Of a DNA stretch of 64,000 nt, positions 1 through 64,000 are shown piece after piece (positions within the stretch are counted from its first letter, which is position 1; every line of letters begins with the position of its first letter). Both the position numbers and the translations under genes were made by a program. Source of the stretch: an archaeon (GTDB lineage Archaea; Nanobdellota; Nanobdellia; Woesearchaeales; GW2011-AR15); the NCBI GenBank assembly GCA_043826135.1, contig JBDRQT010000005.1, forward strand, positions 70,255 through 134,254, given 5' to 3'. The notes below the pieces were generated by a model. It had not been told where the DNA came from and made no database searches. It saw only the letters and a program-made list of their open reading frames with translations.

Positions 1-9000: not shown

Positions 9001-10758
9001 AAATTTGAAATAATTAGTACTGCTGAGCTTGCAAACACCTGTTTTGTAAAAGTCCGTTCAGTTGATGCAATCGAAGGTGTAAACAGGGACTGGTATCTGA
9101 AATTCGATGATGTGTTTAGCGCAATACTTTCATGCAACATAGATTCAGACTGTGGAGGGAATTATGAGTGCAGGAACAATCTTTGCTATGAGAAAAAATT
9201 CGCACTCGTCGGACTTTATGATGTTCCAATAACGAAATTTGCTGAGGCAAAAAGTTATGGGGCTGAGCACCTAGGAACTTATTCAACGGACAATAGTCTG
9301 GGAGCAGAAGACTTCCTAAGATTGAATGATAATTTGTTCAAGACTTCTGGAAACAATCTTGATATTGAAAAAATAAGCCTGAACTATGAAGATGGAACAG
9401 CTTACTGGATAATAGATGATATATGCAATGATGAGAAATGGGATCTGTCTATTAATGATTTGACAGATTTATACACTGAACTAAAAACTCAAGCAAGTTC
9501 ATACGTTATGATAAATTTTGAGGATCTTAACTGTGCACTGGATTACCTCAATTTAGCAGATAAGCCAATAGCTGATGTTGCTATGTTTAAGGTTGATGTC
9601 GCGAGGCCGGATGATTACATAGGAAAGCAGTCAGCACTCGCTGAAGCAATAATAAAAGAGAGTATTGATAAAAAAATCCCAATGAAGATCTTGCCAATTG
9701 TAGATGTGAGCGAGGCAACTCCTGCATGGATATCAAAAACAGGTGAAGACCTGCTTGGAGAAAAAACAACAGGCGGGCTGTCTCCATTCTCAGGCCTGCT
9801 TTTTGGGCCGTATAATAAGATAAGACCGGAAGAAAAAGATGTACTCAGCTATGTATTCTGCAAAGCAAAGGAGATTTATCTTGAGCAGGATTGCAGCGCT
9901 GATCCCGCAGACCTGGTTGAAGAAGTGAAGATTGCATTTGTCTCCAATCTTGCAGATACAAATATTCTCTCTTTGGCACAAGGAAAAGATGTTGACCTGA
10001 TTGTATTATCCGGAAACATCGGAACACCTCTGTTCTCCAGCTCTATACCTTATCTTGGTGCACTTGGGCTTCTGGATAATGAAAATACACAATTCACAAG
10101 GATACCTGAGGGGATGGAGTGCTCTGGCCAGGATGGAGATATGATTGAATGCGAATATAAAGGAATCACCTTTGTTGTTTCAGGGGTCGGGATCTCTGCA
10201 ACATCAGGCCATGAAGATTTCATCAGATCAAGCATGAATGATCTTTCAGGTTGGGGAGTCTGTGTCTGGAGCAAGAATAGTTATCTTCTGAGAACTAGCG
10301 CAAAAGCGAATGCTGAAACACTAGCTCTAAAATATTATGATCTGTGCCTGGCAAAAGGAGCAATCATCGCAACAGGCTATGATCAAAGTTATGCAAGGAC
10401 AAAGACTATTACAGGTATGAGCCAAAATATTATGTATGCAGGATCACCTTCAATCATAACACTCGGGCGCAACAAGACAATGGTTTTCAATTCAGGCCTT
10501 GGAGGCATGGGATCAGATAGGTTTGACTGCAATCGGGGATACGGATACTGGGCAAGCATTTATACCAGCAATTACTATCTCAAGAACGGAATAGATCAGC
10601 AGAAATCATGCACAACTGATGCAGTTGCAAATTTCAAGAATGGAGCACTGTTTATCACATTCAACTATAATGAGGATCAGACAAAGGCTCATGGTGAGTT
10701 CATCACTGTTGATAATCAGGTGATGGACACCTTTGAAATCTCACGCGAAATCTCGTAA
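6037..10758 (+). CDS. Giant (1573 aa) Cys-rich surface protein, paralog 1: pilin-like N-terminus, shared N-module, internal TM block, Pro-rich linker, degenerate metallophosphoesterase-like C-terminus
   Basis: Uninterrupted 4.7-kb ORF. N-terminus MVVGNKSQATLYVIIGLTLVLVIGFF. Blocks EGCVRQTVIDAEIKYGLHRIW and GIWVGLPTEVDAANNKITTYITHFS are shared with the ORFs at 10805, 40794(-) and 47138. Confidence 0.85.
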   Translation: MVVGNKSQATLYVIIGLTLVLVIGFFLSLNAQQRSQEIASVADSRSALDAERFSLDYYIEGCVRQTVIDAEIKYGLHRIWAAPEIEAYIENNLGNCLDDFRYFKERGYLVNNGNLDAKVDISREAVAVTIDLPVYLKKGEMEITYDSKVYRLPLTSLERLNLNGETRIVSSDGTLILEIPEGTVVTVKGQKVDQVGVQLLDRHFNAMPNDVVAGMLAFNGIPHKAEFSKPVKVTKYYQEKDIPIYVREEELRLGTYDSDVGIWVGLPTEVDAANNKITTYITHFSQMATVKDCGTEGEPAVITNTIVRQECTGCEEKWIKDLTSEIKYSLPSPKDYSIDKTQKLGFVPECFGEAPVISPDTGITKEDTDTLKKIIAIDEADFDHCFGFCSDTSNKDKKDPKCNCDLFYYKDYFRQKGLQDKGGLPEGGTDSQKQIIFTLEDGKFQGYDIYDVDFKEKGAACVAALEKDFVVDSVGNNINVDTTGVLTEDNDKAAIAISVDYCSDKDTCQIVKPIFIKQEPKLRFGFQVINSPSEDSPDTCISGGAKVEIAGVGALNAVYGCSGSESGKIDFVRGVCMKCDGQIWQKQDMKECFPEGKCVGALMGVVRWNDKNCEECMSSGEWKKLETPEKCVSSCEEPQDSVALNPTKAIIDITGRPGDPPENEENNIDWKKVAGWAAITVGVVAIGVGIALALPVVLAATGLMAAGGLAFLPALAIAGYGISSIAIPGLIIGGGIITGTAGGFILANSQDVTDQNVQLASSPQQDIQPDASQVNSPAPGAASDSRCLSGSITQPDIPPEQTLTDGAKDCNEAGNVKIYTLLTASWAETEDCKGKGCEAGKCKTEATAEPVKCGKENELICNPGETCDPTTKECKKPDTGSTSSTSSAPTGSLPTVPPSTPPPAAPVAAAPSQLGGASACSPACSTDQDCVDGTCVDKPKTCIEGNPTSPCKDINDASVQGKQFTVPGSINTLDMDFCDTFGSYSGEDKFEIISTAELANTCFVKVRSVDAIEGVNRDWYLKFDDVFSAILSCNIDSDCGGNYECRNNLCYEKKFALVGLYDVPITKFAEAKSYGAEHLGTYSTDNSLGAEDFLRLNDNLFKTSGNNLDIEKISLNYEDGTAYWIIDDICNDEKWDLSINDLTDLYTELKTQASSYVMINFEDLNCALDYLNLADKPIADVAMFKVDVARPDDYIGKQSALAEAIIKESIDKKIPMKILPIVDVSEATPAWISKTGEDLLGEKTTGGLSPFSGLLFGPYNKIRPEEKDVLSYVFCKAKEIYLEQDCSADPADLVEEVKIAFVSNLADTNILSLAQGKDVDLIVLSGNIGTPLFSSSIPYLGALGLLDNENTQFTRIPEGMECSGQDGDMIECEYKGITFVVSGVGISATSGHEDFIRSSMNDLSGWGVCVWSKNSYLLRTSAKANAETLALKYYDLCLAKGAIIATGYDQSYARTKTITGMSQNIMYAGSPSIITLGRNKTMVFNSGLGGMGSDRFDCNRGYGYWASIYTSNYYLKNGIDQQKSCTTDAVANFKNGALFITFNYNEDQTKAHGEFITVDNQVMDTFEISREIS

Positions 10759-10804
10759 ACTTTATATACCACTCCATCTGTTAAAACATCAAGGTGGGGT
10801 TTCT

Positions 10805-13800
10805 ATGAAAGCACAGATGAGTATTTTTGTAATAGTTGGTATTGTGATCACAATAGTTATCGGCAGCTACTTCATGATGAGGTTAACCGATCAGCAGAAT
10901 AATCTTGGCCAGGCATCTGATTATGTTTTTGAGATGGGTTCTAAGCAGAGCTCTCTAAATGCTATAATGCAGGAATGTCTGAAGCAGCATGTGATTGCAG
11001 GTGAGCTTGAGTACGGGTTGCACAGGACGTGGAGCACCAGTCCCATCAGAGAATATATCAAAACGAACTTACCGGGCTGTATCCAGACTTTTGTGACACA
11101 GCAAGGATATAAGATGACAGCAGGAGAGCTCGAGGTCGTTGTTGATATCCAGCAGGAATCAGTTGTTGTTGATGTCCACTACCCCATCATGCTAGTCAAG
11201 CAGGACACGATTCTGAGATTTGAGCAGCAGACATATACTTTCCCTAGGATGACGATGGAGAAGATTGACCCTGAGAAGACAACAAGGGTTGTGTCGGCTG
11301 ACGGAACAATGATTGTGGAGATTCCTCCGGGGACAATTGCAACACTTAACGGAGAGCCAGTTGAGACTGTTGGTTTGAAACAGTTGGATAGAGAGTTTAA
11401 TGGTCTTAGAAATTCTGTTACAGGGGGTATGCTCGCATTCAACGGATATCCACACGGAACTAGGTTCTCCAAGCCTATAACTGTAATTCATTTTTATAAA
11501 GATGAAGATGTGCCAGTTGGAGTTAATGAAGAAGATTTAAGACTTGGTTATTATGATGACGTCTCAAAAATATGGAAAAGCTTGCCAACCATAGTTGATC
11601 CAGACAAAAACAAGATGGTTATGCAGACAATTCATTTTTCAGCCCAGCCAGGACTTCTTGTTCAATGTACAGAAGGTGCCACCTGGACTGCCATTACAGA
11701 GAAACTTGTTTATGAAAGATGCACGCCAGCTGAATGGCACCCTGATAAACAGATTTATGCGTGTCAGGATACAAAGCATGCTACCCCTACAACTACACCT
11801 GATGTATTATGGATAAAACAAGATGGGATTGATCCTGCATTATGCAGTGAAGGGAATGGATGCGGTTCTGAATGTCTGCCTCTTGATTCATGGAAAAGCA
11901 CAGCAGCCGGTCTCGGAGACTGTCATAAGTCAGTGGGTGGAGGAGAGACAGGCTGCGGAACATGCGAATGCTGTGACAATAAAGATGAAACAGATGAATC
12001 ATACTACAAAATGCCTATCTTTTATTATGCAGCAAACCCAACAGGAACATATACAGGCTATCCGGTTAACTTTGCAGGAGAAGGCAATTCATGCCAAGCA
12101 GGAAATCTTGAAGATGATAAAGTTAGTGTCCAGGAACTGCCATTGTTTGCAGACAAAGCAGAAGCAGGGGAAAATGCAAATAATATAAGAGTAGTAGCAA
12201 AAACATACAACGGAGAAACAGATTGTGCTATCTCTCGTATGGATAGCGGGATAACAGATATGCAATTCACATTTGATGAAGCATGTACTGATAGCCAGCC
12301 AAATTCATACTATGCAGGCTATGCAGAAATAACTGGTCAGGGATTTGGAGCAAAAGGCGCATTATATAGTTGTGAAGGCGTTGAACCCGGTACAACTCAA
12401 GATATGCCTCTCGCGACAGGTGGAGATGCTAATAAGATGGTCAGTGCTACTTGCACTTGTGGTGCTGCTAGTGCAGCTATTGCCTCAACAACTTTAGCAG
12501 GAGTTACAGGCACAACAGGATTTGGTTCTCAAGTTGCAAATGCTGGAGGTGTTGAACCAGGGTTAGGTTCTGAAGCTAGTTCAGGACCATGTGTATGGAT
12601 ACCCGCGGAAGGTGAAAAATGTGGTTCAGCAACCTGCACAGCAACTCAGACATGTGATAAATCAGCTGATCCAAATTCAGAGGATCCAGATCCCGCTAAG
12701 CAAGATCAGGATTCATGGGTCTGCAAGGATTCATCAGCAGGCGGTGGCGGCGGTTCAACATGCACCCCTCCATGTACAGGTCGTCAGACTTGTAAAGATG
12801 GAAAGTGTGTTGCAGGCGGCGGAGGCGGTGGTGGGGGAGCTGAATGCGGAACATCAAACGGGCCATGCGATATACCTGATTTTGATACACGTTTGAAAGG
12901 AAAATCATTTACAACTGACAAGGTAATAGACACAAGAGACAAGAAGATGTGCGATTCTTTTGGTGATCTTCCCTCAGGGTCAAAGCTCATTATAATGGAC
13001 CATGTCAAAAGAGGAGTGCAATGTTGGCTCTTTGTTGAACTCCAGCAAGTCACAGATGGTTTCAAGCCAGATCTTTATATTAGATATGATGATGTCAAAC
13101 ATCTCTTGCCGAGTGAAGGTGATGACAATGAGACAAAACCTTGCGAAAAAGATAGTGACTGCAAAGGCGGAAGATTCTGCCATCCTGTCAACAAAACATG
13201 CGTCGGAGCTGGAAGCCTGATACCTATTGTCGGTTTCTATGATGTGCCAACTGATAAGCTTCAGGAGGCAAAGGACTTTGGAGCAGGAACGCTTGCGTTC
13301 ATGGACAGCAATAATGAGGGAAGCATCCCGGTATCTGCTGCAAAGGAACCATTTTCTTTTGAAGTGATTACAAGGCTGAATGACACTGCATATAATAACA
13401 ACAAGGCAATAGCTGATTATGATTTTTCAAGCCATCTGAACAATGAATCAATCGGATACTGGATTCTAAGCGAACCTTGCAATACAGACAGATGGTCTCT
13501 CACATATGATAACATCGGCGGCCTCTATGATAAATTCAAGACAGCAAGCAAAAAGCCGGTGTTTGTCGATTTTGCCAATCTAAACTGCGCTCTTGATATG
13601 TTCAGCAGCGTACCTGATATCAGGGTTCTTGCTGATTATATCATGTTTGACATTAGAAGCACAATGACAAACGATGATATCAATGCAGAGCTAAGGCTTG
13701 TTTATGATGTAGGCAACAAAGCAAGGCTTGCCCAGGGAAATGCAAGAATTATAGCGTTTTTCGATATTGACGGCGCATCTCCAAAATGGATTAACGAGAC

Positions 13801-14872
13801 TGCCAGGAAGATATTAGAGAATGAGGATATAGACGGAATAATTATCTCGCCTTATTCAAGAGTTAGCCAGATGCAGTCAGATATCGGTTTTAGGAATACA
13901 ATTAATGAAGTGATGTGCCTTGCAAACCAAAAATACAGAGACATCCCATGTGAATTTGTGGCAGAGCTGCCTGATACACCACAAGAATATAAGGTAGTGT
14001 TCATCGCAAACCAGGGAACTAGTCAGGATGCATCAGATGTGCTAAGTCTGATTAACAGTAAGGAAGCAGATCTTATCATAATAGACGGAAATATGGGCTA
14101 TGACAAGCAGCCGTTTGAATGGGATAATCTCATGACTGAGACAAGTATACCTGTTCTTGCGACAATAGGTGATATGGACAAGGAAGACTGGCCATCGTAT
14201 GTCAGTCTGATTGAGCCGTATGATGATTCTGTTGAATGCACAGGGACTGCAGGAGACAAGCATGTTTGCAGGTTCAATAATGTGACATTTATTTTATCCG
14301 GAGTCGGCATTTCAAATACTGATGGCAACATTGATTTCATAACCGGTGCTGCAACAGCAGCAGATACGGCATGGAAATTCTGTGTCTGGCATAAAAGCAA
14401 TGATATGCTAAGAGTAAGTGACAGGAGTTCAGATGATACACTTGCACTCCCTTATTATAAGGCATGCTTAGATGCTGGAGCAGTAATTATCACTGGCTAT
14501 GATAACCAATACGCAAGGACAAAGGAAATAACCAACTTGGAAGATTCTGTCGGTTTCCTTGATGTGAATAGCGAGTTTGAAGTCAGGCCAGGCCATTCAA
14601 TTATTATTGACAATGGTCTTGGCGGCTTTGGAAGCGATCGGTATGACTGCGGCAAGGATGCAAACAATTGGTGGGCATCTATCTACACTCCAAACTACTA
14701 TATGAATAACGGACTACAAGTGTCAAAATCTTGCACTGAGGATACTACATCAGGATTTGCTCCTGGTGCATTGTTCTTCACCTTCAATTACCAAGGCAAT
14801 GAGAATAGGACACACGGAGAGTTCGTGAATGTAAATAATGTTGTTGTAGACAGCTTTGACTTGGTCAAATAA
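10805..14872 (+). CDS. Giant (1355 aa) Cys-rich surface protein, paralog 2: same architecture as 6037-10758 but without the internal TM block
   Basis: ATG at 10805 (MKAQMSIFVIVGIVITIVIGSYF) is preceded by AAGGTGGGG. It is collinear with paralog 1 (QECLKQHVIAGELEYGLHRTW; KIWKSLPTIVDPDKNKMVMQTIHFS; YWILSEPCNTDRWSL; GAVIITGYDNQYARTK). Poly-Gly runs lie around 12730-12850. Confidence 0.85.
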   Translation: MKAQMSIFVIVGIVITIVIGSYFMMRLTDQQNNLGQASDYVFEMGSKQSSLNAIMQECLKQHVIAGELEYGLHRTWSTSPIREYIKTNLPGCIQTFVTQQGYKMTAGELEVVVDIQQESVVVDVHYPIMLVKQDTILRFEQQTYTFPRMTMEKIDPEKTTRVVSADGTMIVEIPPGTIATLNGEPVETVGLKQLDREFNGLRNSVTGGMLAFNGYPHGTRFSKPITVIHFYKDEDVPVGVNEEDLRLGYYDDVSKIWKSLPTIVDPDKNKMVMQTIHFSAQPGLLVQCTEGATWTAITEKLVYERCTPAEWHPDKQIYACQDTKHATPTTTPDVLWIKQDGIDPALCSEGNGCGSECLPLDSWKSTAAGLGDCHKSVGGGETGCGTCECCDNKDETDESYYKMPIFYYAANPTGTYTGYPVNFAGEGNSCQAGNLEDDKVSVQELPLFADKAEAGENANNIRVVAKTYNGETDCAISRMDSGITDMQFTFDEACTDSQPNSYYAGYAEITGQGFGAKGALYSCEGVEPGTTQDMPLATGGDANKMVSATCTCGAASAAIASTTLAGVTGTTGFGSQVANAGGVEPGLGSEASSGPCVWIPAEGEKCGSATCTATQTCDKSADPNSEDPDPAKQDQDSWVCKDSSAGGGGGSTCTPPCTGRQTCKDGKCVAGGGGGGGGAECGTSNGPCDIPDFDTRLKGKSFTTDKVIDTRDKKMCDSFGDLPSGSKLIIMDHVKRGVQCWLFVELQQVTDGFKPDLYIRYDDVKHLLPSEGDDNETKPCEKDSDCKGGRFCHPVNKTCVGAGSLIPIVGFYDVPTDKLQEAKDFGAGTLAFMDSNNEGSIPVSAAKEPFSFEVITRLNDTAYNNNKAIADYDFSSHLNNESIGYWILSEPCNTDRWSLTYDNIGGLYDKFKTASKKPVFVDFANLNCALDMFSSVPDIRVLADYIMFDIRSTMTNDDINAELRLVYDVGNKARLAQGNARIIAFFDIDGASPKWINETARKILENEDIDGIIISPYSRVSQMQSDIGFRNTINEVMCLANQKYRDIPCEFVAELPDTPQEYKVVFIANQGTSQDASDVLSLINSKEADLIIIDGNMGYDKQPFEWDNLMTETSIPVLATIGDMDKEDWPSYVSLIEPYDDSVECTGTAGDKHVCRFNNVTFILSGVGISNTDGNIDFITGAATAADTAWKFCVWHKSNDMLRVSDRSSDDTLALPYYKACLDAGAVIITGYDNQYARTKEITNLEDSVGFLDVNSEFEVRPGHSIIIDNGLGGFGSDRYDCGKDANNWWASIYTPNYYMNNGLQVSKSCTEDTTSGFAPGALFFTFNYQGNENRTHGEFVNVNNVVVDSFDLVK

Positions 14873-14931
14873 GTTTATTCTTTTTTCTTTTGATTATTTC
14901 TTGAAACATTTATGTTACTTCTAAATTAGAA

Positions 14932-14948
14932 TGCGAAGGGCAGAATTC
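14932..14948. repeat. Direct-repeat copy (16/17 nt) of the 3' end of the adjacent tRNA-Leu(CAG)
   Basis: tgcgaagggcagaattc at 14932-14948 versus tgcgaagggcaggattc at 15024-15040. An inverted T-arm-like fragment (cgttcgaatcctga) lies in between at about 14994-15007. Confidence 0.6.
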
Positions 14949-15023
14949 CCTAATGAGCGAAGCGAATGGGTTTGGGAACGATAGTGACAAAACGTTCGAA
15001 TCCTGACCTGAAAGGCAATAAAC

Positions 15024-15106
15024 TGCGAAGGGCAGGATTCGAACCTGCGAACCCCTGCGGGAATAGCCCCTGAAGCTACCACGTTTGACCACTTCGCTAC
15101 CTTCGC
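15024..15106 (-). tRNA. tRNA-Leu(CAG), intronless, long variable arm
   Basis: Minus strand reads GCGAAGG-TA-...-GTAGC-TTCAGGG-GCTAT-TCCCGCAGGGGTTC-GCAGG-TTCGAAT-CCTGC-CCTTCGC-A. It has a 7-bp acceptor, a T-loop and an anticodon loop carrying CAG. Confidence 0.85.
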
Positions 15107-15291
15107 GTATATAACAGAAGAAAAATTATGAGTTTATAACGATTTCTAACATTGTATTTATTAGCTATAGAAAACTGCATTAAACATAGACAGTAATTGA
15201 TACAAAATAACATCAGTTCCGCCAGAATCAAGAATATTGCGGGGTAGGCGGATTACAAAATTATTTTTCAATGAATATATCCTGGCAAATA

Positions 15292-15825
15292 CTACTTTCT
15301 ATATAATGTCAGGAACAGGAGCATCATCACAAATCCGGTAAGTGCCATCATCGGAAAAGTTACATAACCGAACTTGAACATCTCTATTGTTGTGCAGGAG
15401 ACTGCGCCAACTGAACATGTTGTTTGGATGGAAAGCCTCTGGATGATATAATGATAAGCAGCAAATACTGCTCCGATAGCTGACAAGGCGACTGCGTATC
15501 TGTAAGTATTTTTATCCTTATAAAATAGCCCAATTCCAAACACAATTGTTAGTGGATAATAGAAAATTCTTTGGAACCAGCATAGCTTGCACGGTTCAAA
15601 GTGCGCTATCTCAGAAAAGAACAGGCTTCCCAAAGTTCCTATGATAGCAACTATAATGGCAAATGCCAGATAATGTTTTTTTATATTCTTCTGATGCTCC
15701 TTAAGCAACCTTTTCCCGCTGAAGAGAATGATAAGGCTCAGACCTATAAACAGATCTCCTATCACAGTCAGTATTGCCAGAATGTTGATAATTTCCTGCA
15801 CTAGCATATTCCAAAGAAATCTCAC
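15292..15825 (-). CDS. DsbB/BdbC-family disulfide bond formation protein (membrane thiol oxidoreductase)
   Basis: FEPCKLCWFQRIFYYP (CxxC followed by QR, the DsbB/BdbC signature), a second Cys pair TTCSVGAVSCTT and 4 hydrophobic helices. The ORF-track start is GTG at 15825; the first ATG is at 15807. Confidence 0.7.
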   Translation of the reverse strand: MRFLWNMLVQEIINILAILTVIGDLFIGLSLIILFSGKRLLKEHQKNIKKHYLAFAIIVAIIGTLGSLFFSEIAHFEPCKLCWFQRIFYYPLTIVFGIGLFYKDKNTYRYAVALSAIGAVFAAYHYIIQRLSIQTTCSVGAVSCTTIEMFKFGYVTFPMMALTGFVMMLLFLTLYRK

Positions 15826-15887
15826 ATAACTTAAAAAATTATTCGAAAACAGCAGCTATAATAAGCAGTAATTATTTCTTTCCTTGC

Positions 15888-16265
15888 ATGGTAGCATCAA
15901 ATCTGGAAAGAGGGAATTTCATCATGTACAGGGGCGAACCTGCCCAGATACTTAGGAAAAGCCTGGTCAGTGTCGGTACCCATTCCCACACTAAGCTGGT
16001 TTTTACGATCTGCGATATCTATGGGAAAAGGGAAAGAGAGATAACAATGGCCCATAATGATAAGGTAGATACAGTGGATATACTTAAAAAAAAGGCTACG
16101 GTAATCGCAATCACAGGCAGCGCGCTCCAGATAATGGATGCTGTTAACTATGCAACTCTTGATGCTACTGCTGAAAAGGATGTGTTTGAAACTCTCAAAG
16201 AAGGGGATGAAGTCATATATATAGAGTACCAGGGCGTCAAAGTCATCGGAAAGAAGAAGAATTAA
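15888..16265 (+). CDS. eif5a: Translation initiation factor 5A (aIF5A) homolog with a non-canonical hypusine loop
   Basis: 125 aa and collinear with archaeal aIF5A (LERGNFIMYRGEPAQIL...; ATVIAITGSALQIMDAVNYATLD). The loop reads SVGTHSHTK where aIF5A has PGKHG(G/H)AK. Confidence 0.75.
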   Translation: MVASNLERGNFIMYRGEPAQILRKSLVSVGTHSHTKLVFTICDIYGKREREITMAHNDKVDTVDILKKKATVIAITGSALQIMDAVNYATLDATAEKDVFETLKEGDEVIYIEYQGVKVIGKKKN

Positions 16266-16268
16266 CAG

Positions 16269-16442
16269 ATGGCAGAGATAAAGAAGATAAAAGAAAAATT
16301 GAGTTATGGGACTCTATTTGTTCTGTCAATTCTGTTCTGGAATTTTTCAGGTAATTTTGGACTGTTCCAGGAATGGTATAATCAAGCGTGGCAATGGCTT
16401 TTGATAGTTGGTTTTGGATTTATGCTATTCAGAAAAAAATAG
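16269..16442 (+). CDS. Possible small membrane protein (57 aa, below the ORF-track cutoff)
   Basis: ATG at 16269, directly after the aIF5A stop. MAEIKKIKEKLSYGTLFVLSILFWNFSGNFGLFQEWYNQAWQWLLIVGFGFMLFRKK with two hydrophobic stretches. No homology was recognised. Confidence 0.3.
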   Translation: MAEIKKIKEKLSYGTLFVLSILFWNFSGNFGLFQEWYNQAWQWLLIVGFGFMLFRKK

Positions 16443-16541
16443 AAAAGAAGTAGCGTGTGATTCTGTGGTCTCTCTGTTTCTAGTCCAATTTTTGGATAAG
16501 AGGAGATAAGATTTATAAATCAATCATTCAATACTTTTTGC

Positions 16542-16967
16542 ATGGACTACAAACAACATAGTGATAGGTTATTTAGGCATTTGATTTCAATACCATTCAT
16601 TTGGATGATGATTTTCCCGCTAGTAATAATGGATTTTTTCCTGGAAATATATCATAGGATTTGTTTTCCACTTTATGGGATCGGACTAATTTCAAGATCC
16701 CAATATATCAAGATTGATAGGCATAGATTATCCTATCTAACTCTCTGGGACAAGGTAAACTGCGCATATTGCGGATATGCAAACGGTCTCACCAATTATG
16801 CATATGTGATTGCAGGAGAGACTGAAAAATACTGGTGCGGAATTAAACACGCAAAGCAGGAAGGATTCCATGAGCCTTTGCATCATAAAGGTTTTCTGGA
16901 ATATGGCGATAAAAAAGGGTTTGAGGAAAAATGCGCAGGGCAGGACTCGAACCTGCGAAGGCACTAA
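16542..16967 (+). CDS. Conserved-looking hypothetical membrane protein with CAYCGYANG / YWCGIKH motifs
   Basis: 141-aa ORF with an N-terminal hydrophobic helix and Cys motifs. The last ~36 nt overlap tRNA-Leu(CAA) in antisense. Confidence 0.5.
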   Translation: MDYKQHSDRLFRHLISIPFIWMMIFPLVIMDFFLEIYHRICFPLYGIGLISRSQYIKIDRHRLSYLTLWDKVNCAYCGYANGLTNYAYVIAGETEKYWCGIKHAKQEGFHEPLHHKGFLEYGDKKGFEEKCAGQDSNLRRH

Positions 16968-17063
16968 GCCAGCAGCTGTCTTACATGATTTTGTTCATCG
17001 CCTTTTGGGCTCAACCCTCAAATGACTTGAGGCTGCCACGTTTGACCGCTTCGCTACCTGCGC
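16932..17063 (-). tRNA. tRNA-Leu(CAA) with a ~48-nt intron at or near position 37/38
   Basis: Minus strand reads GCGCAGG-TA-GCGAAGCGGTCAAACGT-G-GCAGC-CTCAAG[TCATTTGAGGGTTGAGCCCAAAAGGCGATGAACAAAATCATGTAAGAC]A-GCTGC-TGGCTTAGTGCCTTC-GCAGG-TTCGAGT-CCTGC-CCTGCGC-A. Confidence 0.8.
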
Positions 17064-17135
17064 GCTATGGTACTAGAAAAAACTACTTCTTTTAAATCTA
17101 TTTGCTATTTTAGGAGATTATAATGTTTTTCTATC

Positions 17136-18131
17136 CTAAGTATTAACATAATTTACTATAAACTTAGAATCATTGAACAGATATTGATAGATCCCTTCTG
17201 CAATTATTGTATTTGTGAACCTATTAAAATGCGGATTGCTGCTGCTGTGATATAGTTCAGAAGGCTTTCTTCCTGTAGTCTTGTTCTGAAGTAGGGATGG
17301 CATGTCTAATGTTTCAAATCCATTTTTCGAGGCGGTTTCAATTATTTTCTCATAGAAAATTTGAGAGTCAAATATGTCCCTCTGGGGAGTAATCGGAATG
17401 ATTAAAAATAATTTTTCAGAGTCTATATCTTTAAATCTATTAATAATCTTTTTGCTGCAGTGCCATCCAACATTATCATCCAGGTATATGTTGTGAAAAT
17501 AGACATAAAGCTTTAGGTTTAGCAGTTCCCGATACAGACCGCGTGAATCCATACTAAAATTATCATTGCTATCCAGAATATTGCTGGAGATTCCTGCAGT
17601 TTTCATTTTGATGAACTTGATTATCTTCAGGTCAGATGAAGCAACAGTCAAATCAAATATCTCATCTGTGCTTAAATTACAATAATAGTATGCTGCAGGA
17701 TTAATTTCAGGATCATTTGGATAATAACTATAGATAATGAGGTCAGGATCATATTTTATCCCTTCAGTCTTAAGTATATAATATATTTCACCTATATTAA
17801 AAGAAGGGTAGCCCAGATTGACTATTTTGACATCAATTTTTCTCCGTGCCTTAATCATTGACTCAAGTATCTCAGAGTAAGTATCAGAGAAATTAATGCC
17901 GTAGCCATAGGTGAATGAATCTCCAATAACCACAATTGTATAATCGTGCTTTTCATAATCAGGCGTCTCCCTATAGTCTAAATTTTCCAATGGTTCTATA
18001 TATTGCCTTTGGACATTGTTCTGCCATTTTATGGTGAAATATTCACTTATCCTAAGGAAAGACTCAAAAACAATCAGGAAGATAATTATTGTTGCAATCA
18101 GAGTTAAAATATTAAGAACTCGCTTCTTCAT
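17136..18131 (-). CDS. SGNH/GDSL-family hydrolase with an N-terminal membrane anchor
   Basis: Block I motif VVIGDSFTYGYG after an N-terminal TM (ILTLIATIIIFLIVF). Length 331 aa. Confidence 0.6.
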   Translation of the reverse strand: MKKRVLNILTLIATIIIFLIVFESFLRISEYFTIKWQNNVQRQYIEPLENLDYRETPDYEKHDYTIVVIGDSFTYGYGINFSDTYSEILESMIKARRKIDVKIVNLGYPSFNIGEIYYILKTEGIKYDPDLIIYSYYPNDPEINPAAYYYCNLSTDEIFDLTVASSDLKIIKFIKMKTAGISSNILDSNDNFSMDSRGLYRELLNLKLYVYFHNIYLDDNVGWHCSKKIINRFKDIDSEKLFLIIPITPQRDIFDSQIFYEKIIETASKNGFETLDMPSLLQNKTTGRKPSELYHSSSNPHFNRFTNTIIAEGIYQYLFNDSKFIVNYVNT

Positions 18132-18637
18132 TTTTTTAGACTTATTTTTCTGATGATTTTCCAGTCTTCAGGGTAACCATTCGTGTCAACAACGCATAAC
18201 TCTTCTACTGTGATTATCTCATTCACACTGATGTTTTTTACAATTTCTTTTTTCATTTCTTCTGTATAGTAACCATATAAGAGGCTAAGATGCCCCATAA
18301 ATTTTTTCCCAGATTCCATATAATAGAACCTGCGGGAGAAATCATTCATCTTTATTAGTTCCTGAGATTCAGCAATAGCATAGATGCACCTAAAATATTC
18401 ATCGAGATAACTAGTCTGTTGCAGACTTATCTGAAATGGTCGGAAAAGCATGGCAAGCTGGATTGCTCTTGTGATTACATCCTCTTTGCTGCGGGTTATA
18501 TCCCCAAGTAATGTTATATGGGGCTCAAAAATTGGCCCATTGTATTTGTTAGCAAGGTTTTTTATAAGCGCCACAAGTCTTTCATATGATCCATTTGTCG
18601 GCATGATCCAGAGGGATATTCCTCTCGCTTTCTCCAT
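18128..18637 (-). CDS. 2H-superfamily cyclic phosphodiesterase-like protein
   Basis: Two HxT/S motifs, EPHITLLGD and MGHLSLLYG. Start moved to the ATG at 18637 (MEKARGISLW) because the ORF-track N-terminal 36 aa are read through tRNA-Gly. Confidence 0.6.
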   Translation of the reverse strand: MEKARGISLWIMPTNGSYERLVALIKNLANKYNGPIFEPHITLLGDITRSKEDVITRAIQLAMLFRPFQISLQQTSYLDEYFRCIYAIAESQELIKMNDFSRRFYYMESGKKFMGHLSLLYGYYTEEMKKEIVKNISVNEIITVEELCVVDTNGYPEDWKIIRKISLKK

Positions 18638-18678
18638 TTTATGTAAAAAGAAGTGGTTTTTTATAATATTATCTGGAA

Positions 18679-18825
18679 TACGGTAGCCGGGAATTGAACC
18701 CGGTCCACAACCTCGCTCCACTCTTTGTAAGTGGGCTTGAGCCACAGACGAAACCCACCTGTTTTGCTCAAGCTTTTCTTAAAAGCTTGTGGGAGGGTCG
18801 TATCATACCGTTAGACCACTACCGT
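18679..18825 (-). tRNA. tRNA-Gly(CCC) with a ~76-nt intron in the anticodon loop
   Basis: Minus strand reads ACGGTAG-TG-GTCT-AACGGTA-TGAT-A-CGACC-CTCCCA[C AAGCTTTTAAGAAAAGCTT...GAGTGGAGCG]A-GGTTG-TGGA-CCGGG-TTCAATT-CCCGG-CTACCGT-A. The A1:T72 acceptor pair is unusual. Confidence 0.7.
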
Positions 18826-19066
18826 GTCCAGATGATAAAAGTATACAATTTTTATAAATCTATTGCAGATGGATGCTTTAATACGAATACACTAGTTTTA
18901 ATTATTCTACTCTATGATAAGGTGTTATGTCAAGAATAGCTTATGTGGCGTCTGCATTTGAGGAAGTTTATCTTTGCCCTAAACAGATATTCAGGCTTTT
19001 TGGAAATATAAAATCCTTACCGCAATTTGTTAGATTTGTAAGAGGAGGACTTGCACTCCTTATTCC

Positions 19067-20395
19067 CTAGTAAAGAGAGCTGGAACTAAGTGCATATTTC
19101 ATCATTCTGAGAGTCGACTTAAGCCCAATCAGATTTATTATTTTAAAAGTCTTGACAGGATTATAAAATTTCCTGTTTAATCTCCTTATATAAACGAGTA
19201 TATCTTTTTCACTTAATTTGGTGTGATAATATCTTCTGTCTTCGAATCCTTTTTTTTCATCCTTCAGGCTTATCTGGGCATCACAGATCATATCCCACAA
19301 GGGAGTTCCCGGATAAGGATGCAGTCTGTTCAGGCAAAGAAAGTCAGCATCCAGTTCTAATGCATATTTTTCTGTTAAGTCCAGGCTATCATGCGTTTCC
19401 CAGGGAAAACCCATAATGAATGATGTCTGGGTTCTTATCCCGAGAGCCTTGCAGTCATAGATAGCCTTCTCAACATCTTTTAGCAAAAACCCTTTTTTTA
19501 TTTGTGCAAGTGATGCATCTAATCCGACCTCTGGTGAAAATGCTATCAACCACACTCCGGCATCCTTGAGTTTAGAGAGTAATCTGTGGTTTATCTTATC
19601 CGCTCTGATTCCATTGGCAAGTGAAATCGAAATGTCAATTTTATTTTTAATAATCAAGTCGCAAATTTGTTCTGCTCTTTCCATATCTTCAGTAAAAGAA
19701 TCATCTGCGACCCATAATTCATTTACACCTAACCTCTTGAGATGTATTATCTCTCGGACAACATTTTCTGGGCTCCTTGCCCTGTATTTATGCCCCAGCG
19801 AATGATGACAAAAGATGCAGCCATGAGGGCACCCTCTTGATGTATTTATTGCACAGACAGGAGATTTTTTTTTAATCGTCATATTGTATTTTTTGTATGG
19901 GACTTTTTCAATTGCAGGAAATGGAAGATCATCAAGATTGGAGTATGGAAGACTTGGTTTTGTGCGAATGATTTTTCCGTTCTCTTTATAGCATATTCCT
20001 TTGACTTCTTTTTTGTCTTTTTTTTCGATGAGATTCGCTATGAGGTCTTCAGCTTCACCGACTATAACATAATCTACATTAGGATCTTTAAGCAATAGTT
20101 CTGGCACCAACCTGGCGTGAGGACCACCTACGGCAACAGTTATTATTCTGCTGATTGTTTTAGCTTGATTGATTGCCTTCATAGTTCTTTCTACATTGGA
20201 GCTATTCATTGAAAAACCGATCAGATCATATAGCTTGTAATCAATATTTTTCCTGCCGCAAACAGTATAATCAATTACATCGGTCTTAATCCCTCTTGAT
20301 TCCAAAACAGCAGCATTATACAGAATTCCCAAAGGTTGAAGCTCATTTAGGTACAAACCTTTTGCAGGAGCCTCATAAACAAGGAGCACACGCAT
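19067..20395 (-). CDS. B12-binding-domain radical SAM protein
   Basis: MRVLLVYEAP... N-terminal B12-binding-like domain and CxxxCxxC cluster motif SRGCPHGCIFCHH. The ATG at 20395 is preferred over the ORF-track start at 20542. Confidence 0.75.
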   Translation of the reverse strand: MRVLLVYEAPAKGLYLNELQPLGILYNAAVLESRGIKTDVIDYTVCGRKNIDYKLYDLIGFSMNSSNVERTMKAINQAKTISRIITVAVGGPHARLVPELLLKDPNVDYVIVGEAEDLIANLIEKKDKKEVKGICYKENGKIIRTKPSLPYSNLDDLPFPAIEKVPYKKYNMTIKKKSPVCAINTSRGCPHGCIFCHHSLGHKYRARSPENVVREIIHLKRLGVNELWVADDSFTEDMERAEQICDLIIKNKIDISISLANGIRADKINHRLLSKLKDAGVWLIAFSPEVGLDASLAQIKKGFLLKDVEKAIYDCKALGIRTQTSFIMGFPWETHDSLDLTEKYALELDADFLCLNRLHPYPGTPLWDMICDAQISLKDEKKGFEDRRYYHTKLSEKDILVYIRRLNRKFYNPVKTFKIINLIGLKSTLRMMKYALSSSSLY

Positions 20396-20585
20396 GACTT
20401 GAAAACCGACGTGAATGTTTAAATAATTATCTGTTCCTATTTCACTCTGTTGTGTGGCATGATTATATTTTTGTCGTCTAAATGAAAAGCCCAGCATTTT
20501 GATGAAATTGTCTAAATGTTCTGGAATCATGCTACGCAGCATCTCCTTAGAAACATTTTTAATCTCGAATAATTTATTTCTAGAT

Positions 20586-21164
20586 ATGGAAACTGACTCA
20601 TTTTTTGATCAAAATACAATGAAAGAGACACCAAAGCCAAAAAAATCCAGGAACAGGTTCAAGATTGTATTAGGGATTATACTGATTCTGATTGTTGCAG
20701 CATTCCTGCTTGTTAAACCAGCAATAATAGGCTACAGCGTCTATGGCGAAGTCAAGAATAGTGGTTTGTCTTCTGCCACTTATTCAATAAGCCTTCAGGA
20801 TGCACTCAAGAATTTGGAAAATACCCAGAATGATCTGACACAGTGCACGCAGAAGAATATTGAAGCAGAAGCAGGACTAAAAGAGGCGGCAGACCAGCTT
20901 TCAACCATGAAATCCGAGCAAGACACAAACCTTAATATTATCCATGACAAGATGAGTCAGATAACAGAAATACAGTCGGGTTTGGAAAATGCAGAGAATA
21001 AACTTAAACTCGTAAAAAACAATTATGACGATCTTGCAAAAAATACAGCAAGAAGCATATGCTGCAAGCAGAAAGTGGATAATGAAAACATAAATTACTT
21101 TGATATAGATGATGACAAGATTATCTGCAAGGAAGATTCTGGAGAGCCACTGAGTTGCTGGTAG
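20586..21164 (+). CDS. Membrane-anchored coiled-coil protein with a Cys-containing C-terminus (hypothetical)
   Basis: ATG at 20586 (METDSFFDQ...), TM segment IVLGIILILIVAAFLLV, then heptad-like Q/E/K/L-rich sequence. C-terminus SICCKQK...IICKEDSGEPLSCW. Confidence 0.5.
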   Translation: METDSFFDQNTMKETPKPKKSRNRFKIVLGIILILIVAAFLLVKPAIIGYSVYGEVKNSGLSSATYSISLQDALKNLENTQNDLTQCTQKNIEAEAGLKEAADQLSTMKSEQDTNLNIIHDKMSQITEIQSGLENAENKLKLVKNNYDDLAKNTARSICCKQKVDNENINYFDIDDDKIICKEDSGEPLSCW

Positions 21165-21803
21165 TCATTTTAATACTTCTCCATTTTTATTTGACCACCA
21201 TAGTAGATCAAGCTCATCGAAATCAATATTCTCTTTATTGCTGTAGTCCTTTAAGATTGATTCATATTCAAGATAGGTCTTTTTGTTCAGGCTCTTTGGA
21301 ACTTCATCTATGAGTCCCTTTTCACTCATACTCTTTAGGATATGCTTGTCCAGTATCGCCAGGCCTCTCACGCCGACATTCCTCAGGAAATGGCTCGCTT
21401 CCTTATATCCAAGGCCTTTTACGCTACTCACAAGATATTCTCTTAGCTCAAATTTATCCTTTTTAGTTATCAGTTGCTTTAGGTTATCTGAGAATTTTTC
21501 TCTTGCTTGCGAGATATATTCTGCTCTTTTGTTTGGGAATCTGTATCCTGCAGATACAAGGCCGGATCTAATGTCATCATAGTTTCCTGTGAACAAAATT
21601 TGCCTGATTTGATCAACTGCTTTCATGCTCATCACTGCTGAAGTGTTTGCTGTAAGCAGGCAGAACGCGAGTTCCTCAAATAGCCTTTGATTGTCAGATC
21701 TGGTAGAGGGCATTAAAATCATTTGATTATTGACATAGTGCCATGAGACAGGTGAACAAAAGAAAATTTCAAATTCAGACAGCCTTTTTTTTATTTTGTT
21801 CAT
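21165..21803 (-). CDS. ogg: N-glycosylase/DNA lyase, archaeal Ogg (Ogg2-type 8-oxoguanine DNA glycosylase)
   Basis: HhH-GPD element VKGLGYKEASHFLRNVGVRGLAILDKHIL with the Lys and Asp in canonical spacing. Length of 212 aa fits archaeal Ogg. Confidence 0.75.
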   Translation of the reverse strand: MNKIKKRLSEFEIFFCSPVSWHYVNNQMILMPSTRSDNQRLFEELAFCLLTANTSAVMSMKAVDQIRQILFTGNYDDIRSGLVSAGYRFPNKRAEYISQAREKFSDNLKQLITKKDKFELREYLVSSVKGLGYKEASHFLRNVGVRGLAILDKHILKSMSEKGLIDEVPKSLNKKTYLEYESILKDYSNKENIDFDELDLLWWSNKNGEVLK

Positions 21804-21814
21804 TTTAAAAAAAG

Positions 21815-21974
21815 CGCGGTCGCGAAGATTTGAACTCCGGACCTATTGCTCTCTTCCTGTTAAGCTCGTCTGTTCCGGGGGACTAAGCGCTAGCGCATGT
21901 CGCCCAATGCGTGTCAACCGAGCGTAACCAGTTGTTAGGAGGCAATCGCTCTATCCAAGCTGAGCTACGACCGC
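21815..21974 (-). tRNA. tRNA-Arg(CCT) with a ~85-nt GC-rich intron in the anticodon loop
   Basis: Minus strand reads GCGGTCG-TA-GCTC-AGCTTGGATA-GAGC-G-ATTGC-CTCCTAA[85 nt]GCAAT-AGGTC-CGGAG-TTCAAAT-CTTCG-CGACCGC-G. The mature length would be 75 nt. Confidence 0.8.
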
Positions 21975-22012
21975 ATGAATACAGAGAAAAAACAGTATTT
22001 TAAAAATGTTGC

Positions 22013-23023
22013 CTAAACTGCATTCTCAATAAGATAGACATGTTTTAATCTGTCAAACTTGTCCCTCAATTTTTCTCCGATAAGATACATCTCATTTGGG
22101 CTAAGCGATGTACTTGAATTATAAATATCATAAGCAGTCCGATAAAAAGTATTTAATTTCGGATAATCATGCCTGTCAATTTTCTTCTCTATCATATCAA
22201 GCAGGAATTCAATCTTATCTGCATCATTTTGGATATAGGATGGAAATTCAATATGAGACTCTTTTATTACTTCTTTTTTTGCAGCAGGTAATCCATCTTC
22301 ATATACAAATGTTGGCCTGATAGAGTTATTATCTCCAGGCGACGGCGGTGCGAGTTCAAAATTAGGATGCGGCATATCAAGCGGATCTTCAGGAATTTCA
22401 GAAATCTGTTTATGTATTTGGAATTGTGGTGCAGGATTCATGCTATGCTGAGGAGTTATTCCGCTGAATTTTGGAACTATAGGAGATTCCATTTGCGGAA
22501 TCTGCGGACCAACTATTGGTTGTTGTTGCTGATTATTTGGAATAGCTGGTGTTGGAGCAGCATTCTGCATTTTTGGTGCCTGAGGAGGAGTAGGAGTTTG
22601 AACAATATTTATTGTTGACGCACTTAGTTGAACTGGAGGTGCTGCCTGACGAACCTGCGTAGTGGGTGGAATCTGTGGAGTCATCGGTCTAACTTGATTA
22701 ACTGGCGGAGGCTGAAAATTTGGATTGAATTGCTGGTTGGTATTAAGTCCGAGCATTGCATTTTGCTGAGGTTTCTCACTTGGCCTGCTCATTGGTGGAG
22801 GAAGCGGCATAGCCTCTTTTGGTTGCTCAGGATCCTTTACCAGGGTGACCATAACATATGGGAACTTATGTTCTATCTTGACAACGCCGTCCTGCTCCAG
22901 GTATTCAGATGATTTCTGGATATCGTCAGATTTCAGAGTTAATTTTTTAGATAGCTCTCCGATTGATGCTGTTTTTCTTTCTCTTAGATATTCCAGAATC
23001 TTATCTACATTGGCCTTGACCAT
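22013..23023 (-). CDS. Winged-HTH protein with a long Pro/Gln-rich linker and a conserved-looking C-terminal domain (hypothetical)
   Basis: N-terminus VDKILEYLRERKTASIGELSKKLTLKSDDIQKSSEYLEQDGVVKIE is wHTH-like. About 170 aa of P/Q/N-rich low complexity follow, then a helical C-terminus. Confidence 0.55.
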   Translation of the reverse strand: MVKANVDKILEYLRERKTASIGELSKKLTLKSDDIQKSSEYLEQDGVVKIEHKFPYVMVTLVKDPEQPKEAMPLPPPMSRPSEKPQQNAMLGLNTNQQFNPNFQPPPVNQVRPMTPQIPPTTQVRQAAPPVQLSASTINIVQTPTPPQAPKMQNAAPTPAIPNNQQQQPIVGPQIPQMESPIVPKFSGITPQHSMNPAPQFQIHKQISEIPEDPLDMPHPNFELAPPSPGDNNSIRPTFVYEDGLPAAKKEVIKESHIEFPSYIQNDADKIEFLLDMIEKKIDRHDYPKLNTFYRTAYDIYNSSTSLSPNEMYLIGEKLRDKFDRLKHVYLIENAV

Positions 23024-23071
23024 ATAAAAAATAAGAATAAGATACTATTTAAATATATCGCAACAAAAACT

Positions 23072-23218
23072 TTATTTTTTTGCTAGTATGCAGTACATTC
23101 CAGTTGAGCATTTTGGGCATTTGCCTTTCATTGCTTTCCTGCCGTTCTTCATAGTGACTTCCTTTGCTTCAGATATCACTCTTTTTGTTTTGCATTTAAC
23201 ACAATATCCTTCTGTCAT
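23072..23218 (-). CDS. Small zinc-ribbon protein (48 aa, DUF5679-like), missed by the ORF track
   Basis: Translated by hand as MTEGYCVKCKTKRVISEAKEVTMKNGRKAMKGKCPKCSTGMYCILAKK. The CxxC...CxxC pattern with internal VTMKNGR matches the DUF5679 pattern from memory. Confidence 0.65.
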   Translation of the reverse strand: MTEGYCVKCKTKRVISEAKEVTMKNGRKAMKGKCPKCSTGMYCILAKK

Positions 23219-23265
23219 TTAAATCAACCTCCATGATGCCAATAAACTTTGGCTGTTTATATACT

Positions 23266-23883
23266 TTACCTATACTTCTTGCCGACTCTTATGTTTTTAG
23301 GAAACAGCAAAATCTCTCTTCTGAATTTATCTATGCTTACCAGCGGCAATTTTAAGTCAGGATCAACTATTTTATAATGCTTAATTGTGAATAGCTTTTT
23401 CTCAATTTTTTCAAGTTCATCCAAGGAATATATCCATTTTAGGTTGGAAATTCTGATAGGGATACTATATGCACGAAGTGTCAGTTCGCCGAAAAAATTA
23501 AAGTAATGCTCATAGTAACACATTATCAGCTCTCTTATTGTCTTATATACAGGATATTTTCCTTTTAGGCCAAGGAATTTGCTTTGGGCAATTGAACCAT
23601 ATAAACCATCTTTTTTGTAGATGCAAAGTTCATGATCTTCATCTCTCACTGATTCCAAATCAACAAGAAAACATTCGTAATTGTGATACTTCAAAACTGC
23701 AATTGCAAACATGGCAGCTTCCAGGCAATCTGCTTTTTTTCCTTTAATCACTTCAAGAGAGGATATCCGTTTGCTTTCATTGTACTTCAAAGTGTCAATG
23801 AATTCCTGCACTTTAAACGGAGTATTTAACTTCCCAATTATTGCAAGTTCTTGTTTAGAAAATCTTTCAAATGATTTGTCCAT
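23266..23883 (-). CDS. Hypothetical protein, possibly with a transglutaminase-like / papain-like fold
   Basis: KADCLEAAMFAIAVLKYHNY ... DEDHELCIYKKDGLYGSI has the spacing of a Cys...His...(Asp/Ser) transglutaminase-like core. This is a weak call. Confidence 0.35.
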   Translation of the reverse strand: MDKSFERFSKQELAIIGKLNTPFKVQEFIDTLKYNESKRISSLEVIKGKKADCLEAAMFAIAVLKYHNYECFLVDLESVRDEDHELCIYKKDGLYGSIAQSKFLGLKGKYPVYKTIRELIMCYYEHYFNFFGELTLRAYSIPIRISNLKWIYSLDELEKIEKKLFTIKHYKIVDPDLKLPLVSIDKFRREILLFPKNIRVGKKYR

Positions 23884-23915
23884 CAGCCTATGGATTTCTG
23901 TTCCCTTTAAAATAT

Positions 23916-24046
23916 TTACTCATATCTTTGTGCAGACTCACTATCGTTCGTAGCATTGAGCTATTCGTTCTACTCATATCTCAAGGCATTCTCACTGTCG
24001 TTCGAGGGCATTAAGGTAATTCGCTTCACTCATACCTTAATGCATC
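23916..24046. repeat. Degenerate tandem repeat (period 54-56 nt, ~2.3 units) reiterating the 3' coding end of the ABC permease gene
   Basis: Minus-strand reads are GAT GCA TTA AGG TAT GAG TGA (the real gene end, DALRYE*), AAT GCC TTG AGA TAT GAG TAG (NALRYE*) and TCT GCA CAA AGA TAT GAG TAA (SAQRYE*). These start at 24046, 23990 and 23936. Confidence 0.75.
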
Positions 24047-25237
24047 CACAGGCCTGAGCTTTGATGCCTGGATAGCCGGAAGAAGTCCTGATATGCCGCC
24101 CATAAATATTGCGAATAGCATGCAGCCTATTATTAATCCGATAGGGAAAATAGGCTGAAGCGATGCGTATCCTGACGCAGCAGCTATTGCACCGCCGGTG
24201 CTTGCGATAAGATAGCCGGTTATAACACCGATGGCTCCGCCGATAAAGCCGAGCATTGAAGACTCAAACACAAATATGAAAAGTATTTCTGAATTTGTCG
24301 CGCCGATCGCTTTCATGATTCCGATCTCTTTTGTCCTTTCAAGGACAGCAGTATACATTGTATTCATAATGTTTACAGCCGCGACAATCAGGGAGATGAA
24401 GGCAATAAGTACCAGTACTCCGTTTATCACATCCAGGACAGTTCCAAATGTTTCCAGCAGATCAGCAAAAGTCTGGACATAGAATGTCTCTTTTCCTTTT
24501 TCTTGTCCTTTATATTTCCTTAATTTCTCTTCAATTTCTGCTGCCAACGCTTTTGGATCCACATCTTTTTGAGCCTGCATCATGACATAGGCATACTTGC
24601 CTTGCTTAGCAGGAAACATTTCCTCAAATGACTTTTTTGTTATGTAAATGTTTGCGTCATCACTAGGGTTTCCAACTTCGCTGTAGAATCCAACAATGTC
24701 AAATTGTCTGTCGTTTAGCAAAACTTTGTCTCCAAGATCAAGGCCTCTTTTAAAAATCTTATCAGCAATTTGATAGTTATACCCAAGGACAACTGCGTTT
24801 GCATCCTCTTGTTTTAAGCCCCTTCCTTTTTTTATCTCTATGGAGCTTGCGCTTTCAATAAATTCGCTCTTTTTCGGGTCGAAACCCATCAGGAAATTGT
24901 ACTTGACCTCGCTTTTGAATTCTATTGATGCTGGAGCCATATATAGGCCTTCTGCTTCTTTTACTCCTTTTCTTCTCCCTACGTAATTAATGTCCTCTTG
25001 CGTAAGGTAAAATGCTGAATCTACACCAGGGGCGTTCATCGAGCTCGCCATTATGAAAAGCTTGTCAGCGCCGGCATCATTGGCAAGCTGATCTACATAA
25101 GCCTGTATGCCAAATCCAAAGCTAGTCAGGGCAAATACAGCTGCGATGCCCATGAGGATGGAAAGTACAGTGAGGAGGCTCCTTGTTTTTCTATGCACAA
25201 GGTTCTGGAGTGAATACATGATCTCTTCAGTTTTCAT
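24026..25237 (-). CDS. ABC transporter permease, FtsX/MacB-like
   Basis: N-terminal TM, large extracytoplasmic domain, and a C-terminal FtsX-type 3-TM bundle (MYTAVLERTKEIGIMKAIGAT). Ends with the conserved RPVDALRYE. Confidence 0.85.
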   Translation of the reverse strand: MKTEEIMYSLQNLVHRKTRSLLTVLSILMGIAAVFALTSFGFGIQAYVDQLANDAGADKLFIMASSMNAPGVDSAFYLTQEDINYVGRRKGVKEAEGLYMAPASIEFKSEVKYNFLMGFDPKKSEFIESASSIEIKKGRGLKQEDANAVVLGYNYQIADKIFKRGLDLGDKVLLNDRQFDIVGFYSEVGNPSDDANIYITKKSFEEMFPAKQGKYAYVMMQAQKDVDPKALAAEIEEKLRKYKGQEKGKETFYVQTFADLLETFGTVLDVINGVLVLIAFISLIVAAVNIMNTMYTAVLERTKEIGIMKAIGATNSEILFIFVFESSMLGFIGGAIGVITGYLIASTGGAIAAASGYASLQPIFPIGLIIGCMLFAIFMGGISGLLPAIQASKLRPVDALRYE

Positions 25238-26454
25238 TTCGACCTCAAGGCATCCACAGGCTGGAGTTTTGCAGCCTGCAATGCAGGAAATACGCCGAAG
25301 AAAGTCCCAAGTATGAATGAAAAAAGCAGTGCTCCGATGATAAGTTCAATACTTATTGTTGCCTGCAACAGCCTTGCACCTAGTGCCAGCCTTCCGATAT
25401 AAGAGAGCCCATAGGCAAGACCTGCACCTATTGTAACACCAATGATACCACCGACCATTCCAAGGAATCCGGATTCAAAGAAAAAAATTGTAAATACTGT
25501 CGAATTTCTTGCACCGATCGCTTTCATTATGCCTATTTCTTTTGTCCTTTCAAGGACAGCTGTGTACATTGTGTTCATTATTCCGATACCGCCGACAGCA
25601 AGAGATATGCCTGCAATAATATATACAAAAAGCTGGACCGCAAACAATGTTGAGTTCAAAGTTTCAAGAGTCTTTGCTGGTGTGCTTACTGTAAAATCCT
25701 CTTCGCCTATCTTCACATGCCTTTCTTTTCTCATTAATTTTTCAACACTTTCCTGAATATTTTTGATCTGGGATTCATCCTTTACCTTAACCACGATGAT
25801 GCTTGTGGTTCCGTCATCAGGAAATATATCCTTTACATCCTCATTTGCAAGAATGACGCTGTCAATAGTGAAGCTGCCCTTTTTCTTAAGTATGCCAACG
25901 ACCTGAAATGTTGCACCATTCAGAATAATATTATCTCCGACCCTGGCAGCTTTTTTGAATCTTCCATCAGGATTAAGGAAATTATTTCCTAAGACAACGC
26001 TTCTTGTTTCGCCATCTTTTAACATGCGGCCTTCTTCAATGTTCAGGTTCAGCATGGTCTCAAAGTTTTTTCTGTTGGCACCTACTGGAACAGAGCCAGC
26101 ATAGCCAACCTGTTGAATATCACCGAACTCAACAGGTATTGTCGCTACCTTTCTGTTGAAAGCAGAGTCTACTCCGTTTATCTTTTCAAGTTTGTCTCTA
26201 AGCGTGTCAGAAAGAGGATTGATGGCACCAGATCCAGGAGGCCCTGCAAATTCAATTCCAGAAGCCTGCACTGTAAGAATATCACTTCCAAGAAAACCGA
26301 ATTGTGAGCTGATTGCGGTCCTTAGTCCCTCACCTAATCCTATCAATGATACTACTGCAGCTATCCCGATGAAAATACCGATCATTGTAAGCCAGCTTCT
26401 AAGCCTCCTGTGAGAGAGATTCAGAAATGCCAGCCTTATGTTATCCTTAAGCAT
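25234..26454 (-). CDS. ABC transporter permease, FtsX/MacB-like (paralog of 24026-25237)
   Basis: Same architecture, with an identical core MNTMYTAVLERTKEIGIMKAIGA. Shares a 4-nt overlap with the downstream permease. Confidence 0.85.
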   Translation of the reverse strand: MLKDNIRLAFLNLSHRRLRSWLTMIGIFIGIAAVVSLIGLGEGLRTAISSQFGFLGSDILTVQASGIEFAGPPGSGAINPLSDTLRDKLEKINGVDSAFNRKVATIPVEFGDIQQVGYAGSVPVGANRKNFETMLNLNIEEGRMLKDGETRSVVLGNNFLNPDGRFKKAARVGDNIILNGATFQVVGILKKKGSFTIDSVILANEDVKDIFPDDGTTSIIVVKVKDESQIKNIQESVEKLMRKERHVKIGEEDFTVSTPAKTLETLNSTLFAVQLFVYIIAGISLAVGGIGIMNTMYTAVLERTKEIGIMKAIGARNSTVFTIFFFESGFLGMVGGIIGVTIGAGLAYGLSYIGRLALGARLLQATISIELIIGALLFSFILGTFFGVFPALQAAKLQPVDALRSK

Positions 26455-26471
26455 TCTAAATTAAAAAAAAA

Positions 26472-27740
26472 TTATTTCTTCTTTTTCCTTTTCAGATACA
26501 AGAAGATACCTGCGCCTATGACGAAGATTACAATGAGACCAAAACTGTTGTTGTTCTGCTTGATTCCCAGTTTTTCAGGGTTCATGACCTTCAGATCCAG
26601 ATTAATCACATCATTGTAAATCCTATTGTTTGCATCCCTGTATTCTACAGTCAAGGGTAGTACAATTGTCTCTTCCTGTTTTGTTGCACCATTTTTGAGG
26701 TACAGATCAAAATCAGCAGTCTCATAGTCATCACTGTTAACATTTCCTATATAGACTTCGGTTGCAGATAATATTTCATATTCCTCTTTTTCTGCTAGCT
26801 TCACATCCAGGAACTTCACATCAGTAAACCCTTTGTTTATGAATTTTATTGTGACAGTGCCTGTTTTTTTACCTACATAAAGATCGCTTTGATCAATAAT
26901 TACCGATAAATCAGGTTTTGCGCCGACAATCACTCCAATGATGTCATTTTTTGAATACTCTGTTCCAATTTCGTCTGAGTACGTCATCACAATTGGCATC
27001 TTATATATCATGGACTCTGCATCAGAGAGCGCAATCAATTTGTAAGAATAGGTGTATTCTTCTCCAGGAGACAAACTGTAAATCTTTTGCTCAGTTGCGC
27101 TTCCGAGCGGAGCAAATGGAAGGGCATTGAAGGCAACAATCTTGTCAGCTGCAGTTGAGGTCAAACTTCCAAGTGCAGTCGAATATGTGAGGTCAAGTTT
27201 TAATGTAACATCCTTTAGCGCAGAATCTGCCATATTCTTGACCTTTACATTTAAAGTAACTTCCTCTCCTGGTTTTATCTCCTTTGGGTCTGTTGTGACA
27301 GAGACTATACCAAGATTTGCGTCTCTAGTTCTTACCTCTACAAAAAATTCTCTGCTTATCCAAGGAAGATTTCCATGCTTGTATTTTATCCTTACTGGGT
27401 TTGATCCCTGGACTGCCTTTTCATCAACCCTTACTTTGTATTTTACTACCAATGCATTTTTGCTGTTACCAAGAGCAGGGAGATCGCCGTATGAACGTAG
27501 TGCTTCCTCATTGGCATCCAGCGAAAAAGGATACTCAGGGTCAAGCATCACCTGGAAATTCGTTGCGACAGTGTCTGCCTGAGTATTATGTATCATGAAC
27601 CTTAGTTCGAGATACTCACCTGGGTTTACAGGATCAGGTTCCTGGTTCATAAGTGTAATATTTATGCCAGGGGCTTCAACTGCAAGAGCAATGCTTGCCA
27701 GTAGTGTAAATAGCAATATAAACGTAAGTAATCTTTTCAT
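26472..27740 (-). CDS. Secreted beta-sandwich surface protein (COG1361/CARDB-like) with signal peptide and C-terminal TM anchor
   Basis: Signal peptide MKRLLTFILLFTLLASIALAVEA, repeated beta-rich segments, and C-terminal FGLIVIFVIGAGIFLYLKRKKKK. Sits inside the ABC operon. Confidence 0.6.
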   Translation of the reverse strand: MKRLLTFILLFTLLASIALAVEAPGINITLMNQEPDPVNPGEYLELRFMIHNTQADTVATNFQVMLDPEYPFSLDANEEALRSYGDLPALGNSKNALVVKYKVRVDEKAVQGSNPVRIKYKHGNLPWISREFFVEVRTRDANLGIVSVTTDPKEIKPGEEVTLNVKVKNMADSALKDVTLKLDLTYSTALGSLTSTAADKIVAFNALPFAPLGSATEQKIYSLSPGEEYTYSYKLIALSDAESMIYKMPIVMTYSDEIGTEYSKNDIIGVIVGAKPDLSVIIDQSDLYVGKKTGTVTIKFINKGFTDVKFLDVKLAEKEEYEILSATEVYIGNVNSDDYETADFDLYLKNGATKQEETIVLPLTVEYRDANNRIYNDVINLDLKVMNPEKLGIKQNNNSFGLIVIFVIGAGIFLYLKRKKKK

Positions 27741-28432
27741 TTTCTTCCTCCTTTCTTGACAATTAGTCCGTCTTTAAGATATTCAATCCTTTGAGCTTCT
27801 TTGGCAAGGTCGTCGTCATGAGTGACCATGACTATTGTCTTTCCCTGCTCCTTATTTAATTTCTTCAAAAAGTCCATCACATTCTCGCCTGTCTTTGAAT
27901 CGAGGTTTCCTGTTGGCTCATCAGCAAGGATCATATCCGGATCAACTGCAAGTGATCTGGCAATTGCAACCCTTTGTTGCTGGCCTCCTGATAATTCTTT
28001 TGGCTTATGGTCAAGCCTATCACCAAGGTCAACTAGCGACAAAAGCTCTCTTGCCTTTTTTTTCCTTTCATAATCAGGAATATTCTGGAACATCATGGGA
28101 AGCATAACGTTTTCCATAGCAGTCAGCGTATTTATGAGGTTGAACTGCTGGAATATGAACCCAATCTTTCTTCCTCTTATCTGGGCAAGGTCTGACTCCC
28201 GCATAGTCGAGATATCTTTTCCATCCAGGAAGACATGGCCTTTTGTAGGGATATCCAGGCAACCGATAATATTCATGACAGTCGATTTTCCGCTTCCTGA
28301 TGGGCCCTGTATTGCCAGGAACTCACCGTCTCTGACTTCAAGGGAGATGCCTCTAAGAGCATTCACTTCCACTTCACCCATCTTATATGTCTTCCATACA
28401 TTGTCCACTTTGATTATTGATTTAGCCATCAT
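27737..28432 (-). CDS. ABC transporter ATP-binding protein (MacB/LolD-type)
   Basis: Walker A GPSGSGKST, signature LSGGQQQRVAIAR and Walker B ILADEPTGNLD. Confidence 0.9.
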   Translation of the reverse strand: MMAKSIIKVDNVWKTYKMGEVEVNALRGISLEVRDGEFLAIQGPSGSGKSTVMNIIGCLDIPTKGHVFLDGKDISTMRESDLAQIRGRKIGFIFQQFNLINTLTAMENVMLPMMFQNIPDYERKKKARELLSLVDLGDRLDHKPKELSGGQQQRVAIARSLAVDPDMILADEPTGNLDSKTGENVMDFLKKLNKEQGKTIVMVTHDDDLAKEAQRIEYLKDGLIVKKGGRK

Positions 28433-28902
28433 AATGCCTCTCTAAGATCATTTTTCCACTTTGTCATCAAGCTTTCAAAAACTAAAAGCTGCTTATAATA
28501 CTTTTCAATGATCTTTAATTTTTTCTTTGTTTTTTCGTCCTTTGAGGATTTATATTTGTTGATTATGCCGGGTATCCTATTTTTGGCAGGTTCGATGTAA
28601 ATGTCAGATGCTTTTGTGAGCTTGTTTATATTAATCTTCAAGAGGTCTTTTTCCATGATATAATAAAGCCTTTTAGAGCCGGGTTTTTTTATCTGTTTGC
28701 ACATTCCAATGGATTCAAGCATTTTCAGGGCATTAGAAACTGATGCTAGGCTATATCCTAGCTCCGTTGCAATATCATCCATCGCGACTTCTTCAGGTTC
28801 AAGATACAGGAACGTGATTATCTTTACGTTCAGGTCCTTTAGTCCAAATGACTTCCCGAGCTTTCCGAACACTTCTGACATGTCTTTATTGATTTGGTCC
28901 AT
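28429..28902 (-). CDS. Winged-HTH transcriptional regulator (GbsR/MarR-like), first gene of the ABC operon
   Basis: EEVAMDDIATELGYSLASVSNALKMLESIGMCKQIKKPGSKRLYY is a wHTH. Shares a 4-nt overlap with the ATPase gene. Confidence 0.6.
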   Translation of the reverse strand: MDQINKDMSEVFGKLGKSFGLKDLNVKIITFLYLEPEEVAMDDIATELGYSLASVSNALKMLESIGMCKQIKKPGSKRLYYIMEKDLLKININKLTKASDIYIEPAKNRIPGIINKYKSSKDEKTKKKLKIIEKYYKQLLVFESLMTKWKNDLREAL

Positions 28903-28986
28903 TTTTACAATTTTTAGTATATTTTAAAAATCCTGTGGATTTATAAAGGTTGGGTTTAAGAGGGAACAAAATGACCTTGTTTTTTG

Positions 28987-29017
28987 TTATAATTAGGGGA
29001 GACCCCCTAAAACCCCC
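28987..29017 (-). repeat. GC-rich palindromic element, copy A (inverted relative to copies B and C)
   Basis: ttataattaggggagaccccctaaaaccccc. Its reverse complement is nearly identical to 34316-34346. Confidence 0.75.
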
Positions 29018-29195
29018 TGCTTATTCTGCAAATGATATGCAATGCCTTTATCTTGCTGAAAGCCGGGAATAGGCATTGTCGCATGAATCAGTTCGTAAGA
29101 TTCGGTTGAGGCGACTAGCTCAAAAAATAAGATATTATCAATCTCTCTTTCCAAAACCAAAACAATTAAATCCTGAGTTGCAAATTATCTTAGTT

Positions 29196-30056
29196 ATGGC
29201 ACAAAGAAGGACAAAAAAAGCGAAAGTAACCAGAAAAAATAATTTCGCTTTGGCAAAATGGTTCTTCAAGGCAGTATGGTTCATAATAAAACTTCCCTAT
29301 GAGATTATCAAATTCTTTTTTATATCTCTTCATCAGTACCAGGAAAAAAGAAAACAAAAAACAAATATCATTAAAGAAGAGAAAAAAAGGACTGCAATGA
29401 AAGCGCAGTATGTACCCTTCAGCAATATCCTAACATATGAAGGTGATTATGACAAATGGGAAGCCCAGCTCTTTAATTCAGACAGCAAGATCGGGATTAT
29501 CATCGGTGCCAGAGGAAAAGGCAAGACTGCTTTAGGGATTAAACTTGCTGAAAACCTGTATGCTAAAAATAAAAAGAAGATTTATGCAATCGGATTTCAG
29601 AAAATTGATATGCCTGCATGGATTCATGTGATAGAGCAGGTGGATGAGATAACAAATAATTCATTTGTGCTTATTGATGAAGGCGGAGTCTTGTTCAGTT
29701 CCAGGGAATCGATGTCCAAACCGAATAAACTCTTATCTGACCTTATACTCATCGCAAGGCACAAGAACCTCAGTATACTTTTCATATCTCAGAATTCATC
29801 TAACCTAGATGTCAACATACTCAGGCAGGCTGATTGTCTTCTTCTCAAACCATCATCTCTTCTCCAGAAGGATTTTGAAAGAAAAAAGATTACTGAAATC
29901 TATACTGAAGTGAAGGAAAACTTCGAGAAATTCAAAGGCCATAGGGGCCTTACTTATATATATTCAGAGGAGTTCAGGGGCTTTGTGGACAATTCACTTC
30001 CTTCATTCTGGAGCCAGGGGATAAGCAAGAGCTTCAGCGAGAAAAAGGCTGAATGA
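29196..30056 (+). CDS. Membrane-anchored P-loop NTPase, Zot-like (zonular occludens toxin / phage pI-type) pattern
   Basis: Walker A GARGKGKTALG and Walker B FVLIDEGG, then IARHKNLSILFISQNSSNLDVNILRQAD resembling the Zot RH..d.i.itQ block. N-terminal TM WFFKAVWFIIKLPYEIIKFFFISL. ATG at 29196 is preferred to the TTG at 29076. Confidence 0.5.
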   Translation: MAQRRTKKAKVTRKNNFALAKWFFKAVWFIIKLPYEIIKFFFISLHQYQEKRKQKTNIIKEEKKRTAMKAQYVPFSNILTYEGDYDKWEAQLFNSDSKIGIIIGARGKGKTALGIKLAENLYAKNKKKIYAIGFQKIDMPAWIHVIEQVDEITNNSFVLIDEGGVLFSSRESMSKPNKLLSDLILIARHKNLSILFISQNSSNLDVNILRQADCLLLKPSSLLQKDFERKKITEIYTEVKENFEKFKGHRGLTYIYSEEFRGFVDNSLPSFWSQGISKSFSEKKAE

Positions 30057-30506
30057 TTATCTGTATTCTGGTTTCAGTACACATATACCATCTTTTTCTG
30101 TAATGAAAGCTTCCCTGTTTAGGACTATTTCAAACTCATCGAATCTTTGTGAAAAAATCTTTCCGAACTCTTTGGAGAGTTTCAGGCTATATTCCTTGCT
30201 TTTTTTGGTAATGTTTTCTAACTTGGTATTTCCGGCATACCTGAGAAAATCGAAGTTCAAAACCAAAAAAAGTCTTTTTTCGGTTTCACTGAATTTATCA
30301 AGATTCCTAATTCTGTTTGATATATCTAAAAGCTTTTCAATGGATTCTTTATCATAGTCATATCTTACCTCTTGAGGAACCATAGACATTAGAACTTCCA
30401 TCCCTTCTTTGAGTTTACCTTCTTTTACTATTGAATTTGGAATCCTGACACAGAGGGAATTTCCCTGTTTTACGATCCTGTTAACAAATGATACCTCTTT
30501 TTTCAT
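30057..30506 (-). CDS. AbrB/SpoVT-domain protein with an uncharacterised C-terminal extension
   Basis: N-terminus VKQGNSLCVRIPNSIVKEGKLKEGMEVLM is a SpoVT/AbrB swapped-hairpin motif. Total length 149 aa. Confidence 0.6.
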   Translation of the reverse strand: MKKEVSFVNRIVKQGNSLCVRIPNSIVKEGKLKEGMEVLMSMVPQEVRYDYDKESIEKLLDISNRIRNLDKFSETEKRLFLVLNFDFLRYAGNTKLENITKKSKEYSLKLSKEFGKIFSQRFDEFEIVLNREAFITEKDGICVLKPEYR

Positions 30507-30630
30507 TGTAATTACAATGTAATTATAATTTATATATAAATATTGTCAAATCGAAACATTTATATATTAAATGTTAGTTCTACCTAACATTATGTCATAT
30601 ATACATTACAATTTGTAAAGGAAAGGTAAC

Positions 30631-30837
30631 ATGAAAACAAGAATCAAGGAACTAAGGGCAAGGGAGAACCTTACACAAGATGACCTTGCAAAAAGGGTCG
30701 GGGTTACAAGGCAGACTATAATGTACATCGAGAAAGGAGAATATAATCCCTCACTATTATTGTCCATCAAGATCTGCAAATCATTAAATTGCAAGGTGGA
30801 AGAAGTATTCTTCCCTGAGGAGGATGAACTAAAATGA
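30631..30837 (+). CDS. XRE-family (Cro/C1-type) HTH transcriptional regulator
   Basis: IKELRARENLTQDDLAKRVGVTRQTIMYIEKGEYNPSLLLSIKICKSLNCKVEEVF is a classic HTH_3 pattern. Confidence 0.85.
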   Translation: MKTRIKELRARENLTQDDLAKRVGVTRQTIMYIEKGEYNPSLLLSIKICKSLNCKVEEVFFPEEDELK

Positions 30838-31274
30838 AAGAGAATGATAAGACTATGCTGAATTTTATGATAGCTGTGTTTGTAATAGGAATGGTCAATT
30901 TGCTATGGGCAATTGCAAAATCCATGCAATCTAATTGGTCCTTATTTAATGTTAAAGGGATAGATGTCCTGGTAGCGTATGGTGTTTCACTATTCCTACT
31001 AAAAACTTCAATAAAAGAATTATCTTACTACATGAGACATAAGAAAATTGAACATGGATACGATGAAAGAAACATGATTGTTTTGCATAAGTCACTCGGA
31101 AATACCTGCATTGTCATGCTTACCATATTAATGGGGGCCTTTTATTACTTTTATCTGTTTTATGATGCAGGTACACCTATATTTAGCTTAAGTTCATTTA
31201 ATTGGCTCCTGGGTCCTGCGCTCATTGTTTTCTTATGGTCTTTTAATTATTATTACAAGAGTAAGAACATATAG
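30834..31274 (+). CDS. Small multi-pass membrane protein translationally coupled to the XRE regulator (DUF2178-like arrangement)
   Basis: 4-nt ATGA overlap with the XRE gene and four hydrophobic helices. An XRE plus membrane-protein pairing is a recurrent two-gene module. Confidence 0.55.
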   Translation: MKENDKTMLNFMIAVFVIGMVNLLWAIAKSMQSNWSLFNVKGIDVLVAYGVSLFLLKTSIKELSYYMRHKKIEHGYDERNMIVLHKSLGNTCIVMLTILMGAFYYFYLFYDAGTPIFSLSSFNWLLGPALIVFLWSFNYYYKSKNI

Positions 31275-31356
31275 ATATTTTATTTTCTCTAATTGTAATT
31301 CTACGCCCCAAAAACTATATATACACAGAGCTTTTTATAGGGATTGGGGGATACTC

Positions 31357-32559
31357 ATGATAAAGATACCAAAAGATATGCTTATAGAAAAAATCAAGGA
31401 AAAATCAAATATTTCTGATAAAGAACTTAAGTCCAAAGTCAAGGATAAATTAGACCAGCTATCTGGTCTTATCAGTGAGGAAGGAGCTCTTCATATCATC
31501 GCAAATGAACTTGGAGTCAAGATTCTTGATGATCCTGGTGAACTCCAGGTAAAAAATGTTCTTCCCGGCATGAGGAATGTCGATCTCAAGGCAAAGGTTG
31601 TCAAAATATACGAAACAAGGGAGTTTGACAAGGACGGAAGAAAAGGGAAAGTCGGAAATTTCCTGATAGGTGATGAGACAGGAGTCATGCGGGCAGTTGC
31701 CTGGAATGACAAGGCTGATCTGTTAAATACTCTAAATGAAAATGATGTTGTCAGGATACAGAACGGGTATGCAAGGGACAATCAAGGAAGGACAGAAGTC
31801 CATCTTGGAGACAAGACTACAGTTACGGTTGAAAAAGGCACTAGCATAGATGTCAAGCAGAGAGAATCGATAAGGAAAAGCATAAAGGACCTGAAAGAGA
31901 ATGATGATAATGTTGAGATAATGGGGACCATTGTCCAAGTGTTTGACCCAAGGTTTTTCACAGTTGACCCAGAATCAGGAAAAAAGGTCGTAGAAAAAGA
32001 AGGTAAGTTTTATCTTAATGATAAACTCATTGAAAAGCCCGATTTTTCTTATGTCACAAACCTTATGCTTGATGACGGTACAGATAATATAAGGGTAGTG
32101 CTATGGAAAGCACAGACACAGAAGCTTTTCGAGATGAGCCATGAGACTATTTTATCAAGTAAAGATAAAGGATTTGAAGAGATAAAAAATGAGCTTCTTG
32201 GAAAGATTGTGAAGTTTGCAGGAAAAGTCAATAATAACGAGATGTTTGCAAGGATTGAGTTTGTCGCAAATTTAGTTTTTACTAATCCTAATCCTGAAGA
32301 AGAGATAAAAAGGCTTAATGCTGAGCTTGAAAAACAGAAGTTAGAAAAGAAAGAAGAGGCTGCAGAAGAGCCAGAAGTAGCAGAGGAGTCTGATACTGAA
32401 GAGGAACCAGCTCCTAAGCCAGAGGCCAGAAAACCGGAACTAAAAAAGCCAGAAGTGGTGAAGATCGATATCGCAAAACCAAAGCCAAAAGAAAAAGATG
32501 CAGACGAAATTCTGGATATCGATGAGATTGAGGATTTATCAGATTTGGATTCTATCTAA
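31357..32559 (+). CDS. Replication protein A-like ssDNA-binding protein (OB folds) with a charged K/E-rich C-terminal tail
   Basis: ATG at 31357 is preceded by GGGGG. N-terminus ...LSGLISEEGALHIIANELGV. OB fold VDLKAKVVKIYETREFDKDGRKGKVGNFLIGDETGVMRAVAWNDKA, with a second OB (IMGTIVQVFDPRFF...DGTDNIRVVLWKAQ). Confidence 0.75.
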   Translation: MIKIPKDMLIEKIKEKSNISDKELKSKVKDKLDQLSGLISEEGALHIIANELGVKILDDPGELQVKNVLPGMRNVDLKAKVVKIYETREFDKDGRKGKVGNFLIGDETGVMRAVAWNDKADLLNTLNENDVVRIQNGYARDNQGRTEVHLGDKTTVTVEKGTSIDVKQRESIRKSIKDLKENDDNVEIMGTIVQVFDPRFFTVDPESGKKVVEKEGKFYLNDKLIEKPDFSYVTNLMLDDGTDNIRVVLWKAQTQKLFEMSHETILSSKDKGFEEIKNELLGKIVKFAGKVNNNEMFARIEFVANLVFTNPNPEEEIKRLNAELEKQKLEKKEEAAEEPEVAEESDTEEEPAPKPEARKPELKKPEVVKIDIAKPKPKEKDADEILDIDEIEDLSDLDSI

Positions 32560-32560
32560 T

Positions 32561-33133
32561 TTAATTCTTTATTATTTTTTTAAGGGCATCATCTATGTTT
32601 TTCCCATAAGATATTATTCCTTCCACATGCCCGAGCATCACAATGATGCCTGATGCATTTTCCTTTGCCAACTTTCCAACAGCATGCGCCATCTCTGGCG
32701 TTCCATATGGAATATCTTTTGATATGCACATAGTTTTATTTTTCAAAAAATCCCATAATCTCTTACTATGGATATGGATAACTGCATTTATCCTTAGGTT
32801 TGCCTCGTAAATTGCTGCATGTGTCATTGATTCTGAGGATGCCTTGGTCAGGCCGATGCAAGAGACAAAATTCTTATCAACATCAAAACTAGTGACAAGC
32901 GAGTAATCATCGATGTTTAATTTTTTCTTGTTCCCGGTTTCGCTTCCTGTTATGATAAATTCATTATTTTTCCCTATTCTTATGCTTATGTTTCCATACC
33001 CGATGCCGCTGGGATACGCGCCGATCAAGCCTAACCCATATAACTTTTCTCTGCATGTATTGATTTCAGAGATGTCAAAATTAATAGAAGATTTTTTCCA
33101 GTCAAGATTGAATTTTATGTAGCCATCATCCAT
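32561..33133 (-). CDS. Class II aldolase/adducin-family protein (MtnB-like dehydratase or aldolase)
   Basis: SSESMTHAAIYEANLRINAVIHIHS is the class II aldolase metal-site region. Overlaps and is co-oriented with the mtnA-like gene. Confidence 0.6.
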   Translation of the reverse strand: MDDGYIKFNLDWKKSSINFDISEINTCREKLYGLGLIGAYPSGIGYGNISIRIGKNNEFIITGSETGNKKKLNIDDYSLVTSFDVDKNFVSCIGLTKASSESMTHAAIYEANLRINAVIHIHSKRLWDFLKNKTMCISKDIPYGTPEMAHAVGKLAKENASGIIVMLGHVEGIISYGKNIDDALKKIIKN

Positions 33134-34196
33134 TTTCGGGAAACAACCTCAATATATCTTGTTTAGAAGCATTGCATATCCCTCTTTCAGTGATTAGTCC
33201 TGTTACAAGCCTTGCTGGAGTCACATCAAATGCATAGTTTGCTGATCTGCTGTTTTTCGGCATTATCCTTATTTTTTGACAAATATTATCCTCATTTAGA
33301 CCGGTGATAAAATCAACTTCTTCGCTGCTCCTCTCTTCAATTGGAATGGTCCTATGATCCCTTTCTGCCCATTCAATAGAAGAGGATGGAAGGGCGACAT
33401 AAAAGGGGATATTGTTGTCTTTCGCAGCAAGTGCCTTTAGGTAAGTGCCAATTTTATTTGTGACATCTCCAGAAAGTGTTGTCCTGTCGCTTCCAACAAT
33501 TACTAAATCAACCATACCTCGTTGCATGAGGTGTCCGCCGGTATTATCAACAATTACTGTATGATTAATTCCTTGTTCTCCAAGTTCCCATGCTGTAAGA
33601 TATCCCTGGTTTCTTGGCCTTGTCTCGTCAACCCAGACGTGGAGAGGGATTCCTTTTTCATGGGCCATATATATCGGAGAAGTGGCTGTGCCATAATCAA
33701 CAGTCGCAAGCCAGCCTGCATTGCAGTGTGTTAATATGTTGACAGGTGATTTTTTCTTTTTGTATATCTCTTCAATTATCTTATAGCCATGGGTGCCTAT
33801 CATACTGCATTGGTCCAATGATTTCTCGCAGATTGTATTTGCAGTTTCAAGGGATGTTTTTATCTTGTCTGAGCTTTTTTCTATAAATTTAAGCATTGTA
33901 TCGATTGCCCACATAAGATCGATTGCTGTAGGTCTTGCAGATTTAAGTTTCTCTGCATATTTTTTGATATCAGAATCCTCATTTGCCTCCAGGCACGCAA
34001 GGTACATCCCGTAAGCAGCAGTCACGCCAATTAGGGGAGCGCCTCTTACATGCATGTCTTTTATTGCAGTGAAGACATCTTCAACTGTTTTTAGTTCTTC
34101 AATCACAAATTCAAAGGGGAGTTTTCTTTGGTCGATTATTTTGATTGTGGAATTTTCTAACCAGATTGTGTGGTAGGGTTTGTTGTTGACTAGCAT
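33126..34196 (-). CDS. mtnA: Methylthioribose-1-phosphate isomerase / eIF-2B-family (MtnA-like; could be a ribose-1,5-bisphosphate isomerase)
   Basis: IKIIDQRKLPFEFVIEELKTVEDVFTAIKDMHVRGAPLIGVTAAYG and VGSDRTTLSGDVTNKIGTY are eIF-2B/MtnA family hallmarks. Confidence 0.8.
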   Translation of the reverse strand: MLVNNKPYHTIWLENSTIKIIDQRKLPFEFVIEELKTVEDVFTAIKDMHVRGAPLIGVTAAYGMYLACLEANEDSDIKKYAEKLKSARPTAIDLMWAIDTMLKFIEKSSDKIKTSLETANTICEKSLDQCSMIGTHGYKIIEEIYKKKKSPVNILTHCNAGWLATVDYGTATSPIYMAHEKGIPLHVWVDETRPRNQGYLTAWELGEQGINHTVIVDNTGGHLMQRGMVDLVIVGSDRTTLSGDVTNKIGTYLKALAAKDNNIPFYVALPSSSIEWAERDHRTIPIEERSSEEVDFITGLNEDNICQKIRIMPKNSRSANYAFDVTPARLVTGLITERGICNASKQDILRLFPENG

Positions 34197-34315
34197 AGAA
34201 GATAAGAATAATATATTGGTTTAATAATTTACGATAACTATTTTGACTGAGTTGCTTTAACCGAATCTTACGAGCTGATTCTTGCGACAAAGCATATCTT
34301 AACTGAATTGAAAAT

Positions 34316-34346
34316 GGGGTTTTAGGGGTCTCCCCCTAATTATACT
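34316..34346 (+). repeat. GC-rich palindromic element, copy B
   Basis: ggggttttaggggtctccccctaattatact, comprising a TTAGGGG-TCT-CCCCCTAA hairpin followed by a TATA-like TTATA. Confidence 0.75.
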
Positions 34347-34592
34347 ACAAAAAAATATTCATTATAACCCAACTAGATATTTCCACTGGACTTTCTCTTG
34401 AATATTATATATTCAGCATTCACTGGACACACTGGACATGCTGCTGTGAGGTATTTAAAGAAGCTTGGTTCTAACATTATTCAGCTTGCCAAAACAAGCC
34501 CTCCCGGCTCTGGAGCAGGTGGATTTTTTCCACCTATGCTCATAATGAAGGAGCTGATTGAAACAAGAACCGAAAGGAAAGGGGGAAATAAA

Positions 34593-34892
34593 ATGAAAAC
34601 AACAATAAGTGCACCAGCACAACAAAAATCAAATACCGGAAATGCGCCGGAAAAGAAATTCAGGTCCGGCGGGATCTGCGCAACAGTCTGGAAAAACCAG
34701 TCTGTGAAAGACGGAAAAGTGGTAGAGTTTAGGACTGTCTCATTTGACAGGAACTACCAGGACAAAGAAGGTGAATGGAACACTACTAATTCTCTTCGTG
34801 TGAATGACCTTCCACGTGCATCCTTAGTACTGCAAAAAGCGTATGAATATGTCGCTTTAAGGGAAACTGCCTCTGATGAGGCACATTCCTAA
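34593..34892 (+). CDS. Small (99 aa) hypothetical protein directly upstream of radA; possible PC4-like ssDNA-binding fold
   Basis: ATG at 34593 is preceded by AAGGAAAGGGGG. FRSGGICATVWKN...VVEFRTVSFDRNYQDKEGEWNTTNSLRVNDLPRASLVLQKAYEYV loosely follows the PC4 pattern (IDIREYW.D..GE..P..KGISL....W..L). Its stop lies 24 nt before the radA ATG. Confidence 0.5.
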   Translation: MKTTISAPAQQKSNTGNAPEKKFRSGGICATVWKNQSVKDGKVVEFRTVSFDRNYQDKEGEWNTTNSLRVNDLPRASLVLQKAYEYVALRETASDEAHS

Positions 34893-34916
34893 ATCTTTAT
34901 AACAAAGGTGATATTT

Positions 34917-35888
34917 ATGAAAAAACAAGAACTAGTGATTGAAATGAAAGAACCAGAAAAGGAAATGACTGTAATGGATTTGCCAGGAGTAGGCCCAGCG
35001 ACAGCAGAAAAATTGTCTGTTGCAGGATATGATGACCTTATGGCCATAGCAGTTGCAACACCAGGAGAATTGATAGAGGCTTCAGGCATGGCAGAAGCCG
35101 CTGCAAAGAAAGTGATTGCAGCAGCGCGGGCTGCGATGAGGATGGGATTTGAGTCAGGAACAGATATCCTGAAAAAAAGGATGAATATACTAAAAATAAA
35201 GACCCCGTCAGAAAATCTCAATAATCTTCTAGGCGGAGGTTTTGAGACAGGTGCAATTGTAGAATGCTTTGGTGAATTCGGGTCAGGAAAGACTCAGATT
35301 GCGCACACTTTAGCTGTTGAATGCCAAAGACAAGATGAGACTGCGTTCGCAGTCTTTATTGATACAGAAAACACGTTCAGGCCTGAAAGGATAATAGAAC
35401 TCTCTAAAGGAGCCGGCCTTGATCCTGACAAAGTACTTGCAAATATTAAAGTTGCAAGAGCTTATAACTCTGATCACCAGATGCTTCTTGCTGAGAAAAT
35501 AACAGATTTGATTAAGCAGGGCCTGAATGTCAAAGTTGTGATTGTAGATTCCCTGACAGCGCATTTCAGGGCTGAATTTATCGGTAGAGGGACACTTGCA
35601 GAAAGACAGCAGAAACTAAACAAGCATATGCATGAACTCTTAAGGGTTGCAGATACGAACAATGTCTTAGTCTATGTGACAAACCAGGTAATGTCAAGGC
35701 CGGATGTATTCTTCGGAGACCCGACCCAGGCCATCGGAGGCCATGTAGTTGCGCATGCATCTACCTTTAGAATCTATCTGAGGAAAGGCAAGAAAGGCTC
35801 AAGAGTTGCAAAGCTCATTGATTCGCCTAATCTCCCGGATGGGGAATGTGCCTTCATGGTAGAAACGGAAGGAATAAGGGATATTTAG
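34917..35888 (+). CDS. radA: DNA repair and recombination protein RadA
   Basis: N-terminal HhH ([31 protein letters not shown]), Walker [10 protein letters not shown] and Walker [18 protein letters not shown] lies 6 nt upstream of the ATG at 34917. Confidence 0.92.
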
Positions 35889-35946
35889 TAACTTTTATTT
35901 TTGAATTATTTTATTAGTTAATGTATAAGAAAAAAAATGCCTCTTC

Positions 35947-38900
35947 TCACTTGGTTTTTATCTGCCAATATTTGTTGGCATCATTTGTGCAGGAATATAT
36001 TTTGCCGCCGACTAATAGTTCTTTGCCACGAGCACTATCATCACAGGATACATAGTGTCCCTCACTACAAAGTTGATAGTTGTTGTTTGGATAAAGCAAA
36101 GGATTAGAGGATGTACATTTTGCTTCACATATTGTTCCCCAACTATGTGTAACAAGATCTTTATTATTGTCACTGCAAACGCAATTAAACTTTCCATCAT
36201 CTTTCTGGCCAGATGGGCACACTCTAACCCAATGAGGCGAAATACCATCGCAATTGAAAGTGACTCCATTAAGTGTTACTGAATGAGTGAGATCACCCCA
36301 ATTACTGCATGTAATACAAACGCCATTTGTATTAACTAACCCACCTGATTCACAATCTTGACTCGGAGAGAGAGTTTGTTCGGATGAAGGTTGGGCACCA
36401 GAATCGGTTACACATTTTCCACCATCAATTTTTTCGGTTGCAGCGCAACATAATACCAACTTATTATTATTCCAACAACTTTGTTTTGCATCTGTGATGA
36501 ATGTTTCTGAGCATTTATCAGATGAAGGGGATACATCGCATGGGTTGCTTATAGTGGGAAGATCTTGACCGGTAAGGCTTGATTGAATACATTGTACACT
36601 GTTTCCAAATGTATGAGCAGCAAAACCATTCGCAGTATCGCATCCACATCCGTCTTTTTTCGGACCGGGAATTGAATTTATTGCGCATTGCTTGCAAGAT
36701 TCATCTTTGTATACAGCATTACCTTCGCATTCACATATATTTAATTCTGCATTCCATGTAGCACCGTTGCAGACAGGTGTTGGAGTTGAAGTTGCTGTAG
36801 ATGCCACTCCTGCTTTTATGGTACAGGTAGTAGCAGTATTACCAACAAGTTCATAATTGTCTGGGCAACATACCACAACATCACCATTTATACAGGTCTT
36901 ATCTGCACCAGTCAAGAAAACATTATTCTTACAGAATAATCCATGACCAGAATCTCCATTGCCACACGCTTCTCCAGTATAGGAAGGCAGTTCCGTAGCA
37001 CGTTCTGCAAGAGTATTATAAACGCATTGGGTTTGTCCATTTGATAATTTAATATGCTTATACCCACTATTACAAACACACTCTCCATTTTGAATAGATC
37101 CCTGTATAGTGCAATCACCTTCTTTTAAATTAGTATCAGCAGGCGCACCAGAAGCAGATGCAGCACACGTCCATAACTCCCCAGTCAAATATGTAATTGC
37201 TGCATTTGGATCACTACATTGATAATAGTTGGGATCTCCATTCACCTGGCATTGGTATCCTCCGCTAACTATAATGTCTCTTGTCTTTTCTGAAGTAGAT
37301 ATGCACTCAGGCAGATCAAGAATACACGATCTTGATGACCTGCCATCGTCATGCACTTCTTTGAGTGTGTAGGGTTCCACACACTGTTGTTTAGGTGTGC
37401 TTCCGTCCAGACATTCTTCCTGGTTTCCTCCTGAGATTTCCAATGTCGTTGCACCTGATTCACAACCTGGTAAATTTCTATCAATTATCTCTTGAGGCAC
37501 GCAATAACCATTCTGATATTGTGTATTTAGATCACATTCATATTTCACAACCTGGCTTCCTTTAAGCTTATTGCCTTCATCATCTGTAAGAATGTGCAAG
37601 CATGCGTGAGAGCCATCAACCTGCGGTTCAAATGCATTATTGCTGCTGCAGTCACCCGTGTCTTTTAGTGAACCGCTCCCAAGACCGCTCTTTGGGACAC
37701 ATAGTTCCCCAGATTTTATGTATGTATCATCGCATTCATACATGGGAGTTCCATCTTTGCTGCATCTGTGGCTGTTAGCTGTTTCTGTGGAGACTAAGTT
37801 ACTAACATCTTTACACGAATATTTATCTTTAAACTCCTGCAATGAAACACAGCCATCTTCGGTTGAATACTGATTAACTGCACAGCAATATAATATCTTA
37901 TTCTCAGTTGGGCTTCCAGATTTTTTGTCTGTGCATTTGTATTGATAATTGCTTGGCTGGAAGACTGAGCACCTTCCGGAACCACTGCTAACAGTAGTAG
38001 CCTGTGCTTCTTCTGGACATGGCATGACAGCAGTTTTATCTTTGCCATCATTATTGTAATCACAGAGTCCATCACCATTTGTTCCAAGGAAGTAACTTGT
38101 GCTGGGTACTCCAGGAGCCATAGTTGTTTCGCAGCACACACTAAGTGGGAATACCTGCCTCTGACCACCAGGAGTGGGTGTGCAATAGCATGCACCCTTC
38201 ATTTTTCCATCTTTATCATAATTCTGGACAGTATTAGATGGTCCATCATTTTGTCCATAGCAGGTAAGGCCGCTTGCGCTTTGTGAATAGTAGCTGGGGA
38301 AGGTTGTAGCTATAACATGCTCACAATATTTTGGATTATTGTCTGGACTATCAGTTGAACCATCATTCCATTTTCCCTCATCAATTAAGGTATTCTTTGC
38401 CGCGGTCATATCAGAATTCAGATTATGAAATGTGACAAAACAACAGTCGTTAAATTCAAGAGGTATTTTTTTACCATCACTATCATGGCATAGGCATTCA
38501 CCAATAAAACTTCCATCATCCGCTTTTCTATAATTGCCGGTTTTCAAATCAGGAATATTTCCATTCGGTCCATCCCATTCCCCATAACAATTTTTATCAA
38601 ACAAAGTTCCTTTTTGTTTATCCAGGAACTCATCGTAGGTTTCATAAAAATGCGGGGGCTCGACAACATTGACACCATCATCAAAAAATATTTTCGCCCT
38701 CACCTGTGGGCAGACATTCTTTTTATCAGGAAATTCATCATTTGTGTATTTTGCATACAATATGTTTTCAGTGCGAGCATTGAACCTAATTTCACTTGGA
38801 GCAGGCGGATTTGGAAGTGGTATAGAGTTCAGGGTTCGCTCTTTTATGATATTATTTTGTAAGTCGTCTGGATTGAAATAAACTAGAACACCATTCTGCC

Positions 38901-40794
38901 CGAAATCATCATATAATGGTTCAGCAACAGTATAGCCTATATTGAAATTCTCTGGCATGCACGCATTGCTTTTCGAAAAGATATAGAATTGGATATTGCC
39001 GGATCCCTCAAAAGCAGTGTCATCGGAAAGATATGCAGCTCGCTCTTCACATTCAGGCAATCCTGAATTTCCGTCTATCTTAATCATACTATACAGTTCT
39101 AGTTTAGCTTTTGAAGTTTCTTCACTGTTCGGATTGCTAGAATATGAGTTTTTATAGTTATTATATAAAACAAGTAAAACTGGGAATGATTTCTCAGAAG
39201 TAATACCTTTTTCCTTAAAATATTCTTCAAGTGCAGTAGCATCTGGAATTGATTTTGTATTGAATTCAGTATCAATGGATTTAACTTTATCGTTCAGTCC
39301 AAGACCATACATCTGGCATTCCTTTTCGGTTTGGAATGCAGTCAAATCAGGCGCTGAAACACTTTGGACATAATATCCAACAGGTAGAGACAATGGTTCT
39401 AAAGATATCCAGATGGTTGTGTAATCTTTATATGCATTGAAGTCAAATGTCCTGCCTCTCATCTCAAAAGGTGCCTCAGGAGTATGGAAACCTGAAGGAT
39501 TTACTTTAATATCAGCTGTATAACGCTTATCTTCGGCCGCCGCTGGCTGAACCTCAGTTAGTGTATCACCATGATTTTCGAATGTAACTTCGACTGGCGC
39601 AGGCAAAATATTAACAGGCAATTTGTCAGAAGCCGCAATTTCTCCATCTAACTTAGAATCATCGTTATTTTTCTTAACATAGTCCTCAAAAGCCACGGGA
39701 TCAAATTCATTCATCTTCAATTCATCAATCTTTTTTGGTGACACGTAATATTTAGTCCCATCCAATGCTGTGTATTTGGTCCACTCACAATATTCCTTGT
39801 TCGTTTCTTCTTCTGCCCTTGGGTCATATCCTGTAGGCCAATATTTTGGTAGATAAATGAATCCTAAATCCATCTCAGCTGGTTTTTCCCTAGTCAAACT
39901 TTTTTCTCCATCGTCGGATTTAACATAGCAGTCAATCACGATCCCATAATATGAAAAATGCTTGATTGTAGCGGAGACTGAAGATTCGTCCGCAGACAAG
40001 CTGCTTGGTATTGAATTCCAGATACCAGTCTCTTCATTATAATAAGCAATTGATAATTTATTTAAATCATATCCATCAGGCAGATCCTCAGGTCTGAAGC
40101 GTATGCTGAGTTTCATCCCATCATTTATTACAGCACCGCTTGGCTGAAGATTATAGATAGTATTTCCAACTACTATGCCGTTGAATTGGTTATTGAACTT
40201 TGCATCTTCAATTTTTATAGATACCATCTCAACCGGTTTTCCATCAACTGTAACTTCAGTATTTTCAGGCAAGCTGAGAATAGCATTTTTATCAACAGAT
40301 TGCAGGCTTAATTCCTTGTCTGCTATCCCCTTATTTAGGGAAACAAAGTTGGTTCTTCCTGTGTTATAAGCAAATTCATCAAAAACATATTCAGATGAGT
40401 CTCTTTTTAATATGAATGGATAATTCAGTGTGGCAATAACCTTTTCATCACTTATTTCAAGGTAAGTAGTCGGAAATTTTTCCTCTAACTGATATCCTTG
40501 ATTCTCATAAACAGAAAGGTCAAGGCAAGTATCTATCTTTTCTGTCACATAACTCTCAATTAGATTGCCAGAGCCGTCTAATCCATATAATAAAACACCT
40601 TCATCAGTCAGCTCTTTGAGGCATCCTTCAGCATATTTCTCAACAGAATCTTTTATATTTCCGCTGAGGCCGAGCGAGGAGATAGACGAACTAATCTCCT
40701 GCTTGGGTGCATTCATGATTGAATAAGTACCAATCCCAACCAGCACCAACAACACAACACCGACTATGACAAAAGGAGTAACCTGCGCTTTCAT
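35947..40794 (-). CDS. Giant (1615 aa) Cys-rich surface protein, paralog 3: pilin-like N-terminus, shared N-module, and ~1000 aa of EGF-like Cys-rich repeats
   Basis: MKAQVTPFVIVGVVLLVLVGIGTY is preceded by GGGTGGGG. Shared blocks are YAEGCLKELTDEGVLLYGL and GIWNSIPSSLSADESSVSATIKHFS. The C-terminal two thirds are dense in C-x-C / CxxxxC patterns (e.g. NGECVCNSGYKHIKLSNGQTQCV). Confidence 0.85.
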   Translation of the reverse strand: MKAQVTPFVIVGVVLLVLVGIGTYSIMNAPKQEISSSISSLGLSGNIKDSVEKYAEGCLKELTDEGVLLYGLDGSGNLIESYVTEKIDTCLDLSVYENQGYQLEEKFPTTYLEISDEKVIATLNYPFILKRDSSEYVFDEFAYNTGRTNFVSLNKGIADKELSLQSVDKNAILSLPENTEVTVDGKPVEMVSIKIEDAKFNNQFNGIVVGNTIYNLQPSGAVINDGMKLSIRFRPEDLPDGYDLNKLSIAYYNEETGIWNSIPSSLSADESSVSATIKHFSYYGIVIDCYVKSDDGEKSLTREKPAEMDLGFIYLPKYWPTGYDPRAEEETNKEYCEWTKYTALDGTKYYVSPKKIDELKMNEFDPVAFEDYVKKNNDDSKLDGEIAASDKLPVNILPAPVEVTFENHGDTLTEVQPAAAEDKRYTADIKVNPSGFHTPEAPFEMRGRTFDFNAYKDYTTIWISLEPLSLPVGYYVQSVSAPDLTAFQTEKECQMYGLGLNDKVKSIDTEFNTKSIPDATALEEYFKEKGITSEKSFPVLLVLYNNYKNSYSSNPNSEETSKAKLELYSMIKIDGNSGLPECEERAAYLSDDTAFEGSGNIQFYIFSKSNACMPENFNIGYTVAEPLYDDFGQNGVLVYFNPDDLQNNIIKERTLNSIPLPNPPAPSEIRFNARTENILYAKYTNDEFPDKKNVCPQVRAKIFFDDGVNVVEPPHFYETYDEFLDKQKGTLFDKNCYGEWDGPNGNIPDLKTGNYRKADDGSFIGECLCHDSDGKKIPLEFNDCCFVTFHNLNSDMTAAKNTLIDEGKWNDGSTDSPDNNPKYCEHVIATTFPSYYSQSASGLTCYGQNDGPSNTVQNYDKDGKMKGACYCTPTPGGQRQVFPLSVCCETTMAPGVPSTSYFLGTNGDGLCDYNNDGKDKTAVMPCPEEAQATTVSSGSGRCSVFQPSNYQYKCTDKKSGSPTENKILYCCAVNQYSTEDGCVSLQEFKDKYSCKDVSNLVSTETANSHRCSKDGTPMYECDDTYIKSGELCVPKSGLGSGSLKDTGDCSSNNAFEPQVDGSHACLHILTDDEGNKLKGSQVVKYECDLNTQYQNGYCVPQEIIDRNLPGCESGATTLEISGGNQEECLDGSTPKQQCVEPYTLKEVHDDGRSSRSCILDLPECISTSEKTRDIIVSGGYQCQVNGDPNYYQCSDPNAAITYLTGELWTCAASASGAPADTNLKEGDCTIQGSIQNGECVCNSGYKHIKLSNGQTQCVYNTLAERATELPSYTGEACGNGDSGHGLFCKNNVFLTGADKTCINGDVVVCCPDNYELVGNTATTCTIKAGVASTATSTPTPVCNGATWNAELNICECEGNAVYKDESCKQCAINSIPGPKKDGCGCDTANGFAAHTFGNSVQCIQSSLTGQDLPTISNPCDVSPSSDKCSETFITDAKQSCWNNNKLVLCCAATEKIDGGKCVTDSGAQPSSEQTLSPSQDCESGGLVNTNGVCITCSNWGDLTHSVTLNGVTFNCDGISPHWVRVCPSGQKDDGKFNCVCSDNNKDLVTHSWGTICEAKCTSSNPLLYPNNNYQLCSEGHYVSCDDSARGKELLVGGKIYSCTNDANKYWQIKTK

Positions 40795-40960
40795 ATCCCC
40801 ACCCTCATATTTTATGGAAAATCTGATGTGTTTCCCCTATATAAGCTTTTCCAGAGGATAAGCTTAAAAACCCTTTTTAAGGCATAATTTTAAATAGTGA
40901 ACTCTATTCTCTCTTTCTGGACGTCAAAGTCCAAATATACATAAGTAGGTGCAAGTAAAT

Positions 40961-41287
40961 ATGCGAGACAATATGGGAAATACAGCCCCTGTTCAAGAAG
41001 GGGAAGAGTTAGAAGTGAAGATTGAAGCTATCGGCGATAAAGGCGATGGCATTGCCAAGAAGGATGGTTTTGTCCTTGTTGTGCCAGGAACTAAAGCAGG
41101 AGAGACAGTTACTATTAAAGTGACTAAAGTCCTTAGGAAAGTAGGGTTTGCTGAAGTTGTTGGCAGGTCTGAAAACCAGTCATCTGAGGAATCAGATGAG
41201 CCTGAACAGTCTGAAGAATCAGAAGAATCAGAAGAGTCTGCAGAAGAGCCTCAGGAAGATTCAGAAGATTTCGGCGACGAAGAATAA
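40961..41287 (+). CDS. TRAM-domain protein with an acidic Ser/Glu-rich tail
   Basis: EELEVKIEAIGDKGDGIAKKDGFVLVVPGTKAGETVTIKVTKVLRKVGFAEVV is a TRAM fold pattern. The ATG at 40961 sits 9 nt after AGGTG (the ORF-track GTG at 40949 lies within that SD). Confidence 0.75.
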   Translation: MRDNMGNTAPVQEGEELEVKIEAIGDKGDGIAKKDGFVLVVPGTKAGETVTIKVTKVLRKVGFAEVVGRSENQSSEESDEPEQSEESEESEESAEEPQEDSEDFGDEE

Positions 41288-41319
41288 ATTTTTAATATAC
41301 TATTTTTCTTTCTGATTTT

Positions 41320-41817
41320 ATGAGATTATTTGTTGCGATTGACTTGCCGCCAGATCTGCAGGATTATTTCAGACAGGTTCAGGCAGGTTTGCCGAAGTGT
41401 AATCTGGCTTCTTCGTTTCATCTGACACTTAAGTTTCTTGGTGATGTTAGCGATGATAAATTAAATGAGATTATTCAAGCTTTAAGCAAAATAAAATTCT
41501 CAAAACTTAATCTTTCGACTGGGGAGCTGGGCGCTTTTCCCAGCAAAGGGGATATAAGAGTGCTATGGGTTGGAATAGAACCTAATTCTCACTTGATGCA
41601 GCTGCAGGAAAATATTGAAAATAGTCTAATAGGCTTCAAGAAAGACTTTGATTTTTATCCGCATATAACACTTGCAAGAGTTAGCCAGAAAATTAAGTTT
41701 CCAGAGTTCAAGATTGAATATAGGGCCTTCTTGGCAAGCGAATTTACCCTGTACAAAAGCACACTATTACCTACTGGCCCTGAATATTCCATAATCCAAA
41801 AATTCAAAGGATCTTGA
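41320..41817 (+). CDS. thpR: RNA 2',3'-cyclic phosphodiesterase (ThpR/LigT, 2H superfamily)
   Basis: MRLFVAIDLP..., with the two HxT motifs FHLTLKFLG and PHITLARV. Confidence 0.8.
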   Translation: MRLFVAIDLPPDLQDYFRQVQAGLPKCNLASSFHLTLKFLGDVSDDKLNEIIQALSKIKFSKLNLSTGELGAFPSKGDIRVLWVGIEPNSHLMQLQENIENSLIGFKKDFDFYPHITLARVSQKIKFPEFKIEYRAFLASEFTLYKSTLLPTGPEYSIIQKFKGS

Positions 41818-41891
41818 TATTCTCTAAATCACCTTAACTATGCTCGAACAATAGCACAATATATTTAAGCAAGTTTTAGCATAGTCAGTAT

Positions 41892-42665
41892 ATGGATTTT
41901 CTTGAACTCCTAAAAAAAAATAAAATAAATCTGGATAAAGATATAAAAAAACTTTGCTTGGATGCATTAGATATCATGAGGGAAAGTCATGATCCAAAAC
42001 ATGATTACATTCATGTAAAGGATATGCTAAAGGAACTCAGCAAACTGGTGCAATATGAAAAGGATATTGACTTTAATGTTCTCTTGCCAGCCATCTGCTG
42101 GCATGATGCATGGCAGGCAAAGCAGCCTGCAACAAATAGCTCACATGTCTTGTTTTTCAGGTATTTTTATGAAGGATTTGGATCAGCGAAATCATTTGGC
42201 AAATATGCGCAAAAATATGGGATTGAAAAAGCACTAAAAAATAAAATTAAAACTGCTATATTCCAGCATGTTAGAACAGGCTGGACCCTTATGGACAAAC
42301 TGTTCCTTTCACCCGGGCAACTAGAAACAAAGATTTTGAAGGATCTTGATGAGCTTGATACCTGGAACATAAAAAGGCTGGAGCGCCTAAAAAAAGTCTA
42401 TCTAAAAAATAAACTACCAACAAGATACTTATGGATAATAAGATGGTATTTTAAAATAATGCTTGATAGTACGAAGCAATTGTTTTATTTAGAATACTCA
42501 AAGAAAGAATTCGAATCAAGGAAGAAAGCAGTAATAGATTGGGCAATTGAGAATTATACCATCATAAGAAATAACCCGAGGAAATATCTAAAAGAAGAAT
42601 ATAAGGGAACATTCTTTGATCTAACACCAAAAGAACTCAAGCGTGAATTATATTCAAAATTATGA
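41892..42665 (+). CDS. Hypothetical protein, possible HD-domain phosphohydrolase
   Basis: H...(HVKDM)...ICWHDAW has H...HD spacing. No stronger evidence. Confidence 0.4.
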   Translation: MDFLELLKKNKINLDKDIKKLCLDALDIMRESHDPKHDYIHVKDMLKELSKLVQYEKDIDFNVLLPAICWHDAWQAKQPATNSSHVLFFRYFYEGFGSAKSFGKYAQKYGIEKALKNKIKTAIFQHVRTGWTLMDKLFLSPGQLETKILKDLDELDTWNIKRLERLKKVYLKNKLPTRYLWIIRWYFKIMLDSTKQLFYLEYSKKEFESRKKAVIDWAIENYTIIRNNPRKYLKEEYKGTFFDLTPKELKRELYSKL

Positions 42666-43067
42666 ATTTTGATTTTTTATCCTATCTATAATCTCAGAAG
42701 TTGATATCCCTTTTGTGTAAGGGACTAATTTTAGCTTATGCAATTTTTTTGCCGCACTATACCATTTTTCTAATTCTTCTTTTGTATAATCATCACCATG
42801 CAGAACATAATCTATCTTATACTCTTCAATGAATTCTTTCGTTACAGGACACGGGCAGTTAAGTATCACCAAATCAACATACTTGCAGCCTTCTATCTCT
42901 TTTCTTCTCTCCTCTAGGCTTAGGATAGGTCTGCGTTTATAGGCAAGTGCTTCTTCATCAGACATCAGGCCGACAATCACAAAATCACCTATCTTTTTTG
43001 CTTCTCTTAGGAAATTGATATGCCCATAATGGAACAGATCTCCAACCATATCACAATATACTCTCAT
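42660..43067 (-). CDS. Cytidylyltransferase (TagD / phospho-alcohol cytidylyltransferase family)
   Basis: MVGDLFHYGHINFLREAK contains the HxGH nucleotidyltransferase motif. The small 135-aa size fits the CTP:glycerol-3-P/phosphocholine/phosphoethanolamine cytidylyltransferase family. Confidence 0.75.
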   Translation of the reverse strand: MRVYCDMVGDLFHYGHINFLREAKKIGDFVIVGLMSDEEALAYKRRPILSLEERRKEIEGCKYVDLVILNCPCPVTKEFIEEYKIDYVLHGDDYTKEELEKWYSAAKKLHKLKLVPYTKGISTSEIIDRIKNQNS

Positions 43068-43732
43068 GCTATCACGAATATTATCAATATTATGAATAAT
43101 AATACTGTCAGGTTTCCGCTTCCGAAGATTCTGAGTATTTTCGCATTGGATTTCATTTTATCAGGATTCTTGATGTATGGCTTTGCCAAATTATAAAATA
43201 GTCTGAGAGTACCCAGGTATATGATGTTTAGTAAGCTCTTTTTAGCCTGTCTTTTTGCATGGGAATAATAATCTGTATTATTGTGTTTTTTATAGTGATT
43301 AATGGCTTCATTGATATTATACCAGGTTATGTACAGGTATGCAATAGCTAGCGACACCAAACAAGTAATCACGAAGCTGATATTGTAATATGAGGTGTAT
43401 ATCTTTAAAAAAGAAATATAAAATATTGTCAGCATTATCCAGTCTTTGAAGTAATCATATACCTTTCCAAACTGTGAGCACATATCATATTTTCTTGCAA
43501 ACATACCGTCGGAACAATCAAGGGAATATGATACGATAAAGAATATCGCTGCGATCCTAGTATCAATGTAAAGGTAATATGTTGCAAGCGCAATCGTGAT
43601 AAAAGATAGTGTTGTTATCATATTTGGGGAGAAGGACAGGAACCTAAATACAGGTAAAAAAAGCTCAGAGATCGGGTAGAATAAATAGAGATCAAAAAAA
43701 CTTTCTGTTAGGGTGTCATACTTGGCAGGCAT
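43064..43732 (-). CDS. CDP-alcohol phosphatidyltransferase family protein
   Basis: DCSDGMFARKYDMCSQFGKVYDYFKD matches D-G-x2-A-R-x8-G-x3-D-x3-D. It is a multi-pass membrane protein with a 4-nt overlap with the cytidylyltransferase gene. Confidence 0.8.
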   Translation of the reverse strand: MPAKYDTLTESFFDLYLFYPISELFLPVFRFLSFSPNMITTLSFITIALATYYLYIDTRIAAIFFIVSYSLDCSDGMFARKYDMCSQFGKVYDYFKDWIMLTIFYISFLKIYTSYYNISFVITCLVSLAIAYLYITWYNINEAINHYKKHNNTDYYSHAKRQAKKSLLNIIYLGTLRLFYNLAKPYIKNPDKMKSNAKILRIFGSGNLTVLLFIILIIFVIA

Positions 43733-43765
43733 AACCGTTTGAATTATTCTCTCTATATAAATATT

Positions 43766-43817
43766 AATGTCAATAAAACAGAATTTCGTTCAATGTCAAT
43801 AAAACAGAATTTCGTTC
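43766..43817. repeat. Perfect 26-bp tandem direct repeat (x2) immediately upstream of the TATA-like box of the CDP-alcohol phosphatidyltransferase gene
   Basis: aatgtcaataaaacagaatttcgttc occurs at 43766-43791 and again at 43792-43817. On the coding (minus) strand it is followed by AATATTTATATAGAG and the ATG at 43732. Confidence 0.85.
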
Positions 43818-43832
43818 GATTGGACAAACCTT

Positions 43833-44495
43833 TTAGAGAATCTTTAGCATCTCGAAAGTGAGCCTTTCTGATGCTTTCAATAATTCAATCGAATCACGTC
43901 CCTGAACAATTATGCAGCCGTTGTTATTATATATCGCTGTGGTGTTTCCGAGTCTCAGATCAATCACCCTGACTGTGTTTGAAATGTTCTCGCATGTTAC
44001 AACTAGAGCACCGGTTTTTCCAGGTCTTGTAATTGTTGCTTTTACTTCTTTTTGGTAAATCTGTCCAAGAACCTTGGCAATCTCCACTCCGCCAAGGATG
44101 ACGCTTGCAGGATATTCAGGATCAGTTGTGATGTAGATAAGATTTGACTGCATGAAAAGAGCTGTAGTCACAGTATCATTTCTTGAGTTCTTTATCGTCG
44201 GAATATCTTCCACATCAGCAGGTGTGAAATGAAAATATACTTCATATTCTTTATATTTCCCTGATAATTTATCGCCAACTCTAAGAAGAGTAGTCCAAAC
44301 ATCTCCATGTTTCTCAAAAACAAATCCATTGTAGTTCAGTGTTTCAATTTTTTCAGAGGGACTTGCGCTTGTTGCTACAAAGTACATGATTACACCAAAT
44401 ATTGCAACAATACCGACAATTGCACTTACCAGTATCATATCTTGCTTTGAGTCTTCGTTCTTTTTTGGTGTTTTTGACTTTGTCTGTTTTCTCAT
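43833..44495 (-). CDS. Membrane-anchored extracytoplasmic protein (hypothetical), paralog of 44492-45106
   Basis: N-terminal basic stretch plus TM (MILVSAIVGIVAIFGVIMYFV). The C-terminal block VRVIDLRLGNTTAIYNNNGCIIVQG parallels VPVINLKSTNSTTSITSDNGCVNIE in the neighbour. Confidence 0.55.
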   Translation of the reverse strand: MRKQTKSKTPKKNEDSKQDMILVSAIVGIVAIFGVIMYFVATSASPSEKIETLNYNGFVFEKHGDVWTTLLRVGDKLSGKYKEYEVYFHFTPADVEDIPTIKNSRNDTVTTALFMQSNLIYITTDPEYPASVILGGVEIAKVLGQIYQKEVKATITRPGKTGALVVTCENISNTVRVIDLRLGNTTAIYNNNGCIIVQGRDSIELLKASERLTFEMLKIL

Positions 44496-45106
44496 TTTAC
44501 CTCGATATTATTTACTAGATATACAAGTGTATCTCTTATCCTTAGAGCAGACAGCTTACTGAATTCAATATTTACGCATCCATTATCGCTAGTGATAGAT
44601 GTAGTGGAATTCGTGCTTTTCAGATTGATCACAGGAACAGTTCTTGTCGCATTCCTGCAGTCAATTATTGGAAGGTTATATGTGAGGCTGGAATTGGTAA
44701 TGGAATCTATAAAGAATTTCTCTGAGGGTATGTTTTTCCTCAGGTCGAATCTCAGATAATCAATGAATGATAATTCTGATGAATCAGGATCAAAGGTCAG
44801 GTAAAAGTAGGGACTGCTCCTGATCAGATTCTTTGTTTGATTATCTATGTTAATACCTATTGTATCCGGAAGGAAATATCCCAGGAATTTCCTGTCTTTT
44901 GAACTGATCTCAAAATAGTAATTGCCTTTTGAATCAGCCATCCTGGTGAACTTCATTTTTCCTCCAGGTGTATCATATGTGAAAGAATTATCTTCATCAT
45001 TGTTCCTATATAAGACGACGCTTGCGATGCTTGATACCAGGAATATCACCAGAACAACTACTAGGAAAAACTTTGAGTTGGAATCATTTTTCTTCTTTTT
45101 TGCCAT
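44492..45106 (-). CDS. Membrane-anchored extracytoplasmic protein (hypothetical), paralog of 43833-44495
   Basis: MAKKKKNDSNSKFFLVVVLVIFLVSSIASVVLY signal anchor. Shares a 4-nt overlap with the downstream paralog. Confidence 0.55.
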   Translation of the reverse strand: MAKKKKNDSNSKFFLVVVLVIFLVSSIASVVLYRNNDEDNSFTYDTPGGKMKFTRMADSKGNYYFEISSKDRKFLGYFLPDTIGINIDNQTKNLIRSSPYFYLTFDPDSSELSFIDYLRFDLRKNIPSEKFFIDSITNSSLTYNLPIIDCRNATRTVPVINLKSTNSTTSITSDNGCVNIEFSKLSALRIRDTLVYLVNNIEVK

Positions 45107-45190
45107 GTTACTCTGAAAAATGCCAGGTAATTTAAAAAGATTGTGAATGCCAGAGCAATTTTTTTATATACCTTTTTTTTACGGATAGAT

Positions 45191-46501
45191 ATGACAGACT
45201 TCATCACAATCGAGCAGGCATTAAAACAAGGTAATGGCAAGGTAGCAATCAGGGGCTGGGTTTATAGGATCAGAAGCTCAAATAAGTTTGTGTTCATTGT
45301 CATGAGAGATGAATCAGACATTTTGCAGTGCGTTGTGAAGCAGGAAACTACTCCTGAACTCTTTGAGCATGCGAAAACTCTTCTTGTGGAATCCTCAGTT
45401 AAAATATCAGGCGAGATAAGAAAGGATGACAGGGCTCCGACCGGGTATGAGCTTCAAGTTGAGGAAATGGAAATTGTTCAGGTATCAGAGCCATTTCCGA
45501 TAACAAAGGATTTCTCGCCAGAATATTTGCTTGACAACCGGCATTTGTGGATAAGAAGCAGGAAGATGAACGCAATCTTCAAGATAAGGCACACAATAAT
45601 TGGCGCTATCCATGAATTTTTCAGAACTAAGGGATTTTATGAATTTGAAGCTCCAATATTCCAACCCAATGCCTGCGAAGGAGGGTCAACATTGTTTGAG
45701 GTGAAATTCTTCAGCGATAAGGTATATCTTAGCCAATCATGGCAACTATACGCTGAGGCAGCAGTGTTTTCCCTTGGGAAGATATATAATATGAGCCCAA
45801 CATTCAGGTCTGAAAAAAGCAAGACATCAAGGCATCTTGCAGAATTCTGGATGGCGGAGATGGAGGCTGCATGGATGGAACTTAGTGATGCTGTCCAGGT
45901 TGGAAAAGATGAGATAAGATTCATTGTAAAAAAAGTACTTGAAACTAATGAGAAAGAGCTAAAACTTCTGGAGAGAGATATTGAAAAACTCAAAGTATAT
46001 GCAGAAAAGGAATATCCGACATTGACATATACAGAGGTCCTGAAGCTACTAAAGGAAAAATGCAATATGGATGTTGAATGGGGCAAGGATTTAAGGACAG
46101 TTGAGGAAGAAGAAGTGATGAAACTCTTTGATACACCTATTGCAGTGATTGATTATCCAAAAGAGATTATGGCTTTCTACAAGAAAAGAAGATTACCAAA
46201 ACCAAAAGACACGCCAGGAGATGTTGCTCTTTGCTTTGATATGCTTGCACCTGAAGGATATGGAGAGATAATAGGTGGAAGCGAGAGAGATACAGATATA
46301 GGTGAACTCAAGAAATATCTTGCAATTCAGGGCGAAAAACCAGAGAATTATGAATGGTATCTTGACCTGAGAAAATATGGGAGTGTCCCCCATTCCGGAT
46401 ATGGTATGGGAGTTGAGAGAGTTGTTGCATGGCTCTGCGGCCTTGACAATATCAAAGATGCGATACCATTTCCGAGGACAATGCTAAGGAAATCACCTTG
46501 A
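45191..46501 (+). CDS. asnS: Asparaginyl-tRNA synthetase
   Basis: Class IIb OB N-terminus (VAIRGWVYRIRSSNKFVFIVMRD), motif 2 region SPTFRSEKSKTSRHLAEFWMAEMEAAW (AsnRS-type) and motif 3 GYGMGVERVVAWL. ATG at 45191 (MTDFITIEQ). Confidence 0.85.
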   Translation: MTDFITIEQALKQGNGKVAIRGWVYRIRSSNKFVFIVMRDESDILQCVVKQETTPELFEHAKTLLVESSVKISGEIRKDDRAPTGYELQVEEMEIVQVSEPFPITKDFSPEYLLDNRHLWIRSRKMNAIFKIRHTIIGAIHEFFRTKGFYEFEAPIFQPNACEGGSTLFEVKFFSDKVYLSQSWQLYAEAAVFSLGKIYNMSPTFRSEKSKTSRHLAEFWMAEMEAAWMELSDAVQVGKDEIRFIVKKVLETNEKELKLLERDIEKLKVYAEKEYPTLTYTEVLKLLKEKCNMDVEWGKDLRTVEEEEVMKLFDTPIAVIDYPKEIMAFYKKRRLPKPKDTPGDVALCFDMLAPEGYGEIIGGSERDTDIGELKKYLAIQGEKPENYEWYLDLRKYGSVPHSGYGMGVERVVAWLCGLDNIKDAIPFPRTMLRKSP

Positions 46502-46507
46502 TTTACG

Positions 46508-47092
46508 ATGACATCTCATGATACCTTAGACAAACTATGGTTAAATCTTTCTCAAGGAAGTGTAAGGTTTGTTCAAGTTGCGAGGGATAATCCAGATATA
46601 ACAATATCTGCTGTAGTAGGTGGTCTTTTCTTTGGTATAAGGAGTTTTAAGCCTGAATGGACACTTTTTCCAGATGTTATCAATCATCTGACAGTGCCAA
46701 TAGCTGCAACATATTTTTCCGCAGCTGTGGCATATAAGACATTATCTCCTGCTCTTGAGTATTCCATTGAAGGCCAGGGAAAGTTTTATCAGGCAATCGC
46801 TCGTACAAGTTTGTTATTTGAATGTGCACTTTTGGGATATTTTACTACAACTTTGCTTGGAGAAGGAGTTGAGTTTGCGCAGGATCTAGGAATCATTCGA
46901 AGGCCTGAAGAAATAACAAATGGAGTCTATCAATTCACAAGCAATCTGAATATTGTCAAATATATCGTCAATCTTTTTTCCATGTATACTGATGATAAAC
47001 TTGCTGATTTGGCAGTAAATGATGTTGGCGGCAAGATAGGGGCAGTCCTGTTTGGGGTCAGGTATGCTTTTGTAAGAAATAAGGTTGAATAG
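46508..47092 (+). CDS. Hypothetical membrane protein
   Basis: 194-aa ORF with several hydrophobic helices, 6 nt after asnS. No recognisable motif. Confidence 0.45.
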   Translation: MTSHDTLDKLWLNLSQGSVRFVQVARDNPDITISAVVGGLFFGIRSFKPEWTLFPDVINHLTVPIAATYFSAAVAYKTLSPALEYSIEGQGKFYQAIARTSLLFECALLGYFTTTLLGEGVEFAQDLGIIRRPEEITNGVYQFTSNLNIVKYIVNLFSMYTDDKLADLAVNDVGGKIGAVLFGVRYAFVRNKVE

Positions 47093-47137
47093 CTACCAAC
47101 CATAAACTATTTATTCCCCTTTCCTAAACAATATATA

Positions 47138-48541
47138 ATGCGAAAAGCACAGCTGTCTGTTTTTGTAATTTTTGGACTATTAATTATGCTCGCAATCCTT
47201 ATCTTTCTTAGTAATCCACCTAAGATTCAAAGCTCTGTGATTGAATTCTCTACTGAACTTGGCAGGCTCGGTCCATATTTCAGGGAATGCTGCAAGCTCT
47301 CGATGCTGGACGCTAATTCAAGATATGGGCTCCATTCTTCCACAAAGGACGATTATGAGCCATATCTGATCGCAAAGGTTGATGATTGCATGTCTCCATT
47401 TCTTCAGGATATTGCTGTCAGGGGGATGGATGTCGAAAGGGTGGATACTCCGTCTGCACTGCTTGAGATAAATGACCTTAATGCGATCGTGACCATAAAA
47501 TATCCTGTGAAGGTTTCCACAAAATCCGACTCTTACATATTTCCTGATTATGTCCAGAAATTCGAGAGAGTTACCATTATTGATGAAAAGAACATCAATA
47601 ATGCAGTCTCAGCAGATACAAATTTTATTTTGTCAGCACCAGACGGGATAAGAATTTATGGACCTTACGACGAGGAATTTGCTAATCTTTACATTAAAGT
47701 GTCAGACAAGAGAGAGATTGGATGCGATGAACTTCTCGGAAATCTGGTATATGGTGTTTATCCTTTGGGCTATTATTCAGATGAACCTATAACAATCAAG
47801 CTCGATATAGATAAGATAGCGCCCTGGCTTACAGACAGGGACAAATTAAGGATAGCTTGGCAGGATCCGGATTCAAAGAAATGCACTTTCCTCGAGAATA
47901 GCAAATATAAAGATGGAATGCTCCAGGCTGATACAAAGTATATCACTTTCTTCGGGATTGGCAAGCCCTCAGTTTCCACATCAGGATATCCCTATCAATC
48001 TACAGGAGAAGGAACATCCGGTTCATTCAACACACCGGCAGGTGATTTTGAGCCTGTTCAAGGGACCGCGCAGGTAATATATGACGGAATAAAAGCAGAG
48101 ATGGGCGGTACATATTCTCTTTTTAAGAATAATGAATGCGTGCCTCCCGGAGCATATTGTTTTACCGGCTGGTCTGCAAGATGCCCAAACGGAGAAGCGG
48201 CAATATATTGCAATGATGCAATCTACAGCATTGATGAAGGTGCACTCAATACTTTGTTCCGGCATGAGATAACGCATAATCTGCAGCAGAATAATAAGTG
48301 CGCTTTTGATACAGCAAAATCCGAATGGGGTGCTGAATATTATTCCGGAAGCAATTACTATAATTTCGCGATAACATCTCCAACGATAACAAGGTCAGGG
48401 ATGTCTGCCGCAGAAGTCGGCACAGAATTAGAAAAAGCAGGATGCATAAAGTCTGAACTCCTCGATGCTGCTTTTTGCAAAGGCGGAAATATCGGGTCAT
48501 ATACGCAAAAATGTGATGTCGAGATTACAGGTTACAGTTAG
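47138..48541 (+). CDS. Short (467 aa) member of the giant-protein family: pilin-like N-terminus, shared N-module, and a C-terminal HExxH (putative Zn-metallopeptidase) region
   Basis: MRKAQLSVFVIFGLLIMLAILIF; YFRECCKLSMLDANSRYGLH; LLEINDLNAIVTIKYPV; LRIAWQD...DTKYITFFG. HEITH at nt 48263-48277 lies in LNTLFRHEITHNLQQ. Confidence 0.75.
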   Translation: MRKAQLSVFVIFGLLIMLAILIFLSNPPKIQSSVIEFSTELGRLGPYFRECCKLSMLDANSRYGLHSSTKDDYEPYLIAKVDDCMSPFLQDIAVRGMDVERVDTPSALLEINDLNAIVTIKYPVKVSTKSDSYIFPDYVQKFERVTIIDEKNINNAVSADTNFILSAPDGIRIYGPYDEEFANLYIKVSDKREIGCDELLGNLVYGVYPLGYYSDEPITIKLDIDKIAPWLTDRDKLRIAWQDPDSKKCTFLENSKYKDGMLQADTKYITFFGIGKPSVSTSGYPYQSTGEGTSGSFNTPAGDFEPVQGTAQVIYDGIKAEMGGTYSLFKNNECVPPGAYCFTGWSARCPNGEAAIYCNDAIYSIDEGALNTLFRHEITHNLQQNNKCAFDTAKSEWGAEYYSGSNYYNFAITSPTITRSGMSAAEVGTELEKAGCIKSELLDAAFCKGGNIGSYTQKCDVEITGYS

Positions 48542-49836
48542 TAAAGAAACATCTCAGGAAGCAGTCTGTCAGAAAACTCTCCTCTATAATTTGTTAGCAT
48601 CATCTCTTTTATTTTTTCATATTTTTCTGTCTGGCCAAGTACCCATCCGAGTTTAATATATGCTGTCTCCGGATGCATATCTTTTACATAGATACCATGG
48701 CCTGTTATTGACACCCTTCGCAGATTGGAATAAACATAAGGATCGACTCTGCCATATAATGTTTGAGATGTGATTATTACTGGAATTTTTCTGGCGTAGA
48801 ACTTCTCGAGATATGGAATCAGTGATTTGCTGGTCCATGTATTCACATGGCCCAGGGCTGTAGCTGCAATAACTATTCCTTTCATACCTTTTTTAAGGTA
48901 ATAATCCATAATATCAGGTTCCTGTCCGGGATACACGTAAAATAGGGCAACTTTATCATTAAAATATGGTGCTAATTTTATCTTATCTCTTTTTTTCCTA
49001 TCCACCTTCTTATAATTATTGTCAATAATTTCAAAATCTTTATTTGGATATACCTTGGCAAAAGGAAGAGCATTTATTGGCCTAAATGCATTTCTTTGTG
49101 ATGTGTGCATTTTCCTCACTTTTGTTCCCTTAATTAATAGACAGTATTCATCATCAGAGCTGCCGTGCATGCAGCTCATAACTTCTGCACCGTTAAATCG
49201 AGCAGCAGAGTTTATTGCACACACCAAGTTCATGAAGGCATCTGAGCTTCCTCTATCTATTGATCTCTGAGCACCAGTAAACACAATAGGAATATTTATC
49301 TCCTCTAGCATGAACGACAATGCTGCTGTTATATAATGGAAAGTATCAGTGCCCTGCGTTACAACAATTCCGTCAACCCCTTTTTTGACTTCCTGTTCTA
49401 TAACTTTTGCAATAGCAATCCAATCTTTTGGCAGGATGTCTTCAGTCATCAAGGACATCACTTTTTTTGCATTTATGTTTGCTATATTCTTTAATTCAGG
49501 CATCATCTCCATGAAATCCTTAGCAGTATAATTTGCAATTACACCACCTGTAGTATAATCAATCTTGGATGATATTGTTCCGCCAGTTGATAAAACAGAA
49601 ACAGTAGGGAGTCCGGATTTTAATTCAGTTTTTTCCTCTCTCACTTCTTTTTGCTTGTATTTTTTGATGACTTCGATTGTTTTTATCTTGGATTTCTCTA
49701 TCCCAATATTATATCCATTATCAAGTTTCAGGATAAGCGTGTCTTTTCCAGTCAGTTCAAGCGAGGGCATAAGCACACCTTCATAGCTTTCTTTTGATAA
49801 GGATATTCTTATCCTGTCTCCAGAGGAATGTTCCAT
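48538..49836 (-). CDS. gatD: Glu-tRNA(Gln) amidotransferase subunit D (GatD)
   Basis: Asparaginase-type motifs VLSTGGTISS and VVTQGTDTFHY after an N-terminal GatD-specific domain. Length 432 aa. Confidence 0.85.
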   Translation of the reverse strand: MEHSSGDRIRISLSKESYEGVLMPSLELTGKDTLILKLDNGYNIGIEKSKIKTIEVIKKYKQKEVREEKTELKSGLPTVSVLSTGGTISSKIDYTTGGVIANYTAKDFMEMMPELKNIANINAKKVMSLMTEDILPKDWIAIAKVIEQEVKKGVDGIVVTQGTDTFHYITAALSFMLEEINIPIVFTGAQRSIDRGSSDAFMNLVCAINSAARFNGAEVMSCMHGSSDDEYCLLIKGTKVRKMHTSQRNAFRPINALPFAKVYPNKDFEIIDNNYKKVDRKKRDKIKLAPYFNDKVALFYVYPGQEPDIMDYYLKKGMKGIVIAATALGHVNTWTSKSLIPYLEKFYARKIPVIITSQTLYGRVDPYVYSNLRRVSITGHGIYVKDMHPETAYIKLGWVLGQTEKYEKIKEMMLTNYRGEFSDRLLPEMFLY

Positions 49837-50107
49837 AGAAATAAAAAATGAGAGTTCGTTTAATAAGTTTATTCCTTTTTGAGTCTAATACTCCGCAGCT
49901 TTGCTGTGGCATGAATGCAAAAAGGAATATGTCAAAAATTAAGATTTTTGATCACACAAAAAATTCAATTGAATTTTTTAGTGTTTGAAAATGTCTTTAT
50001 GAATCAATTCTCAAATACCTACTTAGCTTAGCTTATAGGATGATAAATTTTAAGACATTTTCATTTTATTGATAATTTTATAAATCCTGCAAATATTTCA
50101 CGTATTT

Positions 50108-51244
50108 ATGGAAAACTTCATTTACGAGTGCAAAACAAAAATTATTTTTGGAAGGAACACCGAAACACAGGTTGGAGAAGAGACAAAAAAGTTCGGCAGA
50201 AAAATACTTCTTCTTTACGGCAGCGGAAGCATCAAAAAGAATGGTCTTTATGGCAGGGTAATTGATTCTCTGAAGAATGCAGGACTGGTAACCTTTGAGC
50301 TTGGGGGGGTTATCCCCAATCCAACAATGGGACTAGTGTATGACGGAATAAAATTATGCAGGGGAAAAAACATTGATTTCATCCTTGCAGTTGGCGGGGG
50401 AAGCGTAATCGACTCAGCAAAAGCCATTGCATGCGGATTTTATTATGAAGGGGACGCATGGGACTTTTTTTCAAAACAGGTAGAGATCACAAAAGCTCTT
50501 CCTATAGGGACAATACTGACAATCCCTGCAGCAGGTAGCGAAGCCTCCCCAAATTCAGTGATTACACACAGCGGCAGGAAACTTGCAATAGGAAGCGACA
50601 TCCTTAGGCCTGTGTTTTCTATCCTCAATCCTGAGCTCAATTTCACGCTCCCCATGGAGCAGACAATTGCTGGCATTGCAGATATGTATGCGCATATTGT
50701 GGAGAGATATTTCACAAACACAGGACATGTTGACTTAACTGATAAACTCTGTGAGGCCACGATGAGATCCATAATTAAAAATGCAAGAATATTAGTTAAG
50801 AACCCAAATGACTATGATGCAAGAGCAGAGATACTGTGGGCAAGCACTATCGCCCACTGCGGCATCCTTGGGACCGGAAGGGAGGAGGATTGGGCATCGC
50901 ATAGGATTGAGCATGAGCTTAGCGCGCTATACAATATAACTCACGGTACTGGTCTAGCAATTATTGTTCCAGCATGGATGGAGTTTGTTTGCAAGCATGA
51001 CCGGGTGAGATTCAATCAATATGCAAAAGAAGTATTTAATGAGGATACGGCAGAAGAAGGCATAAACTCAACAGCTGGTTTTTTTAGGGAGATAGGTCTT
51101 CCAGCCACTCTTAAAGAAATTAGTATTGGGCACACTGATTTTGAAAAGATGGCAGAGTTAGCGACGCAAAATGGAGAGCTGGGAAGTTTTGTCAAACTTG
51201 GAAAAAATGATGTGGTTGAAATATACAGAAAAGCTGAGAAATAG
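50108..51244 (+). CDS. Iron-containing (group III) alcohol dehydrogenase
   Basis: AVGGGSVIDSAKAIA NAD(P)/Fe-ADH motif, plus metal-binding His region DWASHRIEHELSALYNITHG. Confidence 0.85.
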   Translation: MENFIYECKTKIIFGRNTETQVGEETKKFGRKILLLYGSGSIKKNGLYGRVIDSLKNAGLVTFELGGVIPNPTMGLVYDGIKLCRGKNIDFILAVGGGSVIDSAKAIACGFYYEGDAWDFFSKQVEITKALPIGTILTIPAAGSEASPNSVITHSGRKLAIGSDILRPVFSILNPELNFTLPMEQTIAGIADMYAHIVERYFTNTGHVDLTDKLCEATMRSIIKNARILVKNPNDYDARAEILWASTIAHCGILGTGREEDWASHRIEHELSALYNITHGTGLAIIVPAWMEFVCKHDRVRFNQYAKEVFNEDTAEEGINSTAGFFREIGLPATLKEISIGHTDFEKMAELATQNGELGSFVKLGKNDVVEIYRKAEK

Positions 51245-51295
51245 GCTATAACACATCGAAAATTATATAAAACGACGAGCCATATTCTCTGTAGG

Positions 51296-51811
51296 ATGAA
51301 AAAAAGGGGGCAGGTTTCAGTAGAGTATATACTTATTGTCGCGATTGCAATGATGATAATTCTTCCAGGGATTTTTTTGTTCAGGAACTATATCTTCGAA
51401 TCTAATGACCAAATCCTTGAATCAAGACTGACGGAAATATCGCTTAGCCTTCTTGGAAAAGCCAGAAAAATGTATTACTACGGCCCTCCTTCAAAATCTA
51501 CTCTGCAGCCGGACATGCCACCGCAGGTAGATAATTTTTATATACAGAGATTTGGCGACGAATATTTTCTTATCTTTGTCATCCTCACAAATAACGGAAG
51601 GCAGAATGTCGAATTTTCGTCAGAAGTTCCTATTGTTGTAGGAGAAAAAGACATTGTCTGCGATATTCCTTGCGAAGGAACATGTGAATGTTTTACAGCA
51701 AGGCATTATTCAGAAGGCCTGAAGAATCTTCAGGTGGAAGCATCTGATGATTGTCCAGCATCTCCATTCTGTGTTATCATTACAGAGATATCACCGGATT
51801 TGCCAGAATGA
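51296..51811 (+). CDS. Class III signal peptide (archaeal type IV pilin-like, DUF361-type) protein 1
   Basis: MKKRGQVSVEYILIVAIAMMIILPGIFLF shows R-G/Q cleavage-type motif, QxSxEY and a hydrophobic helix. First gene of a 5-gene coupled operon. Confidence 0.7.
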   Translation: MKKRGQVSVEYILIVAIAMMIILPGIFLFRNYIFESNDQILESRLTEISLSLLGKARKMYYYGPPSKSTLQPDMPPQVDNFYIQRFGDEYFLIFVILTNNGRQNVEFSSEVPIVVGEKDIVCDIPCEGTCECFTARHYSEGLKNLQVEASDDCPASPFCVIITEISPDLPE

Positions 51812-52365
51812 AAAATGCCCAGATCATAAGCATGGATTTTATCTTGACATTTGTGATATTCATGTTCGGCATGTCAATTTTTTTCTTCGCGCTAAATGAC
51901 AGCTACTTTGCAGTTTCTCCCGGTCTTGATGTTAGCGCTGATTTGGTCTTTTCAAAGCTGGAAAACATTTATGAACCTGAATATAGTTTCATAAGATCAT
52001 TTCATTTCGACAAAAATTTTATCTTTCTGCTTCTTACGAATTATAATGCCTCGAAAGCATATGAACTTTATTTCCAAGAATATGAAAATCCAGCATCTTT
52101 CTCAAAAATCGACTACTGTTTATTTTTGATGAATTCAACAAATGGGAGAAAAATAAATCTTAATTTTGCAGCATATAAAACAACCCGGGATAAATACGAA
52201 ATTATTATGGGAGATGATTCAAAGTGTGGTGATAATCCACAGCAGACTTATGTAGAGCTTCCTAAATGCCCAAAAGGTGTTGAATCAGTGATTGCATCAA
52301 AGCCAGTACTTTATGAAAAAGGGATACTCCAGTTAAATGTGCTTATGTGCGCGAAAAAAAACTAG
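51808..52365 (+). CDS. Pilin-like protein 2 (class III signal-like N-terminus)
   Basis: The ATG at 51808 overlaps the previous stop (ATGA). MKNAQIISMDFILTFVIFMFGMSIFFFAL. Confidence 0.6.
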   Translation: MKNAQIISMDFILTFVIFMFGMSIFFFALNDSYFAVSPGLDVSADLVFSKLENIYEPEYSFIRSFHFDKNFIFLLLTNYNASKAYELYFQEYENPASFSKIDYCLFLMNSTNGRKINLNFAAYKTTRDKYEIIMGDDSKCGDNPQQTYVELPKCPKGVESVIASKPVLYEKGILQLNVLMCAKKN

Positions 52366-52369
52366 AAAA

Positions 52370-52894
52370 ATGAAAAAAGGATATATCTTTTTGCTTGACG
52401 CCGTGTTCGCGATAATGATACTTACCGTTGGATTCATGATAATTTCTTCAAGCAAACCAAAACTGAGCGATGAACTCCCATTATCAACAATCTCTGAGAA
52501 TATCTTCGGGATAATGTCCTCTGTGAAGATAAATGAAATCTGCACAGGATGCGCTTGCTCCAGCCAAGTATTGTCTGATTACTGCAGCCATGGGAAAATC
52601 AAGAATCCGGATGAGACTCTGCTTGATTATATTGGCGAGATGCACAATGCAAGCATATCAGATGAAGAGATTAAAAATTTCTATCTTGACATCATCTCAA
52701 ATTTTGTTAGAGATGACCTCTATCACACAGACTTAATAATTGATGGGCACGTAGTATATCCGAACACAGGAAAGAATACCAGCCTTGAACTAATCTCCGG
52801 GAAAAGATTGGCATTTGGTTACAATGAAGACACACTGGCAGGAACTGTAAAATATTGGGGACCATACATTATAGAGGTGAATGTCTGGAAATGA
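52370..52894 (+). CDS. Pilin-like protein 3 (class III signal-like N-terminus)
   Basis: ATG at 52370, 4 nt after the previous stop. MKKGYIFLLDAVFAIMILTVGFMIISS. Confidence 0.6.
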   Translation: MKKGYIFLLDAVFAIMILTVGFMIISSSKPKLSDELPLSTISENIFGIMSSVKINEICTGCACSSQVLSDYCSHGKIKNPDETLLDYIGEMHNASISDEEIKNFYLDIISNFVRDDLYHTDLIIDGHVVYPNTGKNTSLELISGKRLAFGYNEDTLAGTVKYWGPYIIEVNVWK

Positions 52895-53739
52895 AAAAAG
52901 CAGTGTTCTTTTCGATTGTAAGTGTACTTATTGTAATTTTGTTTGGCAGTATGATCTCATTAATTTCCGATTTCAGTACAAAGCAAAGAGAAAATGATAT
53001 TGATGTCACAAGAACCAGAATTAAGGTGCTTAATTCACTTGTACAAGACATGAATGACAATTATTTTGAGAAACTCGTGCATGTGGCAGCGAAAAACGCT
53101 ATAGTAGGTCTTTCAGATTATTACCATGATGCGCCAGGAGGTCAGGACCGGATAAAAAAACCTCTTGCTGCAGCAGTCAGTGAAGTAATGGATGATGGAA
53201 TACTTGTCGAACCAATCTATGCAGGCTCAATAAAACATAATCTGACTCAACCCAACGGACTGGGAGAGTCATATATGAACAGGGAATACACACTAAATAA
53301 TCTCATTCAAGGACTTAAAAAAAAATATTCTAACTTGGGCATGAATATTAATGAACTCACAGTTACAGTTGGGACTGAAGGAATTACCCAAATCGATCCT
53401 TTTCATTTTGAAGTCGAAGCAGATATAGTTTATGATCTTAGTAGTAATGATATACTCACTCGTGCATTTTGGAGAGGAGTAGCTACAAAAAAAGTAATTG
53501 TCTCAGTCTACGGCGTTTATGCATACGATAGTCCATTAGACAGCGGGAAAGAGCATAAAAATAATCCTATAACCAGCGAATGGATCATAGATAATGGACC
53601 AAGGCCGACTGAGCCATCTCTACTGACCAAACTAAGCAAACAAAACCCTACAGAGCTTGATGAGGAAATTGGTTTGGGCATCTGTTCTCCTGATTTTGTC
53701 TATGGCGGAAAAACTTGTTTTGATGATGTGATAGCATGA
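52891..53739 (+). CDS. Pilin-like protein 4 (class III signal-like N-terminus)
   Basis: The ATG at 52891 overlaps the previous stop (ATGA). MKKAVFFSIVSVLIVILFGSMISLI. Confidence 0.55.
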   Translation: MKKAVFFSIVSVLIVILFGSMISLISDFSTKQRENDIDVTRTRIKVLNSLVQDMNDNYFEKLVHVAAKNAIVGLSDYYHDAPGGQDRIKKPLAAAVSEVMDDGILVEPIYAGSIKHNLTQPNGLGESYMNREYTLNNLIQGLKKKYSNLGMNINELTVTVGTEGITQIDPFHFEVEADIVYDLSSNDILTRAFWRGVATKKVIVSVYGVYAYDSPLDSGKEHKNNPITSEWIIDNGPRPTEPSLLTKLSKQNPTELDEEIGLGICSPDFVYGGKTCFDDVIA

Positions 53740-54638
53740 GAAAATCCCAAATCAGTTTTGAATTTATTATCATCTTTGCCTTAATTTTTTTTGCTCTTAT
53801 TGGATTTGTCTATATCATCAATGAGAGGCTGTCTGAGCTTGCAGAGGAAAAAGAGTATATTGTTATGAAGAGCCTTGCTAATTCCATCATAAATGAGGTT
53901 GTGCTTGCAGCATCAGTGAGCAATAATTATATGCGAAAATTCGAGATCCCGACAAGGATAGAAGGGGAAAAATATAATATTAGTATAATTGAAAATGAAC
54001 TGGACATCAGGCTTCTTGAAGAAGGAAAATTAAGAAAACAATATTATGCAACATTACCTCTTCCTGTGAAAGGGACATTCATAAATCAGATCAATTCCAG
54101 CAATACAACACATTGCATCACAAAAAATGATTATGATGGAGTTAGGATATCATGGAACCAGGCAAGCATTGATTCAAGTTCAGAAATAGTTTCTCCTGGA
54201 GATAGATTTGAAGTGTTCCTTGCTCTTCATTGTGTTGAGAATGTCCTAAGTATAGGTTTCACAATAAATTATGAACAGGAAAAATTAAAAGTGATTGATT
54301 CAGTGCCAGTTATCAGATCCCAGGAATTCAAGGATAAGAATCCTGTTTTCCCTGATTTTGCATTGGAATATACTTATCCAGAAGGTTCTGAGTTTGTTGA
54401 TCAGACAATAGGACGATATTCTTATGGGGTGCTTGGGAAAAGATGCGTTCCCGCAAATGGCAATTTCGCCAGAATCACATTCGAAGTGCTTGGCAGTGCG
54501 CCGGCTGGAGAAACAACAATTAGTTTTGATGATTCTTTCGAGGATAATATAAGGATTCTCGATTGCCACACCAACAGCCTTACAAAAGAAGCACTTCCGC
54601 ATTCGAAAAAGGATGCAATAATCCAGATTACAAGTTAA
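53736..54638 (+). CDS. Pilin-like protein 5 (DUF361-type class III signal) with a cohesin-like C-terminal domain
   Basis: ATGA overlap with the previous gene. MRKSQISFEFIIIFALIFFALIGFVYII. C-terminus SIGFTINYEQEKLKVIDSV...ANGNFARITFEVLGSAPAGETTISFDDS follows the cohesin-domain pattern. Confidence 0.6.
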   Translation: MRKSQISFEFIIIFALIFFALIGFVYIINERLSELAEEKEYIVMKSLANSIINEVVLAASVSNNYMRKFEIPTRIEGEKYNISIIENELDIRLLEEGKLRKQYYATLPLPVKGTFINQINSSNTTHCITKNDYDGVRISWNQASIDSSSEIVSPGDRFEVFLALHCVENVLSIGFTINYEQEKLKVIDSVPVIRSQEFKDKNPVFPDFALEYTYPEGSEFVDQTIGRYSYGVLGKRCVPANGNFARITFEVLGSAPAGETTISFDDSFEDNIRILDCHTNSLTKEALPHSKKDAIIQITS

Positions 54639-54718
54639 ATTACCTAGGAAATATTTATATACATGATTAATTGAGTTCTATGATATTACGATTTTGATTC
54701 AGATAAAGAGGTGATTAG

Positions 54719-55522
54719 ATGTTAATATTCGGAATAAATCTGCCACTGCCGGAGCTATTTTTAGTTCTGGTATTAGTTTTCTTATTTTTTCTTGTGATGA
54801 TACTGATGCAGCTTCAGAAGCTTTCGAAGATGACAGTAGAAGAGCAGAAAGACTTAGAAGAGTTAGAGCGCATGGAGCATGATCAGATGAGTGACATTGA
54901 AGAGATCAAGCGATTTGAGGAGAAGGAAGCAGGGAACCTGCTTGAGTTCCAGACAGGGATAGCGGACCTTGAGGAGGATACAGACACGATATATCTGAAG
55001 AGGCTAGCACCTGACCTATACAAGATACAGAACTACACATTATGGGCGCTGTCAAAGAACATGGCACCCTCTCAGATAAATCAGAATCTTTTGTCCAGGG
55101 GCTGGAAAGACAACAAGATGATAGCGATGATAATAGAGGACACGCTGAAATACACAGGACACATTAAGAAAGGCGATATTGACCAGAAAGAGCCAGTAGC
55201 ATCTCCGGAGGAATCGCAGGGCGCAGGTGGCTTATCCAAGAATAAGTCAATCCAGGTGGTGGAGACGACTCACATAATCAAGCCTGTTAGAGTAGTGACG
55301 ATGAAAGAGACTACCAGAAGAAGGAAGTCGAAAAAGAAGCCAAAGAAATCAACAAAGAAGGCAAGAGTCAAGAAATCAAAAGATGATTTCAGGAGCATAG
55401 AAAAAGAGCTCAGCAAGCTTGAAAAAGACCTGAAGAAGCCAGGCAAAAAATCCAAATCAGCTAAAAAGCCCAAAGCTGCGCCTTCCAAAAAGAAACAAAA
55501 AGCAAAAAAAAATAAAACTTAA
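54719..55522 (+). CDS. Membrane-anchored protein with an acidic coiled-coil region and an extremely Lys-rich tail (hypothetical)
   Basis: AGAGGTGAT SD lies upstream of the ATG at 54719. TM LFLVLVLVFLFFLVMILM. The tail is RRRKSKKKPKKSTKKARVKKSK...KKPKAAPSKKKQKAKKNKT. Confidence 0.55.
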   Translation: MLIFGINLPLPELFLVLVLVFLFFLVMILMQLQKLSKMTVEEQKDLEELERMEHDQMSDIEEIKRFEEKEAGNLLEFQTGIADLEEDTDTIYLKRLAPDLYKIQNYTLWALSKNMAPSQINQNLLSRGWKDNKMIAMIIEDTLKYTGHIKKGDIDQKEPVASPEESQGAGGLSKNKSIQVVETTHIIKPVRVVTMKETTRRRKSKKKPKKSTKKARVKKSKDDFRSIEKELSKLEKDLKKPGKKSKSAKKPKAAPSKKKQKAKKNKT

Positions 55523-55540
55523 TTTTTTTTTATCTTTTCT

Positions 55541-56104
55541 CTAAATCATTATTGTAGCAATCATGCCTGAAAATGTGAAAATAAGGAACATATTAAATGC
55601 AAAATGCGTGACAAAAAATATTATTATCTTATCTGGCGAACTTCCCAGTAAATTGTAAAATATTACTGAAATAATCTCAAATGCTAATGTCAGAACAACT
55701 AGACTAAGGGTCAAAGGAAATCTATTGAATAAACCCGATGCCAAAATTATTGCAGTGATGCCGATCATAGATACTAAGGAAGTATGGCTCAGCCTTGTTC
55801 CAAGCACATCTGCAATTATTAGTCCTGCAAATCCCACAAGGAAAGATAGAAGTATATTGTTGTATACAAGAGAGATCATCAGTGTAAGAAAGCAAATAAA
55901 ATCAATCCCTATGGTGCTTTTGAAATACCTGTGATAAATCTTAGATATTCCGCTCAGGAAGATGAATAATATCGATACAATAATGGATTTCAGATAGCTG
56001 GAATAGATCATAACTACGAACAACACAACTAGTCCGGAAAGTATTGCTTTGTTGTTTTGCTTCAGCATCAAAAAAAAGTTTTGCAGTATTTTTTTAATGT
56101 TCAT
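55541..56104 (-). CDS. Hypothetical multi-pass membrane protein
   Basis: 187-aa ORF with ~6 hydrophobic helices and a 4-nt overlap with the upstream EamA gene. No motif was recognised, and no prepilin-peptidase Asp motifs were seen. Confidence 0.45.
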   Translation of the reverse strand: MNIKKILQNFFLMLKQNNKAILSGLVVLFVVMIYSSYLKSIIVSILFIFLSGISKIYHRYFKSTIGIDFICFLTLMISLVYNNILLSFLVGFAGLIIADVLGTRLSHTSLVSMIGITAIILASGLFNRFPLTLSLVVLTLAFEIISVIFYNLLGSSPDKIIIFFVTHFAFNMFLIFTFSGMIATIMI

Positions 56105-56952
56105 TTTACTTCAGATATTATCATCGCAGCAACTATCAGAAGTCCTCCTAATGCTCTTAGCATTATAAATTCTTCTTTTCCCAGAGTCCACGCAAAAACA
56201 GCTGCGAAAACAGGCTCCATTGTGAAAATCAGTGCCACTTTGATTGGGCTAGTGAATTTTTGAGCGACTAGTTGAATCGCAAAAGCAGAGAGCGATGGGA
56301 AAAGTGCGAGGAAGATTATGATTCCGACTGTTCCAGATGATTGGACAGAAAAGGGTAGCCCAAATAATATAGCAGAAGCGAAGCTTAAAAGTCCCATCGT
56401 AAAGAACTGCTGGAAACTGAGAACTAGGGGATGGCAATTTTTTACATATTTATCAGCCAGCAGAATATGGATTGCATATGTGAGAGCAGCGATGAGTGTT
56501 AGCATATCTCCGAAATTAATATCATAAAGACCGCCTGTCAAAAGCCAGAGGCCGGTAATTGCAATGAAAACTGATATTATTTTGTGTTTGGTCGGTCTGA
56601 TCTTGAAAAAAAGCCCGATAAATGGTACAAAAACGACAAATAATCCAGTAATGAACCCTGAATTTGATGCAGTCGTAAATTTTAAGCCAATGGTCTGAGA
56701 TGCATAAAGAAGCCAGAGCACAAAGCCAAGGATGAAACCTTGCTTCCACTTATCAAATAGATTATGTTTCTTTGCAGCCAGGTAAACACCCAGAATAATT
56801 GCAGCGAGCATGAATCTATAACCTACAAGTACAATAGGATCGATGCTATCAAGTGAGTTTTTTACGATAAAAAAGGTTGATCCCCAGATTGCTGCTGAAT
56901 ATAATAGTCCGAGATCAGCTATCGCTGTCTTATGTTTCTTGAAAAACTTCAT
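56101..56952 (-). CDS. EamA/DMT-family transporter
   Basis: 10-TM pattern in two halves with an EamA-like repeat (LLYSAAIWGSTFFIVK...; LIAALTYAIHILLADK...). Confidence 0.7.
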   Translation of the reverse strand: MKFFKKHKTAIADLGLLYSAAIWGSTFFIVKNSLDSIDPIVLVGYRFMLAAIILGVYLAAKKHNLFDKWKQGFILGFVLWLLYASQTIGLKFTTASNSGFITGLFVVFVPFIGLFFKIRPTKHKIISVFIAITGLWLLTGGLYDINFGDMLTLIAALTYAIHILLADKYVKNCHPLVLSFQQFFTMGLLSFASAILFGLPFSVQSSGTVGIIIFLALFPSLSAFAIQLVAQKFTSPIKVALIFTMEPVFAAVFAWTLGKEEFIMLRALGGLLIVAAMIISEVK

Positions 56953-57064
56953 TTGCTTTGGGAATGCCTGGTAAGTATTATAGTTTTCTCAAATAGTTTT
57001 TCAAATCAAATGGTCAAAGAGCACATTCACAAAATTTATATAGCACCATGGGCCAATTTTATAT

Positions 57065-59281
57065 ATGGCAAATTTCAAACCCGGTAACTGGCAAAAAACA
57101 ATCGATGTAAGAGATTTTGTATACAATAATATTACTCCTTATGCAGGAGATTCATCATTCCTTTCTGGTCCGACAGGCAGGACAAAAAAAGTTTGGGACA
57201 GATGTAAAGATCTTATGCAGAAGGAAATGGAGAATCATGGAGTTTTGGATATTGATACTGAAACTATTCCTGCAGTGAATAGCTACAAGCCGGGCTATAT
57301 TGATAAAGAAAGCGAACTGATTGTCGGTGTTCAGACTGACGCACCACTCAAAAGGGGAATTAAGCCATATGGAGGAATAAGGGTTGTCGAAAAAGCATGC
57401 GAAGAGTATGGCAGAAAAGTAGCTCCTCGAGTCGTTGATATCTTTACGAATTACAGGAAGACCCATAATGACGGTGTTTTCGATGCATATACAGAAGAGA
57501 TAAGGGTGATGAGGCGCAGTGGGATAATAACAGGCCTTCCAGATAACTATGCAAGAGGAAGAGTAATAGGAGATTACAGGAGAGTTGCATTATATGGGAT
57601 AGACAAGTTATTATCTGAAAAGGAAAAAGATAAGGACGCTCTTGTAGGTGAGATGACTGAAGATCTTATCAGACTAAGGGAAGAGATCAGTGAGCAGATA
57701 AAAGCGCTTGGCCAAATGAAAGAGATGGCAGCATCTTATGGATATGATATCTCAAAGCCAGCACAAAATGCCAGAGAAGCAATCCAATGGACTTATTTCG
57801 GATATTTATCAGCTATAAAAGAGCAGGACGGAGCAGCGATGAGTCTTGGAAATGTCAACACCTTTTTTGATGTGTTCATAGAAAAAGATATTGAGGAAGG
57901 AAAACTAACTGAGGAAGGCGCACAGGAATTGATAGATGATTTCGTCATGAAACTTAGGCTTGTCAGGCATCTTAGGATGGATGAATATAACCAGTTATTC
58001 GCAGGTGATCCAACATGGGTTACTGAATCTATTGCAGGATGCTGGAAAGATGGAAAGCATAAAGTCACAAAGACAGCATTCAGGCTCCTCAATACCCTTT
58101 ATAATCTTGGCCCTGCGCCTGAGCCTAACCTAACAGTTCTTTGGAGCAAAAAGCTTCCGATAAATTTCAGGAAATTTGCAGCGCAGGTCTCGCTTGATAC
58201 CTCATCGATACAATATGAGAATGATGATCTTATGAGAAAGACATGGAAGCATGATGATTATGGTATTGCATGCTGCGTCTCATACCTGAAGATGGGAAAA
58301 GGCATGCAGTTCTTCGGTGCCAGATGCAATCTTGCAAAAGCGTTGCTTCTGGCGATCAATATGGGAAAAGATGAAATAACAGGTGATTTGATTGTAGAAG
58401 GCATTGAGCCATATTTTGACGAGCCACTAAATTATGATGAAGTCACAAAAAGATTCAAGAAAACACTTACTGCTCTTGCAAAGGCATATGTGAACACTAT
58501 GAACATAATACATTACATGCATGATAAATATTATTATGAGAAAGCAGAGCTTGCTCTTATGGATACAAATGTTGAAAGGACAATGGCATTCGGCATTGCT
58601 GGCCTGTCTGTTGTTGCAGATTCTTTATCAGCAATTAAGTATGCAAAAGTGAAACCTATCAGGAATCAATACGGTATAACCCAGGATTTTGAAATTACAG
58701 GAGATTATCCAAAATTCGGGAATGATGATGAAAGAGTTGACATCATTGCTGAAGATCTCATGTCTGATTTCTGGAAAGAGCTCTCAAAAAATAAGATTTA
58801 CAGGAATGCTAAGCCAACAGTATCAATTCTTACAATCACTTCAAATGTTGTGTATGGCCATAAGACAGGTTCAACTCCTGACGGAAGAAAAGCAGGAGAG
58901 CCGTTTGCGCCGGGCGCAAATCCTATGCACGGAAGAGATAGCCACGGGGCAGTCGCATCACTAAATTCAGTTGCAAAACTTCCATATAAATACGGGATGG
59001 ACGGAATATCAAACACATTCTCGATAGTCCCGTCAGCACTTGGCTTGGAGCATGAGAGAAATGATAATCTTGTTGCACTTCTGGACGGTTATTTCATGAA
59101 AAATGCTCATCATCTGAATGTAAATGTACTCAACAGAGAGACACTAGTAGATGCGATGAACCATCCAGAAAAATACCCACAACTTACTATCAGGGTATCA
59201 GGATATGCTGTAAACTTTGTTAAACTATCAAGGCAGCATCAGGAAGAAGTGATTATGAGGACGTTCCATCAGCAGATGTGA
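57065..59281 (+). CDS. pflB: Formate C-acetyltransferase (pyruvate formate-lyase, glycyl radical enzyme)
   Basis: Active-site Cys-Cys in [13 protein letters not shown] and glycyl radical motif [15 protein letters not shown] near the C-terminus. Length 738 aa. Confidence 0.92.
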
Positions 59282-59383
59282 TTTTCTTTTTTATGATATA
59301 ATTTTTTACTACACAAGTCGCTATATTCTGATTTTACAAATTGATTCATGCGACCATACATTTTTTTCACAGAAACATAGACT

Positions 59384-59412
59384 GGGGTATTAGGGGTGTC
59401 CCCTAAATATAA
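59384..59412 (+). repeat. GC-rich palindromic element, copy C (between pflB and pflA)
   Basis: ggggtattaggggtgtcccctaaatataa has the same GGGGT-TTAGGGG-N3-CCCCTAA-TATA layout as copies A and B. Confidence 0.7.
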
Positions 59413-59499
59413 TAGTGTTGTTCAGGAAATATTAGTAGTATATACTCAATATCTCATGGAACCGCCACTTTTTTATACTACCCAAAAAACAAAATAAAT

Positions 59500-60222
59500 A
59501 TGCTCAGAGTCCATTCGATCGAAACACTTGGTACCCAGGAAGGTCCAGGCATAAGGCTACTTATCTTTCTGCAGGGATGCAATATAAGATGTTTGTATTG
59601 CCATAATCCGGATGCATTAATTATTGGTGAAGGTAAAGAATATTCAACTGACAAACTTGTCAATATGGCAATAAAACAAAAGCCATATTTCGGAAAAAAT
59701 GGTGGTGTGACAGCATCAGGCGGTGAGCCTCTTGTGCAAAGAGAAGGACTCACTGAACTCTTCATTGAACTTAAAAAAAATATGATAAAGACTGCAATAG
59801 AGACCAATGCAACAATTCTTGATGAGAAGACAAAGGAGCTTTTGTCATATACAGATATTCTGCTTCTTGATTTGAAGCATATTGATCAAGTTTGGATGAA
59901 AAGGTTGACGGGATTTGCATCTGATATGCCACTGAAGATGGCAGACTATCGGGAAAAAACAAAGAAAGAGTTTTGGCTCAGATATGTTTTAGTTCCGGGG
60001 TTCACGGATCAGGAAGAATTTTTAGAAAAGACTGCAAAGCATTTCAAGAAATACAAATACCTGAAACGTGTTGAGATACTGCCTTATCATACCCTAGGAA
60101 TAGAGAAATACCATAAGCTTGGATGGGAATATAAACTGAATGTCAAGCCGCCAACTGACGTTGAAAAAAACAAGGCAAAGAAGATTTTTGAGAAGTATCT
60201 GAAGAATGTTTTTGTTAGATGA
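59500..60222 (+). CDS. pflA: Pyruvate formate-lyase activating enzyme (radical SAM)
   Basis: FLQGCNIRCLYCHNPD CxxxCxxC motif, GGVTASGGEPL, and position downstream of pflB. Confidence 0.9.
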   Translation: MLRVHSIETLGTQEGPGIRLLIFLQGCNIRCLYCHNPDALIIGEGKEYSTDKLVNMAIKQKPYFGKNGGVTASGGEPLVQREGLTELFIELKKNMIKTAIETNATILDEKTKELLSYTDILLLDLKHIDQVWMKRLTGFASDMPLKMADYREKTKKEFWLRYVLVPGFTDQEEFLEKTAKHFKKYKYLKRVEILPYHTLGIEKYHKLGWEYKLNVKPPTDVEKNKAKKIFEKYLKNVFVR

Positions 60223-60239
60223 TTCTTTTTTAAAGAGGA

Positions 60240-60557
60240 TTATTTGAGCCTATCTAATACAGATGGTTTTACTGGAACGAAAACTTCACGACCAAACTGA
60301 GTAGCTGCATATTCTGACTTTGCAACATTACTTTTACCTGGAACACTTGCATCAGGACTAAAACTTTTTCTTAGGTATGCGTTGACATCTCCTCTAAACA
60401 ATAAATCAATAGGGGTGTATGGCATTGCATGCGGGTCAAAAAGTGCTCCTGAGTGATATGGTGCAACACTTCCAGCATAAGTCCTTCTCATAATATCTGG
60501 TGCAAGACTTACATTAGCATACATACTCCAAGGTTCATCTGCCATATATTGTTTCAA
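60240..60557 (-). CDS. Hypothetical protein (105 aa)
   Basis: ORF only; its composition differs from flanking AT-rich intergenic DNA. No motif was recognised. Confidence 0.35.
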   Translation of the reverse strand: MKQYMADEPWSMYANVSLAPDIMRRTYAGSVAPYHSGALFDPHAMPYTPIDLLFRGDVNAYLRKSFSPDASVPGKSNVAKSEYAATQFGREVFVPVKPSVLDRLK

Positions 60558-60657
60558 TTTGTTGTCATATTTATAAATGTTTCCTTTATGTCACTACTCT
60601 TAGAATACAACAAATGAATTTAGTAACCGCGATAAAAAATAAGACATGAGTTTTTCT

Positions 60658-60732
60658 GGAGCAGGCTGGGCGAGGGTAGGCTTCTACGGAGCGCCCAGCA
60701 GCACAAATCCTTAGATTTGGGCGTCTGCTGCC
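60658..60732. ncRNA. Candidate structured small RNA (GC-rich island in an AT-rich intergenic region); strand and class unknown
   Basis: Stem gctgggcg (60665-72) / cgcccagc (60692-99). Stem cagcag (60696-701) / ctgctg (60725-30) partly overlaps the first. Inner hairpin aaatc-ctta-gattt (60705-18). There is no ORF of 60 aa or more between 60557 and 60820. Confidence 0.35.
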
Positions 60733-60819
60733 AAAAGAAAAACTTAAAAAACCTGTCCAGATATTTATCGCACATACAAATTTATAGATAGTAGTTCATT
60801 TATGTAAGTGCAATAAGGT

Positions 60820-61848
60820 TTATTTTCTTTCCAGAACAAGAACTGAAAAATTCGCGGTCTCCTGGACAAATGGTGAAGATGTATCGTCTGTAAATACCGG
60901 ACAAAAATTCTTCCACGTAATATTGCTCCAATAAGGACTATGCCTCGAAATGTCTCTTTGAACCTGTGTGGTATAGGTTACGCTTTTGTTATATCTGACG
61001 TTAAACCAGGGTTTTGCAATTTCAGCAATTTTATCGTGTAAATATTGCCCTGCAAAAACAAATTGGTCTTCAATTACAAGATAGGCAGGAACAAATAAGC
61101 CCATATCGTGCATGAAGCTGCTGACACAAATATCTGTTTTTTTCATGAACCTTGAGTCTTTGAGCATAAGTTGCAAGATCAGATAGTTTAGAGGGATAAC
61201 ATCTTGCGTAAACATTATATTCTCTACGTCTGAATCATGTAATGCTTGAATTGCTTTTTCAAGGTTTAAAATCCCATCATATGCAGAGTTGGCTGCAATA
61301 GAAACTGGTTTCTGACCGGTTTGTTGCCTAACCCAGCCAACCATCTCTCCAATCTCATAAATATTTCCTTGTTTAACTTTCTTTCCAAGACCTTCTTGAG
61401 TAAGCATCTCAACAGCGTGAGAATTAATATCAAACATCCACCATCTTTGTTTTAACTCTTCGCTTAAATTATGATAGAAGTATCCTGTACCACATCCTGC
61501 TTCTAAAACAGTACCTTGTAAAAAATTTTGAACAAGCAGCTTATAAAGAGCCTGATTTGCAGTATCTACAGGTTTCCTGAGTTCGGGCAATCTGTGATTG
61601 TCGCTGTTTCGTTTTGAAGCAGTTATATCTAAAGTTGGTGCAATTAATTTGTTAAGTTTTCGCTGTAGGTCATGATTATCTATTTCAGTAACATACAAGT
61701 CCATTAAAGGCAGTTCCTCTTCGGCAAAATTGCCTATTTCACACCAAGGATAATTTGGCATTTTTTTGGAGAAGAATGATTTATATTTAAATTGTGCATA
61801 GGTTCTGTACCCCAAAGTGTTTTTTTCAGAATATTTATATATAAACAT
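60820..61848 (-). CDS. Class I SAM-dependent methyltransferase
   Basis: Motif I VLEAGCGTGYFYHNL and downstream acidic residue MFDIN. Length 342 aa. Confidence 0.65.
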   Translation of the reverse strand: MFIYKYSEKNTLGYRTYAQFKYKSFFSKKMPNYPWCEIGNFAEEELPLMDLYVTEIDNHDLQRKLNKLIAPTLDITASKRNSDNHRLPELRKPVDTANQALYKLLVQNFLQGTVLEAGCGTGYFYHNLSEELKQRWWMFDINSHAVEMLTQEGLGKKVKQGNIYEIGEMVGWVRQQTGQKPVSIAANSAYDGILNLEKAIQALHDSDVENIMFTQDVIPLNYLILQLMLKDSRFMKKTDICVSSFMHDMGLFVPAYLVIEDQFVFAGQYLHDKIAEIAKPWFNVRYNKSVTYTTQVQRDISRHSPYWSNITWKNFCPVFTDDTSSPFVQETANFSVLVLERK

Positions 61849-61985
61849 TACATACCTCTTTTCATGTATTCGCTCTACAAGACATTAGATGTTGTCGTTT
61901 GCTAGAGAAGGCTTTTTCTTCTTTGACATCAAAACTTTGCCAGGGAGAAAGCTTTTTACCAACATAAACAAACCAAGGTGCTAAA

Positions 61986-64000
61986 ATGGAAATACCAAAT
62001 GCATATGACCCTCATATATCAGAGAAAAAATGGCAGAAACACTGGGAAGATAAACAGGTTTTCAAGTTTGATGTAAGTGACACTGAAAGAGAGCTTTTTG
62101 TGATAGATACTCCACCTCCCACTGTTTCAGGAAACATGCATCTTGGGCATTCCTTTTCATATTCCCAGAATGATTTTATTGCAAGATACCAGAGGATGAG
62201 AGGAAAGAATGTCTTTTATCCTTATGGAACAGATGATAATGGTCTTGCAACAGAGAGATTAGTTGAAAAAATTAATAATGTAAGATCTGTCAAGATGAAA
62301 AGGTCAGAGTTCATCAAGCTCTGCCTTGATACCCTTGAAAAGATAAGGCCGGCTTTTGTGCAGGACTGGAAAAATATCGGGATGAGCTGTGATTTCTCAC
62401 TTTTCTATTCAACAATAAATGATCATTGCAGAAAGATAAGCCAGAAATCATTTATCGATCTCTATGAAAAAGGTAGGGAATACAGAAAAGAATCACCTTC
62501 AATATGGTGTCCCGAATGCCAGACCGCCATCGCTCAGGTGGAGCTTGAAGACAAGGAACTTGAAAGCACATTCAATGATATAGTATTCAAAATAGGCGAT
62601 GATAAACTGATTATCGCTACCACAAGGCCGGAACTTTTGTCAAGCTGCGTTGCTGTCTTTGTACATCCAGATGATGACAGGTATAAAAAATATGTCGGAA
62701 AAAAAGCAACTGTTCCGGTTTTTAATCATCTGGTCCCGATACTGGCAGATTCAAGAGCCAATATGGAAAAAGGAACTGGCGCTGTCATGTGCTGCACATT
62801 CGGGGACCAGACAGACATAGAGTGGTTTAAGGCACATAACCTTCCGCTAAGGATATCTATTGGTAAAGACGGAAGGATGACTCAGCTTTCAGGAAAATAT
62901 GAAGGAAAAAAAGCTCATGAAGCAAGAAAAGAAATAATTGAGGATATGAAATCTCTAGGTCTTCTTCTCACCCAGAAAAGCATAAAGCATGCTGTAAATG
63001 TCCATGAAAGGTGCGGCACACCTATCGAAATTCTGAATACAAAACAATGGTTCATCAGATACCTTGATCTCAAGGATCAGTTCACGAAGAATGGTGACGA
63101 ACTTACATGGTATCCTCAGTTCATGAAATCCAGGCTCACGAATTGGATAAATGGGCTTCAATGGGACTGGTGCATCTCAAGGCAAAGGCATTTTGGCGTC
63201 CCTATACCTGTATGGTATTGCACCAAATGCGACCATGAAGTGCTGGCAGAAGAAAAAGATCTTCCAGTTGATCCTATCGAAAATAAACCAACAATTGCTA
63301 AATGCCCCAAATGCGGTAATGGTGAGTTTGTGCCTGAAAAAGACATACTGGATACTTGGGCAACATCATCACTTACTCCGTTACTTGCAGGAGAGCTTAT
63401 CAAAGGAACTCCAAATTATGAAAGGATTTATCCAATGGATCTAAGGCCGCAGGCGCATGACATCATTACTTTCTGGCTTTTCAATACAATGGTAAAAAGC
63501 CAGCTTCATGAAAAGAGGAATCCTTGGAAAAATGTAATGATCTCAGGTTGGGCTCTTGATCCGCACGGAAAAAAGATGTCCAAAAGCAAAGGCAATGTTA
63601 TTGCGCCACAAGGAATGATTGAAAAATACAGCGCAGATGCACTCAGATTCTGGGCAGCCGGATCAAAATTAGGAGACGATCTGCCGTTCCAGGAAAAGGA
63701 TCTCGTCACAGGCAAGAAAACAATCAATAAGATATGGAACGCATCAAAATTCGCAATCAGCCACCTTGAAGACTTCAAGTATGAAGGAGAAGATCTCGAA
63801 CTTATGGACAGATGGATATTATCTAAGCTCCAAACACTAATCAAAACTTGCACAGAATCTTTTGATCAGTATGAATATTCAAAGGCTAAGCAAGAAGCTG
63901 AATTTTTCTTCTGGCATGTGCTGTGTGATAATTACCTTGAGATAATCAAGGATAGGTTATACAACGGAGAGAGCTATCATAAAGGTGCTAGAGTATCAGC
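61986..64000 (+). CDS. valS: Valyl-tRNA synthetase (3'-truncated by the window end; not in the ORF track because it has no stop)
   Basis: Hand translation from the ATG at 61986 (AAGGTG upstream) gives MEIPNAYDPHISEKKWQKHWEDKQVFKF...IDTPPPTVSGNMHLGHSFSYSQNDFIARYQRMRGKNVFYPYGTDDNGLATE. KMSKS (GKKMSKSKGNV) lies near 63570. The frame is open to 64000. Confidence 0.85.
   Translation, partial: MEIPNAYDPHISEKKWQKHWEDKQVFKFDVSDTERELFVIDTPPPTVSGNMHLGHSFSYSQNDFIARYQRMRGKNVFYPYGTDDNGLATERLVEKINNVRSVKMKRSEFIKLCLDTLEKIRPAFVQDWKNIGMSCDFSLFYSTINDHCRKISQKSFIDLYEKGREYRKESPSIWCPECQTAIAQVELEDKELESTFNDIVFKIGDDKLIIATTRPELLSSCVAVFVHPDDDRYKKYVGKKATVPVFNHLVPILADSRANMEKGTGAVMCCTFGDQTDIEWFKAHNLPLRISIGKDGRMTQLSGKYEGKKAHEARKEIIEDMKSLGLLLTQKSIKHAVNVHERCGTPIEILNTKQWFIRYLDLKDQFTKNGDELTWYPQFMKSRLTNWINGLQWDWCISRQRHFGVPIPVWYCTKCDHEVLAEEKDLPVDPIENKPTIAKCPKCGNGEFVPEKDILDTWATSSLTPLLAGELIKGTPNYERIYPMDLRPQAHDIITFWLFNTMVKSQLHEKRNPWKNVMISGWALDPHGKKMSKSKGNVIAPQGMIEKYSADALRFWAAGSKLGDDLPFQEKDLVTGKKTINKIWNASKFAISHLEDFKYEGEDLELMDRWILSKLQTLIKTCTESFDQYEYSKAKQEAEFFFWHVLCDNYLEIIKDRLYNGESYHKGARVS

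What the first reader, a model, noticed from the sequence alone, without database searches (positions are those of the whole stretch)
15960..16000. aIF5A homolog lacks the hypusine lysine (GKHG becomes GTHS)
The protein aligns along its whole length with archaeal aIF5A. However, the modification loop reads S-V-G-T-H-S-H-T-K where aIF5A/eIF5A have (S/T)-(K/P)-(T/P)-G-K-H-G-(H/G/S)-A-K. The codon at 15978-15980 is ACC (Thr) at the position of the Lys that deoxyhypusine synthase modifies.
Hypusine or deoxyhypusine on this Lys is regarded as essential for a/eIF5A function. The factor may therefore work unmodified, be modified elsewhere (the downstream K of HTK), or have changed function.
This would fit a reduced genome that has lost DHS.
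Basis: partly seen in the sequence, partly recalled or inferred. Interest (0 to 1): 0.65.

Follow-up and report, generated by a model that had tools for sequence, protein, structure and literature searches.

The report
aIF5A-like protein without hypusine lysine
This DPANN (Woesearchaeota-type) archaeon encodes a well-conserved relative of translation factor aIF5A that has threonine where the essential hypusine-modified lysine should be; it belongs to a large, apparently undescribed subfamily that is probably a second, hypusine-independent copy beside a normal aIF5A, not proof that the organism has given up hypusine.

Summary
ORF 15888-16265 (+, 125 aa) is an aIF5A-fold protein, and codon 15978-15980 (ACC, Thr31) aligns without gaps to the hypusine lysine. 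The loop reads G-T-H-S-H-T-K where canonical factors read G-K-H-G-H-A-K.

It is not a one-off or a decaying gene.
- All 54 related loci, including 45 GTDB species genomes labelled Woesearchaeota or Nanoarchaeota, keep Thr, using all four Thr codons.
- The protein evolves about as slowly as core genes.
- Sister clades keep the x-H-S-H-T-K scaffold but carry R, S, K or N at the tip.

The reading "reduced genome that lost DHS, sole unmodified factor" is weakened. MAG ARS102 carries the Thr variant (L035) and, in a published marker alignment, also a canonical GKHGHAK aIF5A. Canonical Woesearchaeota aIF5A forms its own abundant family in a different conserved gene neighbourhood.

Best reading (confidence about 0.55): a new paralogous aIF5A-like subfamily that cannot be hypusinated and probably acts unmodified on the ribosome, comparable to bacterial EfpL beside EF-P. 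About 0.25 remains that this organism has only this copy.

I could not test for DHS or a canonical copy across this organism's genome. Neither lies in the 64-kb window.

The parts
15888..16265 (+). Gene for a 125-aa aIF5A-like protein of the Thr type (N-terminal SH3/KOW-like domain plus C-terminal OB domain); the end coordinate includes the stop codon
   Evidence: ORF list and sequence. NCBIfam PRK03999 and TIGR00037 match the full length but score below their curated cut-offs; Pfam PF21485 scores above its cut-off. AF2 model pLDDT 91.5, and the top Foldseek hits are archaeal aIF5A. It is the only aIF5A-like gene in the window.
15969..15995 (+). Beta3-beta4 loop S28-V-G-T-H-S-H-T-K36, equivalent to the hypusine loop T-G-K-H-G-H-A-K
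   Evidence: Gapless alignments. G30, H32, S33, H34, T35 and K36 are invariant in 31 close homologues. The motif G-T-H-[S/M/C]-H-[T/S/A]-K is present in 54 loci.
15978..15980 (+). Codon ACC = Thr31, at the position of the lysine that deoxyhypusine synthase modifies
   Evidence: At this position the 54 loci use ACC 17, ACG 17, ACT 13 and ACA 7 times, and the residue is always Thr.

Best explanation
The ORF is a functional member of a large, previously unannotated subfamily of aIF5A-like proteins found in Woesearchaeota-type DPANN archaea. In this subfamily the hypusine lysine is replaced by Thr inside a strictly conserved G-T-H-S-H-T-K loop. It cannot be (deoxy)hypusinated. This much is shown.

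The rest is inferred. Most likely it is a second, paralogous E-site factor that exists beside a canonical Lys-bearing aIF5A encoded elsewhere in the genome. It still docks on the ribosome like aIF5A, because the fold, the G-x-H-x-H-x-K loop scaffold and the OB-domain motifs are kept. It would act without the long cationic hypusine arm, through a short hydroxyl/imidazole-rich loop tip. That would make it an auxiliary or specialised factor, as EfpL is to EF-P in bacteria. The co-existence of two copies is shown for one related genome only. Ribosome binding and any activity are untested.
For: - **Real and selected.**
  - 30 of 31 close homologues have Thr, and H-S-H-T-K is invariant.
  - All 54 loci keep Thr while using all four Thr codons. 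Ser33 uses both the TCN and AGY codon families.
  - Between the window and L001 the protein is 68% identical, against 64.6% for RNase J and 61.5% for MarC.
- **Same fold as aIF5A**. Thirteen columns are invariant between canonical Woesearchaeota aIF5A and the Thr type, including G, H, H and K of the loop and the M-D...T-x-D motif of the OB domain.
- **One clade.** An exhaustive HMMER search and a neighbour-joining tree put all non-Lys loops in one superclade, apart from the canonical GKHG sequences.
- **Paralogy.**
  - ARS102 carries the Thr type on a 139.8-kb contig (L035).
  - It also has a canonical GKHGHAK aIF5A in the Figure_2 alignment of PMC8421398.
  - That study rates ARS102 88% complete with 0% contamination.
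  - It found the eIF5A marker in 424 sequences against 430 for uL14, on my reading of unlabelled columns.
- **Separate loci.**
  - Canonical Woesearchaeota-type aIF5A is abundant; 80 metagenome loci were retrieved.
  - It sits in its own conserved neighbourhood (230 aa, 96 aa, aIF5A, 54 aa, M50 peptidase, TatD).
  - None of the 48 Thr loci shares that neighbourhood.
- **Variable tip in sister clades** (T 36, R 16, S 13, K 7, N 3 of 75). This fits release from the hypusine constraint.
- **Precedent.** An unmodified paralogue with a different loop tip (EfpL) is reviewed in PMC12856214.
Against: - Co-occurrence rests on a single MAG and on the purity of its binning. I could not read the ARS102 canonical gene's contig myself.
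- No canonical aIF5A and no DHS lie in the 64-kb window or within 10 kb of any of the 48 Thr loci outside the window (627 kb).
- In 11 or more Thr loci, including ARS102's own (FtsY 693 bp away), the Thr gene lies beside NAD kinase, FtsY, L21e or a DUF655-like gene. These are the same neighbours that flank canonical aIF5A in TACK archaea. The Thr gene could therefore be the original, positionally orthologous copy.
- PMC8421398 scores DHS as gained by transfer on at least one branch in the subgroup J analysis. This would allow Woesearchaeota outside that lineage to lack DHS.
- The window shares RPA, RadA, TRAM and LigT synteny with loci where canonical aIF5A lies 0.9-8 kb from these genes, yet it has no canonical gene there.
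- No experiment bears on ribosome binding or activity.
Confidence: 0.55

Rival explanations
1. Sole factor. The Thr-type protein is this organism's only aIF5A, the vertically inherited orthologue. The lineage has lost DHS and hypusination, and translation proceeds with an unmodified factor.
For: - No canonical copy or DHS in 64 kb.
- The Thr gene occupies the ancestral aIF5A neighbourhood (NAD kinase, FtsY, L21e, DUF655-like) in several lineages.
- It is as conserved as core genes.
- PP and PPP motifs are not depleted (PP O/E 1.03 against 1.04 in DPANN loci with canonical aIF5A), so a factor is still needed.
- DHS is scored as a transfer-type gain within Woesearchaeota in PMC8421398.
- NCBI calls these proteins 'hypothetical', so surveys would have missed them.
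Against: - ARS102 has both gene types.
- Canonical aIF5A is near-universal in the PMC8421398 data set, which includes Thr-type carriers of subgroups H and J.
- K03263 (eIF5A) does not appear in that paper's supplementary tables, so its gene-gain table lists no eIF5A gain, which points to vertical inheritance.
- Canonical and Thr loci have non-overlapping contexts.
- The window covers only a small part of the genome.
- Hypusine contacts A76 of the P-site tRNA in a way a Thr side chain cannot reach (PMC4770232).
Confidence: 0.25
2. Alternative modification. The loop carries a different post-translational modification that replaces hypusine, for example O-glycosylation or phosphorylation of Thr31, Ser33 or Thr35, or a modification of His32 or His34. 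This could apply whether or not a canonical copy exists.
For: - The three substitutions relative to G-K-H-G-H-A-K all introduce hydroxyl residues (T, S, T) and are strictly conserved.
- Bacteria show that EF-P tips are modified in several unrelated chemical ways (PMC12856214).
- A KamA-family radical SAM gene lies one gene away in 3 loci.
Against: - No gene family is consistently linked to the Thr gene. The best is present in 13 of 48 loci, and no transferase or kinase is enriched.
- The KamA-like gene is absent from the window and from 45 of 48 loci. It is closer to AblA than to EpmB, and it would need an amine acceptor that Thr lacks.
- Position 33 tolerates Met or Cys, and position 35 tolerates Ala.
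Confidence: 0.12
3. Off-ribosome function. The paralogue has left translation elongation altogether, for example as an RNA-binding, chaperone or structural protein. The fungal eIF5A-derived HEX1 protein is a precedent (own knowledge).
For: - Long branch and sub-threshold family scores (TIGR00037 63.7 against a cut-off of 75.45).
- The tip residue varies between sister clades, and some relatives have no recognisable loop: P0067, P0071 (labelled Woesearchaeota), P0080, P0085 and P0119.
Against: - The loop scaffold G-x-H-x-H-x-K and the OB-domain motifs shared with canonical aIF5A stay invariant in the Thr clade. This is hard to explain without the same binding partner.
- Several loci place the gene among translation and ribosome genes: Nop56/fibrillarin/CysRS, and L21e and FtsY.
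Confidence: 0.1
4. Artefact or decay: a sequencing error, an alignment error or a pseudogene.
For: None beyond the low family scores.
Against: - Intact ORF.
- The same motif occurs in 54 independent loci with synonymous codon turnover.
- Three alignment methods agree without gaps.
- The fold prediction is confident.
Confidence: 0.01

Closest known systems
Canonical archaeal aIF5A (M. jannaschii 1EIF/2EIF, P. horikoshii 1IZ6, S. solfataricus 8PUT; TIGR00037)
   Same: Two-domain fold, length, gapless full-length alignment, the conserved G-x-H-x-H-x-K loop scaffold and the OB-domain motifs.
   Different: Thr replaces the hypusine Lys, with G52S and A54T next to it. Scores fall below the curated equivalog cut-offs. 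Identity to canonical Woesearchaeota aIF5A is only about 22-31%. The conserved gene neighbourhood is different.
EfpL (YeiP), the bacterial EF-P paralogue (PDB 8S8U; PMC11611912, PMC12856214)
   Same: A second copy of the E-site factor beside the canonical one. It has a different loop tip and needs no modification enzyme. This is the best functional analogy.
   Different: EfpL has three domains, a loop extended by two residues and an Arg at the tip. Here there are two domains, an unchanged loop length and a short neutral Thr. The two are not homologous as subfamilies, and co-existence with the canonical copy is shown in only one genome.
Unmodified EF-P of Actinobacteria (PGKGP loop, PDB 6S8Z)
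   Same: An E-site factor that is active without post-translational modification (PMC12856214).
   Different: Those proteins keep the tip lysine and stiffen the loop with prolines. Here the lysine itself is gone.
Arg-type EF-P (EarP-rhamnosylated) and the R-type sister clade found here
   Same: Sister clades of the Thr type carry Arg at the tip (S-R-H-S/T-H-T-K), as Arg-type EF-P does in bacteria.
   Different: No EarP-like gene was seen next to the one R-type locus examined (L075). The window protein is T-type, not R-type.
HEX1 (fungal Woronin-body protein derived from eIF5A; own knowledge, not tested here)
   Same: An eIF5A-derived paralogue that lost the hypusine site and took on a new role.
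   Different: HEX1 is eukaryotic and self-assembles into crystals. It does not keep the loop scaffold conserved as this protein does.

Membership tests
a/eIF5A (TIGR00037 / PRK03999; PF21485 + OB domain) | Two-domain fold: N-terminal SH3/KOW-like barrel plus C-terminal OB fold | tested here: met
   AF2 pLDDT 91.5. The top Foldseek PDB hits are 1IZ6, 1BKB, 2EIF and 8PUT.
a/eIF5A (TIGR00037 / PRK03999; PF21485 + OB domain) | Scores above the curated family cut-off | tested here: inconclusive
   PF21485 scores 30.9 against a cut-off of 27.1 (met). TIGR00037 scores 63.7 against 75.45 and PRK03999 scores 68.6 against 138 (not met).
a/eIF5A (TIGR00037 / PRK03999; PF21485 + OB domain) | Lysine at the tip of the beta3-beta4 loop (G-K-H-G) that is converted to (deoxy)hypusine | tested here: not met
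   Thr31 (ACC, 15978-15980) aligns to K50 of human eIF5A and to the Lys of 1EIF, 1IZ6 and 8PUT. Thr is present in 54 of 54 loci.
a/eIF5A (TIGR00037 / PRK03999; PF21485 + OB domain) | Partner enzyme deoxyhypusine synthase (PF01916) in the same genome | not testable with these tools
   No DHS in the window or in the 48 Thr loci outside it (627 kb) by tblastn with verified human DHS.
a/eIF5A (TIGR00037 / PRK03999; PF21485 + OB domain) | Single essential copy per archaeal genome (orthologue) | tested here: inconclusive
   There is one copy per locus and one in the window, and some loci show ancestral synteny. ARS102, however, also has a canonical copy.
EF-P (TIGR00038) | Three domains (KOW plus two OB), about 185 aa, Lys or Arg at the loop tip | tested here: not met
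   The protein has 125 aa and two domains. The EF-P models match only positions 3-118 at 30 bits against cut-offs of 161-186, and the tip residue is Thr.
EfpL-like 'unmodified second copy' (functional class, not a homologous family) | Co-exists with a canonical, modified factor in the same genome | tested here: inconclusive
   Shown for ARS102 only. Unknown for the window's organism.
EfpL-like 'unmodified second copy' (functional class, not a homologous family) | Extended loop with a tip Arg that reaches the CCA end without modification | tested here: not met
   The loop has the same length as in canonical aIF5A and the tip is Thr.

The most novel reading that the evidence does not exclude
The window's organism, and many other Woesearchaeota outside the gene-rich subgroup J, have no canonical aIF5A and no DHS. 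The Thr-type protein would then be the vertically inherited, sole E-site factor, so an entire archaeal lineage translates without hypusine. This would contradict the textbook view that the hypusine lysine is strictly conserved and essential in Archaea and Eukarya. The canonical copy plus DHS in subgroup J would be a secondary re-acquisition.
Probability: 0.22. Interest if true: 0.88.

Novelty: new variant of a known kind. Interest (0 to 1): 0.55.

Why it matters
- **Against the textbook view.** Current reviews describe the hypusine lysine as strictly conserved in archaea and eukaryotes (PMC12856214), and DHS as present in all sequenced archaea as of 2016 (PMC5178350).
- **Size and visibility of the subfamily.** This conserved aIF5A-fold subfamily includes at least 45 GTDB species and about 60 clusters at 50% identity. 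It lacks the lysine, is labelled 'hypothetical protein' at NCBI and falls below the TIGR00037 cut-off. It seems to have gone unnoticed: no paper in the library links hypusine with Woesearchaeota or treats it in DPANN biology.
- **If it is a paralogue,** archaea would have an EfpL-like second E-site factor. That makes it testable what the aIF5A body can do on the ribosome without the hypusine arm.
- **If it is the sole copy,** hypusine would not be universal.
- **Practical consequence.** Marker-gene and annotation pipelines can confuse or miss the two gene types in DPANN genomes.

Tried and rejected
- **Loop indel or shifted lysine.** Rejected. Three independent alignments are gapless, and K36 is the ordinary K55 equivalent.
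- **Pseudogene or sequencing error.** Rejected.
- **A modification enzyme identified by gene context.** No family is enriched next to the Thr gene. The KamA-like radical SAM gene is a neighbour in only 3 of 48 loci, and it is AblA-like rather than EpmB-like.
- **Polyproline depletion as a sign of a weakened factor.** Not seen. PP O/E is 1.03 against 1.04, and PPP O/E is 2.6 against 2.2. The samples are small.
- **DHS distribution through the protein search.** Uninformative. Only the best 120 of 5825 hits are listed, all Bathyarchaeia or eukaryotes.
- **DHS next to aIF5A.** Found only in three Bathyarchaeia loci. There is none within 10 kb of the Thr loci (48 outside the window), of 80 canonical Woesearchaeota-type loci or of 3 K/R-type loci.
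- **Extending the window's contig.** One look-up failed and the other returned a different short contig.
- **More co-occurrence points.**
  - The NCBI genome carrying P0093 is JAGVZY01, which is not among my Thr carriers.
  - FT1_083 and CG08_land_8_20_14_0_20_47_9 are not in the stored part of the published alignment.
- **Limits of the GTDB scan.** It used Thr-variant-biased peptide patterns, so it could not have seen canonical second copies.

Full report
**1. The observation**

The window is archaeal DNA with 38.7% G+C. It carries PCNA, RadA, RPA, RNase J, GatD, AsnRS and giant surface-type ORFs.

ORF 15888-16265 (+) encodes 125 aa. Three lines of evidence identify it as an aIF5A relative.
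- It matches the aIF5A models over their whole length. PRK03999 covers residues 4-122 against positions 9-127 of 129 (E 3.8e-19), and TIGR00037 gives E 1.5e-17. Both scores are below the curated cut-offs (68.6 against 138; 63.7 against 75.45). The Pfam N-domain model PF21485 passes (30.9 against 27.1).
- Gapless alignments to three archaeal aIF5A structures and to human eIF5A put Thr31 (ACC, 15978-15980) on the hypusine lysine. The loop G-T-H-S-H-T-K lies opposite G-K-H-G-H-A-K, so K36 is the usual K55 equivalent.
- An AlphaFold2 model (pLDDT 91.5) has the aIF5A two-domain fold, with residues 29-34 as the beta3-beta4 loop. Its best PDB matches are archaeal aIF5A.

**2. It is a family, not an accident**

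- **Close homologues.** The word-indexed search found 31 homologues at 45-100% identity, with source names Woesearchaeota and Nanoarchaeota. G30, H32, S33, H34, T35 and K36 are invariant. Thr31 is present in 30 of 31, and the exception has Met.
- **Exhaustive search.** HMMER over 1.84 billion representatives gave 176 hits. About 30 full-length clusters at 50% identity carry G-T-H-[S/C/M]-H-[S/T]-K. Canonical GKHG loops first appear at E about 3e-15.
- **Species genomes.** A scan of GTDB genomes found the motif in 45 species genomes.
- **Codon evidence for selection.** In 54 loci the Thr position uses ACC 17, ACG 17, ACT 13 and ACA 7 times and never changes residue. Ser33 uses both TCN and AGY codons.
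- **Rate of evolution.** Between the window and locus L001 the protein is 68% identical, against 64.6% for RNase J and 61.5% for MarC.
- **Sister group.** A search seeded with odd-loop sequences keeps the scaffold [G/S]-X-H-[S/T]-H-[T/S/A]-K with X = T 36, R 16, S 13, K 7 and N 3 of 75. A few relatives have lost the loop motif altogether, one of them labelled Woesearchaeota.
- **Tree.** A rough neighbour-joining tree puts all non-canonical loops in one superclade.

**3. Is it the organism's only aIF5A?**

My early evidence leaned towards yes.
- The window has one aIF5A-like gene and no DHS.
- There is no tandem second copy in any locus.
- In at least 11 Thr loci the gene lies beside NAD kinase, FtsY, L21e or a DUF655-like gene. 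These also flank canonical aIF5A in Bathyarchaeia, Methanomethylicota and Nitrososphaerota, where DHS lies between aIF5A and FtsY in Bathyarchaeia.

The published marker alignment of the Woesearchaeota study PMC8421398 changed the picture.
- The record for MAG ARS102 contains a canonical block...VTDTQVSRPGKHGHAKVRLTAVG..., directly after RpoB. The study places ARS102 in subgroup J and rates it 88% complete with 0% contamination.
- ARS102 is also one of my Thr-type genomes. L035 lies on contig NZEC01000018.1 (139.8 kb), with loop VYGTHSHSK.
- In the stored part of that alignment GKHGHAK occurs 32 times and the Thr motifs never occur.
- The study found its eIF5A marker in 424 sequences against 430 for uL14 (this is my reading of unlabelled columns).
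- K03263 (eIF5A) does not appear in that paper's supplementary tables, so its gene-gain table lists no eIF5A gain. A DHS orthogroup appears under two of the six branches analysed for subgroup J and is labelled 'Transfer' in one of them.

A metagenome scan with canonical Woesearchaeota-type aIF5A returned 80 loci at 55-86% identity.
- They share a neighbourhood of their own: 230 aa, 96 aa, aIF5A, 54 aa, M50 peptidase, TatD.
- None of the 48 Thr loci has that neighbourhood, and the reverse is nearly true as well.

The two gene types therefore occupy different places in the genome and co-occur in at least one genome.

My GTDB scan used Thr-biased peptide patterns and could not have detected canonical second copies.

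The window does share RPA, RadA, TRAM and LigT synteny with canonical loci in which aIF5A lies 0.9-8 kb from these genes. It has giant ORF 35947-40794 in that position instead. The distance to aIF5A varies between loci, so this is weak evidence.

**4. Mechanism**

*Shown.* The protein cannot accept deoxyhypusine, because there is no lysine at the site. It keeps the aIF5A fold. The flanking loop residues and OB-domain motifs that it shares with canonical Woesearchaeota aIF5A remain invariant, 13 columns in all.

*Established knowledge.* Hypusine reaches the phosphate of A76 of the P-site tRNA and the backbone of H74 (PMC4770232). A Thr side chain cannot span that distance.

*Inferred.* The protein still binds the E site with its loop pointing toward the peptidyl-transferase centre. 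It would contact its surroundings through a short hydroxyl/imidazole-rich tip (T-H-S-H-T). Its role would be auxiliary or specialised, beside the hypusinated factor, as EfpL acts beside EF-P (PMC12856214).

*On an alternative modification.* All three changes relative to GKHGHAK are single-nucleotide changes that create hydroxyl residues, so a different modification remains possible. No candidate enzyme is linked by gene context. The KamA-family radical SAM gene near the Thr gene in three loci is AblA-like and is absent from the window.

*Polyproline content.* It does not differ from that of DPANN loci with canonical aIF5A.

**5. What is known**

- Reviews state that the lysine is strictly conserved in archaea and eukaryotes. 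A 2016 study states that DHS is present in all sequenced archaea.
- Full-text searches found no paper that links hypusine with Woesearchaeota or treats it in DPANN biology; the few hits are incidental.
- The papers I read from the aIF5A-paralogue search do not describe an archaeal aIF5A paralogue.
- NCBI labels members of this family 'hypothetical protein', and most have no precomputed Pfam hit.

I file it as a new variant (subfamily) of the aIF5A kind. It fails the family's defining chemical feature and the equivalog cut-offs.

**6. Verdict**

| Reading | Confidence |
|---|---|
| Hypusine-independent paralogue beside a canonical aIF5A | about 0.55 |
| Sole factor in a hypusine-free lineage | about 0.22-0.25 |

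The decisive test is a whole-genome co-occurrence table of canonical aIF5A, Thr-type aIF5A and DHS. I could not run it here.

Noticed in passing
window 16932-17063 (-) and 21815-21974 (-): Rfam finds two tRNA genes of 132 and 160 nt, presumably intron-containing, that ARAGORN missed. ARAGORN reported only tRNA-Leu(CAG) at 15024-15106. The first overlaps the 3' end of ORF 16542-16967.
   Followed up: partly
window 16542-16967 (+): A 141-aa ORF directly downstream of the Thr-type gene. It has a hydrophobic N-terminus and a C-x-x-C...C motif, and no Pfam or NCBIfam match. A 63-65% identical homologue is also adjacent to the Thr-type gene in L005 and is present in L010.
   Followed up: partly
L001 257-1531, L005 4980-6254, L011 11064-12329: A 424-aa KamA-family radical SAM protein (lysine-2,3-aminomutase-like; related to, but scoring below, the EF-P modifier EpmB). 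It lies one gene away from the Thr-type aIF5A in three related loci, in differing orientation. It is absent from the window and from the other 45 loci.
   Followed up: partly
Proteins P0051-P0075 and P0307-P0374; loci L073-L075: Sister clades keep x-H-S-H-T-K but carry Arg, Ser, Lys or Asn at the former hypusine position. Some relatives lack the loop motif entirely, for example P0071, labelled Woesearchaeota. Contigs of the K- and R-type proteins carry amino-acid biosynthesis and cytochrome c genes, so they may not be DPANN. One cluster member is labelled Hydrothermarchaeales.
   Followed up: partly
L077-L166 (canonical Woesearchaeota-type aIF5A loci): Canonical aIF5A sits in a strongly conserved block: 230 aa, 96 aa, aIF5A, 54 aa, M50 peptidase, TatD. 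No DHS lies within 10 kb in the 80 metagenome loci L077-L156. One of these loci lies on a 936-kb single contig, Ga0315279_10000002, which may be a near-complete genome.
   Followed up: partly
window 31225-41817: RPA, a 164-aa ORF, RadA, TRAM and LigT are syntenic with canonical-aIF5A loci L154, L155, L127, L112 and L099. In the window a 1615-aa ORF (35947-40794, -) is inserted between RadA and TRAM.
   Followed up: partly
window 6037-10758 (+), 10733-14872 (+), 35947-40794 (-): Three giant ORFs of 1573, 1379 and 1615 aa, of the kind expected for DPANN surface proteins. They were not scanned against any protein family library.
   Followed up: no
window 57065-60222 (+): Pyruvate formate-lyase-like glycyl radical enzyme (738 aa) followed by its radical SAM activase.
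   Followed up: no
window 32561-34196 (-): S-methyl-5-thioribose-1-phosphate isomerase (MtnA, 445 bits) next to a class II aldolase. This suggests methylthioadenosine salvage. MTA is a by-product of polyamine synthesis, which could bear on whether spermidine is made.
   Followed up: no
window 51296-55522 (+): A cluster of small ORFs. The first has an archaeal class III (pilin-type) signal peptide, and one has a cohesin domain.
   Followed up: no
window 19067-20542 (-): B12-binding radical SAM protein of 491 aa with no equivalog match. The best hit, HpnJ-like, is far below its cut-off.
   Followed up: no

What the first reader, a model, noticed from the sequence alone, without database searches (positions are those of the whole stretch)
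35947..39900. Giant 3 carries ~1000 aa of EGF-like cysteine-rich repeats after the family N-module
After the shared N-module and a large Cys-poor beta-rich middle region, the C-terminal ~700-1000 aa are packed with cysteines in short recurring patterns. Examples are C-x-C, CxxxxC, 'NGECVCNSGYKHIKLSNGQTQCV', 'CNGATWNAELNICECEGNAVYKDESCKQC' and 'CCP/CCA...C'. These resemble EGF or small disulfide-knot modules.
Such modules are typical of eukaryotic extracellular matrix proteins and rare in archaea. There is no C-terminal anchor, so the protein would be held only by its N-terminal helix or pilin-like signal.
Basis: partly seen in the sequence, partly recalled or inferred. Interest (0 to 1): 0.6.

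Follow-up and report, generated by a model that had tools for sequence, protein, structure and literature searches.

The report
Disulfide-rich, glycan-free archaeal surface protein tail
The far end of a 1,615-residue surface protein of a tiny symbiotic-type (Woesearchaeota) archaeon is an 880-residue chain of small cysteine-stapled modules that look a little like animal EGF modules but are not related to them, and the protein completely avoids sugar-attachment sites.

Summary
The gene at window 35947-40794 (minus strand) encodes 1,615 aa. There are 8 Cys in residues 1-735 and 70 in residues 736-1602.

The only full-length relative found among 1.84 billion representative proteins has only 27.5% non-Cys identity in the tail. 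It keeps all 70 tail cysteines in the same order, with the same CxC, CC and CxxC placements. Cys spacing is strongly non-random.

The EGF reading is only a resemblance:
- No Pfam, NCBIfam or PDB sequence match reaches threshold.
- One 36-aa module gives sub-threshold EGF hits.
- A moderate AlphaFold model shows chains of beta-hairpins.
- Its best structural neighbours are EGF arrays, but the matches are not significant.
- Internal repeats are weak and of several kinds.

Such proteins are not rare here. The genome has 29 large Cys-rich ORFs, two membrane-anchored DsbA-like oxidoreductases and a 13-member family sharing this N-terminal anchor module.

A new point is that the protein and its ortholog contain no N-x-S/T sequon (17.7 and 14.9 expected), although AglB is present.

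My best reading is a distal, disulfide-stapled, unglycosylated, fast-evolving recognition or adhesion domain. It is an orphan variant of DPANN cysteine-rich surface proteins.

The parts
35947..40794 (-). Whole gene, 1,615 aa (P0001), stop codon included
   Evidence: ORF list and translation. A full-length ortholog, P0002 (1,594 aa), was found in metagenomes.
40836..40845 (-). TATA-like box (CTTATATAGG) about 42-51 nt upstream of the ATG. A G-rich ribosome-binding site, GAGGGTGGGG, lies at 40797-40806.
   Evidence: Read directly from the sequence. Function is inferred.
40714..40794 (-). Residues 1-27: short basic N-terminus, K-A-Q, then a hydrophobic helix (MKAQVTPFVIVGVVLLVLVGIGTYSIM). It is a class III (prepilin-like) signal or membrane anchor.
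   Evidence: It is the only hydrophobic segment of the protein. The [KR]-[GAS]-Q-[IV]-[TS]-x-[FY]-V-I-x-G pattern is shared by the paralogs. The genome has an A24 prepilin peptidase. Cleavage is inferred.
39925..40713 (-). Residues 28-290: N-module shared by the protein family
   Evidence: There are 12-13 paralogs in the own genome and hits in 28 of 41 related genomes, all confined to residues 2-290. C58 and C90 are invariant.
39952..39960 (-). H279-F280-S281: candidate GAIN/MAIN-type autoproteolysis motif, followed by a hydrophobic strand (YYGIVID) and C289
   Evidence: H-[FL]-[ST] is conserved in 11 of 13 own paralogs and in P0002. B. subtilis YfkN is cleaved between F and S of its HFS motif (bioRxiv 10.64898/2026.05.12.724683). 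The fold and the cleavage were not tested here.
38590..39924 (-). Residues 291-735: Cys-poor middle region (5 Cys, all conserved in P0002) of unknown fold
   Evidence: No Pfam hit and no PDB sequence hit. Non-Cys identity to P0002 is 38%.
35950..38589 (-). Residues 736-1615: Cys-rich tail with 70 Cys (up to 35 disulfides). It is the end farthest from the membrane anchor.
   Evidence: Cys counts and spacing statistics. The 70-Cys framework is conserved in P0002 at 27.5% non-Cys identity. It has no relative in the 19 other genomes of the same family.
38431..38589 (-). Module I, copy 1 (residues 736-788): C-Y-G-x2-D-G-P ... C-x-C ... CC
   Evidence: Self-BLAST gives 30 bits against residues 845-891. 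The hhalign self-comparison gives P 0.004.
38122..38262 (-). Module I, copy 2 (residues 845-891)
   Evidence: Recovered by a leave-one-out HMM at 14.7 bits, E 0.002.
37849..37971 (-). 'CC' module, copy 1 (residues 942-982): C..C..CC..C
   Evidence: Self-BLAST gives 26 bits for 927-984 against 1413-1463. This copy was not recovered by the leave-one-out HMM.
37012..37119 (-). Residues 1226-1261: the one module with sub-threshold EGF-family profile hits (C-x10-C-x-C-x2-G-Y-x12-C)
   Evidence: EGF_Mua-3 E 0.0055, EGF_Teneurin 0.009 and I-EGF_1 0.013, all below their cut-offs. The ortholog's module hits Pvs28 EGF at E 0.09.
36301..37113 (-). Residues 1228-1498: two copies of a roughly 140-aa super-unit (1228-1372 and 1370-1498). 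Each holds a CxC module followed by a CC module.
   Evidence: The hhalign self-comparison gives score 41.9 and P 4e-4 over 126 columns.
36823..36966 (-). 'CC' module, copy 2 (residues 1277-1324). It contains CCPDNYELVGNTATTC, which gave a local sushi-like chance match.
   Evidence: Module alignment. The P0004 hit has E 2e-5 over 60 aa only.
36412..36540 (-). 'CC' module, copy 3 (residues 1419-1461)
   Evidence: Recovered by a leave-one-out HMM at 13 bits, E 0.007.
35950..36771 (-). Residues 1342-1615: the part with the best structure model, a chain of two-stranded beta-hairpins
   Evidence: AlphaFold2 with 3 sequences gives mean pLDDT 67.6, and 70-87 for residues 1342-1461.
35930..35937 (-). 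T8 run 10 nt after the stop codon, a likely archaeal terminator. The radA gene converges from the other side.
   Evidence: Read directly from the sequence. Function is inferred.

Best explanation
P0001 is a cell-surface protein of a Woesearchaeota (DPANN) archaeon.

**Export and anchoring.** It is exported and held by its N-terminal prepilin-like hydrophobic helix. Next to the membrane sits the family N-module. It ends in a conserved H-F-S motif, where it probably cuts itself in the way GAIN/MAIN domains do. That would leave residues 281-1615 attached only non-covalently and therefore releasable.

**Tail.** The 880-residue C-terminal tail is the end farthest from the cell. It is a chain of heterogeneous small beta-hairpin modules, each locked by two or three disulfide bonds (about 35 in all). 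The bonds are probably made by the membrane-anchored DsbA-like oxidoreductases of the genome.

**Evolution and function.** Selection keeps every cysteine and removes every N-glycosylation sequon, while the loops between cysteines change fast. The tail is thus a rigid, protease-resistant, sugar-free display scaffold. Its most likely use is to recognise or stick to a partner cell or surface.

**Relation to EGF.** It works like EGF- or TNFR-type module arrays but is not a detectable member of those families.

**Shown:**
- the gene, the Cys framework and its conservation;
- the absence of sequons;
- the N-terminal-only anchor;
- the presence of DsbA-like, AglB and A24 peptidase genes.

**Inferred:** disulfide bonding, self-cleavage, and the binding role.
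For: **Cys framework**
- There are 70 Cys in residues 736-1602 against 8 in residues 1-735.
- The ortholog P0002 has the same 70 tail Cys, in the same order, with identical placement of CxC, CC and CxxC. 61 of the 70 align exactly, while non-Cys identity is only 27.5%.
- Cys gaps of 7-23 residues number 52 of 69, against 29.5 +/- 4.1 in shuffles.
- The total Cys count is even.

**Structure**
- The AlphaFold model of residues 1342-1615 consists entirely of short beta-hairpins, with pLDDT 70-87 over its first 120 residues.
- Its top Foldseek neighbours, though not significant, are EGF arrays (NELL2, uromodulin, Pfs25), TNFR1 and hairpin-repeat fibres.

**Oxidative folding and export**
- The genome has two membrane-anchored DsbA-like proteins with CxxC sites.
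- The only hydrophobic segment of P0001 is at its N-terminus.
- An A24 peptidase is present.

**Self-cleavage motif**
- H-[FL]-[ST] is conserved in 11 of 13 paralogs.
- The same motif is cleaved in MAIN domains.

**Sequon avoidance**
- P0001 has 0 N-x-S/T sequons against 17.7 expected, and P0002 has 0 against 14.9.
- The reverse motif (19) and N-x-A/G (17) occur at normal frequency.
- AglB is present.
- The family as a whole has 32 sequons against 108.7 expected.

**Divergence gradient**
- Non-Cys identity to P0002 falls from 40-53% in the N-terminal bins to 20-26% in the tail.

**Modular family**
- 13 paralogs share the anchor module and carry different ectodomains.
Against: - No disulfide was observed. 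The model coordinates could not be inspected for S-S geometry.
- The model of the full tail is poor, with pLDDT 36.8.
- No VKOR or DsbD was found to re-oxidise the DsbA-like proteins.
- The habitat, and therefore its redox state, is unknown.
- The GAIN-like fold of the N-module was not tested here. No sequence-level GAIN hit exists. The domain order is the reverse of that in published MAIN proteins.
- No ligand, host or expression data are available.
- With only 2-3 homologous sequences, fast loop evolution cannot be told apart from relaxed constraint.
Confidence: 0.55

Rival explanations
1. The tail is a true array of EGF-family domains, homologous to those of eukaryotic matrix proteins. It would be either ancient or acquired from a eukaryote.
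For: - Module 1226-1261 gives several sub-threshold EGF-family Pfam hits (E 0.003-0.05).
- Its ortholog hits Pvs28 EGF at E 0.09.
- The best Foldseek PDB hits are EGF arrays (E 0.026-0.05).
- The hairpin-CxC-hairpin-C layout in the model resembles the major and minor EGF hairpins.
Against: - No hit reaches any gathering threshold, for the whole protein, for 300-aa pieces or for 17 isolated modules.
- The PDB sequence profile search finds no EGF chain even at E<=10.
- The EGF signature patterns are absent.
- Most modules carry 4 Cys with other spacings, or a CC doublet that EGF lacks.
- Foldseek probabilities are only 0.1-0.2 and TM-scores below 0.2.
- Base composition is native.
Confidence: 0.07
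2. The cysteines bind metals (Zn, Fe, Cu) instead of forming disulfides, as proposed for the CXXC motifs of Giardia variant surface proteins or for MopE-type motifs. The tail would then be a metal-binding or redox-active surface array.
For: - Woesearchaeota are often anaerobes, and disulfides are harder to maintain in reducing habitats. This rests on general knowledge.
- No VKOR or DsbD was found.
- Other giants of this genome carry the Pfam 'putative metal-binding' MopE motif.
Against: - There are only two CxxC motifs. Most Cys lie 7-23 residues apart, which is typical of disulfide loops and not of metal clusters.
- His makes up only 1.6% of the tail.
- The tail has no MopE or other metal-motif hit.
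- Extracytoplasmic DsbA-like proteins are present.
Confidence: 0.1
3. The tail is only a stiff spacer or part of a protective coat, with no specific binding function. Its divergence would reflect relaxed constraint on loops.
For: - The only conserved features are the cysteines and a few Gly or Asp residues.
- No recognisable binding domain is present.
- The structural neighbours are fibre-like hairpin repeats.
Against: - The tail is at the free distal end, not between the membrane and another domain.
- The complete purge of sequons in two orthologs that are only about 33% identical points to selection on the exposed surface.
- The family swaps ectodomains on a constant anchor.
Confidence: 0.2
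4. The tail is the variable target of a diversity-generating retroelement, or a recently expanded DNA repeat array.
For: DGRs are common in Woesearchaeota and related DPANN archaea. This rests on general knowledge, and the topic appears in PMC5758913, which was listed.
Against: - No DNA repeat of 35 nt or more involves the gene, and no template/variable repeat pair lies in the 64-kb window.
- There are no tandem DNA repeats in the gene.
- The two metagenome copies of the ortholog differ by 1 residue in 1,594.
Confidence: 0.02

Closest known systems
EGF-like domain arrays (Pfam clan EGF; for example NELL2 EGF1-6, uromodulin, Plasmodium Pfs25/Pvs25)
   Same: - Both are extracellular chains of small modules of about 30-60 residues, built from beta-hairpins and held by conserved cysteines.
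- A C-x-C-x2-G-[YF] motif occurs in one or two modules.
- EGF arrays are the best, though non-significant, structural neighbours.
   Different: - No profile match reaches threshold.
- Most modules have 4 Cys or a CC doublet, not the six-Cys EGF framework.
- The loop after C-x-C is 12-16 residues long, not 4-8.
- There is no calcium-binding consensus.
- The modules are of several kinds and do not form a regular repeat.
MAIN/GAIN-domain surface proteins (Brogan & Rudner, bioRxiv 10.64898/2026.05.12.724683; for example B. subtilis YfkN)
   Same: - Both are large, surface-anchored proteins.
- A conserved H-F-S motif (H-x-S/T) lies at the end of a beta-rich domain and is followed by a hydrophobic strand.
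- Adhesion-type ectodomains are attached.
   Different: - Published MAIN proteins run: signal peptide, ectodomains, MAIN domain, C-terminal wall anchor.
- Here the anchor is N-terminal and the ectodomain follows the motif, so the released piece would be the C-terminal fragment.
- The fold and the cleavage were not tested here.
Cysteine-rich variable surface proteins of protists (Giardia VSPs, Paramecium surface antigens, Pfam PF01508). This is an analogy from general knowledge.
   Same: In both, a multigene family has a constant anchor part and a variable Cys-rich ectodomain whose Cys framework is kept while the loops vary.
   Different: - VSPs are CXXC-rich and carry a C-terminal TM anchor. 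This tail has only two CxxC motifs and no C-terminal anchor.
- There is no Paramecium_SA hit.
- There is no evidence of antigenic switching.
Other cysteine-rich giant surface proteins of DPANN archaea
   Same: They share the lineage, the export signals and a high Cys density. They are also depleted in sequons: exported ORFs with 4% Cys or more have a sequon observed/expected ratio of 0.35.
   Different: - The tail of P0001 matches none of their module families.
- It has only one full-length and one partial relative among 1.84 billion representative proteins.
- It has no relative in the 19 other genomes of its family.

Membership tests
EGF-like domain (Pfam clan EGF) | Profile-HMM match at or above the family gathering score | tested here: not met
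   There were no hits for the whole protein or for 300-aa pieces at E<=10. One module of 17 tested gives 16-18 bits against cut-offs of 24-65.
EGF-like domain (Pfam clan EGF) | Six-cysteine framework within about 30-40 residues, with the C-x-C-x2-[GP]-[FYW]-x4-8-C signature | tested here: not met
   The signature patterns, written from memory of PROSITE PS00022 and PS01186, give 0 matches in P0001, P0002 and P0003. Only a relaxed pattern matches two modules. The modules mostly have 4-6 Cys with other spacings.
EGF-like domain (Pfam clan EGF) | Two-hairpin fold with 1-3, 2-4, 5-6 disulfide connectivity | tested here: inconclusive
   The AlphaFold model shows paired hairpins. The Foldseek best hits are EGF arrays, but at E 0.026-0.05, probability 0.2 or less and TM-score below 0.2. 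Connectivity could not be read.
GAIN/MAIN autoproteolytic domain | Conserved H-x-[ST] cleavage motif in a beta-turn at the end of the domain, followed by a buried beta-strand | tested here: met
   HFS lies at residues 279-281 and is followed by YYGIVID. H-[FL]-[ST] occurs in 11 of 13 own paralogs, in P0002 and in the L018 paralog.
GAIN/MAIN autoproteolytic domain | GAIN-like fold of the domain | not tested
Pfam and PDB sequence searches of the N-module found nothing relevant. An earlier agent's note claims the fold, but that is a lead only.
GAIN/MAIN autoproteolytic domain | Domain order: ectodomains N-terminal of the MAIN domain, surface anchor C-terminal | tested here: not met
   The anchor helix is at residues 1-27 and the ectodomain lies C-terminal of the motif. 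The published order is given.
GAIN/MAIN autoproteolytic domain | Autoproteolysis with the fragments staying associated | not testable with these tools
   This needs expression of residues 28-330 in wild-type and S281A forms.
Archaeal class III (prepilin-like) signal peptide proteins | Short basic leader, [KR]-[GAS] followed by Q or a small residue, then a hydrophobic helix. A prepilin peptidase must be present in the genome. | tested here: met
   The N-terminus is MKAQVTPFVIVG..., and the pattern is shared by the 13 paralogs. A Peptidase_A24 gene lies at G000:C7:3051-3380. Cleavage itself is not testable here.
Giardia VSP-type variable surface proteins | Many CXXC motifs and a C-terminal TM helix with a conserved cytoplasmic tail | tested here: not met
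   There are only two CxxC motifs and no C-terminal hydrophobic segment.
Sushi/CCP domain | Module of about 60 aa with 4 Cys and a conserved Trp, matching the Pfam Sushi profile | tested here: not met
   The only link is a 60-aa local match to a eukaryotic sushi-repeat protein (P0004, E 2e-5). There is no Pfam Sushi hit.
DGR variable protein | Template and variable repeat pair near a reverse transcriptase | tested here: not met
   No repeat of 35 nt or more involves the gene within the window.

The most novel reading that the evidence does not exclude
In this Woesearchaeon the exported proteome is split into two classes with opposite surface chemistry.
- Cys-poor proteins are loaded with N-glycosylation sequons.
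- Cys-rich proteins have lost nearly all sequons. They include the 13-member family with a prepilin-like anchor and an H-F-S motif, and P0001 is the extreme case.

The family would be a set of force-releasable, sugar-free, disulfide-armoured recognition heads mounted on a GAIN/MAIN-like self-cleaving anchor of inverted topology. The orphan, fast-evolving tails would decide which partner cell or surface the archaeon binds.
Probability: 0.3. Interest if true: 0.7.

Novelty: new variant of a known kind. Interest (0 to 1): 0.45.

Why it matters
DPANN archaea are thought to live attached to other cells, yet the molecules that make the contact are almost unknown.

**An experimentally approachable candidate.** The protein has a defined anchor and a probable release site. 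Its distal domain keeps 70 cysteines fixed while the rest of the sequence drifts.

**Sequon avoidance.** The complete, orientation-specific absence of N-glycosylation sequons occurs next to an intact AglB. It is mirrored in the ortholog and in the whole paralog family. This simple sequence signature could be used to sort archaeal surface proteins into glycan-coated and bare classes. It also raises a testable question: why must disulfide-rich ectodomains stay unglycosylated?

**A caution for annotation.** 'EGF-like' cysteine patterns in DPANN genomes should not be read as eukaryote-type domains without profile or structural support.

Tried and rejected
- **Family searches.** Pfam was run on the whole protein, on overlapping 300-aa pieces and on 17 isolated modules. 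NCBIfam was also run. Nothing scored above threshold.
- **PDB sequence searches.** The tail profile, the N-module profile and the middle region were searched. Nothing relevant was found.
- **Homolog searches.**
  - The word-index homolog search of the tail returned only the query itself.
  - phmmer of the tail and the middle region against all own-genome ORFs also returned only the query.
  - Module HMMs hit nothing else in the genome.
  - The genome-contig scan with the tail alignment found no relative.
  - The metagenome scan found only a second copy of P0002.
- **Structure.** AlphaFold on the whole 880-aa tail gave pLDDT 36.8, which is unusable. Foldseek against PDB and BFVD gave no convincing match. 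The BFVD hits at E about 5e-4 have TM-scores near 0.13 and rmsd of 20-40 A, so they only say 'extended hairpin fibre'.
- **My own module types III and IV.** I had classed these as 4-Cys modules by hand. Leave-one-out HMMs do not recover them, so I do not claim them as repeat families.
- **DGR or DNA-repeat origin.** Rejected.
- **Redox partners.** VKOR and DsbD were not found.
- **Tool failures.**
  - The alignment of six N-modules was too divergent for the search for related loci.
- **Literature.** Searches found no paper on DPANN Cys-rich tails or on sequon depletion.
Full report
**1. What is there**

The finding lies in a single ORF at window 35947..40794 on the minus strand. It encodes 1,615 aa, stored as P0001.
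- Upstream are a TATA-like box and a G-rich ribosome-binding site. A T8 run follows the stop codon.
- The neighbouring genes are archaeal housekeeping genes, including radA, an RPA-like gene and gatD.
- RadA is 66-84% identical to the RadA of many MAGs labelled Woesearchaeota or Nanoarchaeota. The organism is therefore a DPANN archaeon.
- Its genome bin is 1.88 Mb and about 95% complete.

**2. Checking the observation**

P0001 has 78 cysteines: 8 in residues 1-735 and 70 in residues 736-1602, or 1.1% against 8.0%.
- C-x-C occurs 6 times, CC 5 times and CxxC twice. The quoted 'CxxxxC' does not occur.
- Cys spacing is far from random. 52 of 69 gaps are 7-23 residues long, against 29.5 +/- 4.1 in shuffles, and none of 5000 shuffles reaches 52. 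Gaps of 4-6 residues and gaps above 23 are both depleted.
- The only hydrophobic segment is at the N-terminus, so there is no C-terminal anchor.

The Cys-rich part proper is window 35950-38589.

**3. Relatives and conservation**

An exhaustive HMMER scan of 1.84 billion representative proteins with the tail found three proteins besides the query itself:
- P0002, a full-length ortholog of 1,594 aa, 33% identical over the whole tail;
- P0003, a 342-aa protein covering the last roughly 250 residues;
- a short local match to a eukaryotic sushi-repeat protein, which I regard as chance.

P0002 lies on two metagenome contigs that are 99.9% identical at the protein level. None of the 19 other species genomes of the same GTDB family has the tail, and that includes 5 genomes of the same genus. 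Nothing else in the own genome resembles the tail or the middle region.

P0001 and P0002 both have 78 Cys, 70 of them in the tail.
- The order of the cysteines is the same, and so is the placement of every CxC, CC, CxxC and Cx3C.
- 61 of the 70 align exactly. The other 9 are displaced by a few alignment columns.
- Non-Cys identity is 44% in the N-module, 38% in the middle and 27.5% in the tail. Per-100-aa bins fall to 20-26% beyond residue 1000.

The Cys framework is therefore under strong purifying selection, while the loops diverge quickly.

**4. Is it EGF?**

At the sequence level the answer is no.
- Pfam gave nothing for the whole protein or for overlapping 300-aa pieces, even at E<=10.
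- NCBIfam gave nothing.
- A profile of the three tails against all PDB sequences gave nothing relevant.
- I then submitted modules one by one. Only residues 1226-1261 (GDCTIQGSIQNGECVCNSGYKHIKLSNGQTQCVYNT) gave hits. They were to several EGF families and a TSP1 domain, at E 0.003-0.05 and 16-18 bits, all below the gathering scores of 24-65 bits.
- The orthologous module gave E 0.01-0.09.
- PROSITE-type EGF signatures, written from memory, are absent.

At the structure level the result is inconclusive.
- AlphaFold2 on the 880-aa tail with 3 sequences failed, with mean pLDDT 36.8.
- On residues 1342-1615 it gave mean pLDDT 67.6, with 70-87 for the first 120 residues. The model is a chain of two-stranded beta-hairpins, and the C-x-C motifs sit on second strands. 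That resembles the layout of EGF, TNFR and furin-type modules.
- Foldseek against the PDB found no match at E<=0.001. The weak top hits were NELL2 EGF1-6, uromodulin, Pfs25/Pvs25, TNFR1 and hairpin-repeat domains, with TM-scores below 0.2.
- Foldseek against BFVD gave only fibre-like, low-TM matches.

My conclusion is that the tail probably works like arrays of small disulfide modules of the EGF or TNFR kind. Membership of the EGF family was tested and is not met.

**5. Internal repeats**

There are no DNA repeats in the gene. At the protein level self-similarity is weak but above chance.
- 21 off-diagonal BLAST matches reach 22 bits or more, against a mean of 3.8 and a maximum of 16 in 40 shuffles.
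- Profile self-comparison supports three relationships:
  - a roughly 140-aa super-unit present twice, 1228-1372 and 1370-1498 (P 4e-4);
  - a duplicated N-terminal module, 736-802 and 845-905 (P 0.004);
  - a period of about 60 residues in 1012-1196 (P 0.02).
- Leave-one-out HMMs recover only the 845-888 module (14.7 bits) and the 1419-1461 'CC' module (13 bits).
- My hand-made 4-Cys classes are not recovered, so I do not claim them.

The tail is therefore a mosaic of old, diverged modules of several kinds. It is not a regular repeat array.

**6. Context: not rare in this lineage**

The genome has 29 ORFs of 300 aa or more that contain 15 or more Cys in some 200-aa window. Nearly all begin with a signal or anchor sequence. 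Several carry recognised Cys-rich Pfam families:
- Disintegrin (E 5e-21);
- TSP type 3 (E 2e-62);
- the MopE 'metal-binding' motif (E 3e-82);
- DUF4215.

Notes from other agents of this scan describe many unclassified Cys-module surface proteins in other DPANN genomes. Those notes are leads only.

The genome also has two membrane-anchored, outward-facing DsbA-like proteins with CxxC sites. It has no VKOR or DsbD.

**7. The anchor**

Residues 2-290 form a module shared by 12-13 paralogs in this genome and by 28 of 41 related genomes.
- All members start with a prepilin-like pattern: a basic leader, [GAS]-Q-[IV]-[TS], then a hydrophobic helix.
- One A24 prepilin peptidase is encoded in the genome.
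- The module ends in H-F-S at residues 279-281, followed by a hydrophobic strand and a conserved Cys. H-[FL]-[ST] is present in 11 of 13 paralogs.
- This is the motif at which GAIN domains and the recently described microbial MAIN domains cut themselves. YfkN is cleaved between F and S of its HFS motif (bioRxiv 10.64898/2026.05.12.724683).
- An earlier agent proposed the same reading for the paralogs. I confirmed the motif but not the fold.
- The domain order here is the reverse of the published one. If cleavage occurs, residues 281-1615 would be the releasable fragment, with the Cys-rich tail at its far end.

**8. An unexpected feature: no sequons**

| Protein | N-x-S/T observed | Expected from composition |
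|---|---|---|
| P0001 | 0 | 17.7 (Poisson P 2e-8) |
| P0002 | 0 | 14.9 |
| P0003 | 0 | 2.9 |

- Control motifs in P0001 occur at or above the expected frequency. The reverse motif S/T-x-N occurs 19 times, N-x-A/G 17 times (14.5 expected) and D-x-S/T 26 times (17.7 expected).
- P0001 is the most sequon-depleted large ORF of the genome.
- An intact AglB/STT3 gene is present.
- Among 83 ORFs that look exported, the sequon observed/expected ratio depends on Cys content (Spearman rho -0.43, P 5e-5):

| Cys content | Sequon observed/expected |
|---|---|
| 4% or more | 0.35 |
| 2-4% | 0.78 |
| 1-2% | 2.14 |
| below 1% | 1.53 |

- The 13 paralogs together have 32 sequons against 108.7 expected, while the reverse motif occurs 104 times.
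- Family members in related genomes show the same depletion.

The tail is thus kept free of N-glycans by selection, whereas other exported proteins are sequon-rich.

**9. Best explanation and rivals**

My best explanation (confidence about 0.55) is a prepilin-anchored surface protein. Its distal 880 residues form a rigid, unglycosylated chain of small modules, stapled by about 35 disulfides, that displays fast-evolving loops. It is most likely used for recognition or adhesion. It may also be releasable through MAIN-like self-cleavage.

The rivals are:
- true EGF homology (0.07);
- a metal-binding Cys array (0.10);
- a mere spacer or coat with no specific binding (0.20);
- a DGR or DNA-repeat origin (0.02).

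Disulfide formation, cleavage and binding are inferences. The Cys framework, its conservation, the sequon purge, the topology and the accessory genes are shown.

**10. Novelty and score**

The kind of protein, a Cys-rich giant surface protein of a DPANN archaeon, is known in outline. Four things are new here:
- the tail is an orphan, with one full-length and one partial relative worldwide;
- its 70-Cys framework is strictly conserved at 27.5% non-Cys identity;
- it sits distally on an inverted MAIN-like anchor;
- sequon avoidance is complete.

I rate it a new variant of a known kind, with interest 0.45.

Expression, habitat and population variation could therefore not be examined.

Noticed in passing
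Whole genome G000 (window = C5:70255-134254); P0001 at window 35947-40794: The exported proteome splits in two. Cys-rich exported ORFs (4% Cys or more) have an N-x-S/T observed/expected ratio of 0.35, while Cys-poor ones have 1.5-2.1 (Spearman rho -0.43, P 5e-5). The 13-member N-module family has 32 sequons against 108.7 expected. AglB is present at G000:C4:1251-2570.
   Followed up: partly
G000:C39:16280-19744 (L103), C5:134666-139237 (L106), C67:7646-11914 (L102), C39:22279-27432 (L105), C8:1898-4462 (L104): Other giant Cys-rich exported proteins of the same archaeon carry Pfam domains usually thought of as eukaryotic or myxobacterial. They are Disintegrin (E 5e-21, 7 stretches), thrombospondin type 3 repeats (E 2e-62), 16 MopE-type motifs and DUF4215.
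   Followed up: partly
L112:1075-1998 (G000:C4, 307 aa): A DsbA-like domain (CFDCPYT) is fused to an N-terminal membrane part that has 2-3 hydrophobic helices and two Cys pairs. It may be a built-in DsbB/VKOR-like re-oxidising partner, in a genome that lacks VKOR and DsbD.
   Followed up: no
L019:636-1751 (JGI 3300005077): P0003 corresponds only to the last roughly 250 residues of the tail plus about 90 unrelated residues. It has no signal peptide and sits right next to a phosphoribosyltransferase gene. It could be a gene remnant, a stand-alone module protein or an assembly chimera.
   Followed up: no
L018:2024-5611 and 5727-10511; L020:135-3713 and 3829-8613: In the ortholog's contigs, another family member (1,195 aa, same N-module, 1 sequon against 8 expected) lies directly upstream in tandem. 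In the window, the gene instead sits between radA and a small acidic protein, so the locus is not syntenic.
   Followed up: no
P0001 residues 1292-1351 (window about 36742-36921): CCPDNYELVGNTATTC gave a local HMMER match (E 2e-5) to the repeated CDENYVLVGNSSITC of a eukaryotic sushi-repeat protein (P0004). There is no Pfam Sushi hit, so this is probably convergence of a beta-hairpin motif.
   Followed up: partly
P0001 and P0002, whole length: D-x-S/T is over-represented in both orthologs (26 observed against 17.7 and 17.4 expected). That is what would be seen if former sequon Asn residues had been replaced by Asp.
   Followed up: no
window 47138-48541 (+): The short family member (467 aa) lacks the H-F-S motif and has Y-I-T at that position. 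It would therefore not self-cleave if the motif is catalytic. An earlier first-reader note points to an HExxH motif in its C-terminus.
   Followed up: no

Follow-up and report, generated by a model that had tools for sequence, protein, structure and literature searches.

The window, a 64,000-nt stretch of DNA from a small-celled, Woesearchaeota-type archaeon, carries five open reading frames, here called O1 to O5, that all lie on the same strand between positions 51296 and 54638 and are followed by a conserved neighbour, O6. The features of the locus are as follows:

51263..51270, plus strand: TATA-box-like TTATATAA, 25 nt 5' of the O1 ATG, read from the sequence
51296-51811, plus strand: O1, ORF of 171 aa
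51808-52365, plus strand: O2, ORF of 185 aa
52370-52894, plus strand: O3, ORF of 174 aa
52891-53739, plus strand: O4, ORF of 282 aa
53736-54638, plus strand: O5, ORF of 300 aa
53736..54158, plus strand: pilin module of O5, residues 1-141, beginning MRKS/QISFEF (alignment A1; HHalign to the O1 family)
54159..54542, plus strand: cohesin module of O5, residues 142-269 (Pfam Cohesin PF00963; solved cohesins)
54719..55522, plus strand: O6, 267 aa, a non-pilin conserved neighbour with a TATA box and a Shine-Dalgarno sequence of its own

The initial annotation described O1-O5 as a translationally coupled operon, and a check of the letters bore this out: ATGA overlaps join O1/O2, O3/O4 and O4/O5, while at O2/O3 the TAG stop codon of O2 is followed by a 4-nt gap (AAAA) and then by the O3 ATG. 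An A-rich (BRE-like) stretch lies immediately 5' of TTATATAA, which, judging by these letters, would likely be the archaeal promoter for a leaderless or near-leaderless O1-O5 transcript. The gene set and its order are kept in at least 14 other Woesearchaeota genomes, and all five genes are colinear in loci L012-L027.

All five proteins begin, as had been proposed, with a pilin-type N-terminus, in which a basic leader and a small residue precede a helix of about 20 hydrophobic residues: MKKRG/QVSVEY in O1, MKNA/QIISMDF in O2, MKKG/YIFLLDA in O3, MKKA/VFFSIVS in O4 and MRKS/QISFEF in O5. These leader motifs are kept family by family in 13-16 orthologues, with position -1 always G, A, S or T and K/R before it. 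When the whole genome was screened crudely for [KR][GAS]/x followed by a hydrophobic stretch, 84 of 3845 ORF frames were flagged, among them four of the five operon ORFs. Against the FlaFind motif only O1 appears to fit strictly and O2-O5 each to be off at one position; O5 has S at -1, O2 has N at -2 and O3 has Y at +1. O1 scored above the gathering threshold of Pfam Class_IIIsignal PF04021 (24.2 bits, threshold 23.7) and O5 below it (13.8 bits); O2-O4 had no family match in Pfam or NCBIfam, and the NCBIfam search of all five proteins returned nothing.

Each family nevertheless has its own conserved signature. O1 is a canonical class III signal pilin-like protein with Q+1 and E+5, and across 15 orthologues K3, R4, Q6 and E10 are invariant and the cysteines conserved. 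O2, an orphan family, carries a Cys-containing globular part behind its pilin-like N-terminus; in alignment A5, Q5, S8 and four cysteines are invariant and D10 nearly so, and the family had no consistent Pfam match. O3, also an orphan family without a Pfam match, keeps F7, D10, G21, C58 and C63 invariant (alignment A6). The O2 and O3 families resemble each other over their N-terminal 75 residues (HHalign probability 82%, E 1e-5), and the N-terminal part of O3 resembles a 903-aa protein at C29:25606 (E 9e-8). O4 lacks an acidic residue at the start of its helix. AF2 models predicted a lollipop shape, a long N-terminal helix with a globular domain, for O1 (pLDDT 88.6; helix 4-62, 59 residues, then a beta domain) and for O4 (pLDDT 82.8, pTM 0.78; helix 2-80, 79 residues, then an alpha/beta domain). 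Foldseek searches of the PDB with these models gave best E values of 0.06 (O1) and 0.02 (O4) with no pilin among the matches, and sequence profiles searched against the PDB likewise returned nothing. The conserved cysteines found in each of the five families would fit extracellular domains. These data support O1-O5 as a group of type IV pilin-like proteins with class III signals, most likely minor pilins or pseudopilus subunits.

The initial annotation had also noted that no assembly machinery lies nearby, and this held for the entire 150-kb contig that contains the window (C5), on which T2SSE, T2SSF and Peptidase_A24 gave no matches. A genome-wide search found one A24 prepilin peptidase, four T2SSE ATPases and three loci that combine an ATPase with two TadC proteins. 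The machinery is encoded on other contigs, and the initial reading is not refuted on this count. The sole A24 peptidase (C7:2535-3407, Peptidase_A24 E 1e-10) has the catalytic Asp motifs D20 and GGGD79-82. One ATPase and two-TadC locus, on contig C21, carries a shorter paralogous set with kin of O1 (C21_5139, 135 aa, E 1.8e-13), of the O5 N-terminal module and of O4 (C21_3300, 321 aa, with E 8e-4 in the direct comparison and values as low as 3e-9 with O4 orthologues). Of 12 other Woesearchaeales genomes sampled, 9 have a short set of this type only a few kb away from an ATPase and TadC gene(s), both TadC genes being seen where the fetched stretch extends far enough. These short-set loci often include a PilA-like pilin and in one case an A24 peptidase. 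Given the C21 set and the short sets beside machinery in these genomes, O1-O5 can be regarded as a duplicated minor-pilin-type set. Another locus, on contig C4, has a PilA-like major pilin and no minor set of its own. In relatives, an ATPase is not a regular neighbour of the O1-O5 operon, and within the fetched flanks one appears only in L012 and L020; the gene called as ATPase in L012 encodes 757 aa.

The operon's separation from machinery is in keeping with an alternative in which the N-terminal helices stay in the membrane as signal anchors, or form no more than a very short bindosome-like stub; the result would be a complex of the cell envelope whose O5 cohesin, described below, tethers the dockerin giant at the cell surface as an anchoring scaffoldin would. 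The leaders of O2-O5 that stray from the strict class III consensus and the O1 and O4 models that resemble no solved pilin are in keeping with such a membrane-anchored scaffold, as is the Sulfolobus bindosome, in which class III signals occur on surface proteins that form no filament (PMC3047682). We nonetheless consider it unlikely, since throughout the order paralogues of O1, O5 and O4 are part of canonical ATPase/TadC/PilA loci, the O1 and O5 families both keep Q+1 and E+5 without exception, and O1-O5 resemble the minor-pilin sets of clade-1 archaeal type IV pili, with their five or more class III signal proteins (PMC4858521). Clade-1 (Epd-type) pili are found in Methanococci, Methanobacteria and Thermococci (Makarova, Koonin & Albers 2016, PMC4858521). 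The two systems share an ATPase paired with two TadC proteins, five or more minor-pilin-like proteins with class III signals, and N-termini of the QxSxEF type (DUF361/UPF0333, PF04021); further common traits are major pilins that often lie outside the locus and large putative adhesins within it. The likeness is one of architecture, and the adhesins proposed in PMC4858521 carry DUF2341 rather than dockerin; DPANN, Woesearchaeota and cohesin go unmentioned in that paper.

O5, the last protein of the operon, has two modules. Its pilin module, in which Q+1, S+3 and E+5 are invariant (alignment A1), is homologous to the O1 family (HHalign probability 96%, E 3.9e-9) and gave weak matches to DUF7266 and Class_IIIsignal. 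Of 201 genomes drawn from the whole order, 127 have the module as a stand-alone ORF of about 130-170 aa, and O5-type modules account for most of 679 representative clusters. Residues 142-269 match Cohesin PF00963 (E 3.4e-10; 40.7 bits, gathering score 24.1), and the O5 family profile (A1) matches solved cohesins such as 3l8q_A (4.3e-7). This cohesin is the sole one in the genome, the whole-genome search returning a single match. By its sequence, then, O5 is a modular pilin: a widespread pilin module of about 130 aa with a cohesin grafted at its C-terminus. The L018 version is tri-modular, with a cohesin, DUF4215 repeats and Laminin_G_3. The initial annotation raised the possibility that large surface proteins are displayed by the filament; the display idea is supported in principle, but the cohesin, the key to a mechanism, had been left unused.

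Modular pilins, in which a class III pilin module bears a C-terminal functional graft, are thought to be tip-exposed and adhesive (PMC8179133), and those of Streptococcus sanguinis join a pilin to vWA (PilB) or to a lectin (PilC) (Raynaud et al. 2021, PMC8179133). O5 has the same architecture of a small pilin module with a C-terminal non-pilin graft. Known modular pilins, however, are bacterial and their graft binds the target directly, whereas O5 is archaeal and its cohesin would act as an adaptor that recruits a separately secreted protein; the word "cohesin" is absent from the main text of PMC8179133.

The genome holds a single dockerin-like match, which lies on another contig than the operon (C53:60621-65027) in a giant of 1468 aa with a Sec-type signal and 137 cysteines. 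This protein is homologous over its full length to the giants encoded immediately 3' of O5 in relatives, which also bear Sec-type signals. The dockerin is internal (residues about 457-520), and an alignment of 11 orthologous giants contains both of the tandem repeats that make up a dockerin, each some 22 residues long with a helix and a DxNxDGxhD loop of the EF-hand type, in the duplicated form CDxNxDGxVDxxD...YDxNxDGxVDxxD. Searched as a profile (A4), this segment returned solved dockerins at the top (4fl4_A, 3.7e-5; 2vn5_B, 5.9e-5). Against Pfam dockerin PF00404 the giant of this genome scored 15.4-21.1 bits and the L016 and L019 giants 17 bits, with a gathering score of 22.9. O6, which combines a TM anchor at its N-terminus with an acidic coiled coil and a tail rich in Lys, directly follows O5 here but follows the giant in relatives, where nine loci have a homologue 4.4-7 kb downstream of O5. 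A second O6 copy (C53:59812-60612, 93.6% nucleotide identity) directly follows the dockerin giant, and because the giant here travels with an O6 copy, away from the operon, giant and O6 form a separable module.

Across genomes, cohesin and dockerin go together. A cohesin-bearing O5 was found in only 5 of the 201 genomes sampled, and the same five gave the five best dockerin matches (1e-20 to 3e-10), with the dockerin 0.3-1.9 kb downstream of O5 in four of them; weak dockerin-like matches occurred in 22 of the 196 genomes without a cohesin-bearing O5. Cohesin and dockerin are neighbours in at least 11 loci. In a distant locus (L029) the gene after O5 encodes a beta-propeller protein instead of a Cys-rich giant, and this protein keeps a dockerin that passes the Pfam cut-off (35.7 bits, E 9.6e-9). 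The dockerin cargo seen so far includes putative giant adhesins rich in Cys, giants of the LamG lectin type and a beta-propeller. This genomic evidence suggests that the cohesin of O5 and the giant may be partners.

Two features of this genome would fit another partner: its dockerin falls under the Pfam threshold, and its giant lies apart from the operon. Outside cellulosomes, cohesins and dockerins with unknown partners are reportedly common (Peer et al. 2009), and the O5 cohesin might bind a glycan or an S-layer component, either of a host or of the cell itself, with the dockerin-like segment of the giant serving only as a structural Ca-binding module. We regard this as very improbable: the genome has exactly one cohesin and one dockerin, the two are neighbours in the loci counted above and strictly co-occur in the order-wide sample, and the dockerin is retained in L029 though the body of the cargo changes.

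The candidates for display had originally been the large proteins of the window itself, and class III-like starts were indeed seen at four of them: NKS/QATLYVIIGL at 6037, MKA/QMSIFVIVG at 10733, MKA/QVTPFVIVG at 35947 (minus strand) and MRKA/QLSVFVIFG at 47138. If pilin-like N-termini were the means of display, the giants at 6037-10758, 10733-14872 and 35947-40794, together with about 14 paralogues, would be presented by the filament or through a class III pathway common to both. In line with this, the giants start with [KR][AGS]/Q and hydrophobic residues, one paralogue adjoins a 770-aa ATPase on C67, a family member directly follows O5 in L028, and very long proteins with an O5-like module exist (P0122, 1254 aa; P0148, 1373 aa). 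Yet these giants lack a dockerin, in relatives they show no conserved synteny with the operon and the giants after O5 are of the Sec type, and a common peptidase does not mean a common filament. We therefore think it rather improbable that they are displayed in this way: giant display is supported in principle, the kind of signal is the sole link for the window giants, and the Sec-signal dockerin giant on C53 is the likelier cargo.

The reading we favour, and think more likely than not, is that O1-O5 build a type IV filament or its tip complex, and that O5 is the subunit on which a giant adhesin docks. The co-transcribed, translationally coupled minor-pilin-type set would be cleaved by the single A24 peptidase (C7:2535-3407) directly behind the small residue at the end of the K/R leader. 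The mature proteins would then be pulled out of the membrane by a T4P-type ATPase and two TadC platform proteins encoded elsewhere, with the C4 and C21 loci as candidates. Through their N-terminal helices they would assemble into a complex that primes or tips a filament, or else into a short pseudopilus. The cohesin of O5 would hold the internal dockerin of the giant non-covalently and probably in a Ca-dependent manner, so that the disulfide-rich, Sec-secreted protein would hang on the filament as an adhesin, perhaps for host cells.

A useful analogy is offered by FimU-PilVWXE with PilY1 in P. aeruginosa and by GspHIJK of the T2SS, in which four to five co-transcribed minor pilins prime assembly and sit at the tip. 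Such sets include one subunit without the conserved acidic residue, a part that O4 may play here. PilY1 itself is held by a C-terminal domain that touches the minor pilins and not by a cohesin-dockerin contact. No sequence or fold similarity of these proteins to O1-O5 was detected, and a tip position for O1-O5 is a proposal. Like the arrangement proposed for O1-O5, PilY1-type complexes present a large (>1000 aa), separately exported adhesin (PMC8179133, PMC4858521). The docking parts, in turn, resemble those of cellulosomal and non-cellulosomal systems (ScaB and SdbA cohesins; GH9 and CelS dockerins): in sequence the O5 module falls with the cohesins and the segment in the giants with the dockerins, down to both Ca-loop repeats. 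Where those systems use an SLH domain, a sortase signal or a scaffoldin as anchor, the anchor of the O5 cohesin is a pilin module; their cargo is an enzyme, whereas here it is a Cys-rich MopE-/LamG-type giant or a beta-propeller, and the dockerin of the giants, in contrast to cellulosomal ones, is internal and bracketed by cysteines.

In a tentative generalisation, to which we give slightly less than an even chance, some Woesearchaeota would use a type IV filament as a cohesin scaffold, with a duplicated minor-pilin set and interchangeable Sec-secreted dockerin cargo plugged in non-covalently at the tip or surface. This would be a third way to functionalise pili beside modular pilins and PilY1-type tip adhesins, and DPANN episymbionts could use it to attach to their hosts. 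We found no published description of a pilin-cohesin/dockerin-giant arrangement in the literature, and the data suggest an apparently unpublished mode in which a large adhesin is mounted on a pilus-like structure by cohesin and dockerin. Both DPANN host attachment and the working of archaeal minor pilins are largely obscure, and the locus gives a concrete hypothesis that rests on two small modules testable in recombinant form. If it is true, cohesin-dockerin pairing extends from cellulosome-type enzyme display to the loading of giant adhesins on type IV filaments, the modular pilin idea reaches archaea, and a natural plug-and-socket system of pilus display exists. The distribution of the parts further suggests that the cohesin graft is a recent innovation with a traceable evolution, because the pilin module occurs in about two-thirds of the sampled order and the graft in few families, always with a dockerin partner.

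The window lies at C5:70255-134254 of a 1.88 Mb genome (69 contigs, 95% complete), and the five pilin-like genes are arranged on its forward strand behind a TATA-like element:

51263-51270 (+): TATA-like element TTATATAA, 25 nt 5' of the O1 ATG
51296-51811 (+): O1, called ORF
51808-52365 (+): O2, called ORF
52370-52894 (+): O3, called ORF
52891-53739 (+): O4, called ORF
53736-54638 (+): O5, called ORF

The junction letters read ATGA at O1/O2, O3/O4 and O4/O5, and TAG, AAAA, ATG at O2/O3, in agreement with the initial annotation of a five-ORF operon with three ATGA overlaps and one 4-nt gap. Given the TATA element 5' of O1, and that O6, the conserved non-pilin gene 3' of O5, has its own upstream TATA box and GAGGTGA Shine-Dalgarno sequence, O1-O5 look like a single transcription unit. 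The pilin-type N-termini that had been proposed for all five products were likewise borne out: each has a K/R leader, a small residue and then about 20 hydrophobic residues, and these motifs are kept within each family among orthologues. A crude genome-wide screen for this pattern flagged 84 of 3845 ORF frames, including four of the five. By tblastn, at least 13 distinct genomes have O1-O2-O3-O4-O5 in colinear order, with identities of 25-54%, and conservation of the operon in at least 14 genomes rules out an assembly or annotation artefact; GatD is frequently encoded 5' of the operon in these relatives. O5 relatives occur in Candidatus Woesearchaeota MAGs and in the complete chromosome of archaeon GW2011_AR15. 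The operon is carried by several MAGs (loci L020, L022, L023 and L024) whose TPA titles read 'uncultured Methanosarcinales archaeon'; judging from gene content, these titles are probably wrong.

O1 passes the Pfam Class_IIIsignal model, and O2-O4 returned nothing consistent in Pfam or NCBIfam, either as single sequences or family-wise. AF2 models of O1 (pLDDT 88.6) and O4 (pLDDT 82.8) place a globular domain after an N-terminal helix of 59 and 79 residues, respectively. Foldseek searches of both models against the PDB recovered no pilin, and no match had an E-value below 0.02, leaving pilin membership at the level of fold unproven, and the corresponding sequence profiles gave only noise against the PDB. 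By HHalign, O1 is homologous to the N-module of O5 (96%), O2 is weakly related to O3 (82%), and O4 against O3 was not significant.

A paralogous set lies beside pilus machinery. On contig C21, four pilin-like genes adjoin an ATPase and two TadC genes, and their products include relatives of O1 (C21_135, 1.8e-13), of the O5 N-module (C21_126, 2e-11) and of O4 (C21_321, 8e-4 directly and down to 3e-9 against orthologues). When we examined the surroundings of short O5-like matches in 12 other Woesearchaeales genomes, nine had an ATPase and TadC gene(s) at most a few kb from the same short set, with both TadC genes seen wherever the fetched stretch extended far enough. The neighbouring ATPases share 56-66% identity with the one on contig C4; a PilA-like pilin was often nearby and an A24 peptidase once. 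This recurrent association indicates that the canonical Woesearchaeal type IV pilus locus has the O1, O5 and O4 families as conserved components of minor-pilin type, and that the operon in the window arose by duplication and is enlarged. The system resembles the clade-1 archaeal type IV pili, in which two TadC proteins accompany five or more class III minor pilins (PMC4858521).

As initially annotated, there is no assembly machinery near the operon: family searches of the genome gave no T2SSE, T2SSF or A24 match on C5. The annotation had tied its pilin reading to a prepilin peptidase or assembly ATPase somewhere in the genome, and this check does not refute it: peptidase, ATPases and TadC platform genes are all found outside C5. 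These comprise four T2SSE ATPases (C21, C4, C28 and C67), three loci combining an ATPase with two TadC genes, and a single Peptidase_A24 (C7:2535-3407, 290 aa, with D20 and GGGD79-82). The C4 locus lacks a minor set but encodes a PilA-like pilin (C4:42438-42929) together with an ATPase and two TadC proteins, and is by inference a candidate for the partner machinery of O1-O5. In two relatives (L012 and L020), an ATPase encoded about 4 kb 5' of O1 shares 81% identity with the 770-aa ATPase on C67. The fetched flanks of the remaining relatives contain no ATPase, and we therefore did not assign the C67 protein as the dedicated ATPase of the operon.

Residues 142-269 of O5 form a cohesin (40.7 bits), the sole one in the genome, whose profile matches solved cohesins. 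In 201 genomes spread evenly over the order, the O5 pilin module was present in 132 and joined to a cohesin in only five. A search of 1.84 billion representative proteins returned 679 relatives, of which only about 23 reached E <= 1e-30, most of these aligning over most of the length; the weaker relatives are mostly 125-170-aa modules, with a few long proteins that have different C-terminal parts. With a cohesin joined to a widespread stand-alone pilin module, O5 is a modular pilin as Raynaud et al. 2021 (PMC8179133) use the term. One orthologue (726 aa; L018:8995-11175, MAG SI047_bin43) combines pilin module, cohesin, four DUF4215 repeats and a LamG lectin domain (Laminin_G_3), a tri-modular pilin that would dock a partner and also bind sugar.

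In relatives, the gene(s) directly 3' of O5 encode Sec-signal, Cys-rich giants (877-2058 aa, 77-142 Cys) with MopE motifs and, in some cases, LamG; an O6 homologue comes next. The orthologous giant of the source genome (1468 aa, 137 Cys) is at C53:60621-65027, and its residues 457-512 are the only dockerin-like match in the genome, below the Pfam threshold. Across 11 orthologous giants, however, this segment aligns to the duplicated pattern CDxNxDGxVDxxD...YDxNxDGxVDxxD, and its profile has solved dockerins as top matches. The five best dockerin matches in the 201-genome sample are exactly the five cohesin-O5 genomes, and in four of the five the dockerin lies 0.3-1.9 kb downstream of O5. At a distant locus (L029:3154-5551), in a Woesearchaeota MAG from groundwater, the cohesin-pilin is followed by a PD40/Kelch beta-propeller that has a clear dockerin near its N-terminus (35.7 bits, above the Pfam threshold); here the cargo differs and the plug is unchanged. 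Single copies of cohesin and dockerin in a genome, their adjacency, their co-occurrence and the persistence of both when the cargo is swapped together make pairing of the O5 cohesin with the giant's dockerin the most economical reading, and some other ligand for the cohesin is very improbable.

The initial annotation had instead raised the possibility that the class III giants of the window are presented on or by the filament. Their pilin-like starts were upheld, but they have neither a dockerin nor conserved synteny with the operon. The missing dockerin rules them out as cohesin cargo, and we consider it quite unlikely that they are the cargo of this system at all. A family of about 14 large proteins (235-1615 aa) shares their class III-like start, [KR][AGS] followed by Q(I/V/M)(T/S)x(F/Y)VI(I/V)G:

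6037-10758, 10733-14872, 35947-40794 (-) and 47138-48541: members in the window
C5:48087, C5:139328, C43 (four genes), C55:7040, C60:5235 and C67:7646: members elsewhere

One member adjoins the 770-aa ATPase on C67, and the two large proteins examined had no Pfam match. Each of these proteins could itself be a giant modular pilin.

O6 invariably follows the dockerin giant in relatives. In the source genome, one copy (window 54719-55522) is 80 nt 3' of O5, and a second (C53:59812-60612 (-), 93.6% nucleotide identity) comes directly after the giant, within a glycosyltransferase cluster; the duplication covers little more than the gene (window 54711-55537). This arrangement implies that the module of giant plus O6 was recently duplicated or relocated; in this genome it has been copied to another site and has disappeared from the operon. 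O6 has a TM anchor, an acidic coiled coil and a Lys-rich tail, and the positive-inside rule predicts that its bulk lies in the cytoplasm.

Beyond gene content, we infer the following steps. The C7 peptidase would process O1-O5, a T4P ATPase/TadC machine would build them into a priming/tip complex or short pseudopilus, the O5 cohesin would capture the dockerin of the Sec-secreted giant, and the giant would work as an adhesin. A membrane-anchored, bindosome-like scaffold formed without a filament is a less probable arrangement, to which we give perhaps one chance in several. Neither a cohesin-bearing pilin nor the O1-O5 locus was described in the papers recovered by full-text literature searches, and Makarova 2016 (PMC4858521) mentions neither DPANN nor cohesin. 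The proposed system combines a modular pilin with cohesin-dockerin pairing, and to it this analysis adds the order-wide distribution, the short paralogous set beside machinery, the cargo-swap case and the relocated giant and O6 module.

Further pilin-like proteins are encoded elsewhere in the genome. A 903-aa protein (C29:25606-28317 (+)) has an N-terminus, MKKG followed by VFFSLDALFAVILIG, that matches the O3 family (E 9e-8), and may be a further modular pilin on a minor-pilin chassis. Two genes in tandem some 22 kb ahead of the window (C5:47380-47643 (-) and C5:47741-48013 (-)) encode very small pilin-like proteins of 87 and 90 aa with Cys-rich heads, starting M[RK]KA followed by QSISINT..., and similar in size to the stand-alone major pilins (about 70 aa) of clade-1 archaeal T4P.
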